64,000 nucleotides of DNA from Candidatus Limnocylindria bacterium (GTDB lineage: Bacteria; Chloroflexota; Limnocylindria; P2-11E). Numbering within the stretch: the stretch's first letter is position 1; every line of letters starts with the position of its first letter. Made by a program: the position numbers and the translations under genes. This document shows, one piece after another, positions 1 through 64,000 of this stretch. A model generated the notes under the pieces. It ran no database searches. It was not told the origin of the DNA and saw only the letters and a program-made list of their open reading frames with translations. The DNA is taken from contig DASYUY010000031.1 of NCBI GenBank assembly GCA_036000705.1, forward strand, positions 394 through 64,393, written 5' to 3'.

Positions 1-76
1 CTCCTGAGTCTTGGTCATGATCGCGCGTGCCGCCGGCCTCGCGAGACGTGCTGGTGGCGGGCGATAGCCTGCGCTC

Positions 77-1471
77 ATGTCACGTCCAGGGACCCACGGC
101 GAGCTCCGCGCCAGCGGCTGGATCTCGCGACCCGTCAAGCACGAGGTGCGCGAGAACGCGATGCGTCGCATCGCCGACGGCGAGCCCGTCGTCACCGGTG
201 TCGTCGGCTATGACGACACCGTCCTGCCGCAGCTCGAGAACGCGCTGCTCGCCGCGCACGACCTCATCTTCCTCGGAGAGCGCGGTCAGGCGAAGACGCG
301 CATGATCCGCTCGCTCGTCGACCTGCTCGACGAGTGGATGCCCGTCGTCGCGGGGAGCGAGATCAACGACGACCCGTACGCGCCCGTGTCGCACCACGCG
401 CGGCTGCTCGTCGCGGAGCGCGGCGACGACGCACCGATCGAATGGGTGCACCGCGAGCGTCGCTTCGGGGAGAAGCTCGCGACGCCCGACACGTCGATCG
501 CGGACCTCATCGGCGAGGTCGACCCGATCAAGGTCGCGGAGGGGCGCTACCTCTCCGACGAGCTCACGATCCATTACGGCCTCGTGCCGCGGACGCACCG
601 CGGCATCTTCGTCCTGAACGAGCTTCCCGACCTTGCCGAGCGCGTGCAGGTCGGCCTCCTCAACGTCATGGAAGAGCGCGACGTGCAGATACGCGGCTAC
701 AAGGTACGGCTGCCGCTCGATCTGTTCGTCGTCGCGTCCGCGAACCCCGAGGACTACACGAACCGAGGTCGGATCATCACGCCACTGAAAGACCGCTTCG
801 GCTCGCAGATCCGCACGCACTATCCGAAGGATCTCGCGATCGAGGTCGGGATCATGGAGCAGGAGCACAACACGTTCGTCGACGAGGGCATCACGACGAT
901 CGTTCCCGGCTACATGAAGGAGGTGCTCGCAGAGCTCTCGCAGCTCGCGCGACGCTCGCCCGAGATCTCGCAGCGATCCGGGGTCTCGGTCCGCGTCACC
1001 GTGTCGAACTACGAGAACCTGGTCTCGAGCGCGCTGAAGCGCTCGCTGCGCACGGGTGAGACGACCGTCGTGCCACGCATCAGCGACCTCCCCGCCGTCG
1101 TCGCGTCGACCGCTGGCAAGATCGAGCTCGAGTCGGTGGGCGACGTCTCGGAGGAGCGGGTCATCGAGCGTCTTGTCGCGCGCTCCGTGCTCAACGTCTT
1201 CAACCGGACGTTCTCACTGGCCGAGTTCGACTCCCTCCTCGCGGCGTTCGGGCGCGGCGCAACGATGCACGTCTCCTCGACGCTCGCGAGCCAGGAATAC
1301 GTGAAGCAGGCGCTGCAGATCCCGGGCATGAAGGGCGCCGTCGCGAAGTTGGGAGCTTCGGGCAATCCCGCGGCAGTCGCAGCGGCGGTCGAGTTCGTGC
1401 TCGAGGGCCTGCATCTGAATCGCAAGCTGAACAAGGAGCGCGGCGACACGCGCTCGACCTTCCGCGCATGA
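77..1471 (+). CDS. AAA+ ATPase, Mg-chelatase ChlI/BchI-like
   Basis: 464-aa ORF. P-loop 'FLGERGQAKTRM', Walker B-like 'GIFVLNELPDL', 'ASANPEDYTNRGRIITPLKDRF' as in ChlI-type AAA+. A VWA gene follows. Confidence 0.8.
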   Translation: MSRPGTHGELRASGWISRPVKHEVRENAMRRIADGEPVVTGVVGYDDTVLPQLENALLAAHDLIFLGERGQAKTRMIRSLVDLLDEWMPVVAGSEINDDPYAPVSHHARLLVAERGDDAPIEWVHRERRFGEKLATPDTSIADLIGEVDPIKVAEGRYLSDELTIHYGLVPRTHRGIFVLNELPDLAERVQVGLLNVMEERDVQIRGYKVRLPLDLFVVASANPEDYTNRGRIITPLKDRFGSQIRTHYPKDLAIEVGIMEQEHNTFVDEGITTIVPGYMKEVLAELSQLARRSPEISQRSGVSVRVTVSNYENLVSSALKRSLRTGETTVVPRISDLPAVVASTAGKIELESVGDVSEERVIERLVARSVLNVFNRTFSLAEFDSLLAAFGRGATMHVSSTLASQEYVKQALQIPGMKGAVAKLGASGNPAAVAAAVEFVLEGLHLNRKLNKERGDTRSTFRA

Positions 1472-1661
1472 GCGCGACGGGCATGCCTCAGGCGAGCGCG
1501 GGCGGCGCGGCGTCCCCTCGACGAGCATCTGCGCCCAGCGCGCTCGACCACTACGCGCGCGGTGATAAGCGGGCGCGCGTGGCCAGCCGCGAGGAGAGGG
1601 GACGACGCGACGCCAGCGCTCGCCTGCGCGGGCGCGGCGGCCACTCGCGGAGGTCGAGCGC

Positions 1662-3665
1662 GTGAACGAGCTCCCGCGTCTCGACGATTTCGGGCGCGAG
1701 ATCCGCTACTCGCGCTGGGACGGGACGCAGCGCCTCGATCCGCTCGAGGCCGAGGAGCTGCTCGGCGCGATGTCCGACGAGCTCCTCGCCGGCGGCGACC
1801 TCGAGGACGCTCTCGCCCGACTCTCGCGCTGGGGCATGCCCGGCCGCATGGAGGGCATGAAGGACCTGCTGGAGCGTCTCCGCACCGCGAAGCAGCGCCG
1901 GGCGGAGCGGCACGACCTCTCCAAGGTGTTCGACGAGCTCAAGGAGAAGCTCGAGGACGTGAAGCGCCTCGAGCGCGAGGGCCTCGAGCGGCGTCGCGAT
2001 GCCGAGGCGCCGAACGAGCAGCTGCGCCAGGGCATGCAGAAGATCGCGCAGGAGCGACTCGCGCAGCTGGACGCGCTGCCGGACGACTTCGGGCGCGCCG
2101 TGCGCGCCCTCAAGGACTACGAGTTCGTCGAGCCGAAAGCCGCCGAGAAGTATCAGGAGCTCCTGAAGGATCTGCAGGAGCAGGTGCTCGGCTCGTACTT
2201 CAAGAACATGCGCGATTCGCTGCGCAACCTGACGCCCGAGCAGCTCGAGCGCACACGTCAGATGATCCGCGACCTCAACCGCGCGCTGAAAGAGCGCATG
2301 GAGGGCGGTGAGCCCGACTTCGAAGCCTTCCAGCGGCAGTACCCGGAGCTCGCGGGCGGCGCGAAGGACTGGGACGACCTCCTGCGCCAGCTCGCGCAGG
2401 GCATGGCCGCCATGCAATCGCTCTGGCAGAGCATGTCGCCGGAGATGCGCGATCAGCTCGAGGGCATGCTCGGCGCGGCCTTCAGCGATCCGGGCCTGCA
2501 GTCGGCGATGAGCGACCTGGCCGAAACGCTCTCACAGCTGATGCCGATGAACGGCTACGACCACGCGATGTCCGGTGACGAGCCGATGACGCTGGCCGAG
2601 GCGCTCGGGCTGATGGATCAGATGAACCAGCTGTCGGACATGGAGGACACGGTCCGCTCCGCGCGCGCCGCCGAGGACCTCGAAGCGCTGAGCGCCGACG
2701 ATGTCGAGCGGCTCGCGGGCCCGGGCGCGCGGCAGTCGCTCGAGCAGCTGCGCAAGATGACCGAGCTCCTCGAAGAGGCCGGACTCATCCGGAAGGACGG
2801 TGAGCGCTACGAGCTCACGCCCCGCGGGATCCGCAAGATCGGCCAGCGGTCGCTCGAGGACATCTTCGCGACGCTCAAGCGCGACGCGTTCGGGAGCCAC
2901 CGTGCGCGCACGCGCGGCCGTGGCGGCGACCCCACCGACGAGCTCAAGACGTACGAATTCGGCGACCCGTTCCTGCTGGACCTGCCCGACACGGTGAAGA
3001 ACGCCGTCTACCGCGACGGAGCGCACGTGCCGGTGAAGCTCGCGGCCGAGGACTTCTCCGTCTACCGCACCGAGCTGATGACCCAATCCGCGACCGCGAT
3101 CCTCGTCGACGTCTCGCGCTCGATGCTGTTCCGTGGATGCTTCCTCGCGGCGAAGAAGGTCACGCTCGCGCTCGACTCGCTCATCCGCTCGACCTTCCCG
3201 AAGGACGACCTCTACATCGTCGGCTTCTCCGCGCTCGCCAGCCAGCTAAAGCCACAGGATCTGCCGCGCCTCACTTGGAACGAGTACATCTACGGCACGA
3301 ACATGCAGCACGCCTTCGAGACCGCGCGGACGCTGCTGGCGCGCTCACGCGGGAAGAACAAGCAGATCATCCTCATCACCGACGGCGAGCCGACGGCGCA
3401 TTTCGAGCCCGGCGACCCCGAGCCGAAGTTCGCGTACCCGCCGACCCCGCGAACCCGCGAGATGACCCTGCGCGAGGTGCTGCGCTGCACGCGCGAGGGC
3501 ATCACGATCAACACCTTCATGCTCGCGCGTGGCCACTACCTCGTCGACTTCGTGAACCAGATGTCGAAGATCAACACCGGTCGAGCGTTCTACGTGGAGC
3601 CCGAACGTCTCGGCGAGTATGTGCTCGTCGACTATGTGACGCACAAGCGCCGACGGGTCGCCTGA
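1662..3665 (+). CDS. VWA domain protein with long charged/coiled-coil N-terminal region
   Basis: 667-aa ORF. C-terminal VWA with MIDAS 'DVSRSM' and 'ILITDGEPTAH'. The N-terminal ~430 aa are E/R/L-rich and helical. Confidence 0.8.
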   Translation: MNELPRLDDFGREIRYSRWDGTQRLDPLEAEELLGAMSDELLAGGDLEDALARLSRWGMPGRMEGMKDLLERLRTAKQRRAERHDLSKVFDELKEKLEDVKRLEREGLERRRDAEAPNEQLRQGMQKIAQERLAQLDALPDDFGRAVRALKDYEFVEPKAAEKYQELLKDLQEQVLGSYFKNMRDSLRNLTPEQLERTRQMIRDLNRALKERMEGGEPDFEAFQRQYPELAGGAKDWDDLLRQLAQGMAAMQSLWQSMSPEMRDQLEGMLGAAFSDPGLQSAMSDLAETLSQLMPMNGYDHAMSGDEPMTLAEALGLMDQMNQLSDMEDTVRSARAAEDLEALSADDVERLAGPGARQSLEQLRKMTELLEEAGLIRKDGERYELTPRGIRKIGQRSLEDIFATLKRDAFGSHRARTRGRGGDPTDELKTYEFGDPFLLDLPDTVKNAVYRDGAHVPVKLAAEDFSVYRTELMTQSATAILVDVSRSMLFRGCFLAAKKVTLALDSLIRSTFPKDDLYIVGFSALASQLKPQDLPRLTWNEYIYGTNMQHAFETARTLLARSRGKNKQIILITDGEPTAHFEPGDPEPKFAYPPTPRTREMTLREVLRCTREGITINTFMLARGHYLVDFVNQMSKINTGRAFYVEPERLGEYVLVDYVTHKRRRVA

Positions 3666-3669
3666 CGCT

Positions 3670-4074
3670 CTAGGTCGCCCGTCGCCAGCGCACCGCCGCG
3701 AGCGCCGCGACGATGCACACCGCGGCGCCGAAGACGGGCCACAGCGCGATCCCGATGGTCGCACCGACGAATCCGAACGCCGCGCCGAAACGGTCGCCGG
3801 GCGGCGTGGCGAACCCGATGAGGTTCCCGGTCTGCGCGAGCCAGGCGGTGAACGCGCCGACGAGACCGGTGACGCCGCCGATGACGGCGGCCCAACCGAT
3901 CGCGAACGGCGTGTCGACGTCGAAGCCGCTGTCGCCGACGAGCGCGCGGGCGAGCACGATCCAGGCCGCCACCGACACCGCGCCGCCGATCCAGCCGACG
4001 ATCGGCAGCTGCTCGAAGAACGTGATCGCGACGAACGCGATACAGCCGAGCGTCAGATACCACAGGCCGCGCAG
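3670..4074 (-). CDS. small integral membrane protein (start uncertain, possibly CTG)
   Basis: Hydrophobic ORF. GC3-biased, TM-like coding continues upstream of the first GTG (3978) to an in-frame TAG at 4084..4086. The only start-like codons there are CTGs. Confidence 0.5.
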   Translation of the reverse strand: MRGLWYLTLGCIAFVAITFFEQLPIVGWIGGAVSVAAWIVLARALVGDSGFDVDTPFAIGWAAVIGGVTGLVGAFTAWLAQTGNLIGFATPPGDRFGAAFGFVGATIGIALWPVFGAAVCIVAALAAVRWRRAT

Positions 4075-4119
4075 GTCCCTACCCTAAGCCGTTCGGTGCG
4101 GAGCGTTCCGTATCGCGCG

Positions 4120-4902
4120 TCACGCTCGCGCCGACGGGTCCCCCGTCCGGATGAACCCGAGGGCCCGCCGCCATGCGTCGTCCGACGGCTGGTGATGCTC
4201 CGCGAACGTGCGGTCGAAGAACGAATGCGGCGCGCCTTCATAGGTGACGAAGTGGTGCTGAAAACGCGCCTCGTTCAGCGCCATGTCGAACGCGTCGATG
4301 TCGCTCTTGGGGATGCTGGGATCGGCGCCGCCAAACAGCCCAAGCACCGGGGCGCGCATCCGAGGCGCCCGGTCCCTGGGCGCGGTGCCCTCCTCGCCCT
4401 CGCGCGTCGAGAGACGGCCGTAGAAGCCGATCACGCCCGCGAGCTCCGCGTGTTCGGCCGCGGCGAAGAACGCCTGGCGGCCGCCCATGCAGAACCCCAG
4501 GACGTGGATGCGGCGCGCGTCCGTCGCGCCACGAAGGTGCCCGATCGCGCTCGCCACATCGGCCTGGATCGTGGTCGTCTTCGTCTTGGCCACATGCTCG
4601 CGGAACTCGAAATCGTCCCCGCGGCGCGACGTGCCAGCGGTGCGGCCGAAATAGTCGATGGCGATCGCGTGCACGCCAGCCGACGCGAAACGCTCGGCCA
4701 GCTCCTCGTAGAACGGATGCAGGCCACGCACGTCCGGAAGGATCACGACGCCGTGATCGCCATCGCCCGCCTCCGCGATCCGTGCGCGGAAGCGCGTGGC
4801 GTCTTCGCTGGTGAGGATGACGTCTTCGCTGCCCGCGCCGCCGGAGATCGGTAGAAGATCGGCGGGCACATCAGGCGGATGAGCACCCGGCGGATGGCAC
4901 AT
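4120..4902 (-). CDS. dienelactone hydrolase family protein
   Basis: 'VVILPDVRGLHPFYEELAERFASAGVHAIAIDYF' and nucleophile elbow 'GFCMGG'. Confidence 0.8.
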   Translation of the reverse strand: MCHPPGAHPPDVPADLLPISGGAGSEDVILTSEDATRFRARIAEAGDGDHGVVILPDVRGLHPFYEELAERFASAGVHAIAIDYFGRTAGTSRRGDDFEFREHVAKTKTTTIQADVASAIGHLRGATDARRIHVLGFCMGGRQAFFAAAEHAELAGVIGFYGRLSTREGEEGTAPRDRAPRMRAPVLGLFGGADPSIPKSDIDAFDMALNEARFQHHFVTYEGAPHSFFDRTFAEHHQPSDDAWRRALGFIRTGDPSARA

Positions 4903-4934
4903 GGAGGGCTAATGCTGCCATCGATGGACCCCGT

Positions 4935-5270
4935 ATGCTCGCGCGGATGGCCGATCTCAAAGAGCGCGTCGCCGCGAAGATCGCGGAGATGCGTCCGTAC
5001 CTCGAGCGGAGCGGCGGACAGGTCGATCTGGTCGAGGTCGAGGACGGCGTCGCGAAGCTGCGCGTCGCGCTCACCCGCCCCGGGCCGAGCCGGCTCGTCG
5101 CGTCGCTGCAGCTGAAGAGCGGCGTCGAGCGGGCACTGCGCGCGGACATCCCCGAGCTGCGGGGTGTCGAGGCGGTGAACCTGCCGCCGTACTCGGAGCT
5201 CGGCTGGGATCAGCCCGACTTCCGTCCGACGGAGCTGCCGCTGCCGTCGGATCTGGACGGCGACCGCTAG
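4935..5270 (+). CDS. NifU-like (Nfu C-terminal-type) domain protein lacking the CxxC pair
   Basis: 'IAEMRPYLERSGGQVDLVEVEDGVAKLRV...GVERALRADIPEL' matches the Nfu-domain pattern, but no cysteines are present. Confidence 0.5.
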   Translation: MLARMADLKERVAAKIAEMRPYLERSGGQVDLVEVEDGVAKLRVALTRPGPSRLVASLQLKSGVERALRADIPELRGVEAVNLPPYSELGWDQPDFRPTELPLPSDLDGDR

Positions 5271-5292
5271 ACGGCGGACAGCACGCGGGTCG

Positions 5293-6207
5293 TCATGCGA
5301 GCAGGGTCGGGGCGAGCGAGCGCCATTCCGCGAGCGGATGTGCCGCAAGGTCGGGACGCAGCACCTGCACGCAAACGTGATCCGCGCCTTTAGCCAGATG
5401 CGCCTCGACGCGGGCACGTATGTCGCGGGCGTCGCCCCAGACCACGATCGCGTCGACGAGCGCGTCACTCCCGTCGCTGGCGAAGTCGGCGTCGCTCCAC
5501 CCGAGGCGCTTCAGGTTGTTCGCGTAGTTCTCGAGCGAGAGGTAACGCTTCATGTGCTTACGCGCCGTTGCGCGCGCGACGGCCGGGTCCTTTGCCAAGA
5601 CCGCGGCCTGCTCGACCGCGAGCAGCGGACCCATGCCGAGCTCGTTGCGCGCGAGCGTGGTGTGTTCGACCGGCACGAAGTACGGGTGCGCGCCGATCGC
5701 GCGCTCGGCGCTGAGCCTGAGCATTCGCGGGCCGAGCGCCGCAAGGACACGAGCGGGCGGCTCGAGTGCAGCCGCGCCCGTGTACGGCGCCTTGTCCATC
5801 GCGTCGAGGTAGCGCGTCATGTTCTCGATCGGCTTCTCGTACGAGGCGCCGCGCAGCTTCACGGTCGGCGCGTGACTCACTCCGATGCCGAGCAGGAAGC
5901 GACCCGGGTACGCCTCGGACAGCGTGCGGTGTCCGTTCGCCATCGCGATCGCGTCGCGCGCCCAGATGTTCGCGATGCCCGTGGCGATGACGAGCCGCTC
6001 GCTCGCGGCGAGGAGCAGGCCGGCGTGGGCGAAGATCTCCTTGCTCCCAAGCGCTTCCGGGATCCACAGCGTGCGGAGGTCGAGGGCTTCGACCTCGCGG
6101 ACGTAATCGCGCGCCGCGTTCGCGGAGAGCCGCTCAACATCGAGCGTCCACGAACCGACGCGACCCAGGCGCTGCGCCCAGGTGCGGGCCTGATCGTGGT
6201 CACTCAT
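5293..6207 (-). CDS. LLM-class (luciferase-like) F420-dependent oxidoreductase
   Basis: 'LWIPEALGSKEIFAHAGLLLAASERLVIATGIANIWARD' and 'GRFLLGIGVSH' are typical of LLM-family enzymes. Confidence 0.75.
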   Translation of the reverse strand: MSDHDQARTWAQRLGRVGSWTLDVERLSANAARDYVREVEALDLRTLWIPEALGSKEIFAHAGLLLAASERLVIATGIANIWARDAIAMANGHRTLSEAYPGRFLLGIGVSHAPTVKLRGASYEKPIENMTRYLDAMDKAPYTGAAALEPPARVLAALGPRMLRLSAERAIGAHPYFVPVEHTTLARNELGMGPLLAVEQAAVLAKDPAVARATARKHMKRYLSLENYANNLKRLGWSDADFASDGSDALVDAIVVWGDARDIRARVEAHLAKGADHVCVQVLRPDLAAHPLAEWRSLAPTLLA

Positions 6208-6255
6208 ATCGCTCGGGCTTGCTCCGGATCGAGGTCCGCGTGCCGAAGCCCCGCA

Positions 6256-6738
6256 TCAAGGCGTGAAGCGAATCTTCGGCGCGACCCAGGCAACATCCAC
6301 GCGGCGCATGCCTGCGGCGCCGAGCGCGATCAGCCGCTCGCGTGCCGCGGTCGCATCGGAGATGAACGCGTCCACGTCGACGCCCTGACACCGCGGCGCG
6401 AACGGACGGACCCGTTCGATGCCCTCGTCCAGAAGGGTGGACGCACCGTGGAAGTTGCCGTTGCGCCAGTGATGGAAGCCGACGCCGATCTGCAAGATGC
6501 CGTGATAGAGCCCGCGCACGGGTGCGCGTGTGTCGCGCCACAGGAGCTCGAGCGTCTCGTGCTGCTCGAAGAACTCGCCGGCATTGTACTGCTCGATGCC
6601 GTGGATGAGCTCCGGCGGCGCGGGCTCGTCGCAGCGGGTGCGCGTAGGCTCATCGATCGCGCCGCCTGGGACACGCTTGGGCGGCCGCGCCGACTTGCGG
6701 TCGCGGCTATTCGGCGCCGGCGTGCTCGGGCCCGACAA
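6256..6738 (-). CDS. DUF309 domain protein (start uncertain, TTG at 6738 proposed)
   Basis: C-terminal part of track ORF 6256..7065: 'GIEQYNAGEFFEQHETLELLWRD...GLYHGILQIGVGFHHWRNGN'. There is no ATG/GTG in frame downstream of 6707. Confidence 0.55.
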   Translation of the reverse strand: MSGPSTPAPNSRDRKSARPPKRVPGGAIDEPTRTRCDEPAPPELIHGIEQYNAGEFFEQHETLELLWRDTRAPVRGLYHGILQIGVGFHHWRNGNFHGASTLLDEGIERVRPFAPRCQGVDVDAFISDATAARERLIALGAAGMRRVDVAWVAPKIRFTP

Positions 6739-7069
6739 TCTTGCGGAAGCGGAGCTCGTCTTCGAGGAACTCGCGCACGAGTGGGTTCTCGAACGCTTTC
6801 GGGAGGCCGTCTGGCTGGTCAGCGTACGCGACCTTGATGCCTTCATGAAGGTCGTGGCCCGCAGCGAGATAGCCGTTGGGCAGCTTGTACATACGCGTGT
6901 ACTGAAAGTGCCAGACCGGGCCGGTCTGCCCAATGAGCTCGCCGCTGAAACGGATCGCGTCGTCCGTGTCGCTGACGATCTTCGTGTACTTGGCGATCTC
7001 CCGCTTCGCGGTGGACCGCTCTTCGTCGGTAACGTCGGCGGGCAGCGGGAACTCGGCGGTTTCACTCAC
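6707..7069 (-). CDS. hypothetical protein
   Basis: GC3-biased coding from GTG 7069 ('VSETAEFPLPADVTDEERS...'). Family not recognised. Confidence 0.5.
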   Translation of the reverse strand: MSETAEFPLPADVTDEERSTAKREIAKYTKIVSDTDDAIRFSGELIGQTGPVWHFQYTRMYKLPNGYLAAGHDLHEGIKVAYADQPDGLPKAFENPLVREFLEDELRFRKIVGPEHAGAE

Positions 7070-7133
7070 GAGCGTTTCCGATGATACATTTCGTGTTGCC
7101 GACGCGACGCCCGCTTGGAGGAACTGACTCGAA

Positions 7134-7376
7134 ATGACGTATGTGATCACTGAACCTTGCATCGATGTGAAGGATGCGAGCTGCCTCGATGTTTGCCCTG
7201 TTGACTGCATATATACGACCGATGCGGACAAGATGTACTTCATCCATCCGGATGAGTGCATCGACTGCGGCGCGTGTGAGTCGGTGTGTCCGGTCAGCGC
7301 GATCTTTCCTGAAGACGCGGTTCCGGACAAGTGGAAGAACTACACCGAGATCAACAAGAACTACTTCAACAAGTAG
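7134..7376 (+). CDS. fdxA: 7Fe ferredoxin (3Fe-4S/4Fe-4S)
   Basis: 'TYVITEPCIDVKDASCLDVCPVDCIY' and 'CIDCGACESVCPVSAI'. GGAGG lies upstream. GC is noticeably lower than the flanks. Confidence 0.9.
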   Translation: MTYVITEPCIDVKDASCLDVCPVDCIYTTDADKMYFIHPDECIDCGACESVCPVSAIFPEDAVPDKWKNYTEINKNYFNK

Positions 7377-8296
7377 TAATTTGCCAGGAGACCCGAGACC
7401 GGCGGCGCTTGCGCTGCCGGTCTCTGATCTTAAGTCTGCGTGCACACGCATTCAGACGAACGCACTCACGACATTGACGCAGATGATTGTTTGGATCCTC
7501 CTTATTCCTCCCTCGGCCTTTGAACGGCCGAATCCGCGCGTTCAACTTGTCATGTCCGCGAAGGCAATAGCGCGCTCCTGCCACTCCGAACGCGGGATTG
7601 CCGCGCGGTAGGTCAGGCTGAGAGTGGATCACGCGCATGACGATGCGCGCCTGCGTTCGCTTCACATCACCGATGAACGGCCAGAGCAGGTGGAGGCCAA
7701 GTAAGACGGCCGCGGGCGTGAATGCTCGCCAACGCCGGTAGGGCTTGTGGTTCCCCTTGCTCGGATGTCGTCCGGAGATCGTTCCAAGGTCGGCGAGCGC
7801 GGTCTTCAATCTGAGGAGCTCAGGAGCTACCTCCGCTTCGGAGGATTGAGACACATGGAGGCGCGGCACGAAGTGATCCTTGTGCGTTCTGTGCTTCTCA
7901 AGATAGGTGCTCCCTTCACCGTCGAAGAAACCGCCCGCCCACGCACGCTCTTCACTCTCGGAGGCGGACCAGATCGCGGGCGCTAACGGTCGTTCGAGGG
8001 TCTGCTCGAACGCGTCGCGCTTCACGGCACACAGCCACGGGCCGATGAGGTCCGCCACGCGAGCGATGTCCGCTCGCGACGTGGCCTCCCACCAGTAGAG
8101 ATCCTGTTTGCCTTCCTCGATCTGCGGACCCTTCAGTCGTCCGACCCCGAACGATCCGCTGGAACTTCGAGAGCACTGCAGGCATCCCGTTGGGGCCGGC
8201 CTGGTTGATCCGCGAATGGACGCCGCGGCCGGAGCGATTCGCCCACCCTTCGCCATCGAAGAATCCCGCCGCCCACGCGAGCTCGTGCCGATCCAT
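7366..8296 (-). pseudogene. two-domain LAGLIDADG homing-endonuclease-like gene with a 1-nt frameshift and a C-terminal Zn-ribbon-like tail
   Basis: Motif 1 'LAWAAGFFDGEGW' is in frame of ORF 7952..8296. The rest of domain 1 ('GVGRLKGP...'), motif 2 'RAWAGGFFDGEGS' and 'CLRGH...RQCRECVR' are in frame of ORF 7366..8313. The frames switch at a G4 run, 8145..8152. Confidence 0.7.
7395..7424. terminator. 14-bp inverted repeat between convergent fdxA and the LAGLIDADG gene
   Basis: gagaccggcggcgc-tt-gcgctgccggtctc (one G.U pair). No U-tract. It overlaps the 3' end of the minus-strand ORF. Confidence 0.35.
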
Positions 8297-8388
8297 GCAC
8301 GAGTAGAGACCACAGAATCACGGCTCTTGTCTGTCCCCCGCGCGTCACACGTTCGTGCGACGACGACCGCTATTTCGCGGTACCGCGT

Positions 8389-8706
8389 TCAGTCCTCGAT
8401 GAGCTTCCGCCCGGCGAAGCCGGCCTCGAGGTCGTGCCAGTAGCTGATGTGGCTCCCCTCGCCCAGCTGCCAGCAGAGATAGACCTCGCGACCGCGGAGC
8501 TTCGTGCGGAAGTCGATGAGCCCGCGGTCGGGATCCTTCACCTCGACGCCGAGCTCGGCGATGTCCTTGAGGAGCGCGTTGATCTCGTGCGCGACCGGGT
8601 CCGAAGGGCGCCTCCGGTATGCGGTGACGCGCCGCTGCAGATCCTCAAGGAGTGGTCGGACCTTTGGCAGCAGCGCCTCGGCCTGGCTGCGCGTGTAGGT
8701 CGGCAT
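8389..8706 (-). CDS. DUF2203 family protein
   Basis: From ATG 8706: 'GLIDFRTKLRGREVYLCWQLGEGSHISYWHDLEAGFAGRK'. Confidence 0.65.
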   Translation of the reverse strand: MPTYTRSQAEALLPKVRPLLEDLQRRVTAYRRRPSDPVAHEINALLKDIAELGVEVKDPDRGLIDFRTKLRGREVYLCWQLGEGSHISYWHDLEAGFAGRKLIED

Positions 8707-8740
8707 ATGCTCTCGCCGAGTATCGCCCAGGAGGGACGCG

Positions 8741-9052
8741 ATGGCGACGTACGTTCTCCTCACGAAGGTCACGGCAGCCGGGGTCAAGACGCTCCAGTCG
8801 AACCCGCGCCGCATCAAGGAAGTCAACAAGGATGTCGAGGCCCTCGGCGCCCGCGTCGTCGCGCAGTACGCGACGCTGGGCCGCTACGACTTCGTGAACA
8901 TCGTCGAAGCGAAGGACAACGAGACCATCGCGCGCCTGTCCGTGGCGCTCGGCGCTCGTGGCACGGTCCACATCGAGACGCTGACGGCGATCCCGGTCGA
9001 AACGTTCATCCGCGGGCTCAGCACGAAGCCGAAGGGACGTAGCGCCAGCTAG
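8741..9052 (+). CDS. GYD domain protein
   Basis: 'YVLLTKVTAAGVKTLQ...ATLGRYDFVNIVEAKDNETIARLS'. GGAGGG SD upstream. Confidence 0.8.
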   Translation: MATYVLLTKVTAAGVKTLQSNPRRIKEVNKDVEALGARVVAQYATLGRYDFVNIVEAKDNETIARLSVALGARGTVHIETLTAIPVETFIRGLSTKPKGRSAS

Positions 9053-9801
9053 ACCGCCACCGCTTCCAAGGTCAGATCGACCGCCGACCGGACCGGCGCG
9101 TCCGCGGCGATCTCGTCGTCCCGGGCGGGTTCGACGTCGGACCAGGTGAGTAGCCGGCCGAGGCGATCCGCGAGAGCCGCGGCGGCGCGCTCGGCCACAT
9201 CGCGGATCGGAGCGGTCACGCCGAGGCGCTCGAGCGATGCGACCTCGTGCGCGAATCCGCACGGCAGCATCCGTTCGAAGGCGACCAGGTCGGTGCGCAC
9301 GTTCAGCGCGAAGCCGTGTGTCGTCACACCACGCGAGACACGCACACCGATCGCCGCGATCTTCGCGGGGAGGCCGGACTCCGGCAGGTCGACCCATACG
9401 CCGGTCTTGCCGCGCTCGGCCCTCCCGACGACACCGTACGCAGCGAGAGCATCGACGAGCGCGCCCTCGATCGCGCGCACGTATCGCACAAGGTCCGGCG
9501 CGTCACCAAGCCGCACGATCGGGTAGCCAACGAGCTGCCCCGGACCGTGATAGGTGATGTCGCCGCCGCGGTCGACGCGATAGACCGAGGCGCCCACGCG
9601 CCGGAGCTCGCCGGGACCGACCAGCAGATGATCCGTCGTCCCGCGTCGGCCGATCGTGTAGACGGGGTCGTGCTCGAGGAGCAGCAGTCGCTCGTCGTCG
9701 CCCGCGCGCACGCGCATCGCCACCGCCTCCTGCAGCCGCCAGCCGCCGAGATAGTCGACGCGGCCAAGCCAGGTCGCGCGGAGCGGGCTACCTCCGGACA
9801 T
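9049..9801 (-). CDS. lipB: octanoyltransferase
   Basis: '[16 protein letters not shown]', '[17 protein letters not shown]', 'KIAAIGVRV'. Start is taken at ATG 9801; the ORF opens at 9849. Confidence 0.85.
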
Positions 9802-10732
9802 GACGCTCAGCGTGATAGGAGGAACGCACGAGCGGACCGGCTTCGACATGCCGGAAGCCCATCGTCATGCCGACGTCGCGCAGCTCGTCGAACTCCGAGG
9901 GCGTCCAGTAGCGCTCGATCGGCAGATGCACCGGCGACGGTCGCAGGTACTGCCCGACGGTGAGGATGTCCGTTCCCTGCGCCGCGATGTCGCGCATCGT
10001 TGCGACGACCTCGTCGCGCGTCTCACCGAGGCCGACCATGATCCCGCTCTTGCACACCAGGTCCGGAGCGCGCTCCTTCGTTCGGCGCAGCACCCCCAGC
10101 GATCGCTCGAAGCGGGCCTGCGGGCGGACGCGCGGATACAGACGCGGCACCGTCTCGACGTTGTGATTGAGGATCTCGGGTCGTGCGGCGAGGACCACGT
10201 CGAGCGACTCGGGACGCCCGACGAAGTCGGGGATGAGCACCTCGACGCTGGTGCCCGGTGACTGGCGGCGGATCTCGCGGATCGTCTCGGCGAAGATCTG
10301 GGCGCCACCGTCCGCCAGCTCGTCGCGGTTCACGCTCGTGACGACGGCGTGGCCAAGGGCCATCTGGGCGACGGCCTCACCGACCCGCCGCGGCTCGTCC
10401 GCATCCACGGCGCCGGGCCGCCCGGTCTTCACGGCGCAGAACCCACAGGAGCGCGTGCAGGTGTCCCCAAGGATCATGAAGGTCGCCGTGCCCGCGCCCC
10501 AGCATTCGGCCATGTTGGGACAATGCGCCTCCTCGCAGACCGTGTGGAGCTCCTTGCTGCGCATGAGCCGCCGCAGGTTCTCGTACGTCGGACCCGTCGG
10601 CAGACGCACCTTGAGCCACTCCGGTCGCGCGCGGTCGATGGGCACGACCGTGTTCGAGGCGCCGCGCCCACGAGAGCGCGGCCGCTCGATCTCGCCCGGG
10701 ATCTCAAAGACGATCGGCGCGAGCTCCGCCAC
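9788..10732 (-). CDS. lipA: lipoyl synthase (radical SAM)
   Basis: '[14 protein letters not shown]' and '[10 protein letters not shown]' cluster motifs. Confidence 0.95.
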
Positions 10733-12147
10733 TAATACACCGGCACGGTCGGCCCGACCGTCTGCAGCCAGTCACGCATCGTCTGCAGGAAGCGCGCGGC
10801 GGTCGCGCCATCGATGACCCGGTGGTCGAAGCCGATGACGAGGTTCATCCGCTGACGGATCGCGATCGCGTCGTCGTCGGTCACGATGAGACGCTTCACG
10901 ATCGTCTCCGACGAGACGATGGCCGCCTGGCCCGGCGGCACGATCGGGCTCGAGATGATCGTGCCGAGCGGACCGGTGTTGTTCACCGTGAACGTCCCGC
11001 CGTAGAAGTCGTCGAAGGTGAGCTTGCGTCCTTTCGCGCGATCCACCACGTCCCGGATCGAGCGCATGAGGCCGGCGAGGCTCTTCCCGTCGGCATCGCG
11101 GATCACGGGGACGACGAGGCCCTCGTCGCCGAGCGCGACCGCGTACCCCAGATTGATCTCCTTGTGGGCGATGACACCTTGATCGGTGAAGCTCGAGTTC
11201 ACGAGCGGCACGGTCCGCAGCGCTTCGACCGCGGCTTTGCAGATGAATGCCGCCGGCGACAGGTCGAACCCCTCACGCGCCTGGAAGTCGCCGCGGACCT
11301 TCTCGCGATACTTCATGAGCGCGGTCATGTCGATCTCCATGACCGCGTGAGCGTGCGGCGCGCTCCAGGCCTGCACCATGTTGTTCGCGATCGCGCGGCG
11401 CATCTGGGAGAGTGGGACGAGCTCGTCGCCCGCGAGCGACGTCGCTGCTGCTGGTCGGGCGGCGATCGTTGTCGGCCCGCCGGAGACGACCTGCGACGCG
11501 GCGGGGGGTCGCGCCGCTTGCGGCTGCGGTGCCGCCGGGGCGGCCTGCGCATTCGCGATGAACGCTTCGATGTCCTGCTTCGAGACGCGACCGCCGAGAC
11601 CCGTCCCTTGGACCTGCGAGAGATCGATGCCGTTCTCCGCCGCGAGCTTCCGCACCGCCGGTGTCGCTCGCACCTCGGAGAGATCGGGGCGCTCAGCCGT
11701 CGAGGTCGCCCTCGACGAGGCGGAGGCTGACGGGGCCGAGGAAGGCGGTCGCGGCTGCGACATCGAGGTCGCCACGGACGGGCGCGCGGGAGCAGCCGCG
11801 TCGTTCGGCTGAGGAGGCGTCGGCTGCGGCCGCGACGGAGCGGGCGAGGGAGGCGCTGCTGATGTCGACGACGATGTCGACGGCGACGCCGCGGCCGCCT
11901 CGCCATCAGCGGTGTCGAACGTCGCGAGGAGCGTCCCGATCGGAACGGTCTGCCCCTCGTCCACCTTGACCTCTTTCAGCGTTCCCGCGACCGGCGACGG
12001 GATCTCGGTGTTGACCTTGTCCGTCTGCACCTCGACGAGCAGGTCGTACTTGTTCACCTTCTCGCCCGGCTGCTTCAGCCACTTGCCGATCGTGCCTTCG
12101 GTGACGGACTCTCCAAGCTTCGGCATCTTCAGCTCAAAGACAGACAA
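10732..12147 (-). CDS. 2-oxoacid dehydrogenase E2 (dihydrolipoamide acyltransferase)
   Basis: Lipoyl domain '[14 protein letters not shown]', Ala/Pro/Ser linker, PSBD '[27 protein letters not shown]', catalytic '[10 protein letters not shown]'. TTG 12147 lies 6 nt after GGAGG; alternative start is ATG 12126. Confidence 0.9.
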
Positions 12148-12180
12148 GAAGCACCTCCGCGGCACAGCGGGCGGCGACCA

Positions 12181-13167
12181 CTAATACGCCGCCAGCTCAC
12201 GCATCTTCGTCGCGATCTTCTCAGGATCCGGCATGAACCAGTCCTCTTGCGGCTTGTTGTACGGCATCGCCGGGACTTCGGGTCCACCCAGGCGCATCAC
12301 CGGCGCGTCGAGCGCGTCGAAGGCCTCTTCGGCGATGAGCGCGGCGATCTCCGCGCCCGCGCCGAATAGCCGGTTGTCCTCATAGACGATCAAACACTTT
12401 CCGGTCTTCCGGGCTTCCCGCACGATGGTCGCCGCGTCCAGCGGCCGGAGGCTCCGGACGTCGACGACGGCCACCGATACACCCTCGTTCGCCAACGTCT
12501 CGGCCGCCTTCAGGCTGTGATGGAGCATCAGCCCGTACGCGAAGACCGTGATGTCGGTGCCGTCGCGCTTCACGTCGGCAGGTCCCAGCGGGATCGTGAA
12601 GTCCGGGTCGTCCGGCGCGTCGCCGCGGACCGCCCGGTAGGTGGCCTTGTGCTCGAGGAAGATGACCGGGTCCGGATCCCGCAGCGCCGCCCGCAGCATG
12701 CCGGTGATATCCCGGGGGGTGCTCGGCACGACGACCTTCAGCCCTGGAACGTGCGCGTAGAAGGCCTCGACCGACTGCGAGTGATAGAGCGCGCCGTGGA
12801 TGCCGCCGCCCCACGGCATGCGGACCACCATCGGCACGCCATACGCGCCGTTCGACCGATAGCGGATGCGCGCCGCCTCGTCGACGATCTGCTCGAACGC
12901 GGGCGCGCTGAAGTCCGCGAACTGCATCTCCGCCACCGGCAGGAGACCGCCGATGGCGGCGCCGATCGCGATGCCGACGATCGAGGACTCCGCGACCGGT
13001 GTGTCGATGATGCGGTGCTTTCCGAATTCCTCGATGAAGCCGTCGGACACGCGGAACACACCGCCGCGGACTCCGACGTCTTCGCCCATGAGGATGTAGC
13101 GCCCATCGCGCCGGAACTCGGACAGCAGCGTGTCATGGACCGCCTGGACGTTGCTCTTCTCGGTCAA
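12181..13167 (-). CDS. 2-oxoacid dehydrogenase E1 beta subunit (stand-alone)
   Basis: 'ILMGEDVGVRGGVFRVSDGFIEEFGKHRIIDTPVAESSIVG' and 'FADFSAPAFEQIVDEAA'. Confidence 0.9.
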   Translation of the reverse strand: MTEKSNVQAVHDTLLSEFRRDGRYILMGEDVGVRGGVFRVSDGFIEEFGKHRIIDTPVAESSIVGIAIGAAIGGLLPVAEMQFADFSAPAFEQIVDEAARIRYRSNGAYGVPMVVRMPWGGGIHGALYHSQSVEAFYAHVPGLKVVVPSTPRDITGMLRAALRDPDPVIFLEHKATYRAVRGDAPDDPDFTIPLGPADVKRDGTDITVFAYGLMLHHSLKAAETLANEGVSVAVVDVRSLRPLDAATIVREARKTGKCLIVYEDNRLFGAGAEIAALIAEEAFDALDAPVMRLGGPEVPAMPYNKPQEDWFMPDPEKIATKMRELAAY

Positions 13168-15629
13168 TGGTCCAACTCTATGTCCAACGACGGGAAGCGA
13201 TCAGGATGACGCTCGCGCTGGACCCGGTACGCGGCCGCGAAGATGTCCTCGCGGCTCGGCTTGGAGAAGTAGTCGCCGTCAACACCCACCGGAGTGCGGT
13301 TCGCGCGCGCCGTCAGCGTGCGCGGGCCGACGTCGAGGTGGTCGATGCCGCCCTGCGTCTCGATGATCTGCTGGAGGATGTAGGCCGACGCGCCGCCGGG
13401 CAGATCCTCGTCGACGACGAGAAGCGCCCCGGTCCGTTTCACCGACTCGACGATCGTGTGTCGAACGTCGAACGGCAGCAGCGTGCGGACGTCGACGATC
13501 TCGACGTCGATGTCGGCTGCCGCCAGATCCTGCGCCGCCTCGAGCGCGATGCGGCAGAGCGCTCCGTACGTCACGACCGTGATGTCGGCGCCTTCGCGGA
13601 GCAGCTCCGGAACGCCCAGGGGCAGCGTGAATTCGCCCACGTTCGCCGGCGCGCGCTCCTTCAGGCGGTAGCCGGACAGCACCTCGATCACGATCCCGGG
13701 ATCGTCGCCGCGCAGCAGCGTGTTGTAAAAGCCTGCGGCCTGCGTCATGTCACGCGGGACGCACACGTGCACGCCGCGCAGCGTTCCGAGGAGCATCTGC
13801 ATCGGCGAGCCCGTGTGCCAGATCCCCTGCAGCCGGTGGCCCTTCGTCCGGATGATCACCGGCGCCATCTGCCCGCCCGCGGTGCGATGACGCAACGTCG
13901 CGAGATCGTCGGATGCGATCTCGAGCGCGAACAGAAGGTAGTCCACGTACTGGATGTCCACGATCGGTCGCAGCCCGCGCATCGCCGCGCCGATGCCCTG
14001 TCCCAGGATCGTCGCCTCGCGGATGCCCGTGTCGGCGACCCGGAGCGCGCCGTGCTTCTCCTGGAGACCCTCGTACACGAGGTTGACGTCGCCGAGCCGC
14101 CCGACGTCCTCGCCGAGGATCACGATGCGCGCATCGCGCGTGAGGTTGGCGTCGAAGCAGCGGAGCAGCACCAGACGGCCGTCGATGACCTCCGGCTTCG
14201 TCGGATACTCGGGCGCGACCGTCCGCACGCGCAGTGGCGACAAGTCGGATTCGCTGAGGAGGTGCGAGTTGTAGCGCGCCTCGTTCTCCTCGCGGTACGT
14301 CCGAACGAAGCGCGCGAGCTCGCTGCGCGCCGGGCCTTCGCGTCCACGGAGCGCGGTGAGCGCGCGGAACGCCGCGGTGTACACGGCGCGGTGGCTCAGC
14401 GGGTCCCCCGCCTCGCGCAGCTCCGCCATCACCGTTTCGAACGACACGCCGCTCTCGGAGCCGGCGGCACCGATGAGCGTGATCGCCTCGTCCCGTCGGC
14501 GGCGGATCGGCTCCTGGAACGTCTCGTAGGCGCGCTCGCGGATGTGCTCGACCTCGGAGCGGTCGTGCTTCTCGAACTCGTCGAGCGTGGCGGCGTCGGC
14601 GACGTCCTGGCGGATCATCCACTCGCGCATCCTGCGGATCGGATCGGCCTCGACTTCGAAGCTGAGGCGCTCCTTCGGCTTGTAGCGCTCGTGGCTCCCG
14701 CTGGTGGAATGCCCCTGGGGCTGCGTCATCTCGATCACGTGAACGATGGCGGGTGCGTGCTCGCGGCGGACGCGCTCGGTGATGATCGCGTACGTGTCGC
14801 AGAGCGCGACGTAGTCCCAGCCCTTCACGACCTCGATCTCGAATCCCGGGCCACCGTCGCGTCGCATTCCCGCGAGCGCCGCGGATACCGAGCTCTTCGT
14901 CATCTGGAGCGCGTTGGGGACCGAGATGCCGTACGCGTCGTCCCAGACGCTGATCAGGAGTGGCACCTGCAGGACGCCGACGGCGTTGACCGACTCCCAG
15001 AAGAGGCCCTCCGCCGCGGCGGCGTTGCCGATCGTCGTGAAGCAGACCTCGTCGCCGCCATGCGAAAAGCCTTTCGCGGCGTCGCGAAGCCCTGCGGACT
15101 CGCGGTATAGCTTCGACGCCCACGCGAGACCGACCGACCGCGGCATGTGCGCCGCGACCGGCGAGAAGTCGGACGCGACCTGGATCGCGCTCAGGAGGTC
15201 GCGCCAATGCCCGCGCTCGTCGACGATGCGGGTCGCGTAGTGATTCGACATCTGGCGCCCACCGGAGAACGGGTCGTGCGTCACGTCGGCGTCGGCGTAG
15301 AGCTGCGCGAAGTACTGCTCGAGGGTCGTGACGCCGACCGCGAGCATCACCGTCTGATCGCGGTAGTAGCCGCTGCGCCAGTCGCCAGGCCGCATGACGT
15401 GCGCCATCGCGAGCTGGGCGACCTCTTTTCCGTCACCGAAGATGCCGAACGGAGCGCGTCCGGCGAGCACCTCCCGGCGGCCGAGCTCGCTCGCGGCGCG
15501 GCTGCGCACGGCGAGGCGATAGTCGGCGATGATCTGCTCGGCGCTGAGGATGAGCTTGGCGCGCGGCGTCGTGATCGACGGCCGCGAGCGGGTCTTCACG
15601 CCGGTCCCAATGGTGCCAGTTTCCCTCAC
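13164..15629 (-). CDS. fused E1 alpha/beta TPP-dependent dehydrogenase component (821 aa)
   Basis: N-terminal half is E1-alpha-like and contains 'TTIGNAAAAEGLFWESVNAVGVLQVPLLISVWDDAYGISVP'. C-terminal half is transketolase-like Pyr plus C domains: 'RVADTGIREATILGQGIG', 'IRTKGHRLQGIWHTGSPM'. Confidence 0.85.
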   Translation of the reverse strand: MRETGTIGTGVKTRSRPSITTPRAKLILSAEQIIADYRLAVRSRAASELGRREVLAGRAPFGIFGDGKEVAQLAMAHVMRPGDWRSGYYRDQTVMLAVGVTTLEQYFAQLYADADVTHDPFSGGRQMSNHYATRIVDERGHWRDLLSAIQVASDFSPVAAHMPRSVGLAWASKLYRESAGLRDAAKGFSHGGDEVCFTTIGNAAAAEGLFWESVNAVGVLQVPLLISVWDDAYGISVPNALQMTKSSVSAALAGMRRDGGPGFEIEVVKGWDYVALCDTYAIITERVRREHAPAIVHVIEMTQPQGHSTSGSHERYKPKERLSFEVEADPIRRMREWMIRQDVADAATLDEFEKHDRSEVEHIRERAYETFQEPIRRRRDEAITLIGAAGSESGVSFETVMAELREAGDPLSHRAVYTAAFRALTALRGREGPARSELARFVRTYREENEARYNSHLLSESDLSPLRVRTVAPEYPTKPEVIDGRLVLLRCFDANLTRDARIVILGEDVGRLGDVNLVYEGLQEKHGALRVADTGIREATILGQGIGAAMRGLRPIVDIQYVDYLLFALEIASDDLATLRHRTAGGQMAPVIIRTKGHRLQGIWHTGSPMQMLLGTLRGVHVCVPRDMTQAAGFYNTLLRGDDPGIVIEVLSGYRLKERAPANVGEFTLPLGVPELLREGADITVVTYGALCRIALEAAQDLAAADIDVEIVDVRTLLPFDVRHTIVESVKRTGALLVVDEDLPGGASAYILQQIIETQGGIDHLDVGPRTLTARANRTPVGVDGDYFSKPSREDIFAAAYRVQRERHPDRFPSLDIELDH

Positions 15630-16501
15630 GCCGCGGCTGCCGCTTCGGCGCGGTCGAGGAACGGCAGCAGCGCGGCGAGGAACACCTCGGTGCGCTCGAC
15701 CTGCGGAAGGTGGCCGCAGTCGTCGATGAGCTCGACCCGTGCCTGAGGCATCACGTCCTCCGCCTCCGCCGCGTGCGCGACCGGCAGCACCCTGTCCTGA
15801 CGACCCCAGATCACGATGACCGGCCCCGCGAAGCGCGGCGCGAGCGCGACCCAGTGCTCGCGCACCGACTGTCGAACGCCGAAGATCGTGACGCCGGAGC
15901 GAAGCGCGCGAACGAACTCTCCGAAGGAGGCGAAGCCGTAGCGTTCCGCCTCGTCGTACAGGAGCTCCGGGATGCGACGCGAGTCATGAAAGCAGGTTCG
16001 TAGCACGTCCCGTGCTTGCTCCGGCCGGCCGAACACCCGCGACAGCGCAGCAACGCCGGGGAGCGTGCACAGGCGCAGGAAGAGGGCGACCTCCGTGCCG
16101 ACCCCACCGCCCGCGACCAGTGCCAGCGAGCGCGTGCGTTCGGGCTGGCTCACCGCCGCGGTGTACGCGACCGCACCGCCCATCGAATTACCGACGAGAT
16201 GAGCGGAGCGGATGCCGAGCTCGTCCAGCAGCGCACCGATGAACCGCGGATAGAAGGGATCGCGCGGTCCGAAGTGCTCGACGTCCCCCGGTGGATCGCT
16301 CTGGCCGAAACCGGGAAGGTCGAACGCGATCGCGTGCCGACCACTGCGAGCGATCGGTGTCATCACCTCGCGCCAGTTCTCGGCCCAACCGCCGACACCG
16401 TGGATCATCAGCACCGCATCGCCGCGCCCTGCGTCGCCTTCTTCGAGGACGCGCGTGCGCAGACCCATGACGCTCACCGTCTTCGAGCGGATCACGTCCA
16501 T
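15626..16501 (-). CDS. alpha/beta hydrolase
   Basis: C-terminal 291 aa of track ORF 15626..17554, from 'MDVIRSK'. 'MIHGVGGW', 'GNSMGG', 'DDCGHLPQVE'. 4-nt overlap with the fused E1 gene. Confidence 0.8.
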   Translation of the reverse strand: MDVIRSKTVSVMGLRTRVLEEGDAGRGDAVLMIHGVGGWAENWREVMTPIARSGRHAIAFDLPGFGQSDPPGDVEHFGPRDPFYPRFIGALLDELGIRSAHLVGNSMGGAVAYTAAVSQPERTRSLALVAGGGVGTEVALFLRLCTLPGVAALSRVFGRPEQARDVLRTCFHDSRRIPELLYDEAERYGFASFGEFVRALRSGVTIFGVRQSVREHWVALAPRFAGPVIVIWGRQDRVLPVAHAAEAEDVMPQARVELIDDCGHLPQVERTEVFLAALLPFLDRAEAAAAA

Positions 16502-16506
16502 ATACT
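16501..16506 (+). promoter_or_regulatory. -10-like TATACT, 7 nt upstream of ATG 16514 (leaderless candidate)
   Basis: TANNNT hexamer at leaderless spacing. Confidence 0.3.
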
Positions 16507-16513
16507 GCGCTCG

Positions 16514-16948
16514 ATGCTCTTCTACTACCTCTGCACGCTCGGAGAGGAGCGGCATCGCGCGGCGTATCCGCTCGGCGCGCAGAGCAAGGATGCGGATGTC
16601 TACAAGTGGGTCACGATGCATTCCGGCTCGCCCGCGGTCTGCCAGCGCGAGCATCCCGACGCGCACCGCTGGCGTCCCGATGAGGGAGGCGACGAGGAGC
16701 GCGTCGTGCGCGGCTACTCGGTGCTGCAGTGGGACAAGCACGGCTTCGACCTCGCGAAGCGCAAGCCGGACATCGGCGAGCGATTCGATTCGCCCTGGGG
16801 ACCGTCGCTCGTGATCGAGCGCGCCGACGACCCCGTCACCGGGACGTATCTGCTGCTGCGCATCTACCCGCACGGCTACAAGGGCAAGGCCGGCGAGACC
16901 GGCACCGAGCGCAAGGACGTGCCGAAGGAGTTCGCGGGCAAGGTCTAG
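16514..16948 (+). CDS. hypothetical protein
   Basis: GC3-biased 144-aa coding from 'MLFYYLCTLGEERH'. Family not recognised. Confidence 0.45.
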   Translation: MLFYYLCTLGEERHRAAYPLGAQSKDADVYKWVTMHSGSPAVCQREHPDAHRWRPDEGGDEERVVRGYSVLQWDKHGFDLAKRKPDIGERFDSPWGPSLVIERADDPVTGTYLLLRIYPHGYKGKAGETGTERKDVPKEFAGKV

Positions 16949-17691
16949 CCGCCGGGGCTGGTCTCCGCCTTGACGTGCTCGCGGTGCTCCCGGTGATGAA
17001 GGTGCGCGTGCTCGTCCTCCTTCTCCTTCGGCGGATAGAAGAGGCCCGCGACATAGAAGCGCGACGGGGCCTGCGCGTACGACGAGAGCAGGAGATGCAC
17101 GTCGTACTTGGCGAACAGCGCGGCGCCCCAGGTCTCGCGGAAGCGCGTCGCCCACTGCGGTCCGTAGCGCTCGCGGCTGAGCCGCGTCATCTCGTGGAGC
17201 TCCCAGTCCAGTACCGGTAGCTCGTGCGTCTCGCGGCAGTCCTCGCTCGCACAACGGAAGCGCAGCCGCAGCGGCAGGTGAAGGACATCGCCGTCGGGTT
17301 CGGGGCGGATGAATCCGGCCGTGGCCGCGCGATCGCGTGCGAGCGCCTGCAGCGATTCGAGCGACGCATGCAGATGCGGCCGCACGAATGGCCACCGCAG
17401 ACGCCAGGCATCCTTCGCGTCGACGTACGCCGTCGCCGTCACGTCGCCCTCGACGCTCACGGTCTCGGGGCGCACGTCGCGTGCGTCCTTCACCGTACGC
17501 GCGTGGATCCACGACCAGCGCAGGAGCGGTGGATCGGTGTCGTTGCCCTTCCACGGAAAGGGCGAGAGGCGGAGCAGACGACCGCTCTCTCGATCGACGC
17601 CGATCACCGACGCGCGCTCGACCGGGAACTCGTTGGCCGCGATCGTCTTGGCGATGGCGAGCACGTCGTGCTCGGCCGTCGCATCCTCCAT
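16945..17691 (-). CDS. hypothetical protein with His-rich C-terminal tail
   Basis: From 'MEDATAEHDVLAIAK'. Contains 'RFRCASEDCRETHELPVLDWELHE' and the tail 'EDEHAHLHHREHREH'. Family not recognised. Confidence 0.5.
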   Translation of the reverse strand: MEDATAEHDVLAIAKTIAANEFPVERASVIGVDRESGRLLRLSPFPWKGNDTDPPLLRWSWIHARTVKDARDVRPETVSVEGDVTATAYVDAKDAWRLRWPFVRPHLHASLESLQALARDRAATAGFIRPEPDGDVLHLPLRLRFRCASEDCRETHELPVLDWELHEMTRLSRERYGPQWATRFRETWGAALFAKYDVHLLLSSYAQAPSRFYVAGLFYPPKEKEDEHAHLHHREHREHVKAETSPGG

Positions 17692-17842
17692 GTGCGCCTC
17701 GCTCACATCGTCACAATACGTGCGAATGCGCGAGGGCCTTGCACGTGAGTTCCCGGAGGCAGTCCGCGGCGCGGAGTGGGTCCGCACGCGTATCCGAGGT
17801 CGACACGTTGCGATCTGGAGTGAGTCCGTTCCATGGGCGACG

Positions 17843-18649
17843 GTGTCGGGCATCGGCGCCGGTTTCCTCGTCGCTTCCGTGGTTCAAGCGATGGTCGGAC
17901 TCGCGAGTGAGGCGATGGGGGCCCTCAGGGCGCCGGTGCCCTTCCCGCTCTTTCCCGCGGTCACGATCGCCGGCAGCGCTGCGGCGGCCGCCGTTGCCCT
18001 CGGGGCCGGCGGAGTCGTGGCGCTCGTGCTCGATCTTGTCTACGTCGCGGTCGGGATCGCTCTCCACGTTCCCGGCGTGATCACGTTCTGTGAGCGGTCC
18101 GGCGGAGCGAACCCCTTCCCGGGTCCGGATCAATGCACCGCTGTCGGCTTCCTCGCCTCGCTCTGGCCACAGTTCGTTGGGATCGGCCTCGGCATCATGC
18201 TCGCGCGCACCAGCCTCACCACGCGTGGCGAGGGGACCAATGGATTCCTGCGAGTCGCTGGCGGGTTGGCGATGGCGCTATTCCTCGTGAGCGCCGCCTG
18301 GGGCATCGCCGTCGCACAGGCCGGTTACGCCGCGCAGATGGCCGGCGCGCTGACGAGCACGCTCACGCTCGCAGCCGGTTTCGTCGCCGCTGCGGTCGCG
18401 GCCGGTGTGCTGGCCGCGCAGTTGCCACGCGGTGTCCGGAACGCCGCCATCGTCGCCGCGATCTGGCTGGTGCCGTGGGTCTCGCTGCAGCTGCCGTTCG
18501 CATCGCGGAGCCTCGCGGGTCCCATCGCGGCGGAGAACGTCGTTCCGATCGTCACGGGCATCGTGATCGCGCCGATCGCCGCCGCATTCCTCGTCCTGAC
18601 CGCCGCCGTCGCCGCGCGCAGCCGCTTCGTCCCACGCGAGCCTGCGTAG
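17843..18649 (+). CDS. polytopic membrane protein (hypothetical)
   Basis: Ala/Gly/Val-rich hydrophobic ORF. First in-frame start after the divergent region is GTG 17843. Confidence 0.5.
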   Translation: MSGIGAGFLVASVVQAMVGLASEAMGALRAPVPFPLFPAVTIAGSAAAAAVALGAGGVVALVLDLVYVAVGIALHVPGVITFCERSGGANPFPGPDQCTAVGFLASLWPQFVGIGLGIMLARTSLTTRGEGTNGFLRVAGGLAMALFLVSAAWGIAVAQAGYAAQMAGALTSTLTLAAGFVAAAVAAGVLAAQLPRGVRNAAIVAAIWLVPWVSLQLPFASRSLAGPIAAENVVPIVTGIVIAPIAAAFLVLTAAVAARSRFVPREPA

Positions 18650-18658
18650 CATCGACAG

Positions 18659-19006
18659 GTGACCATCGACGGGAAGGAGCTCGCGCTCGCGGCGGAGCAT
18701 CCGCGGGGCACCGAACGGCGCCGGCTCCTGCCCTACCGCGCGGCGCTCAACGACGCCGCGGTGTATGCGGCACTGCCGGAAGCCGATCGTGACGCGATCG
18801 TCCGCTGGACCGAGGTCCGGCGCCGCATCCGCGAGTCGATCGGCCTCGACCACGACGCGGCGAACCTCGCCGACCCACTGCTCCCGTACGAGCGCCTGCG
18901 CGCGCACGTCATCGCGGGCGAGCGCATCGCCGCCAAGCGCGACGCGTTCGACGATCCGGGCGGCGACCTCGTCCAGGTCGTCGCCGCGCTGCGCGCGGGA
19001 GGCTAA
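18659..19006 (+). CDS. hypothetical protein
   Basis: 115-aa ORF starting at GTG, 9 nt after the preceding membrane gene. Confidence 0.4.
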   Translation: MTIDGKELALAAEHPRGTERRRLLPYRAALNDAAVYAALPEADRDAIVRWTEVRRRIRESIGLDHDAANLADPLLPYERLRAHVIAGERIAAKRDAFDDPGGDLVQVVAALRAGG

Positions 19007-19638
19007 CCGCCCGCCGAGGTCGCGGCGGACGCGAGCACGGCCACGCCGTTCACGATCGCGTGGAGCGCGACGCACGGGTACAGGCTTCCCGAGCGGCTCC
19101 GCAGGTAACCGAGACCGAGACCGGTGACGAGCACCCACGGCAGATCGATGACCGCGCCGTGGGCGAGCGCGAACGCGATGCCGCTGCCGACGATGGCGAC
19201 GCGCTGCCCGTGGGCCTCCAGCAGACGGAATCCCAACCCACGACAGGCCGCCTCCTCGACCAGCGGGACGAACAACGCGATGGCGATCGCGTTGGCGATG
19301 AAGGCGTCGGCGCGCGTCGGATCCCAGAACTGCGGCACGGCCTGCTCGCGCGAGCCGTGGCCGAGCGCGATCTCCTCGAGAAAGGAGACGGCGTACGTCG
19401 CGGCGAGCGCGCCACCCGCGATCCGCCACGACGCCGGCCACGACGGTGGACGGCGCAGCGCGAACGTCTCGCGAAGCGGCAGGCCGCGAGCGATCAGGAC
19501 GAGCAGGACCAGGACCAGGCCGTCGAACGCGAAGGTGAAGATCGCGGTCGACCAGCGGAAGAAGAAGTCACGCACGGCGGCATCGCCACCCGCGAAGCGT
19601 GCGGCATAGCTGAGGGCCGCGATCGCGGTCATCAACAC
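19003..19638 (-). CDS. CPBP (CAAX/Abi) family intramembrane glutamic endopeptidase
   Basis: 'VPLVEEAACRGLGF' (EExxxR), 'FALAHG', 'ALHAIVNG'. Confidence 0.75.
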   Translation of the reverse strand: MLMTAIAALSYAARFAGGDAAVRDFFFRWSTAIFTFAFDGLVLVLLVLIARGLPLRETFALRRPPSWPASWRIAGGALAATYAVSFLEEIALGHGSREQAVPQFWDPTRADAFIANAIAIALFVPLVEEAACRGLGFRLLEAHGQRVAIVGSGIAFALAHGAVIDLPWVLVTGLGLGYLRSRSGSLYPCVALHAIVNGVAVLASAATSAGG

Positions 19639-19676
19639 GATCCACGCGGCGAGCCGCCGGCCGTCGCGGGGCGCGT

Positions 19677-20831
19677 TCAGGCGGTCGCGGCCATCGCGCG
19701 GAGCGGCGCGAGCAGCTCCAGCGCGCGATCCATCTCCTCGATGGTGTTGTAGTAATGCGGCGACAGCCGGATGAGGCCGGGACGGCTGTCGCAGATGACG
19801 CCATGCGTGCGCAGAGCCTCGACCGCGCGCTGTGGCTCGGGATGCTCGAGCGTCACGATCGCGGTGCGCTCCGACGCGACGCGCGGGCAGCGCACGGTCC
19901 AGCCCTGCGCGATCGCGCCGTCGACGAGCCGCTGCGACAGGAGCTGGTGACGCTCGCGCACGGTCGCGACGCCGACGTCAGACAGCAAAGCGAGGCCGGC
20001 GCGCGCCGCGTAGATCGCGGCGACGGCGGGTGTCCCGTACTCGAACCGCCGCGCGCCCGTCCCGTACGCAAGATGCTCGACGTCGAACGCGAACGGGTCC
20101 ATCACGCCCCACCACCCGACTGCGCTCGGGCGAGCGCGGTCAGCGATGTCACGCCGCGCGTACAGGAACGCGATGCCCGGACCGCCCATGAGCCACTTGA
20201 GCGTCCCGCCGACAAGGTAGTCCACGCCGGTCGCGTGGACGTCGAACGGGAACGCGCCGATCGACTGGTACGCGTCGACGATGAGGACCGCGCCCTTCCG
20301 ATGACAGATCTCAGCGAGCGCGCGCACGTCCTGGATCCACCCGGTCGTGAAGTACACGTGACCCGTGCACACCGCGCTGGTGCGCTCGTCCACCGCCGTC
20401 TCGAAGAGCTCTACTGGAACGCGGACGCGGTCCGGGCTCCGCACGAACTGGACGCGCGCACCGCGGTCGGCGACGGCGTGGAAGGCGTGACCATCGGTCG
20501 GGAAGTCGAGATCCGCGATCACGACCTTCGGACGCTTCGCGTAGTCGAGCGTGCTCGCGATCCCGACCAGGCCGGCGGACACGTTGGGCTCGATGGCGAC
20601 CTCGTCGCGCGTCGCCCCGAGCACGCCGGCGATGCCGTCGCGCAGCGCCTCGTATTCGCCGATCCAGTGGTCGTACCATGCGCGCCCACCGAGCTCCGTC
20701 CACTCGCGCGTGAAGCGCTCGATCCGCTCGCGACCCGTCCGGTGCAGTGGTGTGAGCGAGCAGTTGTTCAGATAGACCAGCTCGCGCGTGATCGGGAACT
20801 CCTCGCGCCAGCGCCGCTCCTGCTCGTTCAC
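19677..20831 (-). CDS. class-V aminotransferase / cysteine-desulfurase-like PLP enzyme
   Basis: From GTG 20831: 'VYLNNCSLTP' and 'GGTLKWLMGGPGIAF'. The start abuts the stop of the upstream GGT gene. Confidence 0.8.
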   Translation of the reverse strand: MNEQERRWREEFPITRELVYLNNCSLTPLHRTGRERIERFTREWTELGGRAWYDHWIGEYEALRDGIAGVLGATRDEVAIEPNVSAGLVGIASTLDYAKRPKVVIADLDFPTDGHAFHAVADRGARVQFVRSPDRVRVPVELFETAVDERTSAVCTGHVYFTTGWIQDVRALAEICHRKGAVLIVDAYQSIGAFPFDVHATGVDYLVGGTLKWLMGGPGIAFLYARRDIADRARPSAVGWWGVMDPFAFDVEHLAYGTGARRFEYGTPAVAAIYAARAGLALLSDVGVATVRERHQLLSQRLVDGAIAQGWTVRCPRVASERTAIVTLEHPEPQRAVEALRTHGVICDSRPGLIRLSPHYYNTIEEMDRALELLAPLRAMAATA

Positions 20832-20832
20832 G

Positions 20833-22587
20833 TCACCACCCGATCGCGTAGCTCTCGCGACGCGGGTCCGCTCCTCCCTCGAGCGCGCCGGGCTCGAGCC
20901 TGCGGATCGCGCACATGCCGGCGGCGGCGGGCGTGAAGTCCGGTAGGTCGCGGATGACGTGGCCGAGAGACGCCAGGCCATCACGCACGTCGCGCGCGAC
21001 GCGGCCCTCCACCGTGAGCACGCCGGGCTCGTACGCGTGGGGATGGAAGGTCCACGGGAACGACCGCGAGATCACGCGTGGCGCCTCGATCGCGGCCTGC
21101 AGGTTCATCTCGAAGTCGACGACGTTGCAGACGGTCTGCACCATCGCCTGGCACTGCGCATCCTCGCCCGGACAGCCGAAGGGCATGAGCGCGTGGCCAC
21201 CCTGCATCAGTAGGGCGGGGTTCGGGGTGAGCCGCGGTCGCTTGCGCGGCGCGATGGCCGACGGGTGGCCAGGCGTGGTCCACAGCTGGGCGCCGCGGGT
21301 GCTCACGATGATGCCGAGGCCTTCGACGAGGGGCGACCCCAGACCCGGATCGGACGGCGTCGCTGAGAACGCGTTCCCCTCGGCGTCCATCGCGCAGCAG
21401 TACGAGGTGTCCGGCGCGCCGACGCCGCTCGCGACGCGCGGGCGATAGCCGGACGCGCCCGACCGTCCCTCGTATCGCCACGGGTCGCCCGGCGGCGGGA
21501 GCTCGGGCCAGGCCCGATCGTCCCGGATGAGTGCACGGCGCTCCTCGGCGTACGCCTTGTCGAGCATGCCGCGCACCGGCACGTCGACCTGACCGGGGTC
21601 GCCGAAGAACCCCTCACGATCGGCGGCCGCGAGCTTGAAGGACTCGGCGTAGCGGTGCAGGAACGCGAGCGAACCCGGACCCATCGACGCGACGTCGTAG
21701 CCCTCGAGCAGGTTGAGCGTCATCGGCACGAGCGGACCCTGGGACCATGGACCGCACGCGTACACGTCGATGCCGCGGTAGGTCGTGTGCACCGGTGGTG
21801 CGATCGAGACGTGGTACTCGGCGAGATCCTCTTTGCTGACCATGCCGCCGTACCGCGCCTGCGAGGCTGCGATCGTGTCGGCGACGCCGCCGCTGTAGAT
21901 GACGTCGCGCGCGGCCATGATCGCGCCGGCGCGTCCGAGCGCCGAGCGCGAGCGCTCGATCTGCACGAGCAGCCGGAAGAATGCAGCGAGATCCTTTTGC
22001 ACGAGGACCTCTCCCACGCGCGGCGCGCGTCCGTCGGGTAGGAACACCGCCGCGCTCGACGGCCATTGCCGCAGGCGCGCCTCGAGCATCCCGATCGCGC
22101 GCGCGAGGCGCGGGTACACCGGGAAGCCCTCCGCGAGCTCGATGTTCGGCGCAAGGACGTCTTCGAGGGTGAGACGTCCATGCCGCGCGAGCGCCGTCAG
22201 CCACGAATCCGCGGCGGCGGGCGTGACGGAGCGTGCGACCCCGATGGGCATGTCGTCGCCGTGCCGGCGCCGGTAGTCGTCGAGGGTGAACATCGCGGGC
22301 CAGCGACCGAGCCCGTCGATGGTCTCCGGCTCGCCCATGCCCGGCGTGAAGACCATGATCGGAGCGACGCCGCCGAAGTCGGTGAGATGCCGCTCCAGGA
22401 CATTGAGCGCGATCCCGGCGGCGACGCCCGCGTCGATGGCGTTCCCGCCTCGCTCGAACATCTTGGCGCCGGCCTGCGAGGCCAAGTAGTGGCTCGAGCT
22501 GACCATCCAGCGTTTGCCGAGCACGGCCGGCCGACCCTGCGTCACTCCGACCGGTGGCGCGGTGTTCTCGACCGGCATCTCGCGCAT
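20833..22587 (-). CDS. gamma-glutamyltransferase family protein
   Basis: 'DTSYCCAMDAEGNAFSATPSD' (autoprocessing Thr region), 'GGADPRRESYAIGW'. Confidence 0.85.
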   Translation of the reverse strand: MREMPVENTAPPVGVTQGRPAVLGKRWMVSSSHYLASQAGAKMFERGGNAIDAGVAAGIALNVLERHLTDFGGVAPIMVFTPGMGEPETIDGLGRWPAMFTLDDYRRRHGDDMPIGVARSVTPAAADSWLTALARHGRLTLEDVLAPNIELAEGFPVYPRLARAIGMLEARLRQWPSSAAVFLPDGRAPRVGEVLVQKDLAAFFRLLVQIERSRSALGRAGAIMAARDVIYSGGVADTIAASQARYGGMVSKEDLAEYHVSIAPPVHTTYRGIDVYACGPWSQGPLVPMTLNLLEGYDVASMGPGSLAFLHRYAESFKLAAADREGFFGDPGQVDVPVRGMLDKAYAEERRALIRDDRAWPELPPPGDPWRYEGRSGASGYRPRVASGVGAPDTSYCCAMDAEGNAFSATPSDPGLGSPLVEGLGIIVSTRGAQLWTTPGHPSAIAPRKRPRLTPNPALLMQGGHALMPFGCPGEDAQCQAMVQTVCNVVDFEMNLQAAIEAPRVISRSFPWTFHPHAYEPGVLTVEGRVARDVRDGLASLGHVIRDLPDFTPAAAGMCAIRRLEPGALEGGADPRRESYAIGW

Positions 22588-22594
22588 CGTGCGA

Positions 22595-22600
22595 ACGATA
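22595..22600 (-). promoter_or_regulatory. -10-like TATCGT, 7 nt upstream of the GGT ATG
   Basis: TANNNT on the minus strand at leaderless spacing. Confidence 0.3.
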
Positions 22601-22654
22601 CTGCGGCGTGCGCGAAGCAGACGCCGAGCAGATGAGCGCGGCTGGCCGCGCGAT

Positions 22655-22660
22655 TACTGT
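22655..22660 (+). promoter_or_regulatory. -10-like TACTGT, 7 nt upstream of ATG 22668
   Basis: TANNNT at leaderless spacing. Confidence 0.3.
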
Positions 22661-22667
22661 TTCGGCG

Positions 22668-23321
22668 ATGGTCCGGATCATCGCTTGGCGCGTTGCGCCG
22701 TACGACAACGGCTGCTACGTCATCGTGGATGCGCGGAACGAAGCCCTCGTCATCGATCCGTCGATGGGCGAACGCCAGATCATCGACACGGTCCGCGAGA
22801 AGGGTCTGCGCCTCGTCGAGATCCTCAACACCCACGGGCATCCTGACCATATCTTCGGGAACGCCGCGCTGAAGGCGGCTACGAACGCGCGCCTCGCGAT
22901 CCACCGCCTCGACGAATACCGGCTCGGCCCGCGCCGGCCGCCGACGACGTTCGAGATCCCACCCTGCGCGGCCGACGACCTATTCGACGAGGGGCAGCTC
23001 CCGTACCTCGACGACGTCGAGCTGAATGCGCTGCACACGCCGGGGCACACCGAGGGCTCGACCTGCTTCTACCTGCGGCGCGAGGGCGCGCTCTTCTCCG
23101 GCGACCTGCTTTTCAGAGGGAGCGTCGGCCGGACCGACCTGCCCGGTGGCGACGCGTCGCAGATGGCCGACAGCCTGTCGCGCGTCGTCGCAGCTCTGCC
23201 GCCGGAGACGAAGGTGTATCCCGGTCACGGCGAGACGACGACGATCGGCGCCGAGATCTCGTCGCTGCGCGTCCTGCGCGACTCCGGCATCCTGCCCGAG
23301 CTGCGCCTCGCCCAGACCTAG
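22668..23321 (+). CDS. MBL-fold metallo-hydrolase (glyoxalase II-like)
   Basis: 'NTHGHPDHIFGN' (HxHxDH), 'HTPGHTEGS'. Start is chosen at 'MVRIIAW'; the ORF opens at 22554. Confidence 0.8.
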   Translation: MVRIIAWRVAPYDNGCYVIVDARNEALVIDPSMGERQIIDTVREKGLRLVEILNTHGHPDHIFGNAALKAATNARLAIHRLDEYRLGPRRPPTTFEIPPCAADDLFDEGQLPYLDDVELNALHTPGHTEGSTCFYLRREGALFSGDLLFRGSVGRTDLPGGDASQMADSLSRVVAALPPETKVYPGHGETTTIGAEISSLRVLRDSGILPELRLAQT

Positions 23322-24106
23322 TCGGTCACGCCCAGGATGTTCACGCCGTTGTCGGCGTAGATCGTGTCCCCGGTCACGCTGCGTGACATCTCGCTCGCGA
23401 GGAAGACCGCCACGTTGCCGACCTCTTCCTGTGTGATGTTGCGGCGCAGCGGTGCCTTGGCCTCCATGATGTCGCGTGCGGTGGAGATGCCCTTGACCGC
23501 GCTCGCCGAGAGCGTCTTCAGTGGCCCGGCCGAGATCGCGTTGACCCGGATGTTCGACGGTCCCAGGTCCACGGCGAGGTAGCGCACGCAGGTCTCGAGC
23601 GCGGCCTTCGCCACCGCCATGGAGTTGTAGCTCGGCACGACCCGCTCGACCGCGTTGTACGTCAGCGTCATCACGCTCCCGCCGCCGGCCTTCGTGAAGA
23701 GCGGCAGAGCCGCGCGTGAGAGCGACACCAAGGTGTACGCGCTGATCTCGACGGCCGTGAGCACGCCGTCGCGCGAGATCTCGTGGAAACGGCCCTTCAG
23801 GTCCTCGACCGGCGCGTACGCGATCGAATGGACGAGGATGTCGAGCCCCTCCCAGCGACGCTCGACCTCCGACATGAGGGAGGCGACGTCGTCCGGTTTG
23901 GCCGCGTCGCAGAGAAGCACCGGCATGCCGTCGTGCTCCGGCAGGGTCTCGACGAGCCTCGTGACGTTGTCCTTGAAGCGGTCGTTCAGATACGTGAAGG
24001 CCAGGCGCGCGCCCTCGCGCTGGAACGCGGTGGCGATCCCCCACGCGATGCTGCGCTGATTGCCGACGCCCACGATGAGCGCGCGCTTCCCTTCGAGCAG
24101 ACCCAT
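23318..24106 (-). CDS. fabI: enoyl-ACP reductase (NADH)
   Basis: 'GKRALIVGVGNQRSIAWGIA', 'YNSMAVAKAALE', 'IRVNAISAGP'. GGAGG SD upstream. Confidence 0.9.
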   Translation of the reverse strand: MGLLEGKRALIVGVGNQRSIAWGIATAFQREGARLAFTYLNDRFKDNVTRLVETLPEHDGMPVLLCDAAKPDDVASLMSEVERRWEGLDILVHSIAYAPVEDLKGRFHEISRDGVLTAVEISAYTLVSLSRAALPLFTKAGGGSVMTLTYNAVERVVPSYNSMAVAKAALETCVRYLAVDLGPSNIRVNAISAGPLKTLSASAVKGISTARDIMEAKAPLRRNITQEEVGNVAVFLASEMSRSVTGDTIYADNGVNILGVTD

Positions 24107-24254
24107 GCGATCACCTCCGCGTCCCGCGCATCATCCCAGAACCGGACCGCGCCTGCATCGCGATTTGACTACAACGCGCTTGCATCCAACTCCGCGCGCG
24201 TGAGATCCATCAGGTTGATTCGCGGAGCGGCGCGAAGGTGAAGTCGGGGGCGGC

Positions 24255-24497
24255 TTAGTTCCAGCGCCCGCGACGCTCGTCGTCGTCCACGCGGCGACCG
24301 CGCCAGTACTTGAGGTCGCCGCCACCGGGGCGCGGCCGACCGAGATCCTCGGTGACCACGAGGACACCGACGGCGAGGACCGCCGGGATGACCACGCCTA
24401 TCGGCCCGAACGCGAGGCCCCACGTCAGCGTCTGACCGACCGCCCACGCGGCGCAGATCAGGACGAAACGCAGGATCGCGGCTTGTGCGCGCGTCAT
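24255..24497 (-). CDS. small membrane protein
   Basis: 80 aa with 2 predicted TM segments. ATGA overlap with the adenosine deaminase stop codon. Confidence 0.45.
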   Translation of the reverse strand: MTRAQAAILRFVLICAAWAVGQTLTWGLAFGPIGVVIPAVLAVGVLVVTEDLGRPRPGGGDLKYWRGRRVDDDERRGRWN

Positions 24498-25489
24498 ACG
24501 ACAGCCGCACGCTGCACGAACGAAGCCTGTTGCGCCCACTCGCCACACTGCGAGAGCTCTTCCTTCGACACCCATTCGCTGCGAACGGCAAAGCGCAGCT
24601 CGTCGCGCAGGGTCGTCTGCAGCATCTCCGGCCCATCGGTGTTGAAGCTGAAACGGACCTTGTGCTTCTTGAAGATCGCGATGTACTTCCCGAGCTCGTC
24701 GGCGTCTTTCACCACCTGAGTGTGCAGGTTCGAGCTCGGACAGATCTCGAGGAGCACGCCACGTTCGGCCAGCCGCTTGCACAGCGCGGCGTTCTCCGCG
24801 GCGTGGATGCCGTGGCCGACGCGCTCGGGGTCGAGGTGCTGGAGCACCTCGTCGACCGAGTGCCAATCCTCGTCCTCACCGGCATGCACGGTGAGACCCA
24901 GCCCGGCGCGGCGCGCCTTCTTGAACAGCGCCGCGTAGTCGCGGTACTGGAACTCCGCGTGCGCCGGCCCGGCGATGTCGATGCCGACGACACCGCGGTG
25001 GCGGTAGGCGATGGCCTTCTCCACGATGATCTCGTTGAGCGCGTACGTGAAGGTCCGGTCGAGGCAGAAGATGAGTCCGGCGCGGACCGGATACTCGAGA
25101 CGTGCGCGGTCGAGACCGCGGATCGACGCCATGATGATGTGGTCGAGGTCCTGCTCGCCGCCCCGGTTGCGTTTCATCGGGTTGTAGCGGAGCTCGAGCG
25201 TCGTGATGTTCGCCTTTCGGTACGCGCCGCCAACGACCTCGTAGACGGACTCCTCGACCGCGAGAGGACTCGACTGGATCAGCTCGGTCCAGCGATACAG
25301 CGCGAGGAAGTCCTCGAACGACTTGCGCTCTTTCTTGCCGACCGTGATGAGATCGACGAATTCCCAGTAGTCCTTCGTCGGAAGACGGATCCCCTGCTTC
25401 GCCGCGATGCCCCACATCGCCGCGGGATCGACCGAGCCGCCGAGGTGGACGTGTAGCTCGGTGAGCTCGTCGCCGAGTGGATGCGGCAG
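24494..25489 (-). CDS. adenosine deaminase family protein (start upstream of first ATG; CTG 25489 proposed)
   Basis: 'HAGEDEDW', 'HGIHA', 'SFNTDGP'. The metal-binding 'ELHVHLGGS' lies upstream of the track's ATG (25417) but downstream of the in-frame TGA at 25493..25495. Confidence 0.7.
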   Translation of the reverse strand: MPHPLGDELTELHVHLGGSVDPAAMWGIAAKQGIRLPTKDYWEFVDLITVGKKERKSFEDFLALYRWTELIQSSPLAVEESVYEVVGGAYRKANITTLELRYNPMKRNRGGEQDLDHIIMASIRGLDRARLEYPVRAGLIFCLDRTFTYALNEIIVEKAIAYRHRGVVGIDIAGPAHAEFQYRDYAALFKKARRAGLGLTVHAGEDEDWHSVDEVLQHLDPERVGHGIHAAENAALCKRLAERGVLLEICPSSNLHTQVVKDADELGKYIAIFKKHKVRFSFNTDGPEMLQTTLRDELRFAVRSEWVSKEELSQCGEWAQQASFVQRAAVV

Positions 25490-25492
25490 TGC

Positions 25493-25906
25493 TCAGCTTC
25501 CCTGTTCGCGGGTGGGCGGGCGGCGCACCCGGCGTCGGCGTCGGGGCGGCGCCGGTCGGCCTTCGGGGTGCTCGCGCCAGATCACGTGCCCGTCGTCGTC
25601 GGGCGATGCGATGCGCACCAGACGGTCCCAGACCTCGGCGCGCCGCAGCTCTTCCTCGGCGGTCTGGCGAGAGACCTCTCGCTCGAGCATGACGTCGCAG
25701 TCATAGGGCGATCCGATCACGCGCCAACCGTTCTCCGTCAGATGATCGAGGAGCCACGCGATCTCGGTCAGCCGCTTGGGCTGCTCGGCGACATACTCCC
25801 GCAGCCATGTGGAGTACGAGCGCTTGCGCTTGCCCGGCTCTTCGCGGTCCAGCTCGTCACGGACGGTCCCGAAGACGTGGATGAGGATGTACGTCGGACC
25901 GGCCAC
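25493..25906 (-). CDS. hypothetical protein
   Basis: 137-aa GC3-biased ORF with a GTG start. It is in the same frame as the downstream deaminase, separated only by TGA-GCA. Confidence 0.45.
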   Translation of the reverse strand: MAGPTYILIHVFGTVRDELDREEPGKRKRSYSTWLREYVAEQPKRLTEIAWLLDHLTENGWRVIGSPYDCDVMLEREVSRQTAEEELRRAEVWDRLVRIASPDDDGHVIWREHPEGRPAPPRRRRRVRRPPTREQGS

Positions 25907-25921
25907 GGGCGAAGTCTAGGG

Positions 25922-26233
25922 CTAGCCCCGCTCCTCAACGAAGCGGTAGCCACCATCGGAATCCTTCGCGATGACGACGAGCGCGCCGCTCTTGAAGCCT
26001 GCCTGTCCCTTCAGCGCGGGACAGATCAGGTGGTAGTGCTCGTGCTCCGGCGGAACGCAGACGCAGTTCTCTGACTTGATCTCCGCGTCGAAGCGCCGCG
26101 CGCCGATACGCAGCGCGACGCGCTCGCCGGGATTGGGGAACAGCTTCCACGCGTCCTTGGTGATGAGGATCCTGGCCTTGCGGACATCTTCGGAGCTGAG
26201 GCGGTGACGGTAGGTCGATCGAGAAACACTCAT
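25922..26233 (-). CDS. hypothetical small protein, possibly AbrB/B3-like barrel
   Basis: From ATG 26233. 'ARILITKDAWKLFPNPGERVALRIG' resembles swapped-hairpin/pseudobarrel DNA-binding folds (weak). Confidence 0.45.
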   Translation of the reverse strand: MSVSRSTYRHRLSSEDVRKARILITKDAWKLFPNPGERVALRIGARRFDAEIKSENCVCVPPEHEHYHLICPALKGQAGFKSGALVVIAKDSDGGYRFVEERG

Positions 26234-26244
26234 CGGTACGTCTA

Positions 26245-26258
26245 TTTTCGCACGAAAA
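26245..26258. promoter_or_regulatory. AT-rich inverted repeat ttttcg-ca-cgaaaa upstream of the 25922..26233 gene
   Basis: Perfect 6+6 inverted repeat, 12-25 nt upstream of the ATG. A 12-bp palindrome ggccgtacggcc lies at 26276..26287. Confidence 0.35.
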
Positions 26259-26319
26259 CGGTCTGTGCGCGGACCGGCCGTACGGCCCCCCGTTCGGCCC
26301 CATTTTGGGCTCCTTGCCG

Positions 26320-27534
26320 CTAGGCGAACACCGCCGGATCGTCCAAGACCCGCATCAAATGCACGACCGGCAGGTCCGAACCGGCCATGCGGAGCCCGGC
26401 GACGATCTGCAGGATGCATCCGGGATTCGCGCTGACGACGACGTCGGGCCGAGCGGCCAGGATCGCGGCGACCTTCTGGCGCTGCAGCTCCCGCGAGATA
26501 TCGGGCTGCGTCAGGTTGTAGGTCCCGGCGCTGCCGCAGCAACGTTCGGCGTCGGCGATCTCGATGAGCGTCACGCCCTCGATCGCGCGCAGTAGAGCGC
26601 GTGGCTGTCCGCGGATCCGCTGGCCGTGCGCGAGATGGCAGGCGTCCTGGTAGACGACCCGCAACGGACGCGCGACCCGATCCGGCCACGGCCGCGCGAC
26701 CTCCGTCGCGTCGCGCACGCGCCTCGCGAACGCTCGGCCCCGTTCGGTCCAGGCCGGGTCGTCGCGGAGCACTTCGCCGTACGCCTTCAGGTGTGCGCCG
26801 CAGCCCGCGGCGTTCGCGACGATCGGAAGATCGGTCCCCGCGAAGGCGTCGATGTTGAAGCGCGCGAGCTCGCGTGCGTGCTCGCCGTCACCGGCGTGCG
26901 CGTGCAGCGCGCCGCAGCACACCTGCTCGACCGGAGCCGTCACGCGGTGTCCATCGCGCTCGAGGACGCGCACCGTCGCCCGCTCGGTGTCGCCGAATGC
27001 CTCCCGCATCACGCAGCCAGCGAAGAGGCAGACATCGGCGTCCGCGCGCTCGGTGAGCGCGAACGCCGGACCCTCCGCGCGCTGCGCGAGAGCGCTGAGC
27101 CAGGCGAGCCGGCGTGGACCGACACGTCGCACGAGCGACGTGATGCCGCTGCGCACGGCGAGATCGGTGAGCTTCGTCGCGATCGCCAGGCGCCGGCGTC
27201 GAGCGATGACGTTCAGTCCGATGCGCCGCATCGCACGTTCGACGCGACCCTCCGTCCGGCGCTCGGCCAGCACTTCGCGCGCGCCCTCCATGATCCGACC
27301 GAACGGAACGCCCGATGGGCACACGGTCTCGCACGCACGGCACACCAGGCACGCACCCAGGTGTCCGGTCAGCGTGGCCGTGGGCGCCGCGGGTGACGAC
27401 ACCAGTTCGCGGATGAGTTGGATGCGCCCGCGCGGAGAGTCCGCCTCTTCGCCGAGGACACGGTACGTCGGGCAGTCGTTGAGACACAGCCCGCACGAGA
27501 TACACGTGGCGAGATCCTCGGAGCGGACGTGCAT
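26320..27534 (-). CDS. (Fe-S)-binding CCG-domain protein, GlcF-like
   Basis: From 'MHVRSED'. 'CISCGLCLNDCP', 'CLVCRACETVCP', CCG motifs 'VCCGALH' and 'CCGSAGTY'. Confidence 0.8.
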   Translation of the reverse strand: MHVRSEDLATCISCGLCLNDCPTYRVLGEEADSPRGRIQLIRELVSSPAAPTATLTGHLGACLVCRACETVCPSGVPFGRIMEGAREVLAERRTEGRVERAMRRIGLNVIARRRRLAIATKLTDLAVRSGITSLVRRVGPRRLAWLSALAQRAEGPAFALTERADADVCLFAGCVMREAFGDTERATVRVLERDGHRVTAPVEQVCCGALHAHAGDGEHARELARFNIDAFAGTDLPIVANAAGCGAHLKAYGEVLRDDPAWTERGRAFARRVRDATEVARPWPDRVARPLRVVYQDACHLAHGQRIRGQPRALLRAIEGVTLIEIADAERCCGSAGTYNLTQPDISRELQRQKVAAILAARPDVVVSANPGCILQIVAGLRMAGSDLPVVHLMRVLDDPAVFA

Positions 27535-27555
27535 GGAGAGCGACGTGATAGACCG

Positions 27556-27561
27556 TAGGAT
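27556..27561 (+). promoter_or_regulatory. -10-like TAGGAT, 9 nt upstream of ATG 27571
   Basis: TANNNT. Same hexamer as upstream of 47095. Confidence 0.3.
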
Positions 27562-27570
27562 ACGGTCGCG

Positions 27571-29004
27571 ATGGCGACGAAGGCGCCCACGCTCGCGGAT
27601 CGTCTGCGCGAGATCGTCCCCGCCGAGCAGGTCATCGACGATCCCGCGACGCTGCTCCCCTACGCGTACGACGCGTCCTTCTGGTCGCTCCGCCAGCAAC
27701 GCCTGCCCGATGTCGTCGTCGTGCCGCGTACGACGTCGGAGGTGGCGAGTGTGGTGCGCTTCGCCGACGCGACCGGCACCCCCGTCGTCCCGCGCGGCGC
27801 GGGGACGGGGCAGACCGGTGGCGCGATCGCCGCCCGTGGCGGGATCGTCATCTCCTTCGCACGGATGCGCGAGATCCTCGAGATCGACCGCCGAAACCTG
27901 CAGGTCGTCGCCGAGCCCGGGCTCGTCTTCGCCGATCTCCAGGACGCGCTGCGACCGCATGGCCTCTTTTTCCCGCCCGATCCGGGCAGCGGGCGCGCCT
28001 GCACCCTCGGCGGCATGGCGGCGAACAACGCCAGCGGTCCGCATGCGGTCCGTTGGGGAACGACGTCCGCGTACGTGCTCGGCGTTGAGGTCGTACTCGC
28101 GGACGGATCGGTCATCACGACCGGCGGCGTGCGCTCGAAGGCGCTGAAGTCGTCGAGCGGCATCGATCTCACGAAGCTCTTCGTCGGCTCGGAGGGAACG
28201 CTCGGCATCATCACTCGCCTACGCCTTCGCGTGCAGCCGCGACCGCCGGCACGTGGCGTCGTTCTGGCCGGCTACGCCGCGCTCGAGGACACCGTCGCCT
28301 CGCTCGACGATCTCTTCGCGGCCGGCATCCTGCCGTCGACTGCGGAGCTGCTGGATCGCAGCGCGGTCGATGCGCTCCAACGCTGGAAGCCGGAGCTCGG
28401 GCTGCCCGACGGCGAGGCGGTGCTCTTCATCGAGGTCGAGGGCACGCCGGACCAGGTCGCGTCCTCGGTGCGCTACGTCGACGGCATCGTGCGCCGGCGC
28501 GCGACGGTGACGAAGTTCGCCGAGGCCGAGGCGGACATCGCCCGGCTATGGGCGGCGCGCAGCGGCCTCGCGGCGGCCGCCGGGCTCGCGCATCCCGACA
28601 AGCACCGCATCTTCGCGGGCGAGGACCTGGCGGTGCCGCTGTCGGAGATCCCCCGCACGATCCGACGCGCGCGCGAGATCAGCGCCGAGCTCCACATCGC
28701 GGTGATCTTCTACGGCCACTTCGGCGACGGCAACGTGCACTCGGCGATCCTCATCGACCCGTCGGACGCCGATGAGGTCCGGCGCGCGGACGAGCTCGCC
28801 GACCGGCTCCACCGTCTCGCGATCGAGGTCGGTGGCACCGTCACGGGCGAACACGGCACCGGGGCGGTGCGTCAGCAGTACATGCGCGCGGAGCACGGTG
28901 ACGCGCTTGACCTCATGCGCCGAGTGAAGACCGCACTCGATCCCAAGGGCATCCTGAATCCGGGAAAGATCTATGGCCAGGGGAGCGACACGTCCCCGGG
29001 ATGA
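27571..29004 (+). CDS. FAD-linked oxidase, GlcD-like
   Basis: 'VVPRGAGTGQTGGAI' and 'GTVTGEHGTG'. Divergent from the GlcF-like gene. Confidence 0.85.
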   Translation: MATKAPTLADRLREIVPAEQVIDDPATLLPYAYDASFWSLRQQRLPDVVVVPRTTSEVASVVRFADATGTPVVPRGAGTGQTGGAIAARGGIVISFARMREILEIDRRNLQVVAEPGLVFADLQDALRPHGLFFPPDPGSGRACTLGGMAANNASGPHAVRWGTTSAYVLGVEVVLADGSVITTGGVRSKALKSSSGIDLTKLFVGSEGTLGIITRLRLRVQPRPPARGVVLAGYAALEDTVASLDDLFAAGILPSTAELLDRSAVDALQRWKPELGLPDGEAVLFIEVEGTPDQVASSVRYVDGIVRRRATVTKFAEAEADIARLWAARSGLAAAAGLAHPDKHRIFAGEDLAVPLSEIPRTIRRAREISAELHIAVIFYGHFGDGNVHSAILIDPSDADEVRRADELADRLHRLAIEVGGTVTGEHGTGAVRQQYMRAEHGDALDLMRRVKTALDPKGILNPGKIYGQGSDTSPG

Positions 29005-29052
29005 CGATGGCACGCACAGTCGCCCCGCACATCTCAGAGCTGGGCCGCTCGA

Positions 29053-29724
29053 CTAGAGCGTGCGCACGGCGAGCGGTCGCTCGCCCTTCGCGTCGACGTG
29101 GAACGCCCGTCCCTCGGCACGTGCGCTGACGACTTCGACGAGTCCCTCGTCGTCGTAGCGCGCCGCGACGCCATCTTCGAGCGCGATGCCCGGCGGCAGG
29201 CCGGCAGCGACCTCGCGCGCGTAGACAGGGCGGCGTGCGTCCTGTGAGTCGTAGTGGGGACACGCGGTGCCGGCGAGGAGCGCGAGACCATCACGCAGAG
29301 CGGTGAGCCGCGGCGTGAACGAGTCCGTGATGCCTCCTTCGAACCAACACAGACAGCCCGCGGACCAACCGCTCAGCACCGTGCCGCCCGCGTAGGCCGA
29401 GCGCAGCGCGCCGTCGACACCGTGCAGCCGCCAGATCGCGAGCATGTTCGCGGTGTTGCCGCCGCCCACGATGACGATGTCCTGAGCGCGCACCAGTGTG
29501 TCGATGTCGTCGACCACGCGATCGAAGAGTGCGAGATGGGTCGGCTCACAGTCGACCCCCGCGAACGCCTGATAGAAGGTGAGCAGGTACCCCGCGCCAT
29601 CGCCTGACGCAGTGCCCAGGAAGAGCACGCGTGGTCGCGCGCGGCGCGCGAGCCCGAGAACGTAGCTGGTGAGCGCCGGGTAAGAGAGCTGCTGGCCACC
29701 ACACGCGACGACCCGCCTCACCAT
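29053..29724 (-). CDS. peptidase S51 (peptidase E-like)
   Basis: 'IVIVGGGNTANML' and 'LSGWSAGCLCWFE'. Start taken at 'MVRRVVACGG'. Confidence 0.7.
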   Translation of the reverse strand: MVRRVVACGGQQLSYPALTSYVLGLARRARPRVLFLGTASGDGAGYLLTFYQAFAGVDCEPTHLALFDRVVDDIDTLVRAQDIVIVGGGNTANMLAIWRLHGVDGALRSAYAGGTVLSGWSAGCLCWFEGGITDSFTPRLTALRDGLALLAGTACPHYDSQDARRPVYAREVAAGLPPGIALEDGVAARYDDEGLVEVVSARAEGRAFHVDAKGERPLAVRTL

Positions 29725-29734
29725 CGGCCAGTCC

Positions 29735-30592
29735 CTAGCCCGGCCGTGTCGCACCGCGGGACACGATGAATGCGACGGCGGCGAGGATGGTGGCGGCCCC
29801 GATGAGCATCGGCGGTGTCACGAGCTCACTCAGGACGACCGCGCCGAGGAACACGGCGACGACCGGATTGACGTAGGCGTACGTGGACACGACCGAGACC
29901 GAAGTGTGCTGCAGCAGCCAGGTGTACGCGGAGAAGGCGACGAGCGACCCGAATACGACGAGGTAGGCCATCGCGAGCAGCGACGCCGTCGAGAAATTCG
30001 CCGGATCGGCGCCTGCGGGCTCGCCGACGGCCACAGCGATCACGGCGAGGAGGGCGCCGCCGGCGAGCATCTGCAACGCGGTCGACGCGAGCGGATCGCG
30101 CGGCGTGCGGAGGCGCGGCGACGCGAACGTCCCGAGAGCCCACGAGAGCGTCGCACCGACGACCGTGATCAGGCCGACCGGATCGACCTCGCCGCTGGCG
30201 CCGCGCGGGACGACGAGGATCGCGACGCCCGCGAAGCCCACCAGCACGCCGACGATCAGCGACGGGGCGACCCGGTCGCCTGCTACGAGCCGGAACAGCA
30301 CGATCCAGAGCGGGACCGACGCGACCACGAGTGCCGCCAGTCCGGATGGCACGGTGCGCTCCGCCAGCATGACGAGACCGTTGCCGCCGGCCAGGAGCAG
30401 CGCACCGACGAGAGCGGCGCCGCCGAGCTGTGCGCGGTCGATCCGCAGCGCGGCGCGACCGTGCCGCGCGATCAGCCACGCGCCCAGGATCACGCCCGCG
30501 AGAAGGAAACGGAGGCCGCCCGAAAGGAGCGGCGGGAGCGTCTGCACGGCGATCGCGATGGCGAGATACGTCGACCCCCACACGAGGTACAC
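29735..30592 (-). CDS. EamA/DMT family transporter
   Basis: About 10 TM. 'VWGSTYLAI' at the N-terminus. TM-like coding ('RVLLWSALGV') continues upstream of GTG 30592 with no canonical start. Confidence 0.75.
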   Translation of the reverse strand: MYLVWGSTYLAIAIAVQTLPPLLSGGLRFLLAGVILGAWLIARHGRAALRIDRAQLGGAALVGALLLAGGNGLVMLAERTVPSGLAALVVASVPLWIVLFRLVAGDRVAPSLIVGVLVGFAGVAILVVPRGASGEVDPVGLITVVGATLSWALGTFASPRLRTPRDPLASTALQMLAGGALLAVIAVAVGEPAGADPANFSTASLLAMAYLVVFGSLVAFSAYTWLLQHTSVSVVSTYAYVNPVVAVFLGAVVLSELVTPPMLIGAATILAAVAFIVSRGATRPG

Positions 30593-30629
30593 GACCCCGA
30601 GGGCGGACCAGAGAAGGACCCGCGATGAG

Positions 30630-31190
30630 CTAGCGGATATACCCGTAGTCGGCGAAGAGCAATCGGAGGAAGAGCGCGCCGCAGAGGAAGACGAACCCCA
30701 CGCGCTGCGAGAGGATCGCGCGCGGATTCTCCTTCCCGACGAGGGCGACCTGACCCCAGAAGAAGAGGACGAGCGTCAGCTCGGTCCACATGAACCAGGC
30801 GTGGTAATAACCCAGCGGCGTCCACTCGAACGGCTTGACCATCGTCCAGTTCAGGAGCGCGTTGACGGCCTGATAGAGATGCACGACGACGGTGATGACA
30901 GCGGCACCGAGCACGGCTCCGGCGACCTCGGCGAGGCGCGGACGCCGTCGCCAGGCCACGAGCTGGCTGGTGATGAACACGTTCGCGAGCGGGATGAGCA
31001 GGCCGTCGCCGACCACGGCGGAGGTGTAGGTGAGGGTCGTCCGGTACTCGCTGACGATGGGGTCGGCCGTCCAGTTCAGGTAGACGTTACCCGCGGCCTG
31101 GACGACGAACCCGAAGAAGACGGTCGCGCCGAAGACGGCCGCAAGCAGCACCCACGGGCGTTGTTCGGCGGCCGAGACCGTACGGAGCAT
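30630..31190 (-). CDS. membrane protein (hypothetical)
   Basis: 186-aa ORF with about 5 hydrophobic segments. Confidence 0.5.
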   Translation of the reverse strand: MLRTVSAAEQRPWVLLAAVFGATVFFGFVVQAAGNVYLNWTADPIVSEYRTTLTYTSAVVGDGLLIPLANVFITSQLVAWRRRPRLAEVAGAVLGAAVITVVVHLYQAVNALLNWTMVKPFEWTPLGYYHAWFMWTELTLVLFFWGQVALVGKENPRAILSQRVGFVFLCGALFLRLLFADYGYIR

Positions 31191-31236
31191 CTCCCCTCCA
31201 TGAACGCGATCGTCCCCGGCGCGAAACCCTAACAGA

Positions 31237-31845
31237 TTAGTGTTCTGGAGCCCCCAAAACGCCGGCTGTGTATGACCGGCGATCGACGCGCGGCAGCCGT
31301 CTCGCGGCCGCGCGCGGTATGAGCGCGGTGTGGCCGGCTTCCGCCAGCCACTCGACGACCGGCCAGAGATCGTCCTCGGCCGTCATCCAGCCGATCCTGT
31401 CGAACCGCGCGAGCGAGAGCGGTCTGGAGTAGGCGCGCAGGCTCCGGTCGCCGTCCCAGCTGTAGTAATCCTCGAAGTAGCTCATCACCAGCTCGCGGAT
31501 CGAGCGGTAGACCGGCGCGCGGAAGCGCAGGCCGGAGAACTTCGAGGTCGCGACCGAGCCCCAGAGTCCGCGGTCGCGATAGACCGCGAGCACGTGATCG
31601 TCGTCGTTCTCGGCCTCGAGGTCGACGAGCAGCGGCGGCCGTCCGTTGACGCGGAACGCGGCGGCCGCGAAGAATGCGCCCTCGGCGCAGTGGGCGGTGC
31701 GGTCGCGCATCACACGCCGCGGCGACCGCACGGTGTCGCCATCGGCCTCGACGTTGTACGTGAGATCGTCGAGATAACGCTGGACCTTGTCGGGCGTCGA
31801 GAGTCGCCGAAGGAGTCCGACCTCGGCGCGCGTCAGTCCGTACAC
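31237..31845 (-). CDS. hypothetical protein, transglutaminase-like Cys-His-Asp candidate
   Basis: The pattern 'RTAHCAEGAFFAAAAF ... DDDHVLAVY ... GLWGSV' resembles the transglutaminase-like cysteine peptidase core. Confidence 0.45.
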   Translation of the reverse strand: MYGLTRAEVGLLRRLSTPDKVQRYLDDLTYNVEADGDTVRSPRRVMRDRTAHCAEGAFFAAAAFRVNGRPPLLVDLEAENDDDHVLAVYRDRGLWGSVATSKFSGLRFRAPVYRSIRELVMSYFEDYYSWDGDRSLRAYSRPLSLARFDRIGWMTAEDDLWPVVEWLAEAGHTALIPRAAARRLPRVDRRSYTAGVLGAPEH

Positions 31846-31858
31846 CCTCGCCAGTCTC

Positions 31859-31864
31859 TAGCAT
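31859..31864 (+). promoter_or_regulatory. -10-like TAGCAT, 7 nt upstream of ATG 31872
   Basis: TANNNT at leaderless spacing. Confidence 0.3.
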
Positions 31865-31871
31865 TCCGGCG

Positions 31872-33491
31872 ATGCACGCGGGGCATGACGTCGTGATCCG
31901 CGGTGGAACCGTGTACGACGGCTCGGGTGCCGCGCCGTCCTCCGCCGACGTCGCGATCGATGGCGACCGGATCACCAGCGTCGGCACGGTCGGAGCGCGC
32001 GGACATGTCGAGATCGACGCCGGCGGACTCGCCGTCGCTCCGGGCTTCATCAACATGCTGAGCTGGGCGACGACATCGCTCATCGCGGACGGTCGGTCGC
32101 AGAGCGACATCCGGCAAGGCGTGACCCTCGAGGTCTTCGGCGAGGGTTGGTCTCTCGGTCCGGTCAACGACGCGATGCGACGCGAACAGACCGAGCAGCA
32201 GGGCGACATCACGTACGACATCACGTGGACGACGCTGGCCGAGGCGCTCGACACGATCGCCGGGCGCGGGATCTCGCCGAACATCGCGTCGTTCGTCGGC
32301 GCCGCGAGCGTCCGCATCCACGAGCTCGCGCACGAGGACCGGCGGCCATCGCCCACGGAGCTCGAGCGCATGCGTGGGCTCGTCGACGCCGCGATGCGCG
32401 ACGGGGCGCTGGGGCTCGGCTCCGCGCTCATCTACGCGCCGGCGACGTACGCGAACACCGACGAGCTCGTCGCGCTCGCGGACGTCGCGGGACGGCGGGG
32501 CGGCATGTACATCTCGCACCTGCGCAGCGAGGGCAATCGTCTCCTCGAAGCGGTCGACGAGGTCGTCGAGATCGCGCGCCGCGCGAAGCTGCCGGCCGAG
32601 ATCTACCACCTGAAGCAGGCGGGCCGCGCGAACTGGACCAAGCTCGACGAGGTCATCGATCGCGTGAAGCGCGCTCGCGCGGACGGCCTCGCGATCACCG
32701 CGGACATGTACCCGTACGAGGCCGGCGCCACGGGACTCAGCGCCTGCTTCCCACCGTGGGCGCACGAGGGCGGGCTTCGCGCGACGCTCGCACGCCTGCG
32801 CGACCCGAGCCAGCGCGCGCGTATCCGCGACGAGATGGCGCGCCCCGGCACCGACTGGGAGAACCTGTACGAAGCGGCGGGCACGCCGGAGGGCATCGTC
32901 CTCGTGTCGTTCAAGAACGAGCGCCTCAAGCCGCTCACCGGACGGACCCTCGGCCAGGTCGCCGCCCAGCGTGCCGTGGATCCGCGGGACGCGGCGATGG
33001 ACCTGGTGCTGGAGGACGAGAGCCGCGTCGGCATGGTCATCTTCATGGCCGCGGCGGATAACCTGCGACGTGAGGTCGCCCTCCCCTGGATGAGCTTCGG
33101 GTCGGACGCCGGCTCGATCGCGCCCGAAGGCGTCTTCCTGCTGTCGCAGCCGCATCCGCGCACGTACGGGACGTTCGCGCGCGTGCTCGGCACGTTCGTG
33201 CGCGACGAGCATGCCGCGCCCCTCGAGGACGTCATCCACCGCATGACGGGTTTCCCGGCGGCGAATCTGAAGCTCGACCGCCGCGGACAGCTTCGCCCGG
33301 GGTTTTTCGCGGACGTCGTCGCGTTCGATCGGGCCGCCGTCCAGGACCACGCGACCTACACCGAGCCGCATCGCTACGCGACGGGTGTTGCCCACGTGCT
33401 CGTCAATGGAATTCAGGTGCTGCGGGACGGCGATCACACCGGCGCCCGCCCGGGCCGCGTCGTCTTCGGCCCCGCCCGCCGCGACGACTAG
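31872..33491 (+). CDS. N-acyl-D-amino-acid deacylase (D-aminoacylase) family amidohydrolase
   Basis: 'VIRGGTVYDGSGAAP...DVAIDGDRI', 'GFINMLSW', 'ADVVAFD'. Confidence 0.85.
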   Translation: MHAGHDVVIRGGTVYDGSGAAPSSADVAIDGDRITSVGTVGARGHVEIDAGGLAVAPGFINMLSWATTSLIADGRSQSDIRQGVTLEVFGEGWSLGPVNDAMRREQTEQQGDITYDITWTTLAEALDTIAGRGISPNIASFVGAASVRIHELAHEDRRPSPTELERMRGLVDAAMRDGALGLGSALIYAPATYANTDELVALADVAGRRGGMYISHLRSEGNRLLEAVDEVVEIARRAKLPAEIYHLKQAGRANWTKLDEVIDRVKRARADGLAITADMYPYEAGATGLSACFPPWAHEGGLRATLARLRDPSQRARIRDEMARPGTDWENLYEAAGTPEGIVLVSFKNERLKPLTGRTLGQVAAQRAVDPRDAAMDLVLEDESRVGMVIFMAAADNLRREVALPWMSFGSDAGSIAPEGVFLLSQPHPRTYGTFARVLGTFVRDEHAAPLEDVIHRMTGFPAANLKLDRRGQLRPGFFADVVAFDRAAVQDHATYTEPHRYATGVAHVLVNGIQVLRDGDHTGARPGRVVFGPARRDD

Positions 33492-33501
33492 TCTCGAAGC
33501 G

Positions 33502-34428
33502 ATGCCGGTGGATCCGCGGATCGTCGAGCTGCTGGCGGAGGCCGAGCGGACCGACCCGCGCCCGCTCGAGACGCTCAGCGTCGCGGAGGCGCGCGCTCGG
33601 GGCGGCTCGGTCAACATCGCTCCCGCGCTCCCTCTCGAGCCCGTCGCCGACGTCCGGGACCTCATCATCGACACGCTGCCGCCGATCGCGGCGCGACTGT
33701 ATCGGCCGCGCGGCGGAACGCGTCCACTGCTCGTGTACTTCCACGGCGGCGGCTGGGTCGTCGGCAGCGTCGCGATCTCGGATCCGTTCTGTCGCGCGAT
33801 CGCGAACAGCAGCGGCTGCGCCGTCCTATCGGTCGAGTACCGTCTCGCGCCCGAGGACCGCTATCCGGCGGCCGCGGACGACGCGTATGCCGCGACGCGC
33901 TGGTCCGCCGATCACGCGACGGACCTCGGGATCGACCCGACACGGGTCGCGGTGGGCGGGTCGAGCGCCGGCGGCAACCTGGCGGCGGTCGTCACGCTCA
34001 TGGCGCGGGAGCGCCGCGCGCCGAAGATCGCGTTCCAGCTGCTCCACGTGCCGGTCACCGACCACGACTTCGAGACGCTCTCGTATCGCGCGAACGCGAC
34101 CGGATACGGGCTGACGCGGAACGGCATGCGGTGGTTCTGGGATCACTACGCTCCCGATCCGAAGCTACGCAGCGAGCCGTACGCGTCACCCCTCCGCGCG
34201 AGGGACCTCTCGGGCCTTCCGCGCGCGCACGTCGTGACCGCGGAGTGCGACCCGCTTCGCGACGAGGGCAAGGCCTACGCGGCACGCCTGATCGAGGCCG
34301 GAGTGCCGACGACGTACGTCGAGTATCCCGGCATGGTGCACGGCTTCACCGGGATGGCGGTGACGATCCCGATGGGTCGCACCGCGATCGACGACATGGG
34401 CGCCGCGCTGCGCATCGCGCTCGCCTGA
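33502..34428 (+). CDS. alpha/beta hydrolase, HSL-type esterase/lipase
   Basis: 'YFHGGGWVVGS', 'GGSSAGGNLA', 'GMVHGF'. Start at 'MPVDPRI'. Confidence 0.85.
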   Translation: MPVDPRIVELLAEAERTDPRPLETLSVAEARARGGSVNIAPALPLEPVADVRDLIIDTLPPIAARLYRPRGGTRPLLVYFHGGGWVVGSVAISDPFCRAIANSSGCAVLSVEYRLAPEDRYPAAADDAYAATRWSADHATDLGIDPTRVAVGGSSAGGNLAAVVTLMARERRAPKIAFQLLHVPVTDHDFETLSYRANATGYGLTRNGMRWFWDHYAPDPKLRSEPYASPLRARDLSGLPRAHVVTAECDPLRDEGKAYAARLIEAGVPTTYVEYPGMVHGFTGMAVTIPMGRTAIDDMGAALRIALA

Positions 34429-34429
34429 C

Positions 34430-36028
34430 TCAGGCGCGCGCCGGCGCGGCCTTTCCCGCGATGACATCCGCGAGCGTCAGGCCGAGATCCTCCAGCATCA
34501 CCTGGGCGCAGTTGCGGCCCGGCGCGCCGGTGACCGAGGCGCCAGGATGCGTCGTCGCCCCCGTTTGGTACAGGCCGGCGATCGGCAGTCGGTAGCCGGA
34601 CCACCCCGGCATCGGACGCAGCGCGCCTTCGTGCGCGAGGTCCTGCTCGCCGCCGTGACAGGAGCCACGGTAGTTGTGCGGGTTGCGGCGCTCGAGATCG
34701 ACCGGGCTTTCGATGTGCCGCGCCAGGATGTCGCGCCGCGAGAGGCCGGTCGTGTGCCGCAGGTAGTGCTCGAGCAGCGCATCGGAGACGTCGTTCTTGA
34801 TCGCGTCCCAGCGCGCGGGGCCGCCGTCGCGGAGCTCGTACGGCAGGAAGCCGACGACCTTGAGCGTGTGCCGCCCCGCCGGCGCGCGGGTCGCATCCAC
34901 GACCGACGAGGCGATGCACAGAAGCGGGGGGCGCTCGAGGTGGATCTCGCCGCGCTCGAACGCGGCGAGCGCCGCGAGGAGATCCTCGGTGGACTCGCAG
35001 ATGCCCGCGGCCACCGACGCGGTCGCGCCGGCGTCAAGGGCGTACTGCGGCACCGCCGCGAGCGCGTAGTGCGTCACGAACATCGTCACCCCGGCGCGCC
35101 AGCGCTCCAGGCCACGCAGGAAGTCCTCGCCGAGCGCATCGGCGCCGACGATCGCCGGCAGGTGCTTGACATGGATCGTCGACACGACCGCGCGCCGCGC
35201 GCGATGCTCGGAGCCGTCGGCGGTGACGACGCCCACGGCGCGCCCGCCCTCGATGAGGATCCGCGTCACTTCCGCCCCGGCGCGGACCTCACCGCCGTGC
35301 TCGACGACGATCCGCGCGAGCGCGTCGGGCAGCGCGACCGACCCGCCCTGTGCCGTCGTCCAGGAGAACGCTTGGCGCCCGGCCGCGATCGAGAGCGGCA
35401 GCAGACCCGTCCCGGGCTGATCGACGCGCGCCATGGTCATGAGCGAGAGCCACAGGAAGAACGTGCGGACGTGCTCGTCCTCGAAGCGCTCGCGGACCGT
35501 GTCGAGCGCGCTCGAGTACCGCCAGCGCACGGCCTCGACGCCCGGAGTCGTCGCTTCGAGGTCCAGGGTCGCGTTGCTCGGTGTCGTCGCGGGGCTGTAG
35601 CGCGCGCGGTTCTGCGATTCCTTGATCGCGTCCCAGTCGTCGAGCATCCGCTGGTACGCGCGCGCATCGCGCGCCGAGAACCGCGCGATCGCGCGCACGG
35701 TCGCCGCACGGTCGCGATACATCGCGATGCCCCCGCCACCAGTGAACGGCATGACCACCACCGGATCCGGGAAGAGATAGCGGAGTCCGTAGCGGCCGAG
35801 CTGAAGCTCGTCGCTCCGGATGATCGGACTCGATTGGAAGATCGTGTGCGCGGACGCGCAGAGGTCGTGGCGGAATCCGGGCAGCGTGACCTCTTCGGTC
35901 GAGGTGTCTCCTCCGATGCGCGATGCGCGCTCGAGGACGAGAACGCGCATGCCAGCGCGCGCGAGATAGGCCGCGGTGACCAGGCTGTTGTGGCCCGCGC
36001 CGGCGACGACGACGTCGGCGTCGCTCAC
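34430..36028 (-). CDS. FAD/NAD(P)-dependent oxidoreductase, phytoene-desaturase (CrtI) family
   Basis: 'VVVAGAGHNSLVTAAYLARAGMRVLVLE' Rossmann fold. C-terminal 'GLYQTGATTHPG'. Confidence 0.8.
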   Translation of the reverse strand: MSDADVVVAGAGHNSLVTAAYLARAGMRVLVLERASRIGGDTSTEEVTLPGFRHDLCASAHTIFQSSPIIRSDELQLGRYGLRYLFPDPVVVMPFTGGGGIAMYRDRAATVRAIARFSARDARAYQRMLDDWDAIKESQNRARYSPATTPSNATLDLEATTPGVEAVRWRYSSALDTVRERFEDEHVRTFFLWLSLMTMARVDQPGTGLLPLSIAAGRQAFSWTTAQGGSVALPDALARIVVEHGGEVRAGAEVTRILIEGGRAVGVVTADGSEHRARRAVVSTIHVKHLPAIVGADALGEDFLRGLERWRAGVTMFVTHYALAAVPQYALDAGATASVAAGICESTEDLLAALAAFERGEIHLERPPLLCIASSVVDATRAPAGRHTLKVVGFLPYELRDGGPARWDAIKNDVSDALLEHYLRHTTGLSRRDILARHIESPVDLERRNPHNYRGSCHGGEQDLAHEGALRPMPGWSGYRLPIAGLYQTGATTHPGASVTGAPGRNCAQVMLEDLGLTLADVIAGKAAPARA

Positions 36029-37089
36029 CCGAGGCGCTCGCGCATCCAGTCCGCCATGGCCGGCCGGTACTTGTAGGGGATGTTGTTGCAGACGTGGTTG
36101 CCTTCCGGATACAGGAGAAGCGTGCCGTTCGGAGCTTCGCGGACGATGCGCTCCGCCTGCTCGGGCGGGAACAGACGGTCCTTGCCGCCGTGGACCACGA
36201 GGAGGGGGCAGCTGACGTCGGGGAGCACCCCACGCAGGGTGAGGGTCTTCGATCGCTCGAATGCCTCGGCTTCGTCACGCGACTTCGTGTAGAAGACGTA
36301 GCCGGCCCTCGTGAGCGGATTCAGCTGCGCCCAGCACTCCGAGAGGTCGAAGGGGCCCGCGAGCGCGACGAGCGCGCGAAGCCGCTTCTCCTTCGCCGCC
36401 GCGCGCGGTCCGTAGATCCCGCCCATGCTGACGCCCACGAGACCGACGCGGTCCAGGCGCACGCCATGGTCGCGCGACGCGAGGTGATCGAGCAGTGGCG
36501 TGATGACCGTCGACCAGTCGGCGCGGATCGCGAATCGCGGCGCGCTCTCACCCTGCCCCGGACCGTCGATGCTGAGCGTCGCCATCCCGCGCCGGAGGAA
36601 TTCGTTCTCGATCGCGAAGAGCTCCTCTTTCACCGAGTCGAGCCCGGGCACGAGAATGACGAGCGGCGCGGCCTCCCCGTCGGGTCGGCGCAGGATGCCC
36701 GGGATGACCGACCCTTCGAACGGCGCTTCGACGCGCGCGCCGGCCGGGCTCAGGCCGCGTAGCGCGTTCGCGTAGGTGTCGACGGTCAGCTGGCGTAGCA
36801 GGTCGTGGAGCGCGGCGTCCTCGAACCAGAGGAACTTGCCGAGGTGGTACGACCACGCGGCACGCTGGAACGCGTCGGTTGCCGTGACGAGGCGGCCGCT
36901 CCGCTGCGCGTCCTCCGCGATCGCTCGATGCTGGTCCCCCACCCGCTGCCAATGTGGCGCCCAGTCGCGCCACTCCGTGGTCTCGGAGAGCACGCGCTCG
37001 AAGTCGTTGGCGTCGATCCCGTTCGCGACGAAGCGCGGCTTCCAGTGGCTCGCGGCGAGCCGGACGCGGTCCGCGGTCTCGGTCGCCAT
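36025..37089 (-). CDS. alpha/beta hydrolase resembling the 2,6-dihydropseudooxynicotine (C-C bond) hydrolase family
   Basis: 'LVILVPGLDSVKEE', 'GVSMGG', helical N-terminal cap. The family assignment is from recall. Confidence 0.65.
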   Translation of the reverse strand: MATETADRVRLAASHWKPRFVANGIDANDFERVLSETTEWRDWAPHWQRVGDQHRAIAEDAQRSGRLVTATDAFQRAAWSYHLGKFLWFEDAALHDLLRQLTVDTYANALRGLSPAGARVEAPFEGSVIPGILRRPDGEAAPLVILVPGLDSVKEELFAIENEFLRRGMATLSIDGPGQGESAPRFAIRADWSTVITPLLDHLASRDHGVRLDRVGLVGVSMGGIYGPRAAAKEKRLRALVALAGPFDLSECWAQLNPLTRAGYVFYTKSRDEAEAFERSKTLTLRGVLPDVSCPLLVVHGGKDRLFPPEQAERIVREAPNGTLLLYPEGNHVCNNIPYKYRPAMADWMRERLG

Positions 37090-38237
37090 CAGCTCTCCAG
37101 TTGCTTCGCGACGTCGGCCAGGAACTGCGCGGCGTCGGCGCCATCCGCGACCCGGTGGTCGACGCTGAGGGTGAGCGAAACGACCGGACCGACCGCGGGC
37201 GCGCCGTTCGCGACGGTCACGCGATCCGCGACGCGACCCACCGCGAGGATCGCCGCCTCCGGCGGATTCACGATCGCCGTGAAGCGGTCGACGCCGAACG
37301 TGCCCAGGTTGGACACCGTGAGCGTCGCCCCGCCGAACGCGCCCGCAGGCACATGGCCCGACCGCGCGGCCGCCTCGAGCGCCTCTCGCTCGTCGCGCAG
37401 GGTCGCCAGATCCTTGCGGTCGGCCTCGCGCACGACCGGCACGATGAGCCCGGCATCGAGCGCGACGGCGATGCCGATGTCGGCACGATCCGACTCGATC
37501 ACCGCGTCGCCATCGAACCGTGAGCGCAGGCGCGGGTGGCCGCGAAGCGCCCTCGCCGCCGCCGCGACGATCACGTCGGTGTACGACACGCCCGCGGCCT
37601 TGCGCCGGGCGTTGGCCGCGGTCATGTCGACATCGCGCGAGATCGAGAACTGCGGCGCCTCGCGCGCGCTGCGTGTCATCGCCTCGGCGACGGCGCGCCG
37701 CATACGCGTGAGTGGGACGCGTGTCTCGCCCAAAGCCGCGGCCGACTCCGCGGTCGGAGACGACGCGGCGGCGTCGACGTCGTCGAGGCCGATGCGTCCG
37801 CCCGGGCCGGTGCCGCGCACCACGTTGATGTCGACGCCCAGTTCTTGCGCACGCTTGCGAGCCGCGGGCGACGAGCGCACGCGCTCGCCGTCGGACGGCA
37901 AGACCGGCGCGGCAGGCTGCGTGAGACCGGCGGCTGATCGAACGGCGTCCGCGCGGGCCGCTACCGGCTCGGCGACGCTCGGCAGCGGCTCGTCCGCCGT
38001 GTCCGAGATGAGCGCGATCACCGTGGTCACCGGGGCGGTCGCGTTCGCCGGCACGAGGATCCGTCGCAGGATGCCTCCAGCCGACGCCTCGATCTCCATG
38101 TTCGCTTTGTCCGTCTCGACTTCGAAGAGGACGTCGCCCTTGGCGACGCGGTCACCTTCCTTCTTGTGCCAGGCGATGAGCCGCCCTTCATCCATCGTGA
38201 GTCCGAGCTTGGGGAGGATGACGCGGGTGACGCTCAC
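37089..38237 (-). CDS. 2-oxoacid/acetoin dehydrogenase E2 (dihydrolipoamide acyltransferase)
   Basis: GTG 38237. 'EVETDKANMEIEA', PSBD 'SPAARKRAQELGVDINVVRGTGPGGRI', 'LSVDHRVADGA'. Confidence 0.85.
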   Translation of the reverse strand: MSVTRVILPKLGLTMDEGRLIAWHKKEGDRVAKGDVLFEVETDKANMEIEASAGGILRRILVPANATAPVTTVIALISDTADEPLPSVAEPVAARADAVRSAAGLTQPAAPVLPSDGERVRSSPAARKRAQELGVDINVVRGTGPGGRIGLDDVDAAASSPTAESAAALGETRVPLTRMRRAVAEAMTRSAREAPQFSISRDVDMTAANARRKAAGVSYTDVIVAAAARALRGHPRLRSRFDGDAVIESDRADIGIAVALDAGLIVPVVREADRKDLATLRDEREALEAAARSGHVPAGAFGGATLTVSNLGTFGVDRFTAIVNPPEAAILAVGRVADRVTVANGAPAVGPVVSLTLSVDHRVADGADAAQFLADVAKQLES

Positions 38238-38256
38238 GCTCGCATCCCTGCCTCCA

Positions 38257-39276
38257 TCAGGCGACAAGCTCCTTCGCGACGCGGACGATGTCGTCGACTT
38301 GCGGCACGACGGTCTTCTCGAGATGCTGCGCGTACGGGATCGGCGTCTCGAGACCGGCCAGGCGCTTCGGCGGCGCGTCCAGGTCGTCGAACGCCTCCTC
38401 CGCGACCATCGCCGCGATCTCCGCGCCGTATCCACCGCGCCTCACCGCCTCGTGCACGACGAGCAGCCGGTGCGTCTTGCGGACCGAGGTCAGCACGGCG
38501 TCCTTGTCGAGCGGCACGAGCGACCGCAGGTCGATGACTTCGGCATCGATGCCGTCGGCGGCGAGCCTGTCCGCGGCTTCGAGTGAGAGCAGCGTCTCGC
38601 GCGACCAGGTCACGATCGTGAGATCGGTGCCCTGGCGCTTCACCTCGGCCGTGCCGAGCGGCACGACATGCTCGCCGGTGGGCACCTGGCCTTTGGTGCG
38701 GTACAGGAGCTTGTGCTCGAGAAAGATCACCGGATCGTCGTCGCGGATCGCGGCTGCGAGCAGACCCTTCGCGTCGGCCGGCGTCGAAGGCATCACCACC
38801 TTGAGGCCCGCGACGTGCGTGAACCACGCCTCGAGCGACTTCGAGTGCTGGGCCGCGTTCCCGCGGCCGGATCCGCCCTGCGTTCGCATGACCATGGGTA
38901 CCCGTGCCTGCCCGCCGAACATGAACCGGTTCTGGGCCGCCTGGTTCACGAGCTGGTCCATCGCCAGCCCCGAGAAGTCGACGTACATGAGCTCCACGAC
39001 CGGACGCAGGCCCGTCAGCGCGGCACCGACCGCGGCGCCGACGATGCCGAGCTCGCTGATCGGCGTTTGGCGGATGCGCGTCGGGCCGAACGCGTCGAGC
39101 AGCCCCGCCGTGACCTGGAACGCGCCACCGTGCTCGGCGATGTCCTCGCCCATCACGATCACGCGCGGGTCGCGCTCCATTTCGATGCGCAGCGCGTCGC
39201 CGAGCGCCTCGTTGTAGAACATCTCGCGCGTCGGGCTCGACTCCGAGACGCGCTCAGGGTGCTCAGTAGCTCGCAT
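38257..39276 (-). CDS. E1 beta subunit
   Basis: 'VIVMGEDIAEHGGAFQVTAGLLDAFGPTRIRQTPISELGIVG'. Start ATG 39276 overlaps the end of E1 alpha. Confidence 0.9.
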   Translation of the reverse strand: MRATEHPERVSESSPTREMFYNEALGDALRIEMERDPRVIVMGEDIAEHGGAFQVTAGLLDAFGPTRIRQTPISELGIVGAAVGAALTGLRPVVELMYVDFSGLAMDQLVNQAAQNRFMFGGQARVPMVMRTQGGSGRGNAAQHSKSLEAWFTHVAGLKVVMPSTPADAKGLLAAAIRDDDPVIFLEHKLLYRTKGQVPTGEHVVPLGTAEVKRQGTDLTIVTWSRETLLSLEAADRLAADGIDAEVIDLRSLVPLDKDAVLTSVRKTHRLLVVHEAVRRGGYGAEIAAMVAEEAFDDLDAPPKRLAGLETPIPYAQHLEKTVVPQVDDIVRVAKELVA

Positions 39277-40225
39277 ACACGTCCTCAGGAAGCGTGATGG
39301 GCGACGCCGGCGGCCCCGCCTCGGCCCACGCGACGGCGCGCCTCGCTTCCTCGAGCACCTCGGCGTCGATCGCGTCGAGCTCCGCCGCGGTCGCGAGCTT
39401 CGCCTGGGTGATCCAGGCGCGCATGTCGACGAGCGGGTCGAAGCGCGCCTTCCATCCTTCGATCTCGTCCTTCGACTGGTACTTCCGCGGGTCGCCGTAG
39501 TAGTGCCCCTCATGGCGGTACGTATCCGCGACGAGGAAGGCCGGTCCCTCGCCGCGTCGCGCACGCGCGATCAGGTCGCCCGCCGCGTCGTAGACGGCGC
39601 GCACGTCGCGACCGTTCACCCGCACGCCGGGCATGCCGTAGCCTTCCGCGCGCTTGCTGATGTCCTCGACGGCGAATGCGCGCTTCACCGGGAGGCTTTC
39701 GGCGTACTGGTTGTTCTCGCACACGTAGATGACCGGCAGCTTCCAGATGGACGCGAGGTTGGCGGATTCGTGGAACGCACCCTGGTTGACGGCGCCGTCG
39801 CCGAAGAACGACACGGCGACCTGATCCGTGCCGAGCTGCTTCGCCGTCAGCGCCGCGCCCGTCGCGATCGGGATGCCGCCGCCGACGATGCCGTTCGCGC
39901 CGAGATTGCCCTTCGAGGTGTCGGCGATGTGCATCGACCCGCCTCGGCCGCGGCAGTACCCCGTTTCTCGTCCGAGCAGCTCCGCGTACATCCGGCCGAG
40001 GTCGGCACCCTTCGCGATGCAGTGTCCGTGTCCCCGGTGGGTGGAGGTGATCCAGTCGTCGTCGCGCAGGTGGGCGCACACGCCGGCCGCGATGCCTTCC
40101 TCACCAGCGTACGAATGGATCGTGCCCCAGAGCTTGCCTTCGCCGAACAGCACCGTGGAGCGCTCCTCGAAATCTCGGATGCGCTTCATGACGCGGTACA
40201 CATCCAGCGCCGTGCCCTTGTCCAT
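39263..40225 (-). CDS. E1 alpha subunit (TPP-dependent)
   Basis: Canonical TPP motif 'FFGDGAVNQGAFHESANLASIWKLPVIYVCENNQYAES'. ATGA overlap with the upstream ADH stop. Confidence 0.9.
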   Translation of the reverse strand: MDKGTALDVYRVMKRIRDFEERSTVLFGEGKLWGTIHSYAGEEGIAAGVCAHLRDDDWITSTHRGHGHCIAKGADLGRMYAELLGRETGYCRGRGGSMHIADTSKGNLGANGIVGGGIPIATGAALTAKQLGTDQVAVSFFGDGAVNQGAFHESANLASIWKLPVIYVCENNQYAESLPVKRAFAVEDISKRAEGYGMPGVRVNGRDVRAVYDAAGDLIARARRGEGPAFLVADTYRHEGHYYGDPRKYQSKDEIEGWKARFDPLVDMRAWITQAKLATAAELDAIDAEVLEEARRAVAWAEAGPPASPITLPEDVYASY

Positions 40226-41304
40226 CAGCTCTCCCCGGCCGGATGCAGCATGACCCGGATCGCTCCATCGCGACGCTCGGTGAAGGTCGCCCACGCCTCG
40301 GCGAAGTGCTCGAGCGGGAAGTGATGGGTCACGAGCCGGCGCACGTCGATCCGCCGGTCAGCCAGCAGCTCGAGCGCGCGCCCGGACACACCTTTCGGGT
40401 TCGCGAGTGAGCCGAGAACATCCAGGTTGCCGCGCACGATCGTGGCGAGGTCGATGCCCGACAGCTCGACGCCGCTCCCGGTCGCGCCGCCGAGGACGAC
40501 ACGACCGCCACGACGCGCGGTCAGGATCGCCGCGCGAGCCGCATCGGCAGTCCCGGCGAACTCGACCACCACATCCGCGGCGCCGCGGAGCGCATCGACA
40601 TCGGCGGGGTCGACGACCTCGTCCGCGAGATCGCGGACGCGCTCGAGGCGAGTGCCCCGCCCGACGAGTGTCACCGCGCGGGCGCCGAGGGCGCGCGCGA
40701 GCTGCACGGCGCAGAGACCGATCGCCCCGGGTCCGAAGACCACGACGCGCTCCCCCGCCGCGAGGCGGCCGCGCTCGAGCGCCCACAGCGCGACCCCGAG
40801 GTTATCGGTCCAGGCCCCGTCATCGAAGCTCACCGCATCGGGGAGGAGGTGCAGCGCGGCCTTCGGCACGAGCGCGTACTCGGCGAGCCCTCCGGCGATC
40901 GTGAAGCCGACGTGCGCGTGGCCGGTCTCGCGTTTCCCGTAGTTCATGCAGAGCGTGTACATGCCCTCGCGGCAACGGTCGCACGAGCCGCAGCCGACGT
41001 GCACCTCGACGCCGACGCGCGAGCCCACGGGCAGCGTGACGCGCTCGCCGGCGCTGACGACCTCACCGCTGAACTCATGACCTGGGATATGCGGGAAGCG
41101 CGTACCGGGGAACCGCCCGGCGAGGATCTTCTGGTCTGACGCGCACACCATCGACGAGCGCACGCGCACGATCGCCTGGCCACGGCTCGGCGTCGGCACG
41201 GGCACCGTCTCGACGCTGTACTCGCCGGAGCGAGCGAAGACGACGGCGCGCATGGTGGAGGGAACGCCGGCGCGGCGAGGCGGTGCCTCGGTCGCGGTCC
41301 TCAT
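40225..41304 (-). CDS. zinc-dependent alcohol dehydrogenase (MDR family)
   Basis: 'CASDQKI', 'GHEFSGEVV', 'VFGPGAIG'. The conserved N-terminus begins at 'MRAVVFA' (41253). ATG 41304 overlaps the upstream stop. Confidence 0.85.
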   Translation of the reverse strand: MRTATEAPPRRAGVPSTMRAVVFARSGEYSVETVPVPTPSRGQAIVRVRSSMVCASDQKILAGRFPGTRFPHIPGHEFSGEVVSAGERVTLPVGSRVGVEVHVGCGSCDRCREGMYTLCMNYGKRETGHAHVGFTIAGGLAEYALVPKAALHLLPDAVSFDDGAWTDNLGVALWALERGRLAAGERVVVFGPGAIGLCAVQLARALGARAVTLVGRGTRLERVRDLADEVVDPADVDALRGAADVVVEFAGTADAARAAILTARRGGRVVLGGATGSGVELSGIDLATIVRGNLDVLGSLANPKGVSGRALELLADRRIDVRRLVTHHFPLEHFAEAWATFTERRDGAIRVMLHPAGES

Positions 41305-42347
41305 GGCTCGACGATCACCTTGAGTGCGCCGTCGACCCGTCCGGTGAAGGTGCGAAGCGCGTCGGCGAAGTCCGCGAGCTTGAAGTGATGCGTGATGAGC
41401 TTGTCCGCCGGGATGCGGCCCTCCGCCAAGAGGGGGATGACCTCCTCCATCGTGTTGCGGTTCGCGCGCACGCCGTAGAGGTCGATCTCCTCGAGAACGA
41501 TCTTCTGGAAATCGATCGTGCTCGGTTCCTTCGGGATACCGGTGAACGCGACGCGTCCACCCTTGCGGACCATTCGGATCGCCTGTCCGACCGAGTCCTT
41601 GGTCCCGGCGGAATCGAGGGCGACGTCCGCGCCCACGCCGCCCGTCATCTCGCGCACCTTCGCGACCGGGTCGCCGTCGTGGTAGTCGACGGTCTCAAAG
41701 CCCAGAGCGCACGCGCGATCCAGGCGCTTGCCACCGCCGACGACGATCACGCGTCCGGCGCCGAGTGTCTTCGCGCACATCGCGATCAGAATGCCCATGC
41801 CGCCCGAGCCCACGCCGACGACGACGTCACCCGGCTCGACGCCCGGACGTTTTACCGAGTGGAGCGCGATCGATGCGGTGTCGCACAGCGCGGCGACGTC
41901 GTAGGGCATCGCGTCGGGGACCCGGAAGACGCTCTTGATCGTCTGGACCACGTACTCGGCATAGGCACCCTGCGTGTAGTGGCCGTACTGCCGGTGGCCG
42001 AGATCCTCACGGCCGTAGTTGAAGCACAGGTTGTAGCGGCCGGTGCGGCACATCCGGCAGTAGCCGCACCCCGAGTGCGACGTTCCGGCGACACGCGTGC
42101 GCGGGACGAAGCCGAACGCGCGCGCGACATCGCCCGCTTCGACGACCTCGCCCGACCACTCGTGACCCGGGATGAACGGGTACGCGCGCGGCCAGCGGCC
42201 CGTGAAGGTGCCCGCGATGATCTCGGCGTCCGTGCCGCAGATCGCGATCGCCTTGACGCGGCAGAGCACCTCGTTCGACGCCGGCGCGGGCTTGGGCACG
42301 TCGCGGATCTCGAACTCGTGTGGCGCGGTCAGCACGAGCGCGTTCAT
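41301..42347 (-). CDS. zinc-dependent alcohol dehydrogenase (sorbitol/threonine/butanediol DH-like)
   Basis: 'ICGTDAEI', 'GHEWSGEVVE', 'GCGYCRMC', 'GVGSGGMG'. Confidence 0.85.
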   Translation of the reverse strand: MNALVLTAPHEFEIRDVPKPAPASNEVLCRVKAIAICGTDAEIIAGTFTGRWPRAYPFIPGHEWSGEVVEAGDVARAFGFVPRTRVAGTSHSGCGYCRMCRTGRYNLCFNYGREDLGHRQYGHYTQGAYAEYVVQTIKSVFRVPDAMPYDVAALCDTASIALHSVKRPGVEPGDVVVGVGSGGMGILIAMCAKTLGAGRVIVVGGGKRLDRACALGFETVDYHDGDPVAKVREMTGGVGADVALDSAGTKDSVGQAIRMVRKGGRVAFTGIPKEPSTIDFQKIVLEEIDLYGVRANRNTMEEVIPLLAEGRIPADKLITHHFKLADFADALRTFTGRVDGALKVIVEP

Positions 42348-42353
42348 CAGCTC

Positions 42354-43121
42354 CTACCTCTCCACGAAGGCGACGACGCGGCAGATGCATCCTTCGCCGC
42401 CGACCCAGCGCCAGGGGAACGCGCCGACGTCGACGCGTCGGCCCGCGACCTCGGCGAGCTCGCCGCCGAGGTTCTCCAGCATCGGGACATTCGCCTTGGC
42501 CATGTGGTAGTGCACGTGCTCGAAGTCCTTCATCGGAAGCGTCTCGTCGATCGGCTTCCCGGTCTGCGCCTCGTACTCCTTGACCAGGTCGGGCCGGAAG
42601 TAGCGGACACGGACGTGCAGGGAGTGGTCCATCGACGCGAGGTCGCCGCCGAACCACCGGATCTTCTTCTCGACGAGGTAGTCGCACACTTCCGGCTGCG
42701 GGCCGGGATGCCGGTCGAAGTACGCGACGTCGTCGCGTGTCGGCTTCGTCCAGTTGTAGCGGTCCCAGCCGGTGTAAAGGATCACGATGTCGCCGTCGCG
42801 GATCTGCTCGCCCTTCGGCACGCACGAGAGCACGTCCTTGAGCGAGTAATAGGACCAAGGCTTGGTGATCGGGCGCAGGTCGACCACCAGCCCGGTCCCG
42901 TACAGGTCACCGATGGGGATCTCGCCCAGGTGCTTGCCCGTCGGCCAGTAATGGATCGGCGCGTCGATGTGCGTGCCGGTGTGCATGTTCGTGCGCACCA
43001 GCACGGTGCTCTTGCCGTCGCGGTGATGCGTCGTGATGTCCGTCACCTGGATCGCCTCGAACTGCGGCCAGGTCGGCATCCGATCACCCCACGGCTGGGT
43101 GAGGTCGACGAGTCGCGCCAT
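42354..43121 (-). CDS. cyclase family protein (arylformamidase-like)
   Basis: 'HTGTHIDAPIHY' motif. Confidence 0.8.
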   Translation of the reverse strand: MARLVDLTQPWGDRMPTWPQFEAIQVTDITTHHRDGKSTVLVRTNMHTGTHIDAPIHYWPTGKHLGEIPIGDLYGTGLVVDLRPITKPWSYYSLKDVLSCVPKGEQIRDGDIVILYTGWDRYNWTKPTRDDVAYFDRHPGPQPEVCDYLVEKKIRWFGGDLASMDHSLHVRVRYFRPDLVKEYEAQTGKPIDETLPMKDFEHVHYHMAKANVPMLENLGGELAEVAGRRVDVGAFPWRWVGGEGCICRVVAFVER

Positions 43122-43145
43122 CCGTCCTCCGCTACCGCTGCCCCG

Positions 43146-44205
43146 TCAGTACGGCCAGTCCTTCTTGCCGAGCTGCGAAACGATCTTGTTCGCCAGGGTG
43201 AGGTCCGCGATGTCCGCGAACGAGATCGCCCGGTCGATCTGCTTCAGATCGACGAGGCTCGCCACAGTCCCTTCGACGTTCTTCTGCGGCACGCCCTCGT
43301 TCTGCGGCCATGCCTTTCCGGTCTCGAGTGTCTTGTACGCCGCCTCGACGACATCGCGCTCCGCCTTGGTCTCGCGGACCGCCATCGTGAGGATCTGCGC
43401 ACGTAGCGCCGGGTCGTACATCGCGCGGTTCGCGCGCATGATCGCGCGGAGCATGCATTCGGTGAGCGCGCTCTTCGCCTCGCTCGTCGGCACGGCGTAG
43501 ACCGCGTACTGGTAGTCGGTGAGTACGTCCCACATGTTGACCAGAGGGACGATGTTCGGTGCGGTCTTCTTGACGGCCAGCACTTGATCGACGTGCAGGA
43601 TGGCCGTATCGGTGCCACCGGACACGAGCTGCTGTACGCGGGCGGCCGTCGTCGTCGTGACGAACTGCACGTCCGTCGCATTGATGCCGACCTTCTTGAG
43701 ATAGGCGCGCGAGAGCGCGTCGGCGAAGCCACCCGGCTCCTGGATCCCGATCTTCTTGCCCTTGAGGTCCGCGGGCGTCTTGATCGTGTCGCGAACCGCG
43801 AACACCTGGCTGATGTTGGGCGAGTACGACTGCACGACGCGGACGCTCACGCCCTGCGAGATCGCGGTGATGACCGGTTCGGTCGATGTCCCGGCCATGT
43901 TCACGCCGCCGGATGCCATCGAGCGCAGCGCGCCGACGCCGCCCTCGAAGCGCACCAGCTCCACGGTCAGGTTCTCGTCCTTGAAGTAGCCGAGCTCCTG
44001 CGCGACGTACGGCGGCAGGTGCACGACGTTCGGCGGTGTCACCGGCACCGCGATCTTCACCGAAGTCGGCTGGCACGTCGCCTTCGCCGCGGCGGTCGCG
44101 CTGGCCACGGTCGCGGCCGATGCGCTCGGACTCGGCGTCGCTCCTCCGCCGCACGCGCCAAGAACGAGAACGAATACCAGTGCGCTGGTCAAACGTGCGC
44201 GCATG
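43146..44205 (-). CDS. ABC transporter substrate-binding lipoprotein (NitT/TauT, NMT1/THI5-like)
   Basis: From 'MRARLTS'. Lipobox 'LVLGAC'. GGGAGGG SD. C-terminal part of track ORF 43146..44918. Confidence 0.8.
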
Positions 44206-44218
44206 CTGACCCTCCCGG

Positions 44219-45091
44219 TTATTGCTCGCGCCGCAGCCACGGTGCGACGCGGCCTTCGATGAGCTGGACCAACCCCATGAGAACGACCCCGAAGAGCGCG
44301 ACGACGATGACCGGGACGAACATCCGGTCGATGCGGAACGTGTTCTGGTACACGATGATCAGGTAGCCAAGGCCGGCCAGGCCGATGATGAACTCGGCGA
44401 CGATCATGCCGATCAGCGCGCGGCCGATCGCCAGGCGGATGCCCGCGAGCATGAACGGCAGCGACGCCGGCACGATGACGTCGGACCACAGTCGTCTCTC
44501 GCTGGTGTTGAACGCGCGAGCCACCTCCATCAAAGAAGGATCGATGTTGCGAACGCCCTGCTGCGTGTTGATCAGGATCGGGAAGATCGCGAACACGACC
44601 ACCGCCGCGATGCGCGGCGCTTCGCCGGAGTAGTTGAACGCGACGGCGATGATCGGCAGGAGCGCCACCGAAGGCACCGAGTACAGCGCGCTGACCCACG
44701 GGTCGAGCGCATTGAAGAGCACGCGCGAGCGGCCGGACGCGATGCCGATGACGAGACCGGCCACGACGGCGATCGCGAGACCCACGCTGAACACGCGGAA
44801 GCTCTGCCCCATCGCGAGCTGCAGCTCGCCGTTCCCGATGAGATCGAAGAACGCCAGGAAGATCTGCGATGGGGGACGGAGGATGAGGCGATTGACGTAC
44901 GGACCGAGGAACTCCCACGCGGCCAGGACGACGACGATCGATGCCGCGCGGATCGCGAGATCGCTCGTGCTGAGCTGGCGGAGACGTGACGACGCGTGGG
45001 CCATCCCCACGGGCGGCGCCGCGACGCGCATCCGTTCGACACCGGCATGACGGGCGTCCTGCGTCTCGACGCCGGCGCGATGGAACGTCAC
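44219..45091 (-). CDS. ABC transporter permease (NitT/TauT family)
   Basis: 6 TM. EAA-like loop 'ARAFNTSERRLWSDVIVPASLPFMLAGIR'. GTGA overlap with the ATPase stop. Confidence 0.8.
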   Translation of the reverse strand: MTFHRAGVETQDARHAGVERMRVAAPPVGMAHASSRLRQLSTSDLAIRAASIVVVLAAWEFLGPYVNRLILRPPSQIFLAFFDLIGNGELQLAMGQSFRVFSVGLAIAVVAGLVIGIASGRSRVLFNALDPWVSALYSVPSVALLPIIAVAFNYSGEAPRIAAVVVFAIFPILINTQQGVRNIDPSLMEVARAFNTSERRLWSDVIVPASLPFMLAGIRLAIGRALIGMIVAEFIIGLAGLGYLIIVYQNTFRIDRMFVPVIVVALFGVVLMGLVQLIEGRVAPWLRREQ

Positions 45092-45852
45092 GCGGCCGCT
45101 GCCTTCTCGCGCAGCAGACGCCAGCAGTGGTCCCGGAGCTCGACGAAACGCGGATGCGCGATGACCGACGCGACCGTCCGCGGGCGTGGGATGTCGATGA
45201 CGAGCGTCTCCCGCACGCGCGCCGGCCGAGCGGTCAGCACGACGACGCGGTCACCGAGTGCGATCGCCTCCTCGATGGAGTGCGTGATGAACACCATCGT
45301 GCGCGGCTCTCGCTGATAGATCCGCAGCAACTCGTCCTGCAGGATCTCGCGCGTCTGCGCGTCCAGCGACCCGAACGGCTCGTCCATGAGCAGGATGTCC
45401 GGCTGCAGCGCGAGCGCCCGCGCGAGACCCGCCCGCTGCTGCATGCCTCCCGAAAGCTGGTACGGGTAGCTGCGCTCGAAGCCCACCAGGCCGACCATGT
45501 CGATGTAGCGCGCGACGCGGTCCGCCACCTCCGCCCGCGGCAGGCCGCTGAGCTCCACGCCATATCCGACGTTCTCGCTGACGCGCTTCCAGGGCATGAG
45601 ACCGAAGTGCTGGAACACCATCGCGACGTTCCGCCGCGGCGTGCGCACCTCTGTGTCGTCGATCAGGATCCGGCCGGCGTCGAGCCGCACGAGGCCGTGC
45701 ATGGTCCGGAGGAGCGTCGTCTTGCCGCAGCCGGAGGGTCCGAGGATGCAGAGCGTCTCGCGCTCGCGCACCGCCAGGTCGAGGCCCTCGAACACGGTCA
45801 CCGCGCCAGTGGAGAATCGCTTCGTCGCGCCGTCGACCACGATACGGTTCAC
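45088..45852 (-). CDS. ABC transporter ATP-binding protein
   Basis: 'GPSGCGKTT', 'LSGGMQQR', 'LLMDEPFGSLD'. Confidence 0.9.
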   Translation of the reverse strand: MNRIVVDGATKRFSTGAVTVFEGLDLAVRERETLCILGPSGCGKTTLLRTMHGLVRLDAGRILIDDTEVRTPRRNVAMVFQHFGLMPWKRVSENVGYGVELSGLPRAEVADRVARYIDMVGLVGFERSYPYQLSGGMQQRAGLARALALQPDILLMDEPFGSLDAQTREILQDELLRIYQREPRTMVFITHSIEEAIALGDRVVVLTARPARVRETLVIDIPRPRTVASVIAHPRFVELRDHCWRLLREKAAAA

Positions 45853-46892
45853 GCCGATCTCCGCGCGGTCGCGCGGGCGGGAGCGGTCGATCCACGGATC
45901 ACCAGCGTGGCATCGAGGACGACGCGCCGATCCTTGATGGTCTCCCGCTCCAGCTGAGCGATGAGGAGCGATGCGGCTGTCGCTCCCATCTCCTGCTGCG
46001 GCACATGCACCGTGGTGAGGGGTGGGTCGAAGAGGTCCGCCAGCGGGATGTCGTTGAAGCCCACGATCGACAGATCCTTCGGTACCTCGAGACCGGCCTC
46101 GCGCGCGGCGCGCAGGGTGCCCAGAGCGATCAGGTCGTTGGCGGCGAAGATCGCCGTCGGTGCCTCGCCCGCGCGCAGCAGCCGGCGCGCCGCGCGATAA
46201 CCGGCCTCCTCCGAGAAGCCTTCCGCGATCGCGACGATCCCGTCGTCGGCCGGCAGCCGGTGCCGGCGAAGCGCGGCCCGCGCTGTCGCGAGCCGCTCCT
46301 GTCCGGTCATCGTCGTCTGCGGTCCACCGACCAGTCCGATGCCCCGGTGGCCGAGCCCCACGAGGTGGTCGACGGCTGCGGCGGTGCCTTCGCGGTTGTT
46401 GGGCAGCACGGCGAGATCATCGCCGCCACGCGGCGCGCGGTTCAGCAGGACGTAAGGGAATTTCTCGCGGCGCAGCTCGGCGATCGTCGAATCCGCCATG
46501 AAGCTCGATGCGATCAGCAGCCCGTCGACCTGCCGTTCGCGCAGCACGCGGAGATACGTGGCCTCGCGCTCCGATGAATCCATCGTGTTGCACAGGATGA
46601 GGTTGTAGCCGCGCGCGTGCGCCGTGTCCTCGACGCCCTTGATGATCGGCGGAAAGAACGGATTGGTGATGTCGGGCACCAGCATGCCGAGCGTGAACGT
46701 TCGCCGTAGTCGAAGGCTCCGCGCGAGTGCCGACGGGCGATAGCCGAGACGGCTCGCCGCGGCGATGACTCGCTCGCGCGTCTCCGGCAGCAAGCTGAGC
46801 TCGGCGCGCCCGTTGAGGACGCGTGACACGGTCGACGGGTGGACGCTCGCAGCGCGCGCGACGTCCATGATCGTGATGCGCGGCTCCGCCAA
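45849..46892 (-). CDS. LacI family transcriptional regulator
   Basis: 'ITIMDVARAASVHPSTVSRVLNG' HTH plus a periplasmic-binding-like core. TTG 46892 lies 5 nt after GAGGAG; the ORF opens at 46967. Confidence 0.85.
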   Translation of the reverse strand: MAEPRITIMDVARAASVHPSTVSRVLNGRAELSLLPETRERVIAAASRLGYRPSALARSLRLRRTFTLGMLVPDITNPFFPPIIKGVEDTAHARGYNLILCNTMDSSEREATYLRVLRERQVDGLLIASSFMADSTIAELRREKFPYVLLNRAPRGGDDLAVLPNNREGTAAAVDHLVGLGHRGIGLVGGPQTTMTGQERLATARAALRRHRLPADDGIVAIAEGFSEEAGYRAARRLLRAGEAPTAIFAANDLIALGTLRAAREAGLEVPKDLSIVGFNDIPLADLFDPPLTTVHVPQQEMGATAASLLIAQLERETIKDRRVVLDATLVIRGSTAPARATARRSA

Positions 46893-46972
46893 TCGGGCTC
46901 CTCTCGTTCCCACCACCCCGGGATCGGGAATTTCCGCAGTATCGGCCGCAGGCGGCGCCAGCGTCAAATGAA

Positions 46973-46995
46973 CAATCGATTGGACAATCGATTGT
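46973..46995. promoter_or_regulatory. tandem perfect palindromes CAATCGATTG-ga-CAATCGATTG (candidate LacI-family operators)
   Basis: Two 10-bp perfect palindromes with a central CG, 2 bp apart. The second extends to the 12-bp ACAATCGATTGT. They lie in the divergent region between the LacI gene and the CMD-like gene. Confidence 0.5.
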
Positions 46996-47080
46996 GCGAG
47001 CAGCGTGGCGCCGCCGTCGCCTCAGCGCGTGGGAAGGCGCGGAGCGGCGACCGCTGCGGTGGCTCACCTGACGCGCCGGA

Positions 47081-47086
47081 TAGGAT
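47081..47086 (+). promoter_or_regulatory. -10-like TAGGAT, 8 nt upstream of ATG 47095
   Basis: TANNNT at leaderless spacing. Confidence 0.3.
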
Positions 47087-47094
47087 GCTGAGCG

Positions 47095-47673
47095 ATGGCG
47101 CGCATCAGCTACGTCGCTCCGGAGTCGCTCGATCCGGAGCTCCGCGGCTATCTCGAGGACGCGCGACGCTTCGGCACGCCACGACCCGAGACGCAGTCGA
47201 TCCGCTCGCACGTTCCGGCCGTCGCCAAGGCGTTCTCGCATGCCTGGGATCGCATGTTCCGCCACGGTGTGCTGGATCATCCGCTCAAAGAGCTGTGCCG
47301 CGTCTACGTCTCGAAGACCATCGAGTGCGACTACTGAGGCTCGCAGCGGTCTCTTCGTGGAAGAGAACAGGGACTGACCGAGGCGGACTACACGGGGCTC
47401 CTCGATTTCGAACGCTCCGATCGCTTCACGGCACGTCAGAAGGCCGCGCTCCTGTACACCAGCATGCTGGTCTGGGATCCGGAGGGTGTTGACGACGCCC
47501 TGTGGGCGGAGCTCCGCCGGCATTTCTCCGAGGCGCAGATCGTCGAGCTGGGCAGCTTCATCGCGGTGACCTACGGACAGCAGCGGGTCATCAAGACCTG
47601 GAGCGTCGGCCATGGCGAGCTTGCGGGGGAGGCCGGCGCGGGACTCGCGCCGACCGAGAGCGAGCGCTCGTGA
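47095..47673 (+). CDS. AhpD/carboxymuconolactone-decarboxylase-family protein with in-frame TGA at 47335..47337 (candidate selenocysteine, C-x-x-U)
   Basis: Track ORFs 47095..47337 and 47464..47673 share a frame, and no other stop lies between them. Read-through gives 'KTIECDY[U]GSQR...FTARQKAALLYTSMLVWDP'. Confidence 0.55.
47350..47366 (+). other. hairpin 12 nt downstream of the in-frame TGA (candidate bacterial SECIS)
   Basis: tctcttc-gtg-gaagaga, 7-bp stem. It spans six consecutive A/T-ending codons in a GC3-rich genome. Confidence 0.45.
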
Positions 47674-48041
47674 CACGCCTGCCGGGTGATGCCGACACGA
47701 TCCGGGGCATGGTCCCCGCCGCCCGCGATGCCTGGCGCGAGATCGCCGACAACGTGCTCCGCACCGGCATCGTGGATCAGGGCCTCAAGGAGCTCTGTTT
47801 CCGCCACCTCGCGGGCGACCCCGACACGATGGATCACGGCCGCTTCGGACCGCGCGAGGGCACCGCGCTGCGGTGGGCCGACGCGATCGCACACGACTCG
47901 GGTCGCGCCGATGACGCATTGTGGACGCTCCTGCACGCTCACTTCAGCGAGCCGGAGCTGGTCGACCTCGGATGTGCGATCGGCTTCGAGCTCGGCCAGC
48001 AGCACTGGCGGCGCACGCTGGGATTGCCCGCGCGCGACTGA
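47670..48041 (+). CDS. CMD/AhpD-like paralog lacking the CxxC motif
   Basis: GTGA overlap with the upstream stop. 'GLKELCFRHLAG' and 'ALWTLLHAHFSEPELVDLGCAIG' parallel the upstream gene. Confidence 0.55.
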   Translation: MTRLPGDADTIRGMVPAARDAWREIADNVLRTGIVDQGLKELCFRHLAGDPDTMDHGRFGPREGTALRWADAIAHDSGRADDALWTLLHAHFSEPELVDLGCAIGFELGQQHWRRTLGLPARD

Positions 48042-48050
48042 GGCCCGCCG

Positions 48051-48722
48051 TCAGCCGTGGATCTCCTTGCGCAGGCGCTCCGGGGAGAGCACGTCGACGT
48101 GGCGGCGCGCGACGCGGATGAGCCCGCGGTGCTCGAAATCGGCGAGGACCTTGTTGACCGTTACCCGCGTGGAGCCCACCGCGGCCGCGATCTCGTCCTG
48201 TGTGAGCGTGAGCGCGTGCGGGTCGGGCTGCCCGTCGCCGGAATCCAGGATGTACTTCGCCAGGCGGCTTGGGACGTCGAGAAGCATCACGTCCTCGAGC
48301 GCCTGCGTCAGCTTCTCGACGCGCGCTTCGAACATCTCGAACGCCCGGTACAGGATCCGCGGGTTGCGCTCGAGCATGCGCGCGCAGGTTTCGCCGAGAA
48401 GCTGGATCGTGGCGGCGTTGGTCGTCGCGATCGCGGTCGTCGGCCGTGGTCGCCCGAAGATCGCCGACTGACCGAGAACGCCGCCCCGCTCGAGGACCCA
48501 GAGGAGCACCTCGCGGCCTTCGATGTCCTCGCGCACGAGCTTCACCGCTCCCTCGACGACGATGTGGAGATCGCGCGCGGGATCCCCGCGGTGGTAGATC
48601 ACTTCATCTCGCTCGAAACGGCGCAGCTTCGCCTGCGCGAGCAACTCGGTGAGCTGCGCGTCGGTAAGCTCGTTCACCGGGAGGACGTCGGCAAGGCTTC
48701 GCGCGACGGCGATCAGTTCCAT
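48051..48722 (-). CDS. Crp/Fnr family transcriptional regulator
   Basis: cNMP-binding beta-roll 'IYHRGDPARDLHIVVEGAVKL'. C-terminal HTH 'LTQDEIAAAVGSTRVTVNKVLADF'. Confidence 0.85.
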   Translation of the reverse strand: MELIAVARSLADVLPVNELTDAQLTELLAQAKLRRFERDEVIYHRGDPARDLHIVVEGAVKLVREDIEGREVLLWVLERGGVLGQSAIFGRPRPTTAIATTNAATIQLLGETCARMLERNPRILYRAFEMFEARVEKLTQALEDVMLLDVPSRLAKYILDSGDGQPDPHALTLTQDEIAAAVGSTRVTVNKVLADFEHRGLIRVARRHVDVLSPERLRKEIHG

Positions 48723-48755
48723 GCGACGCTCAGGCTACGCCGCCAGGCAAGCGAG

Positions 48756-50435
48756 TTAGCGAAGGACGACCAGCTGGCGGCCAAAGGTCATCGCGTCGGC
48801 GATCCTGTCGTTCTCGCGGTGATCCCAGGGCACCGCAACGAGCGCCGGCCCGCCCAGGTCCAGTGCGTGGCGGAGCGTCGGTAGCAGGTCCTTCGCGCTC
48901 TCGACCGCGTAGCCGGCGACCCCGAAGGCGCGGGCGAGCTGAACGAAGTCAGGGTTGCCGAACTCCGTGGCGAAGACGCGCCCGAACTGGCGCTTCTCAT
49001 TCACCTCGATGACGCCGAGCCGGTCGTCGACGAGCACGACGATGACGATCGCGGTGCCCAAGCGCTTGGCGGTCTCGAGCTCCTGCACGTTCATGAGGAA
49101 TCCACCGTCACCGCTGAATGCGACCACCTTGCGGTCGGGATGCACGAGCTTCGCGGCGATCGCCCCCGGCAGCGCGATGCCCATCGAGGCGAGGCCGTTG
49201 GAGATCACGACGGTGTTCGGACGCTCGGTCGGGAAGAGCCGGGCGAGCCAGACCTTGTGCGCGCCGACATCGCTGACCACGATGTCGTCTGCGCCCAGAG
49301 CCTCGCGCAGATCGGCGACGACCGCGCTAGGTGGCAGGGGCACCGGGATGTCCTCGACCGGCTTCGAGCGTGCGGATCCCACGACCCACTGGCGATCTTC
49401 GCGCGGCCTCACGGCCTCCGCGAGCGCGGCCAGCGACTCGTCGAGCTCGCCGATGACCTCGATCGATGGCTGGTAGTGCCCATCCAGCTCCGCGGCGGTG
49501 CTGTCGATGTGCACGACGATCTTGTCGCGCTTCGGGTTCCACAGCACCGGCGCCCACTCGACGAGGTCGTAGCCAATCGCGATCACGACGTCCGCGTCGG
49601 CGAGCACCTTCACGTTGGCGAGATCCGCGCCCGGTCGCTGCAGGCCGACCGGCGGCAGCGAGTGTTGCCCCAGAGGATCGAGGACACCCTTGGCCATGTA
49701 TGTGTGCGTCGCCCAGATCCGGCTGCGTTGGACGAATCGGCGCAGCGCGTCGACGGTGGGATTGCCGACGGCGTGGCGGCGCGTGACGCCGTTGCCCGCG
49801 AGGATCACCGGCATCGTCGCGCCGTTGATGATCTCGGCCGCGCGATCGATGGCCTCCCGCTGCGCCTTTGGATAGGACGTTCGCCGCACCTCGAGTGGCG
49901 CCGAACGCACCTCTTCTTTCGCCACGTCCTCAGGCAGCTCGATGTGCGTCGCGCCTGGTTTCTCGATGCGCGCCAAGCGGAACGCCTTGCGGACGACCTC
50001 GGGCACGGATTCCGGGACCGCGACGCGCGTGCTCCACTTCGTCACTGGCGCGAACATCTGAACGACGTCGATGTACTGATGCGATTCGAGGTGAACGCGC
50101 TCGAGCCCCGCCTGCCCCGTGATCGCGACCAGCGGCGCTCGATCGAGCTGCGCGTCGGCGACCCCGGTCAGCAGGTTCGTCGCGCCGGGGCCGAGCGTCG
50201 CGAGGCACACGCCGGGGAACGACGAGAGTCGGCCGTACACGTCGGCCATGAACGCGGCGGCCTGCTCGTGACGGGTGAGGACGAACTGGACCTTGTCGCT
50301 GTCCTCGAGCGCAGCGCCCAGATCGAGGGTCTCCTCGCCGGGGATGCCGAAAACGTAACGCACGCCCTCGTTCTCGAGGCAGCGAACGAGAAGCTGCGCG
50401 ACGTTCATGTGGGGAACACGCTCATTGTGCGCCAC
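48756..50435 (-). CDS. TPP-dependent enzyme, acetolactate synthase-like
   Basis: 'GVRYVFGIPGEETL', 'HEQAAAFMADVYGR', 'FSGDGGFLMNVQELETA'. Alternative start at 'MNVAQLL', 50408. Confidence 0.85.
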   Translation of the reverse strand: MAHNERVPHMNVAQLLVRCLENEGVRYVFGIPGEETLDLGAALEDSDKVQFVLTRHEQAAAFMADVYGRLSSFPGVCLATLGPGATNLLTGVADAQLDRAPLVAITGQAGLERVHLESHQYIDVVQMFAPVTKWSTRVAVPESVPEVVRKAFRLARIEKPGATHIELPEDVAKEEVRSAPLEVRRTSYPKAQREAIDRAAEIINGATMPVILAGNGVTRRHAVGNPTVDALRRFVQRSRIWATHTYMAKGVLDPLGQHSLPPVGLQRPGADLANVKVLADADVVIAIGYDLVEWAPVLWNPKRDKIVVHIDSTAAELDGHYQPSIEVIGELDESLAALAEAVRPREDRQWVVGSARSKPVEDIPVPLPPSAVVADLREALGADDIVVSDVGAHKVWLARLFPTERPNTVVISNGLASMGIALPGAIAAKLVHPDRKVVAFSGDGGFLMNVQELETAKRLGTAIVIVVLVDDRLGVIEVNEKRQFGRVFATEFGNPDFVQLARAFGVAGYAVESAKDLLPTLRHALDLGGPALVAVPWDHRENDRIADAMTFGRQLVVLR

Positions 50436-50472
50436 GCGTCCCGCGAGCGGAAGACTGTTTTTCGCATGACGT

Positions 50473-50491
50473 GCGGCGCATGATGCGCCGC
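50473..50491. promoter_or_regulatory. 19-bp perfect palindrome gcggcgcat-g-atgcgccgc abutting GTG 50494
   Basis: 9+1+9 perfect inverted repeat in the divergent region between the ALS-like gene and the P-loop gene. Confidence 0.35.
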
Positions 50492-50493
50492 TC

Positions 50494-51147
50494 GTGGACG
50501 ACGTGCGTGACCGGCTGTCCCACGTGCTGTGGGTCGGCGGTGGACCTCAGGCGGGAAAGAGCACGCTGTCGCGTCTGCTCGCGGGGAAGTGGGACCTGAA
50601 GGTCTACAACCTCGACTGGCACTCAGTGCGCGAGCACGGCCTGCGTCCCAGCGAAGGCGTCGCGGCATTCCAGCGGCTGTCGATGGACGAGCGCTGGGCG
50701 ACGCCGAGCGCCGAAGCCCTCCTCGAGCGCTCGGTCGCGCTGTGGGATGAGGGATTCCCGCTCGTGCTGGAAGACCTGCTCGCACTGCCGCGGTCGCGGA
50801 CGATCGTCGCGGAGGGTCCGGGCGCGTTCCCGTGGCTCGTGGCCCCGGTGATCAGCTCACCACGGCAGGCGATCTTCCTCGTCCCGACGCCCGAGCGCCG
50901 CGAGATCGTCGCCGCGCGACGCTGGGGCGCTGGTCAGGTCGAGCGATTCCCGGGCATCGTCGCGCGCGAGCGCGCGCTCGCCAACCTCGGCGCGCGCGAC
51001 GTGCTCCTCGACGCACGTATCAGGTCGTCGTGCGCCGAGCTCGGGCTTCGCTGCGAAGTGATGGATGGATCGCGCGATCTCGACGCGAGCCTCGCGCTGC
51101 TGGAGGACCACTTCGGCGAGCACCTGCCCGCGACGCCCAATGTCTGA
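50494..51147 (+). CDS. P-loop NTPase / kinase-like protein
   Basis: Walker A 'GGGPQAGKST'. About 217 aa. Confidence 0.55.
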   Translation: MDDVRDRLSHVLWVGGGPQAGKSTLSRLLAGKWDLKVYNLDWHSVREHGLRPSEGVAAFQRLSMDERWATPSAEALLERSVALWDEGFPLVLEDLLALPRSRTIVAEGPGAFPWLVAPVISSPRQAIFLVPTPERREIVAARRWGAGQVERFPGIVARERALANLGARDVLLDARIRSSCAELGLRCEVMDGSRDLDASLALLEDHFGEHLPATPNV

Positions 51148-51190
51148 GCGCTACTGCGACGTGCAGATGAAGGGCGGCGACACCGCCCGA

Positions 51191-52606
51191 TCACTCGGAC
51201 TGCGGGCTGGCCGGCTTCTGAGAACCCTCACCGATCCAGATCGTCTGGATGTTCACGAACTCGTGGATGCCGAATGACGAGAGTTCGCGCCCATAGCCGC
51301 TGCGCTTGACGCCGCCGAAGGGCAGGCGCGGGTCGGAAGCCACCATCCCGTTGACGAAGACCGCGCCTGACTCGATCTTCCGCGCGAGCGCCTCGCCCAG
51401 CTTCAGGTCGCGCGTCCAGACGCTCGCTCCCAGCCCATAGGCGGAATCGTTGGCGACGCGCACCGCATCGTCGGCGTCCAGGACGCGCAGGACCGCGGCC
51501 ACCGGTCCGAAGGTCTCCTCCTTGAAGACGGGCATGTCCTCGGTCACGTCGGCGAGGACGGTCGGCTGGTAGTACCAGCCTTTGCCTGGACCGCGTTCGC
51601 CGCCGGTGAGCACGCGCGCACCCATGCCCACGGACTCGCGCACCTGGCGCTCGAGCGTGTCCCGCAGGTCCGCGCGCGCGAGCGGCCCGATCTGCGTTTT
51701 CGGGTCGAGCGGGTCGCCCATGCGCAGCGCCTCGACCTCCGCGGCGAAACGCCTCTCGAAGTCGGGCGCGACCCGCTCCACCGCGATGAAGCGCTTCGCG
51801 GCGATGCACGACTGCCCGTTGTTCTGGTTGCGTGCGCGCGCCCCGACCCTCGCGGCGGTCTCGAGGTCCGCGTCCGCGAGGACGATGTACGGGTCGGATC
51901 CGCCCAGCTCCAGCACGCTCTTCTTGAGCGCTTGGCCGGCGAGCGCCGCGATCCGCGAGCCGGTGTCGGAGCTCCCGGTCAGCGTCACGGCGCGGATGCG
52001 CGGGTCGGCGATGAGCGGTTCGACCTGCGACCCGGCAAGAAGCACGGTCCGCAACAGCCCCTCTGGGAAGCCGGCGTCGCGGATCACCTCTTCGATCGCG
52101 AGCGCGCATTGCGGGACGTTCGAGGCATGCTTCAGCACCGCGGCGTTGCCGGCCATGAGCGCCGGCGCGCCGAAACGGATCACCTGCCAGAACGGGAAGT
52201 TCCAGGGCATGACCGCGAGGACGATGCCGAGGGGCTCGAAGGCCACGATGCTGCGCCGGGCATCCGTCTCGATGACCTCGTCCGCGAGGTAGCGCGCGGC
52301 GTTGTCGGCGTAGTGCTCGCAGCCCCAGGCGCACTTCTCGATCTCGGCCTTGGCCTCGGCGATCGGCTTCCCCATCTCGATGGTGATCAGCCGTCCGTAG
52401 CGGTCGGCACGCTCGCGCAGCAGCGACGCAAGGCGGCGCATCGGCGCCGCGCGTTCGGCGAGGGAGCGGTCCCGCCAGGCGAGGAACGCGTCCTGTGCCT
52501 CGTTCAGCGCACGGTCCACCTGCTCGGGTGTGAACGGGTCGAACCGCGCCAGGACCTCCTCGGTGGCGGGGTTGACGCTCGTGATCGGCGAAAGCGTCGT
52601 GCTCAT
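51191..52606 (-). CDS. NAD(P)-dependent aldehyde dehydrogenase, succinate-semialdehyde DH-like
   Basis: From 'MSTTLSPITSVNPATEEV'. 'VLELGGSDP', 'NNGQSCIAAKR', 'EETFGPV'. ATGA overlap with the upstream DLH stop. Confidence 0.9.
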   Translation of the reverse strand: MSTTLSPITSVNPATEEVLARFDPFTPEQVDRALNEAQDAFLAWRDRSLAERAAPMRRLASLLRERADRYGRLITIEMGKPIAEAKAEIEKCAWGCEHYADNAARYLADEVIETDARRSIVAFEPLGIVLAVMPWNFPFWQVIRFGAPALMAGNAAVLKHASNVPQCALAIEEVIRDAGFPEGLLRTVLLAGSQVEPLIADPRIRAVTLTGSSDTGSRIAALAGQALKKSVLELGGSDPYIVLADADLETAARVGARARNQNNGQSCIAAKRFIAVERVAPDFERRFAAEVEALRMGDPLDPKTQIGPLARADLRDTLERQVRESVGMGARVLTGGERGPGKGWYYQPTVLADVTEDMPVFKEETFGPVAAVLRVLDADDAVRVANDSAYGLGASVWTRDLKLGEALARKIESGAVFVNGMVASDPRLPFGGVKRSGYGRELSSFGIHEFVNIQTIWIGEGSQKPASPQSE

Positions 52607-53298
52607 CAGGCCACGTTGCTCTTCAGGAAGGGCAGGATCTTGCTCCAGGCATCCTTCGCGTCGTTGGGGCGGTAGGCATCCCTCCGCTGCTCGTTCAAGA
52701 ACGCGTGGTCCGCCTCCGGATAGATGAACTTCGTGAGCGGCACACGGGCTTCCTTGGCCGCCTTCTCGAGGCTCGCGATGGCTTCGGCATTCGCGGAGTG
52801 GTCCTTGCCGCCGAAGATGCCGAGCAGCGGGATGCCGCGCATCGGCTTGAGGTCGGGGACGCGCTGGCCCACACCGTAGCAATCCACGACCGCGGCGACC
52901 TTGTCGGGCGCGACGCTCCCGACGAGGATCGCGACGAAGCCGCCCATGCAGAAGCCGATGGCGCCGACCTTGTTGCTGGTGACCGCGGGATGCTTGCTGA
53001 GGTACTCGGCCGCGGCCTTCGCATCCTTCGCGGCGGTGTTCGCCTGGAAGAACTCCATCATCAGCTTCTGGGCGTCGTTCGGCTCACCGATCTTCGCGCC
53101 CTTCCCGTGATAGAAGTCCGGGGCGAGCGCCACGAAGCCCTCGCGAGCGAACATGTCCGCGACGCCCTTCACCTGGTCGTTGAGTCCCCACCATTCCTGG
53201 ATGACGATCACACCCGGTCCCTTGCCGGAGGGTGGTGTCGCCACGTAACCCTCGGCGGTGCCGCCGTTCGCCGGAAACTGCACCATCTGACCAGGCAT
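52606..53298 (-). CDS. dienelactone hydrolase family protein
   Basis: 'VIVIQEWWGLNDQVKGVADMFAREGFVALAPDFYHG', 'GFCMGG'. Confidence 0.85.
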   Translation of the reverse strand: MPGQMVQFPANGGTAEGYVATPPSGKGPGVIVIQEWWGLNDQVKGVADMFAREGFVALAPDFYHGKGAKIGEPNDAQKLMMEFFQANTAAKDAKAAAEYLSKHPAVTSNKVGAIGFCMGGFVAILVGSVAPDKVAAVVDCYGVGQRVPDLKPMRGIPLLGIFGGKDHSANAEAIASLEKAAKEARVPLTKFIYPEADHAFLNEQRRDAYRPNDAKDAWSKILPFLKSNVA

Positions 53299-54198
53299 CT
53301 ACGTCCTCCCCTGGACACGATTTCGCAGCACGCCTATTCCGTCGATCTCGACCTCGACGACGTCGCCCGGCTTCATGAACTCGGGTGGCTTGCGCGCGAA
53401 GCCCACGCCCTCGGGCGTGCCGGTGATCATGATGTCACCGGCCTCGAGTCGGCAGCCTGCCGAGAACTCGCTGATCAGGCGTGGGATCTTGAAGACCATG
53501 AAGCGCGTGTTCGAGTCCTGTTTCGTCACACCATTCACGCGCGTCTGCACGCGCAGCGCTGACGGGTCCAGCTCATCGGCGGTCACGATCCATGGACCCA
53601 TCGGCAGGTGCGTGTCGAAGTTCTTGCCCTTGAACCATTGACCTCCGTGGCGGCGCTGCACATCCCGCACCGAGACGTCGTTCGCGCAGGTGTAGCCGAA
53701 CACGTGCTCCATCGCGCGGCCCTCGGCGATATCGCGCCCCGGACGCCCGACGATGACGGCCAGCTCGACCTCCCAGTCGAGCTGCTCGGAGTGCGGCGCG
53801 GGGAAGAGCACCGCGGAGTCCGGGCCGGTCACGGCCGCGGGATTCTTGGAGAAGAGCGCCGGGTACTCGGGGATCTCCTGCCGGCCCGGCGCTCCCTGGG
53901 CGGCGCGAAGATTCGCGCCCTCCTGGAAGTGCTCGGAGTAGTTCCAGCCGACGCAGAAGACGTTCCGGCGGGGCACGGGGATCGGCGCGAGGAGCGTCGC
54001 CTTCGACAGGTTGATACCGCCGCGGGCGCGCTGTGCGGCGTCTCCGATCCCTTTGCGGAATCCCTCGAACTGCTCGATCACGCGCAACATATCGATCGGC
54101 CCGCCGGGAACGAGATCGCGGATCGCCACGATCGTGCCGTCCGACACGAATGTTCCGGCGCGCGGACCGTCGTCGGACTGAAACGTGATGAGGCGCAT
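53299..54198 (-). CDS. fumarylacetoacetate hydrolase (FAH) family protein
   Basis: 'CVGWNYSEH', 'EVELAVIVG', 'GKNFDTHLPMGPW', 'GDIMITGTPEGVG'. Confidence 0.85.
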   Translation of the reverse strand: MRLITFQSDDGPRAGTFVSDGTIVAIRDLVPGGPIDMLRVIEQFEGFRKGIGDAAQRARGGINLSKATLLAPIPVPRRNVFCVGWNYSEHFQEGANLRAAQGAPGRQEIPEYPALFSKNPAAVTGPDSAVLFPAPHSEQLDWEVELAVIVGRPGRDIAEGRAMEHVFGYTCANDVSVRDVQRRHGGQWFKGKNFDTHLPMGPWIVTADELDPSALRVQTRVNGVTKQDSNTRFMVFKIPRLISEFSAGCRLEAGDIMITGTPEGVGFARKPPEFMKPGDVVEVEIDGIGVLRNRVQGRT

Positions 54199-54207
54199 GC
54201 CGCGAGC

Positions 54208-55113
54208 CTAGGGTGTGCGGCCGTGCGCGCGCAGCATGCGCCGGGCACGGTCGACGACTGGCGCGTCGAGCATTTGACCCTCGAGTGCGACCGCGCCGAC
54301 CCCACGCCGGATGCCGTCGTCGTACGCCGCGACGACCCGACGCGCGTGCTCGATCTCCTCTGGCGCTGGGCTGAAGATCCGGTTCACGGTCTCGATCTGG
54401 TCGGGATGGACCAGCGTCTTACCGGCGAATCCGAGGCGACGGGCGCGCAGGCTGTCGGCACGCAGGCCGGCGATGTCGCTGATGTCCGGAAAGATGCCGT
54501 CGAACGCAAGGCGGTGGGCGGCGGCGGCCGCGACGACCGTGGCGGAGCGCGCATACAGGAGATCGAGCGCTTCACCCTCGCGCGTCGTGGGCAATCCGAG
54601 ATCGAGCGCGTAGTCTTCGGATCCGAACGCGAGGCCCATGACACGATCCGACGCGCGCGCGATGCTCGGCGCTTCGAGCAGCGCGGCGGCGCTCTCGATC
54701 GACGGGACGATCCGGACCGTACGCGCTGCGAGCTTCGCGTCACGCTCGCGCGCGTCGAGCTCCTCCGCGAGCCACGCCACCTCGTCCGCACGACGCACCT
54801 TCGGCGCCATGAGCCCGTCCAGACCGGGCCGCACGATCGCGTCGAGATCCGACGCACCGTCATCGCTGAGCGCCCGCCGGATGCGGACATACCGCAGCGG
54901 ACCGGCGCCGCCCTGCGAGCGCCGGCCGAGAGCGTCGGCGACGATCCGGCACGCCTCGGCTTTCGACCCCGCCGGGACGCCGTCCTCGAGGTCGAGGATC
55001 GCGACGTCGAGCGGCCCGACGCGAAACTCTCCGAGGCCGAGGGCACGCTGCACCATTCGCTCGCGGTGGCCCGGCACGAACATCAGCGAGCGCATCGGGC
55101 GCCTCTCGTCCAT
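54208..55113 (-). CDS. HpcH/HpaI aldolase / CitE-like acyl-CoA lyase
   Basis: 'SLMFVPG', 'ILDLEDGV', 'PSIESAAAL', 'FGSEDYALDLG', 'LVHPDQIETVN'. ATGA overlap with the ACAD stop. Confidence 0.85.
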   Translation of the reverse strand: MDERRPMRSLMFVPGHRERMVQRALGLGEFRVGPLDVAILDLEDGVPAGSKAEACRIVADALGRRSQGGAGPLRYVRIRRALSDDGASDLDAIVRPGLDGLMAPKVRRADEVAWLAEELDARERDAKLAARTVRIVPSIESAAALLEAPSIARASDRVMGLAFGSEDYALDLGLPTTREGEALDLLYARSATVVAAAAAHRLAFDGIFPDISDIAGLRADSLRARRLGFAGKTLVHPDQIETVNRIFSPAPEEIEHARRVVAAYDDGIRRGVGAVALEGQMLDAPVVDRARRMLRAHGRTP

Positions 55114-56279
55114 CAGTACGACCGCGGCATGCCGAGAACGTTCTGCCCCAGGTAGGCGAGCACGAGGTTGTTGCTGACCGGCGCGGTCAGCAGCAGCCTC
55201 GTTTCGCGGAATTTGCGTTCGACGTCGAACTCGCGGGCGAATCCGTAGCCGCCGTACGCGTCCATCGCGGCATTGGCCGCTTCCCACGCGGCCTGCGACG
55301 CGAGAAGCTTCGCCATGTTCGCTTCCGCGCCGCACTTGCGACCGCCGTCGAACAGCCACGCGGCCTTGTCACGCATGAGCGACGCAGCCTCGAGCCGGGC
55401 GTGCGCCTGAGCGATCGGGAACTGTACGCCCTGGTTCGCGCCGATCGGCCGTCCGAAGACGACGCGCTCGGACGCGTATCTCGCCGCGCGCGCGACGAAC
55501 CAGCGCCCGTCGCCCAGCGACTCGGACGCGATGAGGATCCGCTCCGCGTTCCAGCTGTCGATGATGTGGCGAAAGCCCTGGCCTTCCGTTCCGACGAGGT
55601 CGTCGGCCGCGACCTCGAGCTCGTCGATGAAAAGCTCGGTGGTGTGATGGTTGAGCATCGTGTCGATCGGGCGCACGACGATCCGCTTGCGATCGATCGC
55701 CCCCTTGAGATCCACGATGAATACCGACAGCCCCTGTGTCTTGTCGGTCACGTCCTCGTAGGGCGTCGTCCTGGCAAGCAACAGCAGGAGATCCGAGTGC
55801 TGCGCGCGCGAGATGAATATCTTCTTTCCGCTGATCACCCAGCGCTCTCCGCGGCGCACCGCCGTCGTCTTGATGCGCGTCGTTTCGGATCCCGCCTCGG
55901 GCTCGGTCACGCCGAAGGCCTGAAGCCGCAGGTCGCCCTTCGCGAGGCGCGGGAGATATCGCCGCTTCTGGTCCGGGCTGCCATGACGGAGGACCGTGCC
56001 CATCGTGTACATCTGGGCGTGCGCAACGGCCGCATTGCCACCGGATGCGTTGATCTCCTCGATGATGATCGCGGCTTCGGACAGTCCCAGCCCGGCGCCG
56101 CCGTACTCCGTCGGGATGAGCACCGCGAGCCAGCCGGCGTCCGTGAGCGCGCGCACGAACGCGTCGGGATACTCGCTCTTGCGATCAAGGTCGCGCCAGT
56201 ACTCGTCCGGGAACCGCGCGCAGAGGGAGCGCACCGCCGAGCGGATCGACTCCTGCTCGTCGGTCCGGCCGAAGTCCAT
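55113..56279 (-). CDS. acyl-CoA dehydrogenase
   Basis: From 'MDFGRTDEQESIR'. 'GVTEPEAGSE', 'DAYGGYGFAREFDVERKFRE'. Confidence 0.9.
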   Translation of the reverse strand: MDFGRTDEQESIRSAVRSLCARFPDEYWRDLDRKSEYPDAFVRALTDAGWLAVLIPTEYGGAGLGLSEAAIIIEEINASGGNAAVAHAQMYTMGTVLRHGSPDQKRRYLPRLAKGDLRLQAFGVTEPEAGSETTRIKTTAVRRGERWVISGKKIFISRAQHSDLLLLLARTTPYEDVTDKTQGLSVFIVDLKGAIDRKRIVVRPIDTMLNHHTTELFIDELEVAADDLVGTEGQGFRHIIDSWNAERILIASESLGDGRWFVARAARYASERVVFGRPIGANQGVQFPIAQAHARLEAASLMRDKAAWLFDGGRKCGAEANMAKLLASQAAWEAANAAMDAYGGYGFAREFDVERKFRETRLLLTAPVSNNLVLAYLGQNVLGMPRSY

Positions 56280-56281
56280 CG

Positions 56282-56761
56282 CTACTCGCGCGGCTCGGGG
56301 AAGTGTGGCCTCGGCGCATTCGCGCGCGTCGGGACCATGAACGTGCGCGTGGCGATCAGCACGACGGTGCCATCCTGTTTGATGCCGCGCTGGCGCACCG
56401 TGACGATGCCCCACCCCGGGCGCGAGCGCGAGACGCGTGCCTCGAGCACTTCGGTGTCGGCGTAGAGCGTGTCGCCTTCGAACAACGGATGCGGCAGCGT
56501 GACCTCACCGACCCCGAGGGCGAATCCCCAGCGGCTCGTCGTTGCGACCATCAGGCCGGCGACGGTCGCGAGCGTGAGGAAGCTGTTCACCAGCGGACGT
56601 TTGAACTCGGTCTGCGCCGCGTAGTGCGCGTTGACGTGGATCTCGTTGGTGTTGTTGGTGAGGAGCGAGAACTGGATGTTGTCGGCCTGGGTGATCGTGC
56701 GACCGATCGATGAACGGAAGGTGGCACCGACACTGAATTCTTCAAAGAACGGGCCGTCCAC
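56282..56761 (-). CDS. MaoC-like (R)-hydratase / dehydratase
   Basis: 'TITQADNIQFSLLTNNTNEIHVNAHYAAQTEF' hot-dog hydratase motif. Confidence 0.85.
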   Translation of the reverse strand: MDGPFFEEFSVGATFRSSIGRTITQADNIQFSLLTNNTNEIHVNAHYAAQTEFKRPLVNSFLTLATVAGLMVATTSRWGFALGVGEVTLPHPLFEGDTLYADTEVLEARVSRSRPGWGIVTVRQRGIKQDGTVVLIATRTFMVPTRANAPRPHFPEPRE

Positions 56762-56796
56762 GCGGGCGATACTGCCACGCGTGGTCCGGACGGGGG

Positions 56797-57717
56797 TTAT
56801 GCCGCGCGATACTCCGCTGGGTCCTCCGCGAGGCCCAGCAGTGTCGGGCGGATCGTGCGGACACCGGCGTGCACTTCACGATGGCAGTTCGCGCAGAGCA
56901 TCACGCACTTCTCGAGCTCCGCGAGGATCTTCGCCCAAGGGCGCGACAGACCGTCGGCGCTGATACCGAAGTCTTTCTCCCGCGCATCCCAGTGATGGAA
57001 CTCGAATAGCGTGGTCGGCCCCGCGCGGTCGCAGGAGTAACACACAGACCCCATCAACATGATCGCGCGCGTTTTCTTGTCGCGTGCAAGCTGGACGCGC
57101 TGGTCGACCGACAAGAACCCGTTCGCCGGGGCATGTCGTAGTCGGTGGCAGTTCGCACAAAGCAGATCACACTTGTCGACTTCGGTGCGGAGACGACCCA
57201 GCGATCCGTTGAAGCCGCCGACACCGAATTCCTTCGTCGCGGGATCGCGGTGGTGGAACTCGAGGACCCAGAGGCACGTGGCGTATCCGCAGTCCACGCA
57301 GCGCCCGCCCGCCACAGCAACCAGCTCCGCCTTGCGCCGCGTGCGACGCCGCTTCTGCGATCGATATGTCTTTGCGTTGCGTCGGCGCCTGCGCTGCTCC
57401 TGGAGTTGGGCGGAATTCGTGGCGTGCAATGGCGACTTCGAGGTGTTGTGGGTACCGAATGGCGAACAACTCAAACAGAAACGACGTCGATAGAGAGAGC
57501 GCAACCGCCCATTGATCATCGCCTTCGCCGCGAATGACGCGCCACAGGATTCGCAGACCTTTACCTTCGCCGGACGATCGACTCTCTTTCGCGGTCTTCG
57601 CAGCGGCCGATGTGGTCGACATTGCAGACAGTGCTTTCGGCCGCGAAGGTTCATCCACACGTCATTCACGACCGGGTACATCGCGAAGTCTGCCCCGCAC
57701 GCCACACATGTCTGCAC
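56797..57717 (-). CDS. HNH endonuclease-like protein with duplicated Zn-ribbon and duplicated HNH modules
   Basis: 2x 'C..CG..F...(R)..CL.C.P' followed by 2x 'C..C......EFHH.D...K.FG...KC..LCANCHR..H'. GTG start. GC lower than the flanks. Confidence 0.7.
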   Translation of the reverse strand: MQTCVACGADFAMYPVVNDVWMNLRGRKHCLQCRPHRPLRRPRKRVDRPAKVKVCESCGASFAAKAMINGRLRSLYRRRFCLSCSPFGTHNTSKSPLHATNSAQLQEQRRRRRNAKTYRSQKRRRTRRKAELVAVAGGRCVDCGYATCLWVLEFHHRDPATKEFGVGGFNGSLGRLRTEVDKCDLLCANCHRLRHAPANGFLSVDQRVQLARDKKTRAIMLMGSVCYSCDRAGPTTLFEFHHWDAREKDFGISADGLSRPWAKILAELEKCVMLCANCHREVHAGVRTIRPTLLGLAEDPAEYRAA

Positions 57718-57772
57718 GATAGAACAATAGTTCTAACGAGGATCGGCCGTCAATAGGTTCGTGACAATTCAG

Positions 57773-57844
57773 CTCCGCGGGGAGGATTCGAACCTCCAAC
57801 CATCGCCTTAACAGGGCGCCGATCTACCGTTGATCTACCGCGGA
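57773..57844 (-). tRNA. tRNA-Asn (anticodon GTT)
   Basis: Folded by hand. Acceptor TCCGCGG/CCGCGGA, D arm GATC-AACGGTA-GATC, anticodon loop CTGTTAA, T arm GGAGG-TTCGAAT-CCTCC, discriminator G, no encoded CCA. One G.A mismatch at 27:43. Confidence 0.8.
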
Positions 57845-57861
57845 AAATGGGTCGCCAATTC

Positions 57862-57867
57862 ATTTTA
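57862..57867 (-). promoter_or_regulatory. -10-like TAAAAT upstream of tRNA-Asn
   Basis: TAAAAT lies 17 nt upstream of the tRNA 5' end. A weak -35-like TGTTGG/TTGGTC is 15-17 nt further upstream. Confidence 0.3.
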
Positions 57868-57959
57868 CGGAATCAGCGCGTGGACCAACATAGCAGGATC
57901 GTCACCGCTGGATCGCGAGATTCGGCCGCAAGACTCCGCACAACTAACGTACTCCTCGT

Positions 57960-58290
57960 ATGAGCACGGCCACCGTCGCCGCGATCGAGCCGGCCCGCGA
58001 GGACACGAGTCTCTCGACCGCGTATCGACTTCTCTGGCTCGCCCTCGCCTCCGACCTACTCGCGTTCGGCATCGGATTCGATTGGGATCGCCGCTGGCAC
58101 GCGACGCTCGCGTTCGAGGACTTCTTCTCCCGCCGCACCTCTTCATCTACTCGCTGCACCCGTGCGCGACCATCACGCTCGCGTACGCGCCGACGCGGAC
58201 GCGTGTGCTCGCGCTGACAGCGCTGGCCGGTCTGGCGATGCCGGCGCTCACGGGGATCGTCGATCTGAGCCTCCGGGCCCGTATCCCCTG
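57960..58290 (+). pseudogene. possible frameshifted, truncated remnant of a membrane-protein gene
   Basis: 'LWLALASDLLAFGIGFDWDRRWHATLAFEDFFS' (ORF 57960..58217) continues as 'PPHLFIYSLH...' in the frame of ORF 57830..58291. The shift is near 58128..58131. Confidence 0.25.
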
Positions 58291-58791
58291 ATGCAACCCG
58301 GCGAATGTCTGCGGCGGGTGCAGTTGCTCCTCCGTTCCCGCATCCCCGTCGATCTGCGGGACTTTCATTGGAACGCCGCGTCGTTCCAGGCGAAGCTCTG
58401 GTACGGGAACAAGGATCTCCACTACGAGATCTGGCGGCGCGAGCGCCTCGGCACGATCGAGATCGGCCTGCATTTCGAGGCGGACCCGCTGACGAACGCG
58501 CGACTGCTCGCAGCGTTCACCGCGAACGCCAAGGGCATCCGGCGCGCGCTTGCCGGCGCACGGATCGAGGAATGGGACCGCGGCTGGAGTCGTGTGTGGG
58601 AGCCGCTGCCCCACCGCAAGCCGGACGAGGGGCTTGCGAGCGAGCTCGCCGACCGCGTCGCAGCCTACGTGACCGCGCTCGAGCCGATCCTCCGCCGGGA
58701 GCTGCCGAGCGACGTCGCCTGGGCCGGGCCGGCGGCGGCGGTGCGCGCTAAGGCCGCGGTACGGTCCCGAGCATCGCGATCAACGCGATGA
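58291..58791 (+). CDS. hypothetical protein
   Basis: From ATG 58291. 'LHYEIWRRERLGTIEIGLHFEADPLTN'. Family not confidently recognised. Confidence 0.45.
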   Translation: MQPGECLRRVQLLLRSRIPVDLRDFHWNAASFQAKLWYGNKDLHYEIWRRERLGTIEIGLHFEADPLTNARLLAAFTANAKGIRRALAGARIEEWDRGWSRVWEPLPHRKPDEGLASELADRVAAYVTALEPILRRELPSDVAWAGPAAAVRAKAAVRSRASRSTR

Positions 58792-58888
58792 TGAAGACAG
58801 TCACGAGGAAGATCGGTATCGCGAGAAGCGCATAGACCTTGTGCTCTTCGATGCGCGGCTCCTCGCGGACCGGCCGGTGCTCCGACAT
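58748..58888 (-). CDS. small single-TM protein
   Basis: 46 aa, 'KVYALLAIPIFLVTVFIIALIAML'. Strong GGGAGG SD 4 nt upstream of the ATG, just after the methyltransferase stop. Confidence 0.4.
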   Translation of the reverse strand: MSEHRPVREEPRIEEHKVYALLAIPIFLVTVFIIALIAMLGTVPRP

Positions 58889-58898
58889 GTGACCTCCC

Positions 58899-59549
58899 TC
58901 AGCGACCGTCGAATAGGGAGGGTACCGGAGCCCGGGCCGCTGCGCTGCCGCGGACGAAACGCAGCAGCTCACCGGGTCGCGTGCCGCCGACGTCAAGTCG
59001 CTTACCCCAGCTGGAGCGCGCCGCATCCACATCCGCACGGACGACGGCGCGATGCTCGGTCAGCGTCAGGCCGCGCGAGCGATACGCGCGCGCCACGCGC
59101 GCGCGATCCTCATCGGTCAGCGGTTCACGCCCCTCGCGCGCGGTCACCGACAGCAGCATGGTGAGTCGTCCACCAGGGCGCGGCAGTCGACAGATCGCCG
59201 CGAATACAGACTCGTCCTCCGCCAGCGCGCCGCGCAGGAGCGAACCCCATGGGAAGTGGATCGTGACCTCGTCGGCGAACGACTCGAGCGGGATGCCCTC
59301 CGCGGGCTCACGTAGCAGCACGAGGTTCGGCAAACGTTCGCGCATGGCGCGGCGTGCGGCAAAGGCGAGCGCGTCCGCGGACGCATCGAGTCCGATCGCG
59401 AGCGTATCCGCTCTCGTGCGCGCTACATGGAGCGGGTAACGACCGTCTCCGGTACCCGCGTCGACCGCCGTGCGCGGGAAGGCGCGGGCGAGCCGGGCGA
59501 TCTAACCGACGTCGATATCGAGGAGACGCTTGCCGATGAGCTGTCGCAT
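58899..59549 (-). pseudogene. Kam/NpmA-family 16S rRNA (adenine1408-N1)-methyltransferase homolog interrupted by an in-frame TAG at 59502..59504
   Basis: 'MRQLIGKRLLDIDVG[TAG]IARLARAFPRTAVDAGTGDGRYPLHVAR...IHFPWGSLLRGAL...SSWGKRL'. SAM motif I lies upstream of the first canonical start that follows the TAG. Confidence 0.65.
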
Positions 59550-59559
59550 GGCCGTGATG

Positions 59560-59766
59560 CTAAGGCTTGCGGGCGGCCTCGACCGCCTCGTTCGCGTTCT
59601 GCACGAGCCGCTGGGCTCCACCGATGGCGCGCGGGACGTCAAAGCGGCGGTCGAAGTTGCCGAGATTCTCCGCGGCCTCGAGCGCCTCTTCGAGCGCGGA
59701 CTCCGCGAGGCGCAGGGCCGAGCTGAGTCGCTCGAGCTCGCCTTGATCGACCTCCTGCGACGCCAC
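59560..59766 (-). CDS. small helical hypothetical protein
   Basis: 68-aa E/A/L-rich ORF immediately upstream of the methyltransferase homolog. Confidence 0.3.
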   Translation of the reverse strand: MASQEVDQGELERLSSALRLAESALEEALEAAENLGNFDRRFDVPRAIGGAQRLVQNANEAVEAARKP

Positions 59767-59792
59767 TGGTCGCAGATGCTAACGTCCGCTCG

Positions 59793-60311
59793 TTGATCGA
59801 CCGCATCCGCACGGTGAGGCAGATCCGGCAGTACTCAGCCGACCCGGTGCCCGAACCGGTCGTGAAGCAGCTCGTGCAGGTCGCCCGCTGGACGGGGAGC
59901 TCGCGGAACTCCCAGCCGTGGCACTTCATCGTCGTGACAGACAAGGGGCAGCTGCGGAAGATCAGCCAGCTGCGCGCGCCGATCAACTGGCTCGCCGCCG
60001 CGCCGCTCGGCATCGCGATCGTTCTCGACGGCGCGAGCGAAACGAGCGAGGCCTATGACGAAGGACGCGTGACCGAGCGCATCCTCATCGCCGCCCATGC
60101 GCTGGGTTACGGCGGAGGAGTCGCCTGGTTCGGTGACAAGACGCAGCAGGCCGAGGCCAAGCGCATCCTCGGCATCCCCGCCGAACGCAGCGCACGCTCC
60201 ATCGTCATGGTCGGCCGAGCCACGTCGACGACGGACCCACGTCCGAGCCCGCGGCGCGGCGGGCGTAAGCCCCTCGCCGAGATCGTGAGCCACGACCGCT
60301 TCACGAAGTAG
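59793..60311 (+). CDS. nitroreductase family protein
   Basis: 'RTVRQIRQYSADPVPEPVVKQLVQVARWTGSSRNSQPWHFIVV'. TTG start preceded by TAACGT 7 nt upstream. Confidence 0.8.
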   Translation: MIDRIRTVRQIRQYSADPVPEPVVKQLVQVARWTGSSRNSQPWHFIVVTDKGQLRKISQLRAPINWLAAAPLGIAIVLDGASETSEAYDEGRVTERILIAAHALGYGGGVAWFGDKTQQAEAKRILGIPAERSARSIVMVGRATSTTDPRPSPRRGGRKPLAEIVSHDRFTK

Positions 60312-60369
60312 CTCGTTGGCGAGACCAGGCGCATGGTGCGCGCTAACAGAACGGACCTCGCAACAAAGA

Positions 60370-60389
60370 GCCGCGACTCTCGTCGCGGC
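60370..60389 (-). terminator. intrinsic terminator candidate downstream of rpoD
   Basis: gccgcgac-tctc-gtcgcggc, perfect 8-bp stem. On the minus strand it is followed by TCTTTGTTG. Confidence 0.55.
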
Positions 60390-60397
60390 CCTTGCCG

Positions 60398-62059
60398 TTA
60401 CTCCAGGTAGTCCTTGAGCTTGCGGCTCCGGCTCGGGTGACGCAGCTTCCGCAGCGCCTTCGCCTCGATCTGACGGATCCGTTCGCGCGTCACGTTGAAC
60501 TCGCGACCGACCTCTTCGAGCGTCCGCGTCCGTCCGTCCTCGAGACCGAAGCGCAGCTGCAACACGCGACGCTCGCGGCCGGTGAGACCTTCGAGCACGC
60601 TCTCCACTTGCTCCTTGAGGAGCTTGTGCGATGCCGCGTCGGACGGCGCGAGCGCCTGGTTGTCGGGGATGAAGTCACCGAGGTGACTGTCCTCCTCCTC
60701 ACCGATGGGCGTCTCGAGCGAGACCGGCTCCTGCGAGACCTTCACGATCTCGCGCACCTTGTCGGGCGTGATGAGCATGCGCTCGGCGATCTCCTCCGCC
60801 GTCGGCTCGCGACCGAGCTCCTGGAGCAGGCCACGTGACACGCGGATGAGCTTGTTGATCGTCTCCACCATGTGGACCGGGATACGGATCGTCCGTGCCT
60901 GATCCGCGATGGCGCGCGTGATGGCCTGACGGATCCACCACGTCGCGTAGGTCGAGAACTTGTAGCCCTTGCGGTAGTCGAACTTCTCGACCGCGCGGAT
61001 GAGGCCGATGTTGCCTTCCTGGATGAGGTCGAGGAACGACATGCCACGGCCGATGTACTTCTTAGCGATCGAGACGACGAGTCGCAGGTTCGCCTCGGTG
61101 AGGTTGTGCCGCGCGTCGTCGCCCTTCTGGATGAGCTCGTCGGCGAGACGGCGCAGCGCGCGCTGCTCGTCCGCGTCGGACTCGACGAGCATGTTGAGGT
61201 TCTTCACCAGCACGTCGCGGATCTCCTGGCCGAGCATGACGAGCTCGCCGAGACGCTCGGCGCCTTCGGCCGGGCCGTGGATCTTCGCGTACTGCGGCAG
61301 GATGCGGAACGCGAGGCGCTGCGGATCGCGCTTCGCGGCATCGATCAGCGAGACGGTCTCGTCGATGAGGACCTTCGCCTCGGTGGAGATCTCCTTGCTG
61401 TTCGCTTCCGCCTTGAGCGGATCGCGCAGCTTGAGGAGACGGTTGGTCAGACGGCGCAGCTCCTTGCCGCCCTCGCCGTCGTCGAGGGTGCGCGTCAGTG
61501 CCTTGACGGTGAAGCGCGTCGCCTCGTCCACGTACTCACGCGGACGTCCGAGCGCCATGCGCTTCTTGACCTCGACGCCGAGCTCGTACAGGTGAACGAC
61601 GGAGAGCGCGGGCGACACGAGCGCCTGTTCCCCCAGCTCGATCGACTTGGCGAGGTTGACCTCTTCCTCCGCGGTGAGCAGAGGGACCTTGCCGATCTCC
61701 TTGAGGTACATGCGGACCGGGTCGTCGACGCTGATGAGGTCGCTGGCGAGGACCGCCGAGATGGCGTCCTCACGCTGCAGCTCCTCGGCTTCTTCTTCTT
61801 CCTCTTTGACCTGGGCCCAGTTGGGGCCGCGCTCAGCCTCGAGGATCTCGACGTTGTTGTCATCGAGAGCGAGGAGCAGCTCCTCGATCTCGCCCGGCTC
61901 GGCGTCCGGGATCGCCCGAACGATGTCTTCCTGCGTGACGTAGCCCTGCTGCCGGCCGCGCGCAAGCAGCCGCTCGGCCTGCTCCTTGTGCTCCGGGTGG
62001 ATCCCGGTGCGCTCGGGAGCCGCCTTTTCGGTCTCTTTTTCCTTCGTTGTCGCTTTCAT
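60398..62059 (-). CDS. rpoD: primary RNA polymerase sigma factor
   Basis: '[27 protein letters not shown]', '[29 protein letters not shown]'. Acidic N-terminal region. Confidence 0.95.
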
Positions 62060-63891
62060 CGATCCTCTTCTCGCTCCAGCTCGCTGTGCAAAACTGTCCG
62101 GCGTTCGCGCCGCTTCATGAGCTGTTCGAGCTCCTCGCCCATCCGCGCGATCTCGCCATCCAACCCCCCAACATCGCCGTCAGCGCGCGCGAGCTGGACC
62201 CGCGCGTCACCCAGACGACGCTGCACGTTCTTCTCCCGAAGGCGCAGCGCGGCGATCTCGATCATCTGGCCTGGGTCCGTCTGTTCGCCGAGCTCAGGCG
62301 CACTTGCGCCAAGTGCCGCAGCTAAGGCGGCCAGGTGAGCCGGCAGGTCAGACTCCGGACGCTTCCCCGCCTGAAGATGTTCGAAAAGTGCACGCAGGTC
62401 GGGGTCCACCAGGTCAGCAGGCGCGAGGTCAGCGCGCGCGATCTCCTCCGGATATCGAGTCAATAGTGCCATGACGTAACGCTCGAATGAAGGCGTTTGT
62501 TTCGGCGTCGCCGTCTCGGCGCGTGTTTGCGCAGAAGGCTCGCGCCCGGTTCGAGGCGTTCGGTCCGTTCCCTTTCCGGCCGCGGGGAGCCTCTCTCTTA
62601 AGAACGCTGGATCGACCCCAGCGCTTCCCGCCACCTCGGAGAGATAGACCTCGCGGCGGACCGGATCCGGCTCCTCGGCGATCAAGGCCGCCGTTCGCTG
62701 GAGGAAGCGCAGCCTGCCTTCGGACTGGTCCAGTCGGGAGGTCGCGCGGACCCGGTCGATGAGGAATTCGAGGAGCGGCTTCGCGTCGGTCAGGAGCCGG
62801 CGGAGCAGCTCCGGCTCCTTTCGGGCGACGTCGTCCGGGTCGAGGCCCTCGGGCAGGACGGTCACGAACAGGGCCAGCCCGGTGCGTGTGCCCAGACGCC
62901 CACCGCCGGCGCCCGAGCCGAAACGGCTGAGGGCGCTGAGGAGCTCCCGCCCGCGGGATTCGGCGGAGCGCTGGCCAGCGGCGTCCCCGTCAAAGGCGAC
63001 GATGGCTCGCTCGATCTTCATGTCGTTGAGCGCGCGGTACTGATCCTCGGTCAGCGCCGTGCCCATCGAGGCGACGACGTTGGCGAACCCCGACTGGTGG
63101 CAGGCGATCGTGTCGAAATAGCCCTCGACGATGACCGCGGTGCCTTCCTTGCGGATCGCCGCGCTGGCCTTGTCCAGCCCGTAGAGCGTGGCGCTCTTGT
63201 TGAACAGGAGGGTCTGAGTCGAGTTGACGTACTTGCCCTGCTGATCGGGCCGCATCGCGCGGCCCCCGAAGGCGATGGCGCGGCCCCGCCGGTCGCGAAT
63301 GGGCACCATCAGGCGGTCTCGGAACCGGTCGAAAAGGCCCCTGTCGGTCCTGATGATGAGTCCCGCGGCGATGGCCTCGTCCTCGCTATAGCCCTTCTTC
63401 CTCAGGTACGCGAGGAGGCTGTCGCGCTCGTCGGGCGCGTACCCGATGCCCCAGGTGTCGATCGATTCGGGCGTGATCCCGCGCTTCGCGAGATATTCGG
63501 CCACCTGCTTGCCGCGAGGCGTGCCCCGGAGCGCCTGCCGGAAGTAGAAAGCGGCTGCGTCGTTGGCCTGCAGCAGCCGGTCCTCGAGCTTTCGCTCCTC
63601 AGGCGCCCGGCGCGTCAGCTCGATGCCGGCGCGCTCGGCCAGCGTCTGCAGCGCCTCGGCCGGCGTCAGGCCCTCCCGCTTCTCGAGCCAGGTGAAGACA
63701 TCGCCCCCCTCGCTACAGCCAAAGCACTTGTAACTGCGGCGATCCGGGTCGACGTGGAACGAAGGCGTCTTCTCGAGATGGAACGGGCACAGCCCGACAA
63801 AGCCTCGGCCAGCCTTCTTGAGAGGAACGCTTTCACCGATGAGTTGGACGATGTCGACGCGTTCCTTGACGAGATCGAAGTCACCAGGCAT
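62056..63891 (-). CDS. dnaG: DNA primase
   Basis: Zn finger '[32 protein letters not shown]', TOPRIM 'AVIVEGYFD'. 4-nt overlap with the rpoD start. Confidence 0.95.
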
Positions 63892-63901
63892 ACCGACAAC
63901 G

Positions 63902-64000
63902 TTAGCGGCCGGACGTTGTCAGCAGCTTCTCCAGCTTTCGGACGTCGACGGGCTTGGTCACGTGCTCGTCGAATCCAGCGTCGCGCGACAGCCGGCGATG
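63902..64000 (-). CDS. C-terminal fragment of a response-regulator receiver domain (gene continues beyond the window)
   Basis: '...RDAGFDEHVTKPVDVRKLEKLLTTSGR*' matches the receiver-domain C-terminus. Confidence 0.45.
   Translation of the reverse strand, partial: HRRLSRDAGFDEHVTKPVDVRKLEKLLTTSGR

Follow-up and report, generated by a model that had tools for sequence, protein, structure and literature searches.

An AhpD-like gene with an in-frame UGA and a conserved hairpin 3' of it in soil and freshwater Chloroflexota and Actinomycetota, a probable C-x-Y-U selenoprotein

Known AhpD-like selenoproteins and the present gene

AhpD-like (COG2128) and CMD-domain selenoproteins with a C-x-x-U motif were described in 2005 from the Sargasso Sea (Zhang, Fomenko and Gladyshev; PMC1088965). 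With 299 AhpD-like and 70 CMD-domain GOS sequences they later ranked with the most abundant families in those data (Zhang and Gladyshev 2008, PMC2398784), and AhpD-like selenoproteins also figure in recent reviews and in BSepDB. An earlier note on the DNA studied here had named AhpD-like proteins as a reported bacterial selenoprotein class, and both of these papers bear it out. The gene analysed in this work lies at 47095..47673 on the forward strand of a 64-kb stretch of DNA (hereafter the window). It resembles the published AhpD-like selenoproteins (PMC1088965, PMC2398784) in its fold family, in the placement of the predicted Sec at the second C-x-x-C position, in its widespread Cys homologs, and in a small SECIS-type hairpin just 3' of the UGA with a G in the apical loop. 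The published set is mostly marine or comes from Clostridia and Deltaproteobacteria, whereas the present clade belongs to soil and freshwater Chloroflexota (Limnocylindria-like) and Actinomycetota (Gaiellaceae, Thermoleophilia); also unlike the published members, which we compared by description, those of the present clade always have a motif-less paralog on their 3' side. We propose that 47095..47673 is a single gene coding for an AhpD-like (COG2128/YciW-type, CMD-fold) thiol/selenol oxidoreductase in which Sec replaces the second active-site Cys to give C-x-Y-U, and we put the probability of this reading at about 0.9. The selenoprotein type is already well known, and the present gene adds to it a member from a soil and freshwater clade.

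When the protein was read through the internal TGA, the Pfam model CMD (PF02627) scored 29.2 bits over residues 41-121, above its cutoff of 23. The best-scoring curated models were NCBIfam NF053654, 'GroundWater_YciW, YciW-related (seleno)protein' (59.3 against a cutoff of 310, E = 3.8e-16, residues 1-159), and TIGR01926, 'peroxidase-related enzyme' (31.5 against a cutoff of 81.8, E = 1.4e-7, residues 9-164). Since both scores fall far under their cutoffs, the protein is a member of neither of these two families and PGAP would miss the selenoprotein. Homologs carry the JGI label 'alkylhydroperoxidase family enzyme', which is the label of COG2128, and the placement of the protein as COG2128/YciW-type is thus an indirect one.

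Modelled with AF2, the Cys ortholog P0001 was all-helical (pLDDT 93.9) and, in a Foldseek search against the PDB, matched AhpD/CMD structures exclusively at E < 0.01 (highest TM 0.78); the matches included P. aeruginosa AhpD/PA0269 (7xw1, 2o4d), 2prr, 2oyo, the D. radiodurans alkyl hydroperoxide reductase 6k40 and Bmp8. The modelled fold is therefore AhpD-like. Relative to the query, TM was 0.76-0.78 for the 'AhpD core' peroxidase-related structures 2prr, 2oyo and 6k40, and 0.58-0.62 for PA0269/AhpD (7xw1, 2o4d, 2ijc), whose chains are shorter and which have the all-helical AhpD fold in common with the model. PA0269 and the 'AhpD core' proteins are Cys enzymes, and their identity to the protein described here is 17-28%. 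The C-A-Y-C of PA0269 aligns with C-D-Y-U, and its full motif, C-A-Y-C-V-N-M-H, has a His where the present protein has an Arg. The classical AhpD signature is C-x-x-C-x-x-x-H, with the His four residues past the second Cys, and the Arg in its place (C-D-Y-U-G-S-Q-R) means that the protein is not a classical AhpD; Q85-R86-S87 is invariant within the clade. M. tuberculosis AhpD uses the second Cys of its C-x-x-C as the attacking nucleophile, a role that fits the placement of Sec at the second motif position.

The debrominase Bmp8 (6ohi/6ohj), a thiol-dependent dehalogenase of the CMD family, likewise has this fold (phmmer E = 4.9e-4, Foldseek TM 0.68-0.70) at 17% identity, and shows it to be compatible with chemistry besides peroxide reduction; halogenation genes are absent near the present locus.

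A UGA at the Cys column and a covarying hairpin 3' of it

The reading frame opens at ATG 47095 and reaches an in-frame TGA at 47335-47337, the next 126 nt are open up to ATG 47464, and the frame closes with the TGA at 47671-47673. With readthrough it comprises 192 codons with the predicted Sec at codon 81, and the 192-residue translation contains ...KTIE-C-D-Y-[TGA]-G-S-Q-R-S, the redox motif C-D-Y-U (TGC GAC TAC TGA) occupying 47326..47337. The earlier note had described two ORFs in one frame, separated by 126 stop-free nt and together giving an AhpD/CMD-like product of ~192 aa, with the TGA standing at the second Cys of a C-x-Y-C motif. Coordinates and translation were confirmed, and in our alignment the homologs carry Cys at that position.

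The TGA was found at the motif column in 89/89 close orthologous loci, namely 80 species representatives, 8 metagenome loci and the window. The species representatives were obtained by scanning one genome per GTDB species, which yielded 80 loci with 67-81% protein identity; these MAGs comprise 30 Chloroflexota (many of them 'Candidatus Limnocylindria'), 48 Actinomycetota (Gaiellaceae, Thermoleophilia) and 2 odd bins. A protein search returned ~96 full-length homologs (185-203 aa), of which nearly all read C-x-Y-C at the column and two read W; at least 13 database proteins terminate exactly at C-x-Y and several more start just past the motif. The 'W' variants were rejected as mistranslation, the contig of P0005 having a TGA that the caller read as Trp. 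Six Cys-form lineages (P0001, P0008, P0034, P0065, P0042 and P0095) have TGC at the column. One of them, P0001, shares 72% identity with the window protein and is syntenic with Sec forms: its neighbourhood is that of the Sec-form loci L001 and L002, with genes for an amine oxidase, an alpha/beta-hydrolase, a creatinase and a Mo-hydroxylase upstream, and the paralog, an amidohydrolase, EamA and an ABC transporter downstream.

A reassigned genetic code was ruled out, as TGA is the ordinary stop for roughly half of the confident window ORFs and also terminates both the selenoprotein gene itself and its paralog. Two other TGA-joined ORF pairs in the window, at 25915-24494 (minus strand) and 27559-29247, were examined and proved to be ordinary gene ends. 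When all loci were scanned heuristically for other genes combining an in-frame TGA with a hairpin, only the off-frame noise typical of high-GC DNA came up.

The candidate SECIS element is a hairpin within the coding sequence at 47350..47366 on the forward strand (tctcttc/gtg/gaagaga), with a 7-bp stem (47350-47356/47360-47366) and a GUG loop (47357-47359). It begins 12 nt past the TGA, where the earlier note had placed a 7-bp hairpin, and its loop begins 19 nt past the UGA. The bSECIS model allows a loop of 3-9 nt, a stem of 4-16 bp and a UGA-loop spacing of 16-37 nt, with a G in the first two loop positions (PMC13188914). The window hairpin (GUG loop, 7-bp stem, 19-nt spacing) lies within this geometry, as do those of 70/70 distinct orthologs, which agrees with the bSECIS-like position and size that had been claimed for it. 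It is to be noted that the window hairpin is weaker than all others in this set of 70: its minimal 24-nt segment folds at -7.2 kcal/mol against a model threshold of -7.5, a value that varies with the flank folded, and 69/70 orthologs are at or below -7.5 kcal/mol (mean -11.1). Taken by itself, the window sequence is unremarkable, its 66-nt fold having a z of -0.94; among synonymous recodings of the window, 53% were equally stable and 5.8% yielded a SECIS-like stem of 7 bp or more. As these single-sequence statistics are not significant, the significance of the hairpin rests on comparative data. At gathering thresholds, Rfam found only a tRNA-Asn in the window, a result that has no bearing on short bacterial SECIS elements.

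Loss of the hairpin was looked for among the TGA-bearing orthologs, and a perfect hairpin of 6-8 bp was present in 70/70 distinct 48-nt post-TGA sequences, extending from position 15/17 to 32/33 as numbered from the U of the UGA. Apical loops are triloops (GGG, GUG, GGC) or pentaloops (for example CGUGC and GGGCG), and begin 19-20 nt past the UGA. The hairpins fall into two registers, class A (S-L-R-G-R-[D/E], 26 sequences including the window) and class B (S-L-R-G-G-E, 44 sequences). In class A, 93.5% of the cells are paired and 4/8 pairs are altered on both sides, with compensatory changes from U-A to C-G at 18/30, from C-G to U-A at 21/27 (the window), from C-G to G-C at 22/26 and from G-C to A-U at 15/33. 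The covariation score was 0.212 as compared to 0.123 in shuffles and was matched by 0/500 of them, slid controls scoring far lower. In class B the 5' arm is that of class A and the 3' arm is offset by 2 nt; synonymous sites within the stem show no variation, whereas neighbouring third positions vary freely. RNAalifold found both the class A and the class B hairpins unguided. A covariance model gave 61.9 bits at the 47350..47366 site and 12 bits at the runner-up in the window, and thus identified no second site there; containing gene-specific flanks, this model is no general SECIS detector. The hairpin is specific to the UGA form of the gene, as the Cys forms of the six independent lineages have only 0-3 consecutive pairs in both registers. 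In the syntenic Cys revertant P0001 the 5' arm, including its rare TCT codon, was kept and the 3' arm was lost.

In the SECIS of E. coli fdhF, a hairpin within the coding sequence lies directly 3' of the UGA and presents G/U in a small apical loop. The layout of the present element is alike, and class B orthologs even carry a bulged U beneath the stem. It differs from the fdhF element in its far shorter stem (7-8 bp) and in having a triloop, and its binding of SelB is putative.

Codon usage across the hairpin was likewise affected. All six hairpin codons (TCT CTT CGT GGA AGA GAA) end in A or T as compared to a GC3 of 0.855 in the reference genes of the window (P ~2.3e-5 for such a run), and in these reference genes TCT accounts for 5/241 Ser codons and AGA for 6/455 Arg codons. 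Among the orthologs, Ser+5 is encoded by TCT in 67 cases and by TCC in 19, and never by TCG, the codon favoured at the remaining Ser positions; 57/61 sequences have GGA at Gly+9. The dS over the hairpin codons was 0.46 versus ~0.63 elsewhere. The constraint by RNA structure that the earlier note had read from the A/T-ending codons is consistent with all of these observations. Moreover, the 3' arm of the hairpin occupies two registers of the reading frame with matching residues, G-G-E versus G-R-D or G-R-E, so that the structure would be a clean natural example of RNA shaping both codon and amino-acid choice.

Decoding of the UGA and alternative readings

The UGA is conserved at the Cys column, the sequence 3' of it is translated, and the hairpin is conserved, covarying and restricted to UGA-bearing forms. 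Beyond this, we infer that the inserted residue is Sec, that SelB is the factor involved, that the chemistry is peroxide or disulfide reduction and that the paralog is a partner subunit. In the proposed mechanism, the ribosome would meet the UGA at 47335-47337 while the mRNA hairpin at 47350-47366, 12 nt 3' of it, displays its G-U-G apical loop; the hairpin would recruit SelB·GTP·Sec-tRNA(Sec), Sec would be inserted, and translation would run on to the stop at 47671-47673. By analogy with the C-x-x-C cycle of AhpD-type peroxidase/reductase partners, the selenol would act as the attacking nucleophile and Cys78 would resolve the intermediate as a selenenyl-sulfide.

The reading that survives best beside this one is that the UGA is recoded without Sec, either by a SelB-dependent route in which a non-canonical tRNA-Cys(UCA) supplies Cys, or through hairpin-stimulated near-cognate readthrough inserting Trp, Cys or Arg. 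Vargas-Rodriguez and colleagues reportedly described in 2018 a SelB-mediated Cys insertion at Sec codons by non-canonical tRNA-Cys. The conserved UGA, the translation 3' of it and the SECIS-like hairpin prove decoding rather than the identity of the residue, and components of the Sec machinery were not found in the window and the fetched flanks. ARAGORN detected no tRNA-Sec in the 64-kb window or in 93 fetched loci, tblastn with approximate E. coli SelA and SelD queries gave no match in the same sequences, which is a provisional result, and no Sec-pathway Pfam domain was present in the 20 large ORFs of the window, which are housekeeping and catabolic genes. This absence is uninformative, since the ~1.4 Mb searched represent flanks rather than whole genomes. 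It is nevertheless because the Sec machinery was unseen in the sequence examined that we keep, as a reading of low probability, a selenium-free decoding of UGA plus hairpin by the soil Chloroflexota and Actinomycetota concerned, for instance with a non-canonical Cys-tRNA(UCA) brought in by a SelB-like factor. Against it, the position is that of the nucleophilic Cys of a redox motif, in a family documented to have both Sec and Cys members and precisely this C-x-x-U pattern. A plain TGC would suffice for Cys, and revertants such as P0001 show that TGC is accessible, yet 80/80 species representatives retain the TGA together with a costly hairpin. The Sec trait is moreover known in Actinobacteria and Chloroflexi generally (PMC1794560), and a search for published work on selenocysteine in Limnocylindria, Gaiellales or Thermoleophilia returned nothing specific to them.

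The coding evidence bears on a further reading, in which the gene is split, the TGA is a true stop, the C-terminal ~110 residues arise by re-initiation, and both chains assemble into one AhpD fold. Callers do annotate the locus in this way, the public annotation of L002-L007 splitting it into 81 aa and 109 aa, and conservation of the 3' part would be expected here too. However, the 42 codons that separate the internal TGA from the next ATG (47338..47463) are translated and form no spacer: their dN/dS is 0.22, and across codons +1..+42 no in-frame ATG, GTG or TTG is available in 67/86 orthologs. A break inside C-x-x-C would also remove the catalytic residue, and a split gene explains neither the invariable TGA stop nor the covariation of the hairpin. 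Pairwise dN/dS over the 86 distinct TGA-bearing CDS was 0.25 on the 5' side of the internal TGA and 0.26 on its 3' side. With purifying selection equal on both sides and a constrained, start-free stretch at +1..+42, re-initiation is strongly disfavoured and a split gene is very improbable. The same data exclude the nonsense pseudogene (TGC/TGT to TGA) that the earlier note had given as its alternative: although an in-frame stop is by default read in this way, the pseudogene is, with sequencing or assembly error, the least credible explanation of all, as the same codon is shared by 89 independent assemblies from two phyla and the 86 distinct CDS show no decay, remaining intact for 96-150 codons beyond the TGA with no frameshift or extra stop.

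The paralog, the neighbourhood and the meaning of the gene

A translationally coupled paralog of 123 aa lies at 47670..48041 on the forward strand and overlaps the selenoprotein gene by GTGA. The earlier note had pointed to this overlap and to the missing C-x-x-C, and both were found: the two proteins share 30% identity, and a 27-residue deletion in the paralog removes the C-x-x-U segment together with the hairpin region. A homolog of the paralog lies immediately 3' in 93/93 loci, including those of the nearest Cys forms, and distant Cys forms have no paralog alongside. It is reasonable to suppose from this constant arrangement that the selenoprotein and its paralog are partners, for example in a hetero-oligomer, and the selenoprotein probably acts jointly with this co-transcribed protein devoid of C-x-x-U. 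Less probably, the selenoprotein and the motif-less paralog that always adjoins it would constitute an obligate heteromeric redox enzyme, encoded by a module that would have moved between two phyla; the transfer is suggested by a mean identity of 72% across phyla versus 79% inside each phylum (Chloroflexota, Actinomycetota).

Tandem palindromes (ACAATCGATTG / CAATCGATTGT) are present at 46972-46995, upstream of the gene pair as previously noted. They have a LacI-type AANCGNTT core and lie within a divergent region shared with a LacI-family gene. Because the neighbourhood varies between lineages, the palindromes more likely belong to this adjacent LacI-family regulator than to the selenoprotein gene pair. 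Such varying neighbourhoods give no clear pointer to the substrate. The genes flanking the pair in the window are 89-93% identical to those of two Chloroflexota MAG loci, L027 and L039 (92% and 90%, respectively, for a TPP enzyme, and 90% and 93% for a Crp-family regulator), which places the window in a Limnocylindria-like Chloroflexota genome.

General knowledge of selenoproteins is unchanged by the present gene. Its value is in the first place one of annotation, as the gene is called either as two fragments (81 aa and 109 aa) or mistranslated with Trp at the UGA, and a selenoprotein conserved across 80 or more species of Chloroflexota and Actinomycetota that are abundant in soil and freshwater would thus be invisible to standard annotation. 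Its presence there implies a selenium-based redox function in lineages that are mostly aerobic and uncultured.

Genomic setting and upstream palindromes

The window carries an rpoD-like sigma factor gene (60398-62179), dnaG (62056-63918) and a tRNA-Asn gene (57772-57844), all housekeeping functions, together with two separate 2-oxoacid dehydrogenase gene sets (10732-15983 and 37089-40357, minus strand) encoding E1, transketolase-like E1 beta and lipoyl E2 components, and is therefore chromosomal DNA. Upstream of the selenoprotein gene (47095-47673), the divergent intergenic region separating it from a LacI-family regulator gene (45849-~46868, minus strand) contains a tandem palindrome at 46972-46995, made of two neighbouring copies, ACAATCGATTG and CAATCGATTGT, with the LacI-type core AANCGNTT. 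The pair is flanked on both sides by a perfect 10-nt inverted repeat (46951-46960 and 47006-47015), and these bracketed palindromes are followed by an imperfect 21-nt inverted repeat at 47009-47058.

Hairpin registers and a Cys-form ortholog

In alignments A2 and A3 (70 orthologs, positions +15 to +34 after the UGA), the 3' arm of the SECIS-type hairpin occupies one of two reading-frame registers lying 2 nt apart, and the residues that it encodes track the register: G-R-D or G-R-E in class A, to which the window belongs, versus G-G-E in class B, in whose hairpin a U bulges out above a G-C pair. Both registers were found in Chloroflexota as well as in Actinomycetota. The Cys-form ortholog P0001 (positions 5001-5579 of loci L088-L091), which carries TGC in place of TGA, is a syntenic Sec-to-Cys revertant. 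Of its onetime SECIS hairpin the 5' arm survives, with the rare TCT codon still in place, but the 3' arm has been lost and now reads GCC CGC GAG; this remnant looks like a decaying SECIS relic.

Public records and bins

The public record of homolog P0005 (L092, 181-759) reads C-D-Y-W where the contig has TGA, and that of P0010 likewise shows Trp in the Sec column; the TGA was evidently read as Trp by the annotation pipeline. The contigs of two typical bacterial Sec-form loci, L016 and L079, were assigned to the bins 'Candidatus Bathyarchaeia archaeon' and 'Candidatus Acidiferrales bacterium', probably by mis-binning. The Actinomycetes bacterium RYN_239 MAG encodes the Sec form with its paralog on JAOPYX010000351.1 (L074) and, on JAOPYX010000193.1 (L096), a more distant Cys-form homolog lacking the paralog (P0042, 57% identical to the window protein).

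Similarity across phyla

Among the 80 loci from one genome per GTDB species (L008-L087), ortholog identity averaged 72% across phyla (maximum 80%) versus 79% inside each phylum. The similarity between the two phyla is unusually high, yet for none of the sequences did the closest match come from the other phylum. This pattern suggests that the two-gene module formed by the Sec form and its paralog passed between the phyla long ago.
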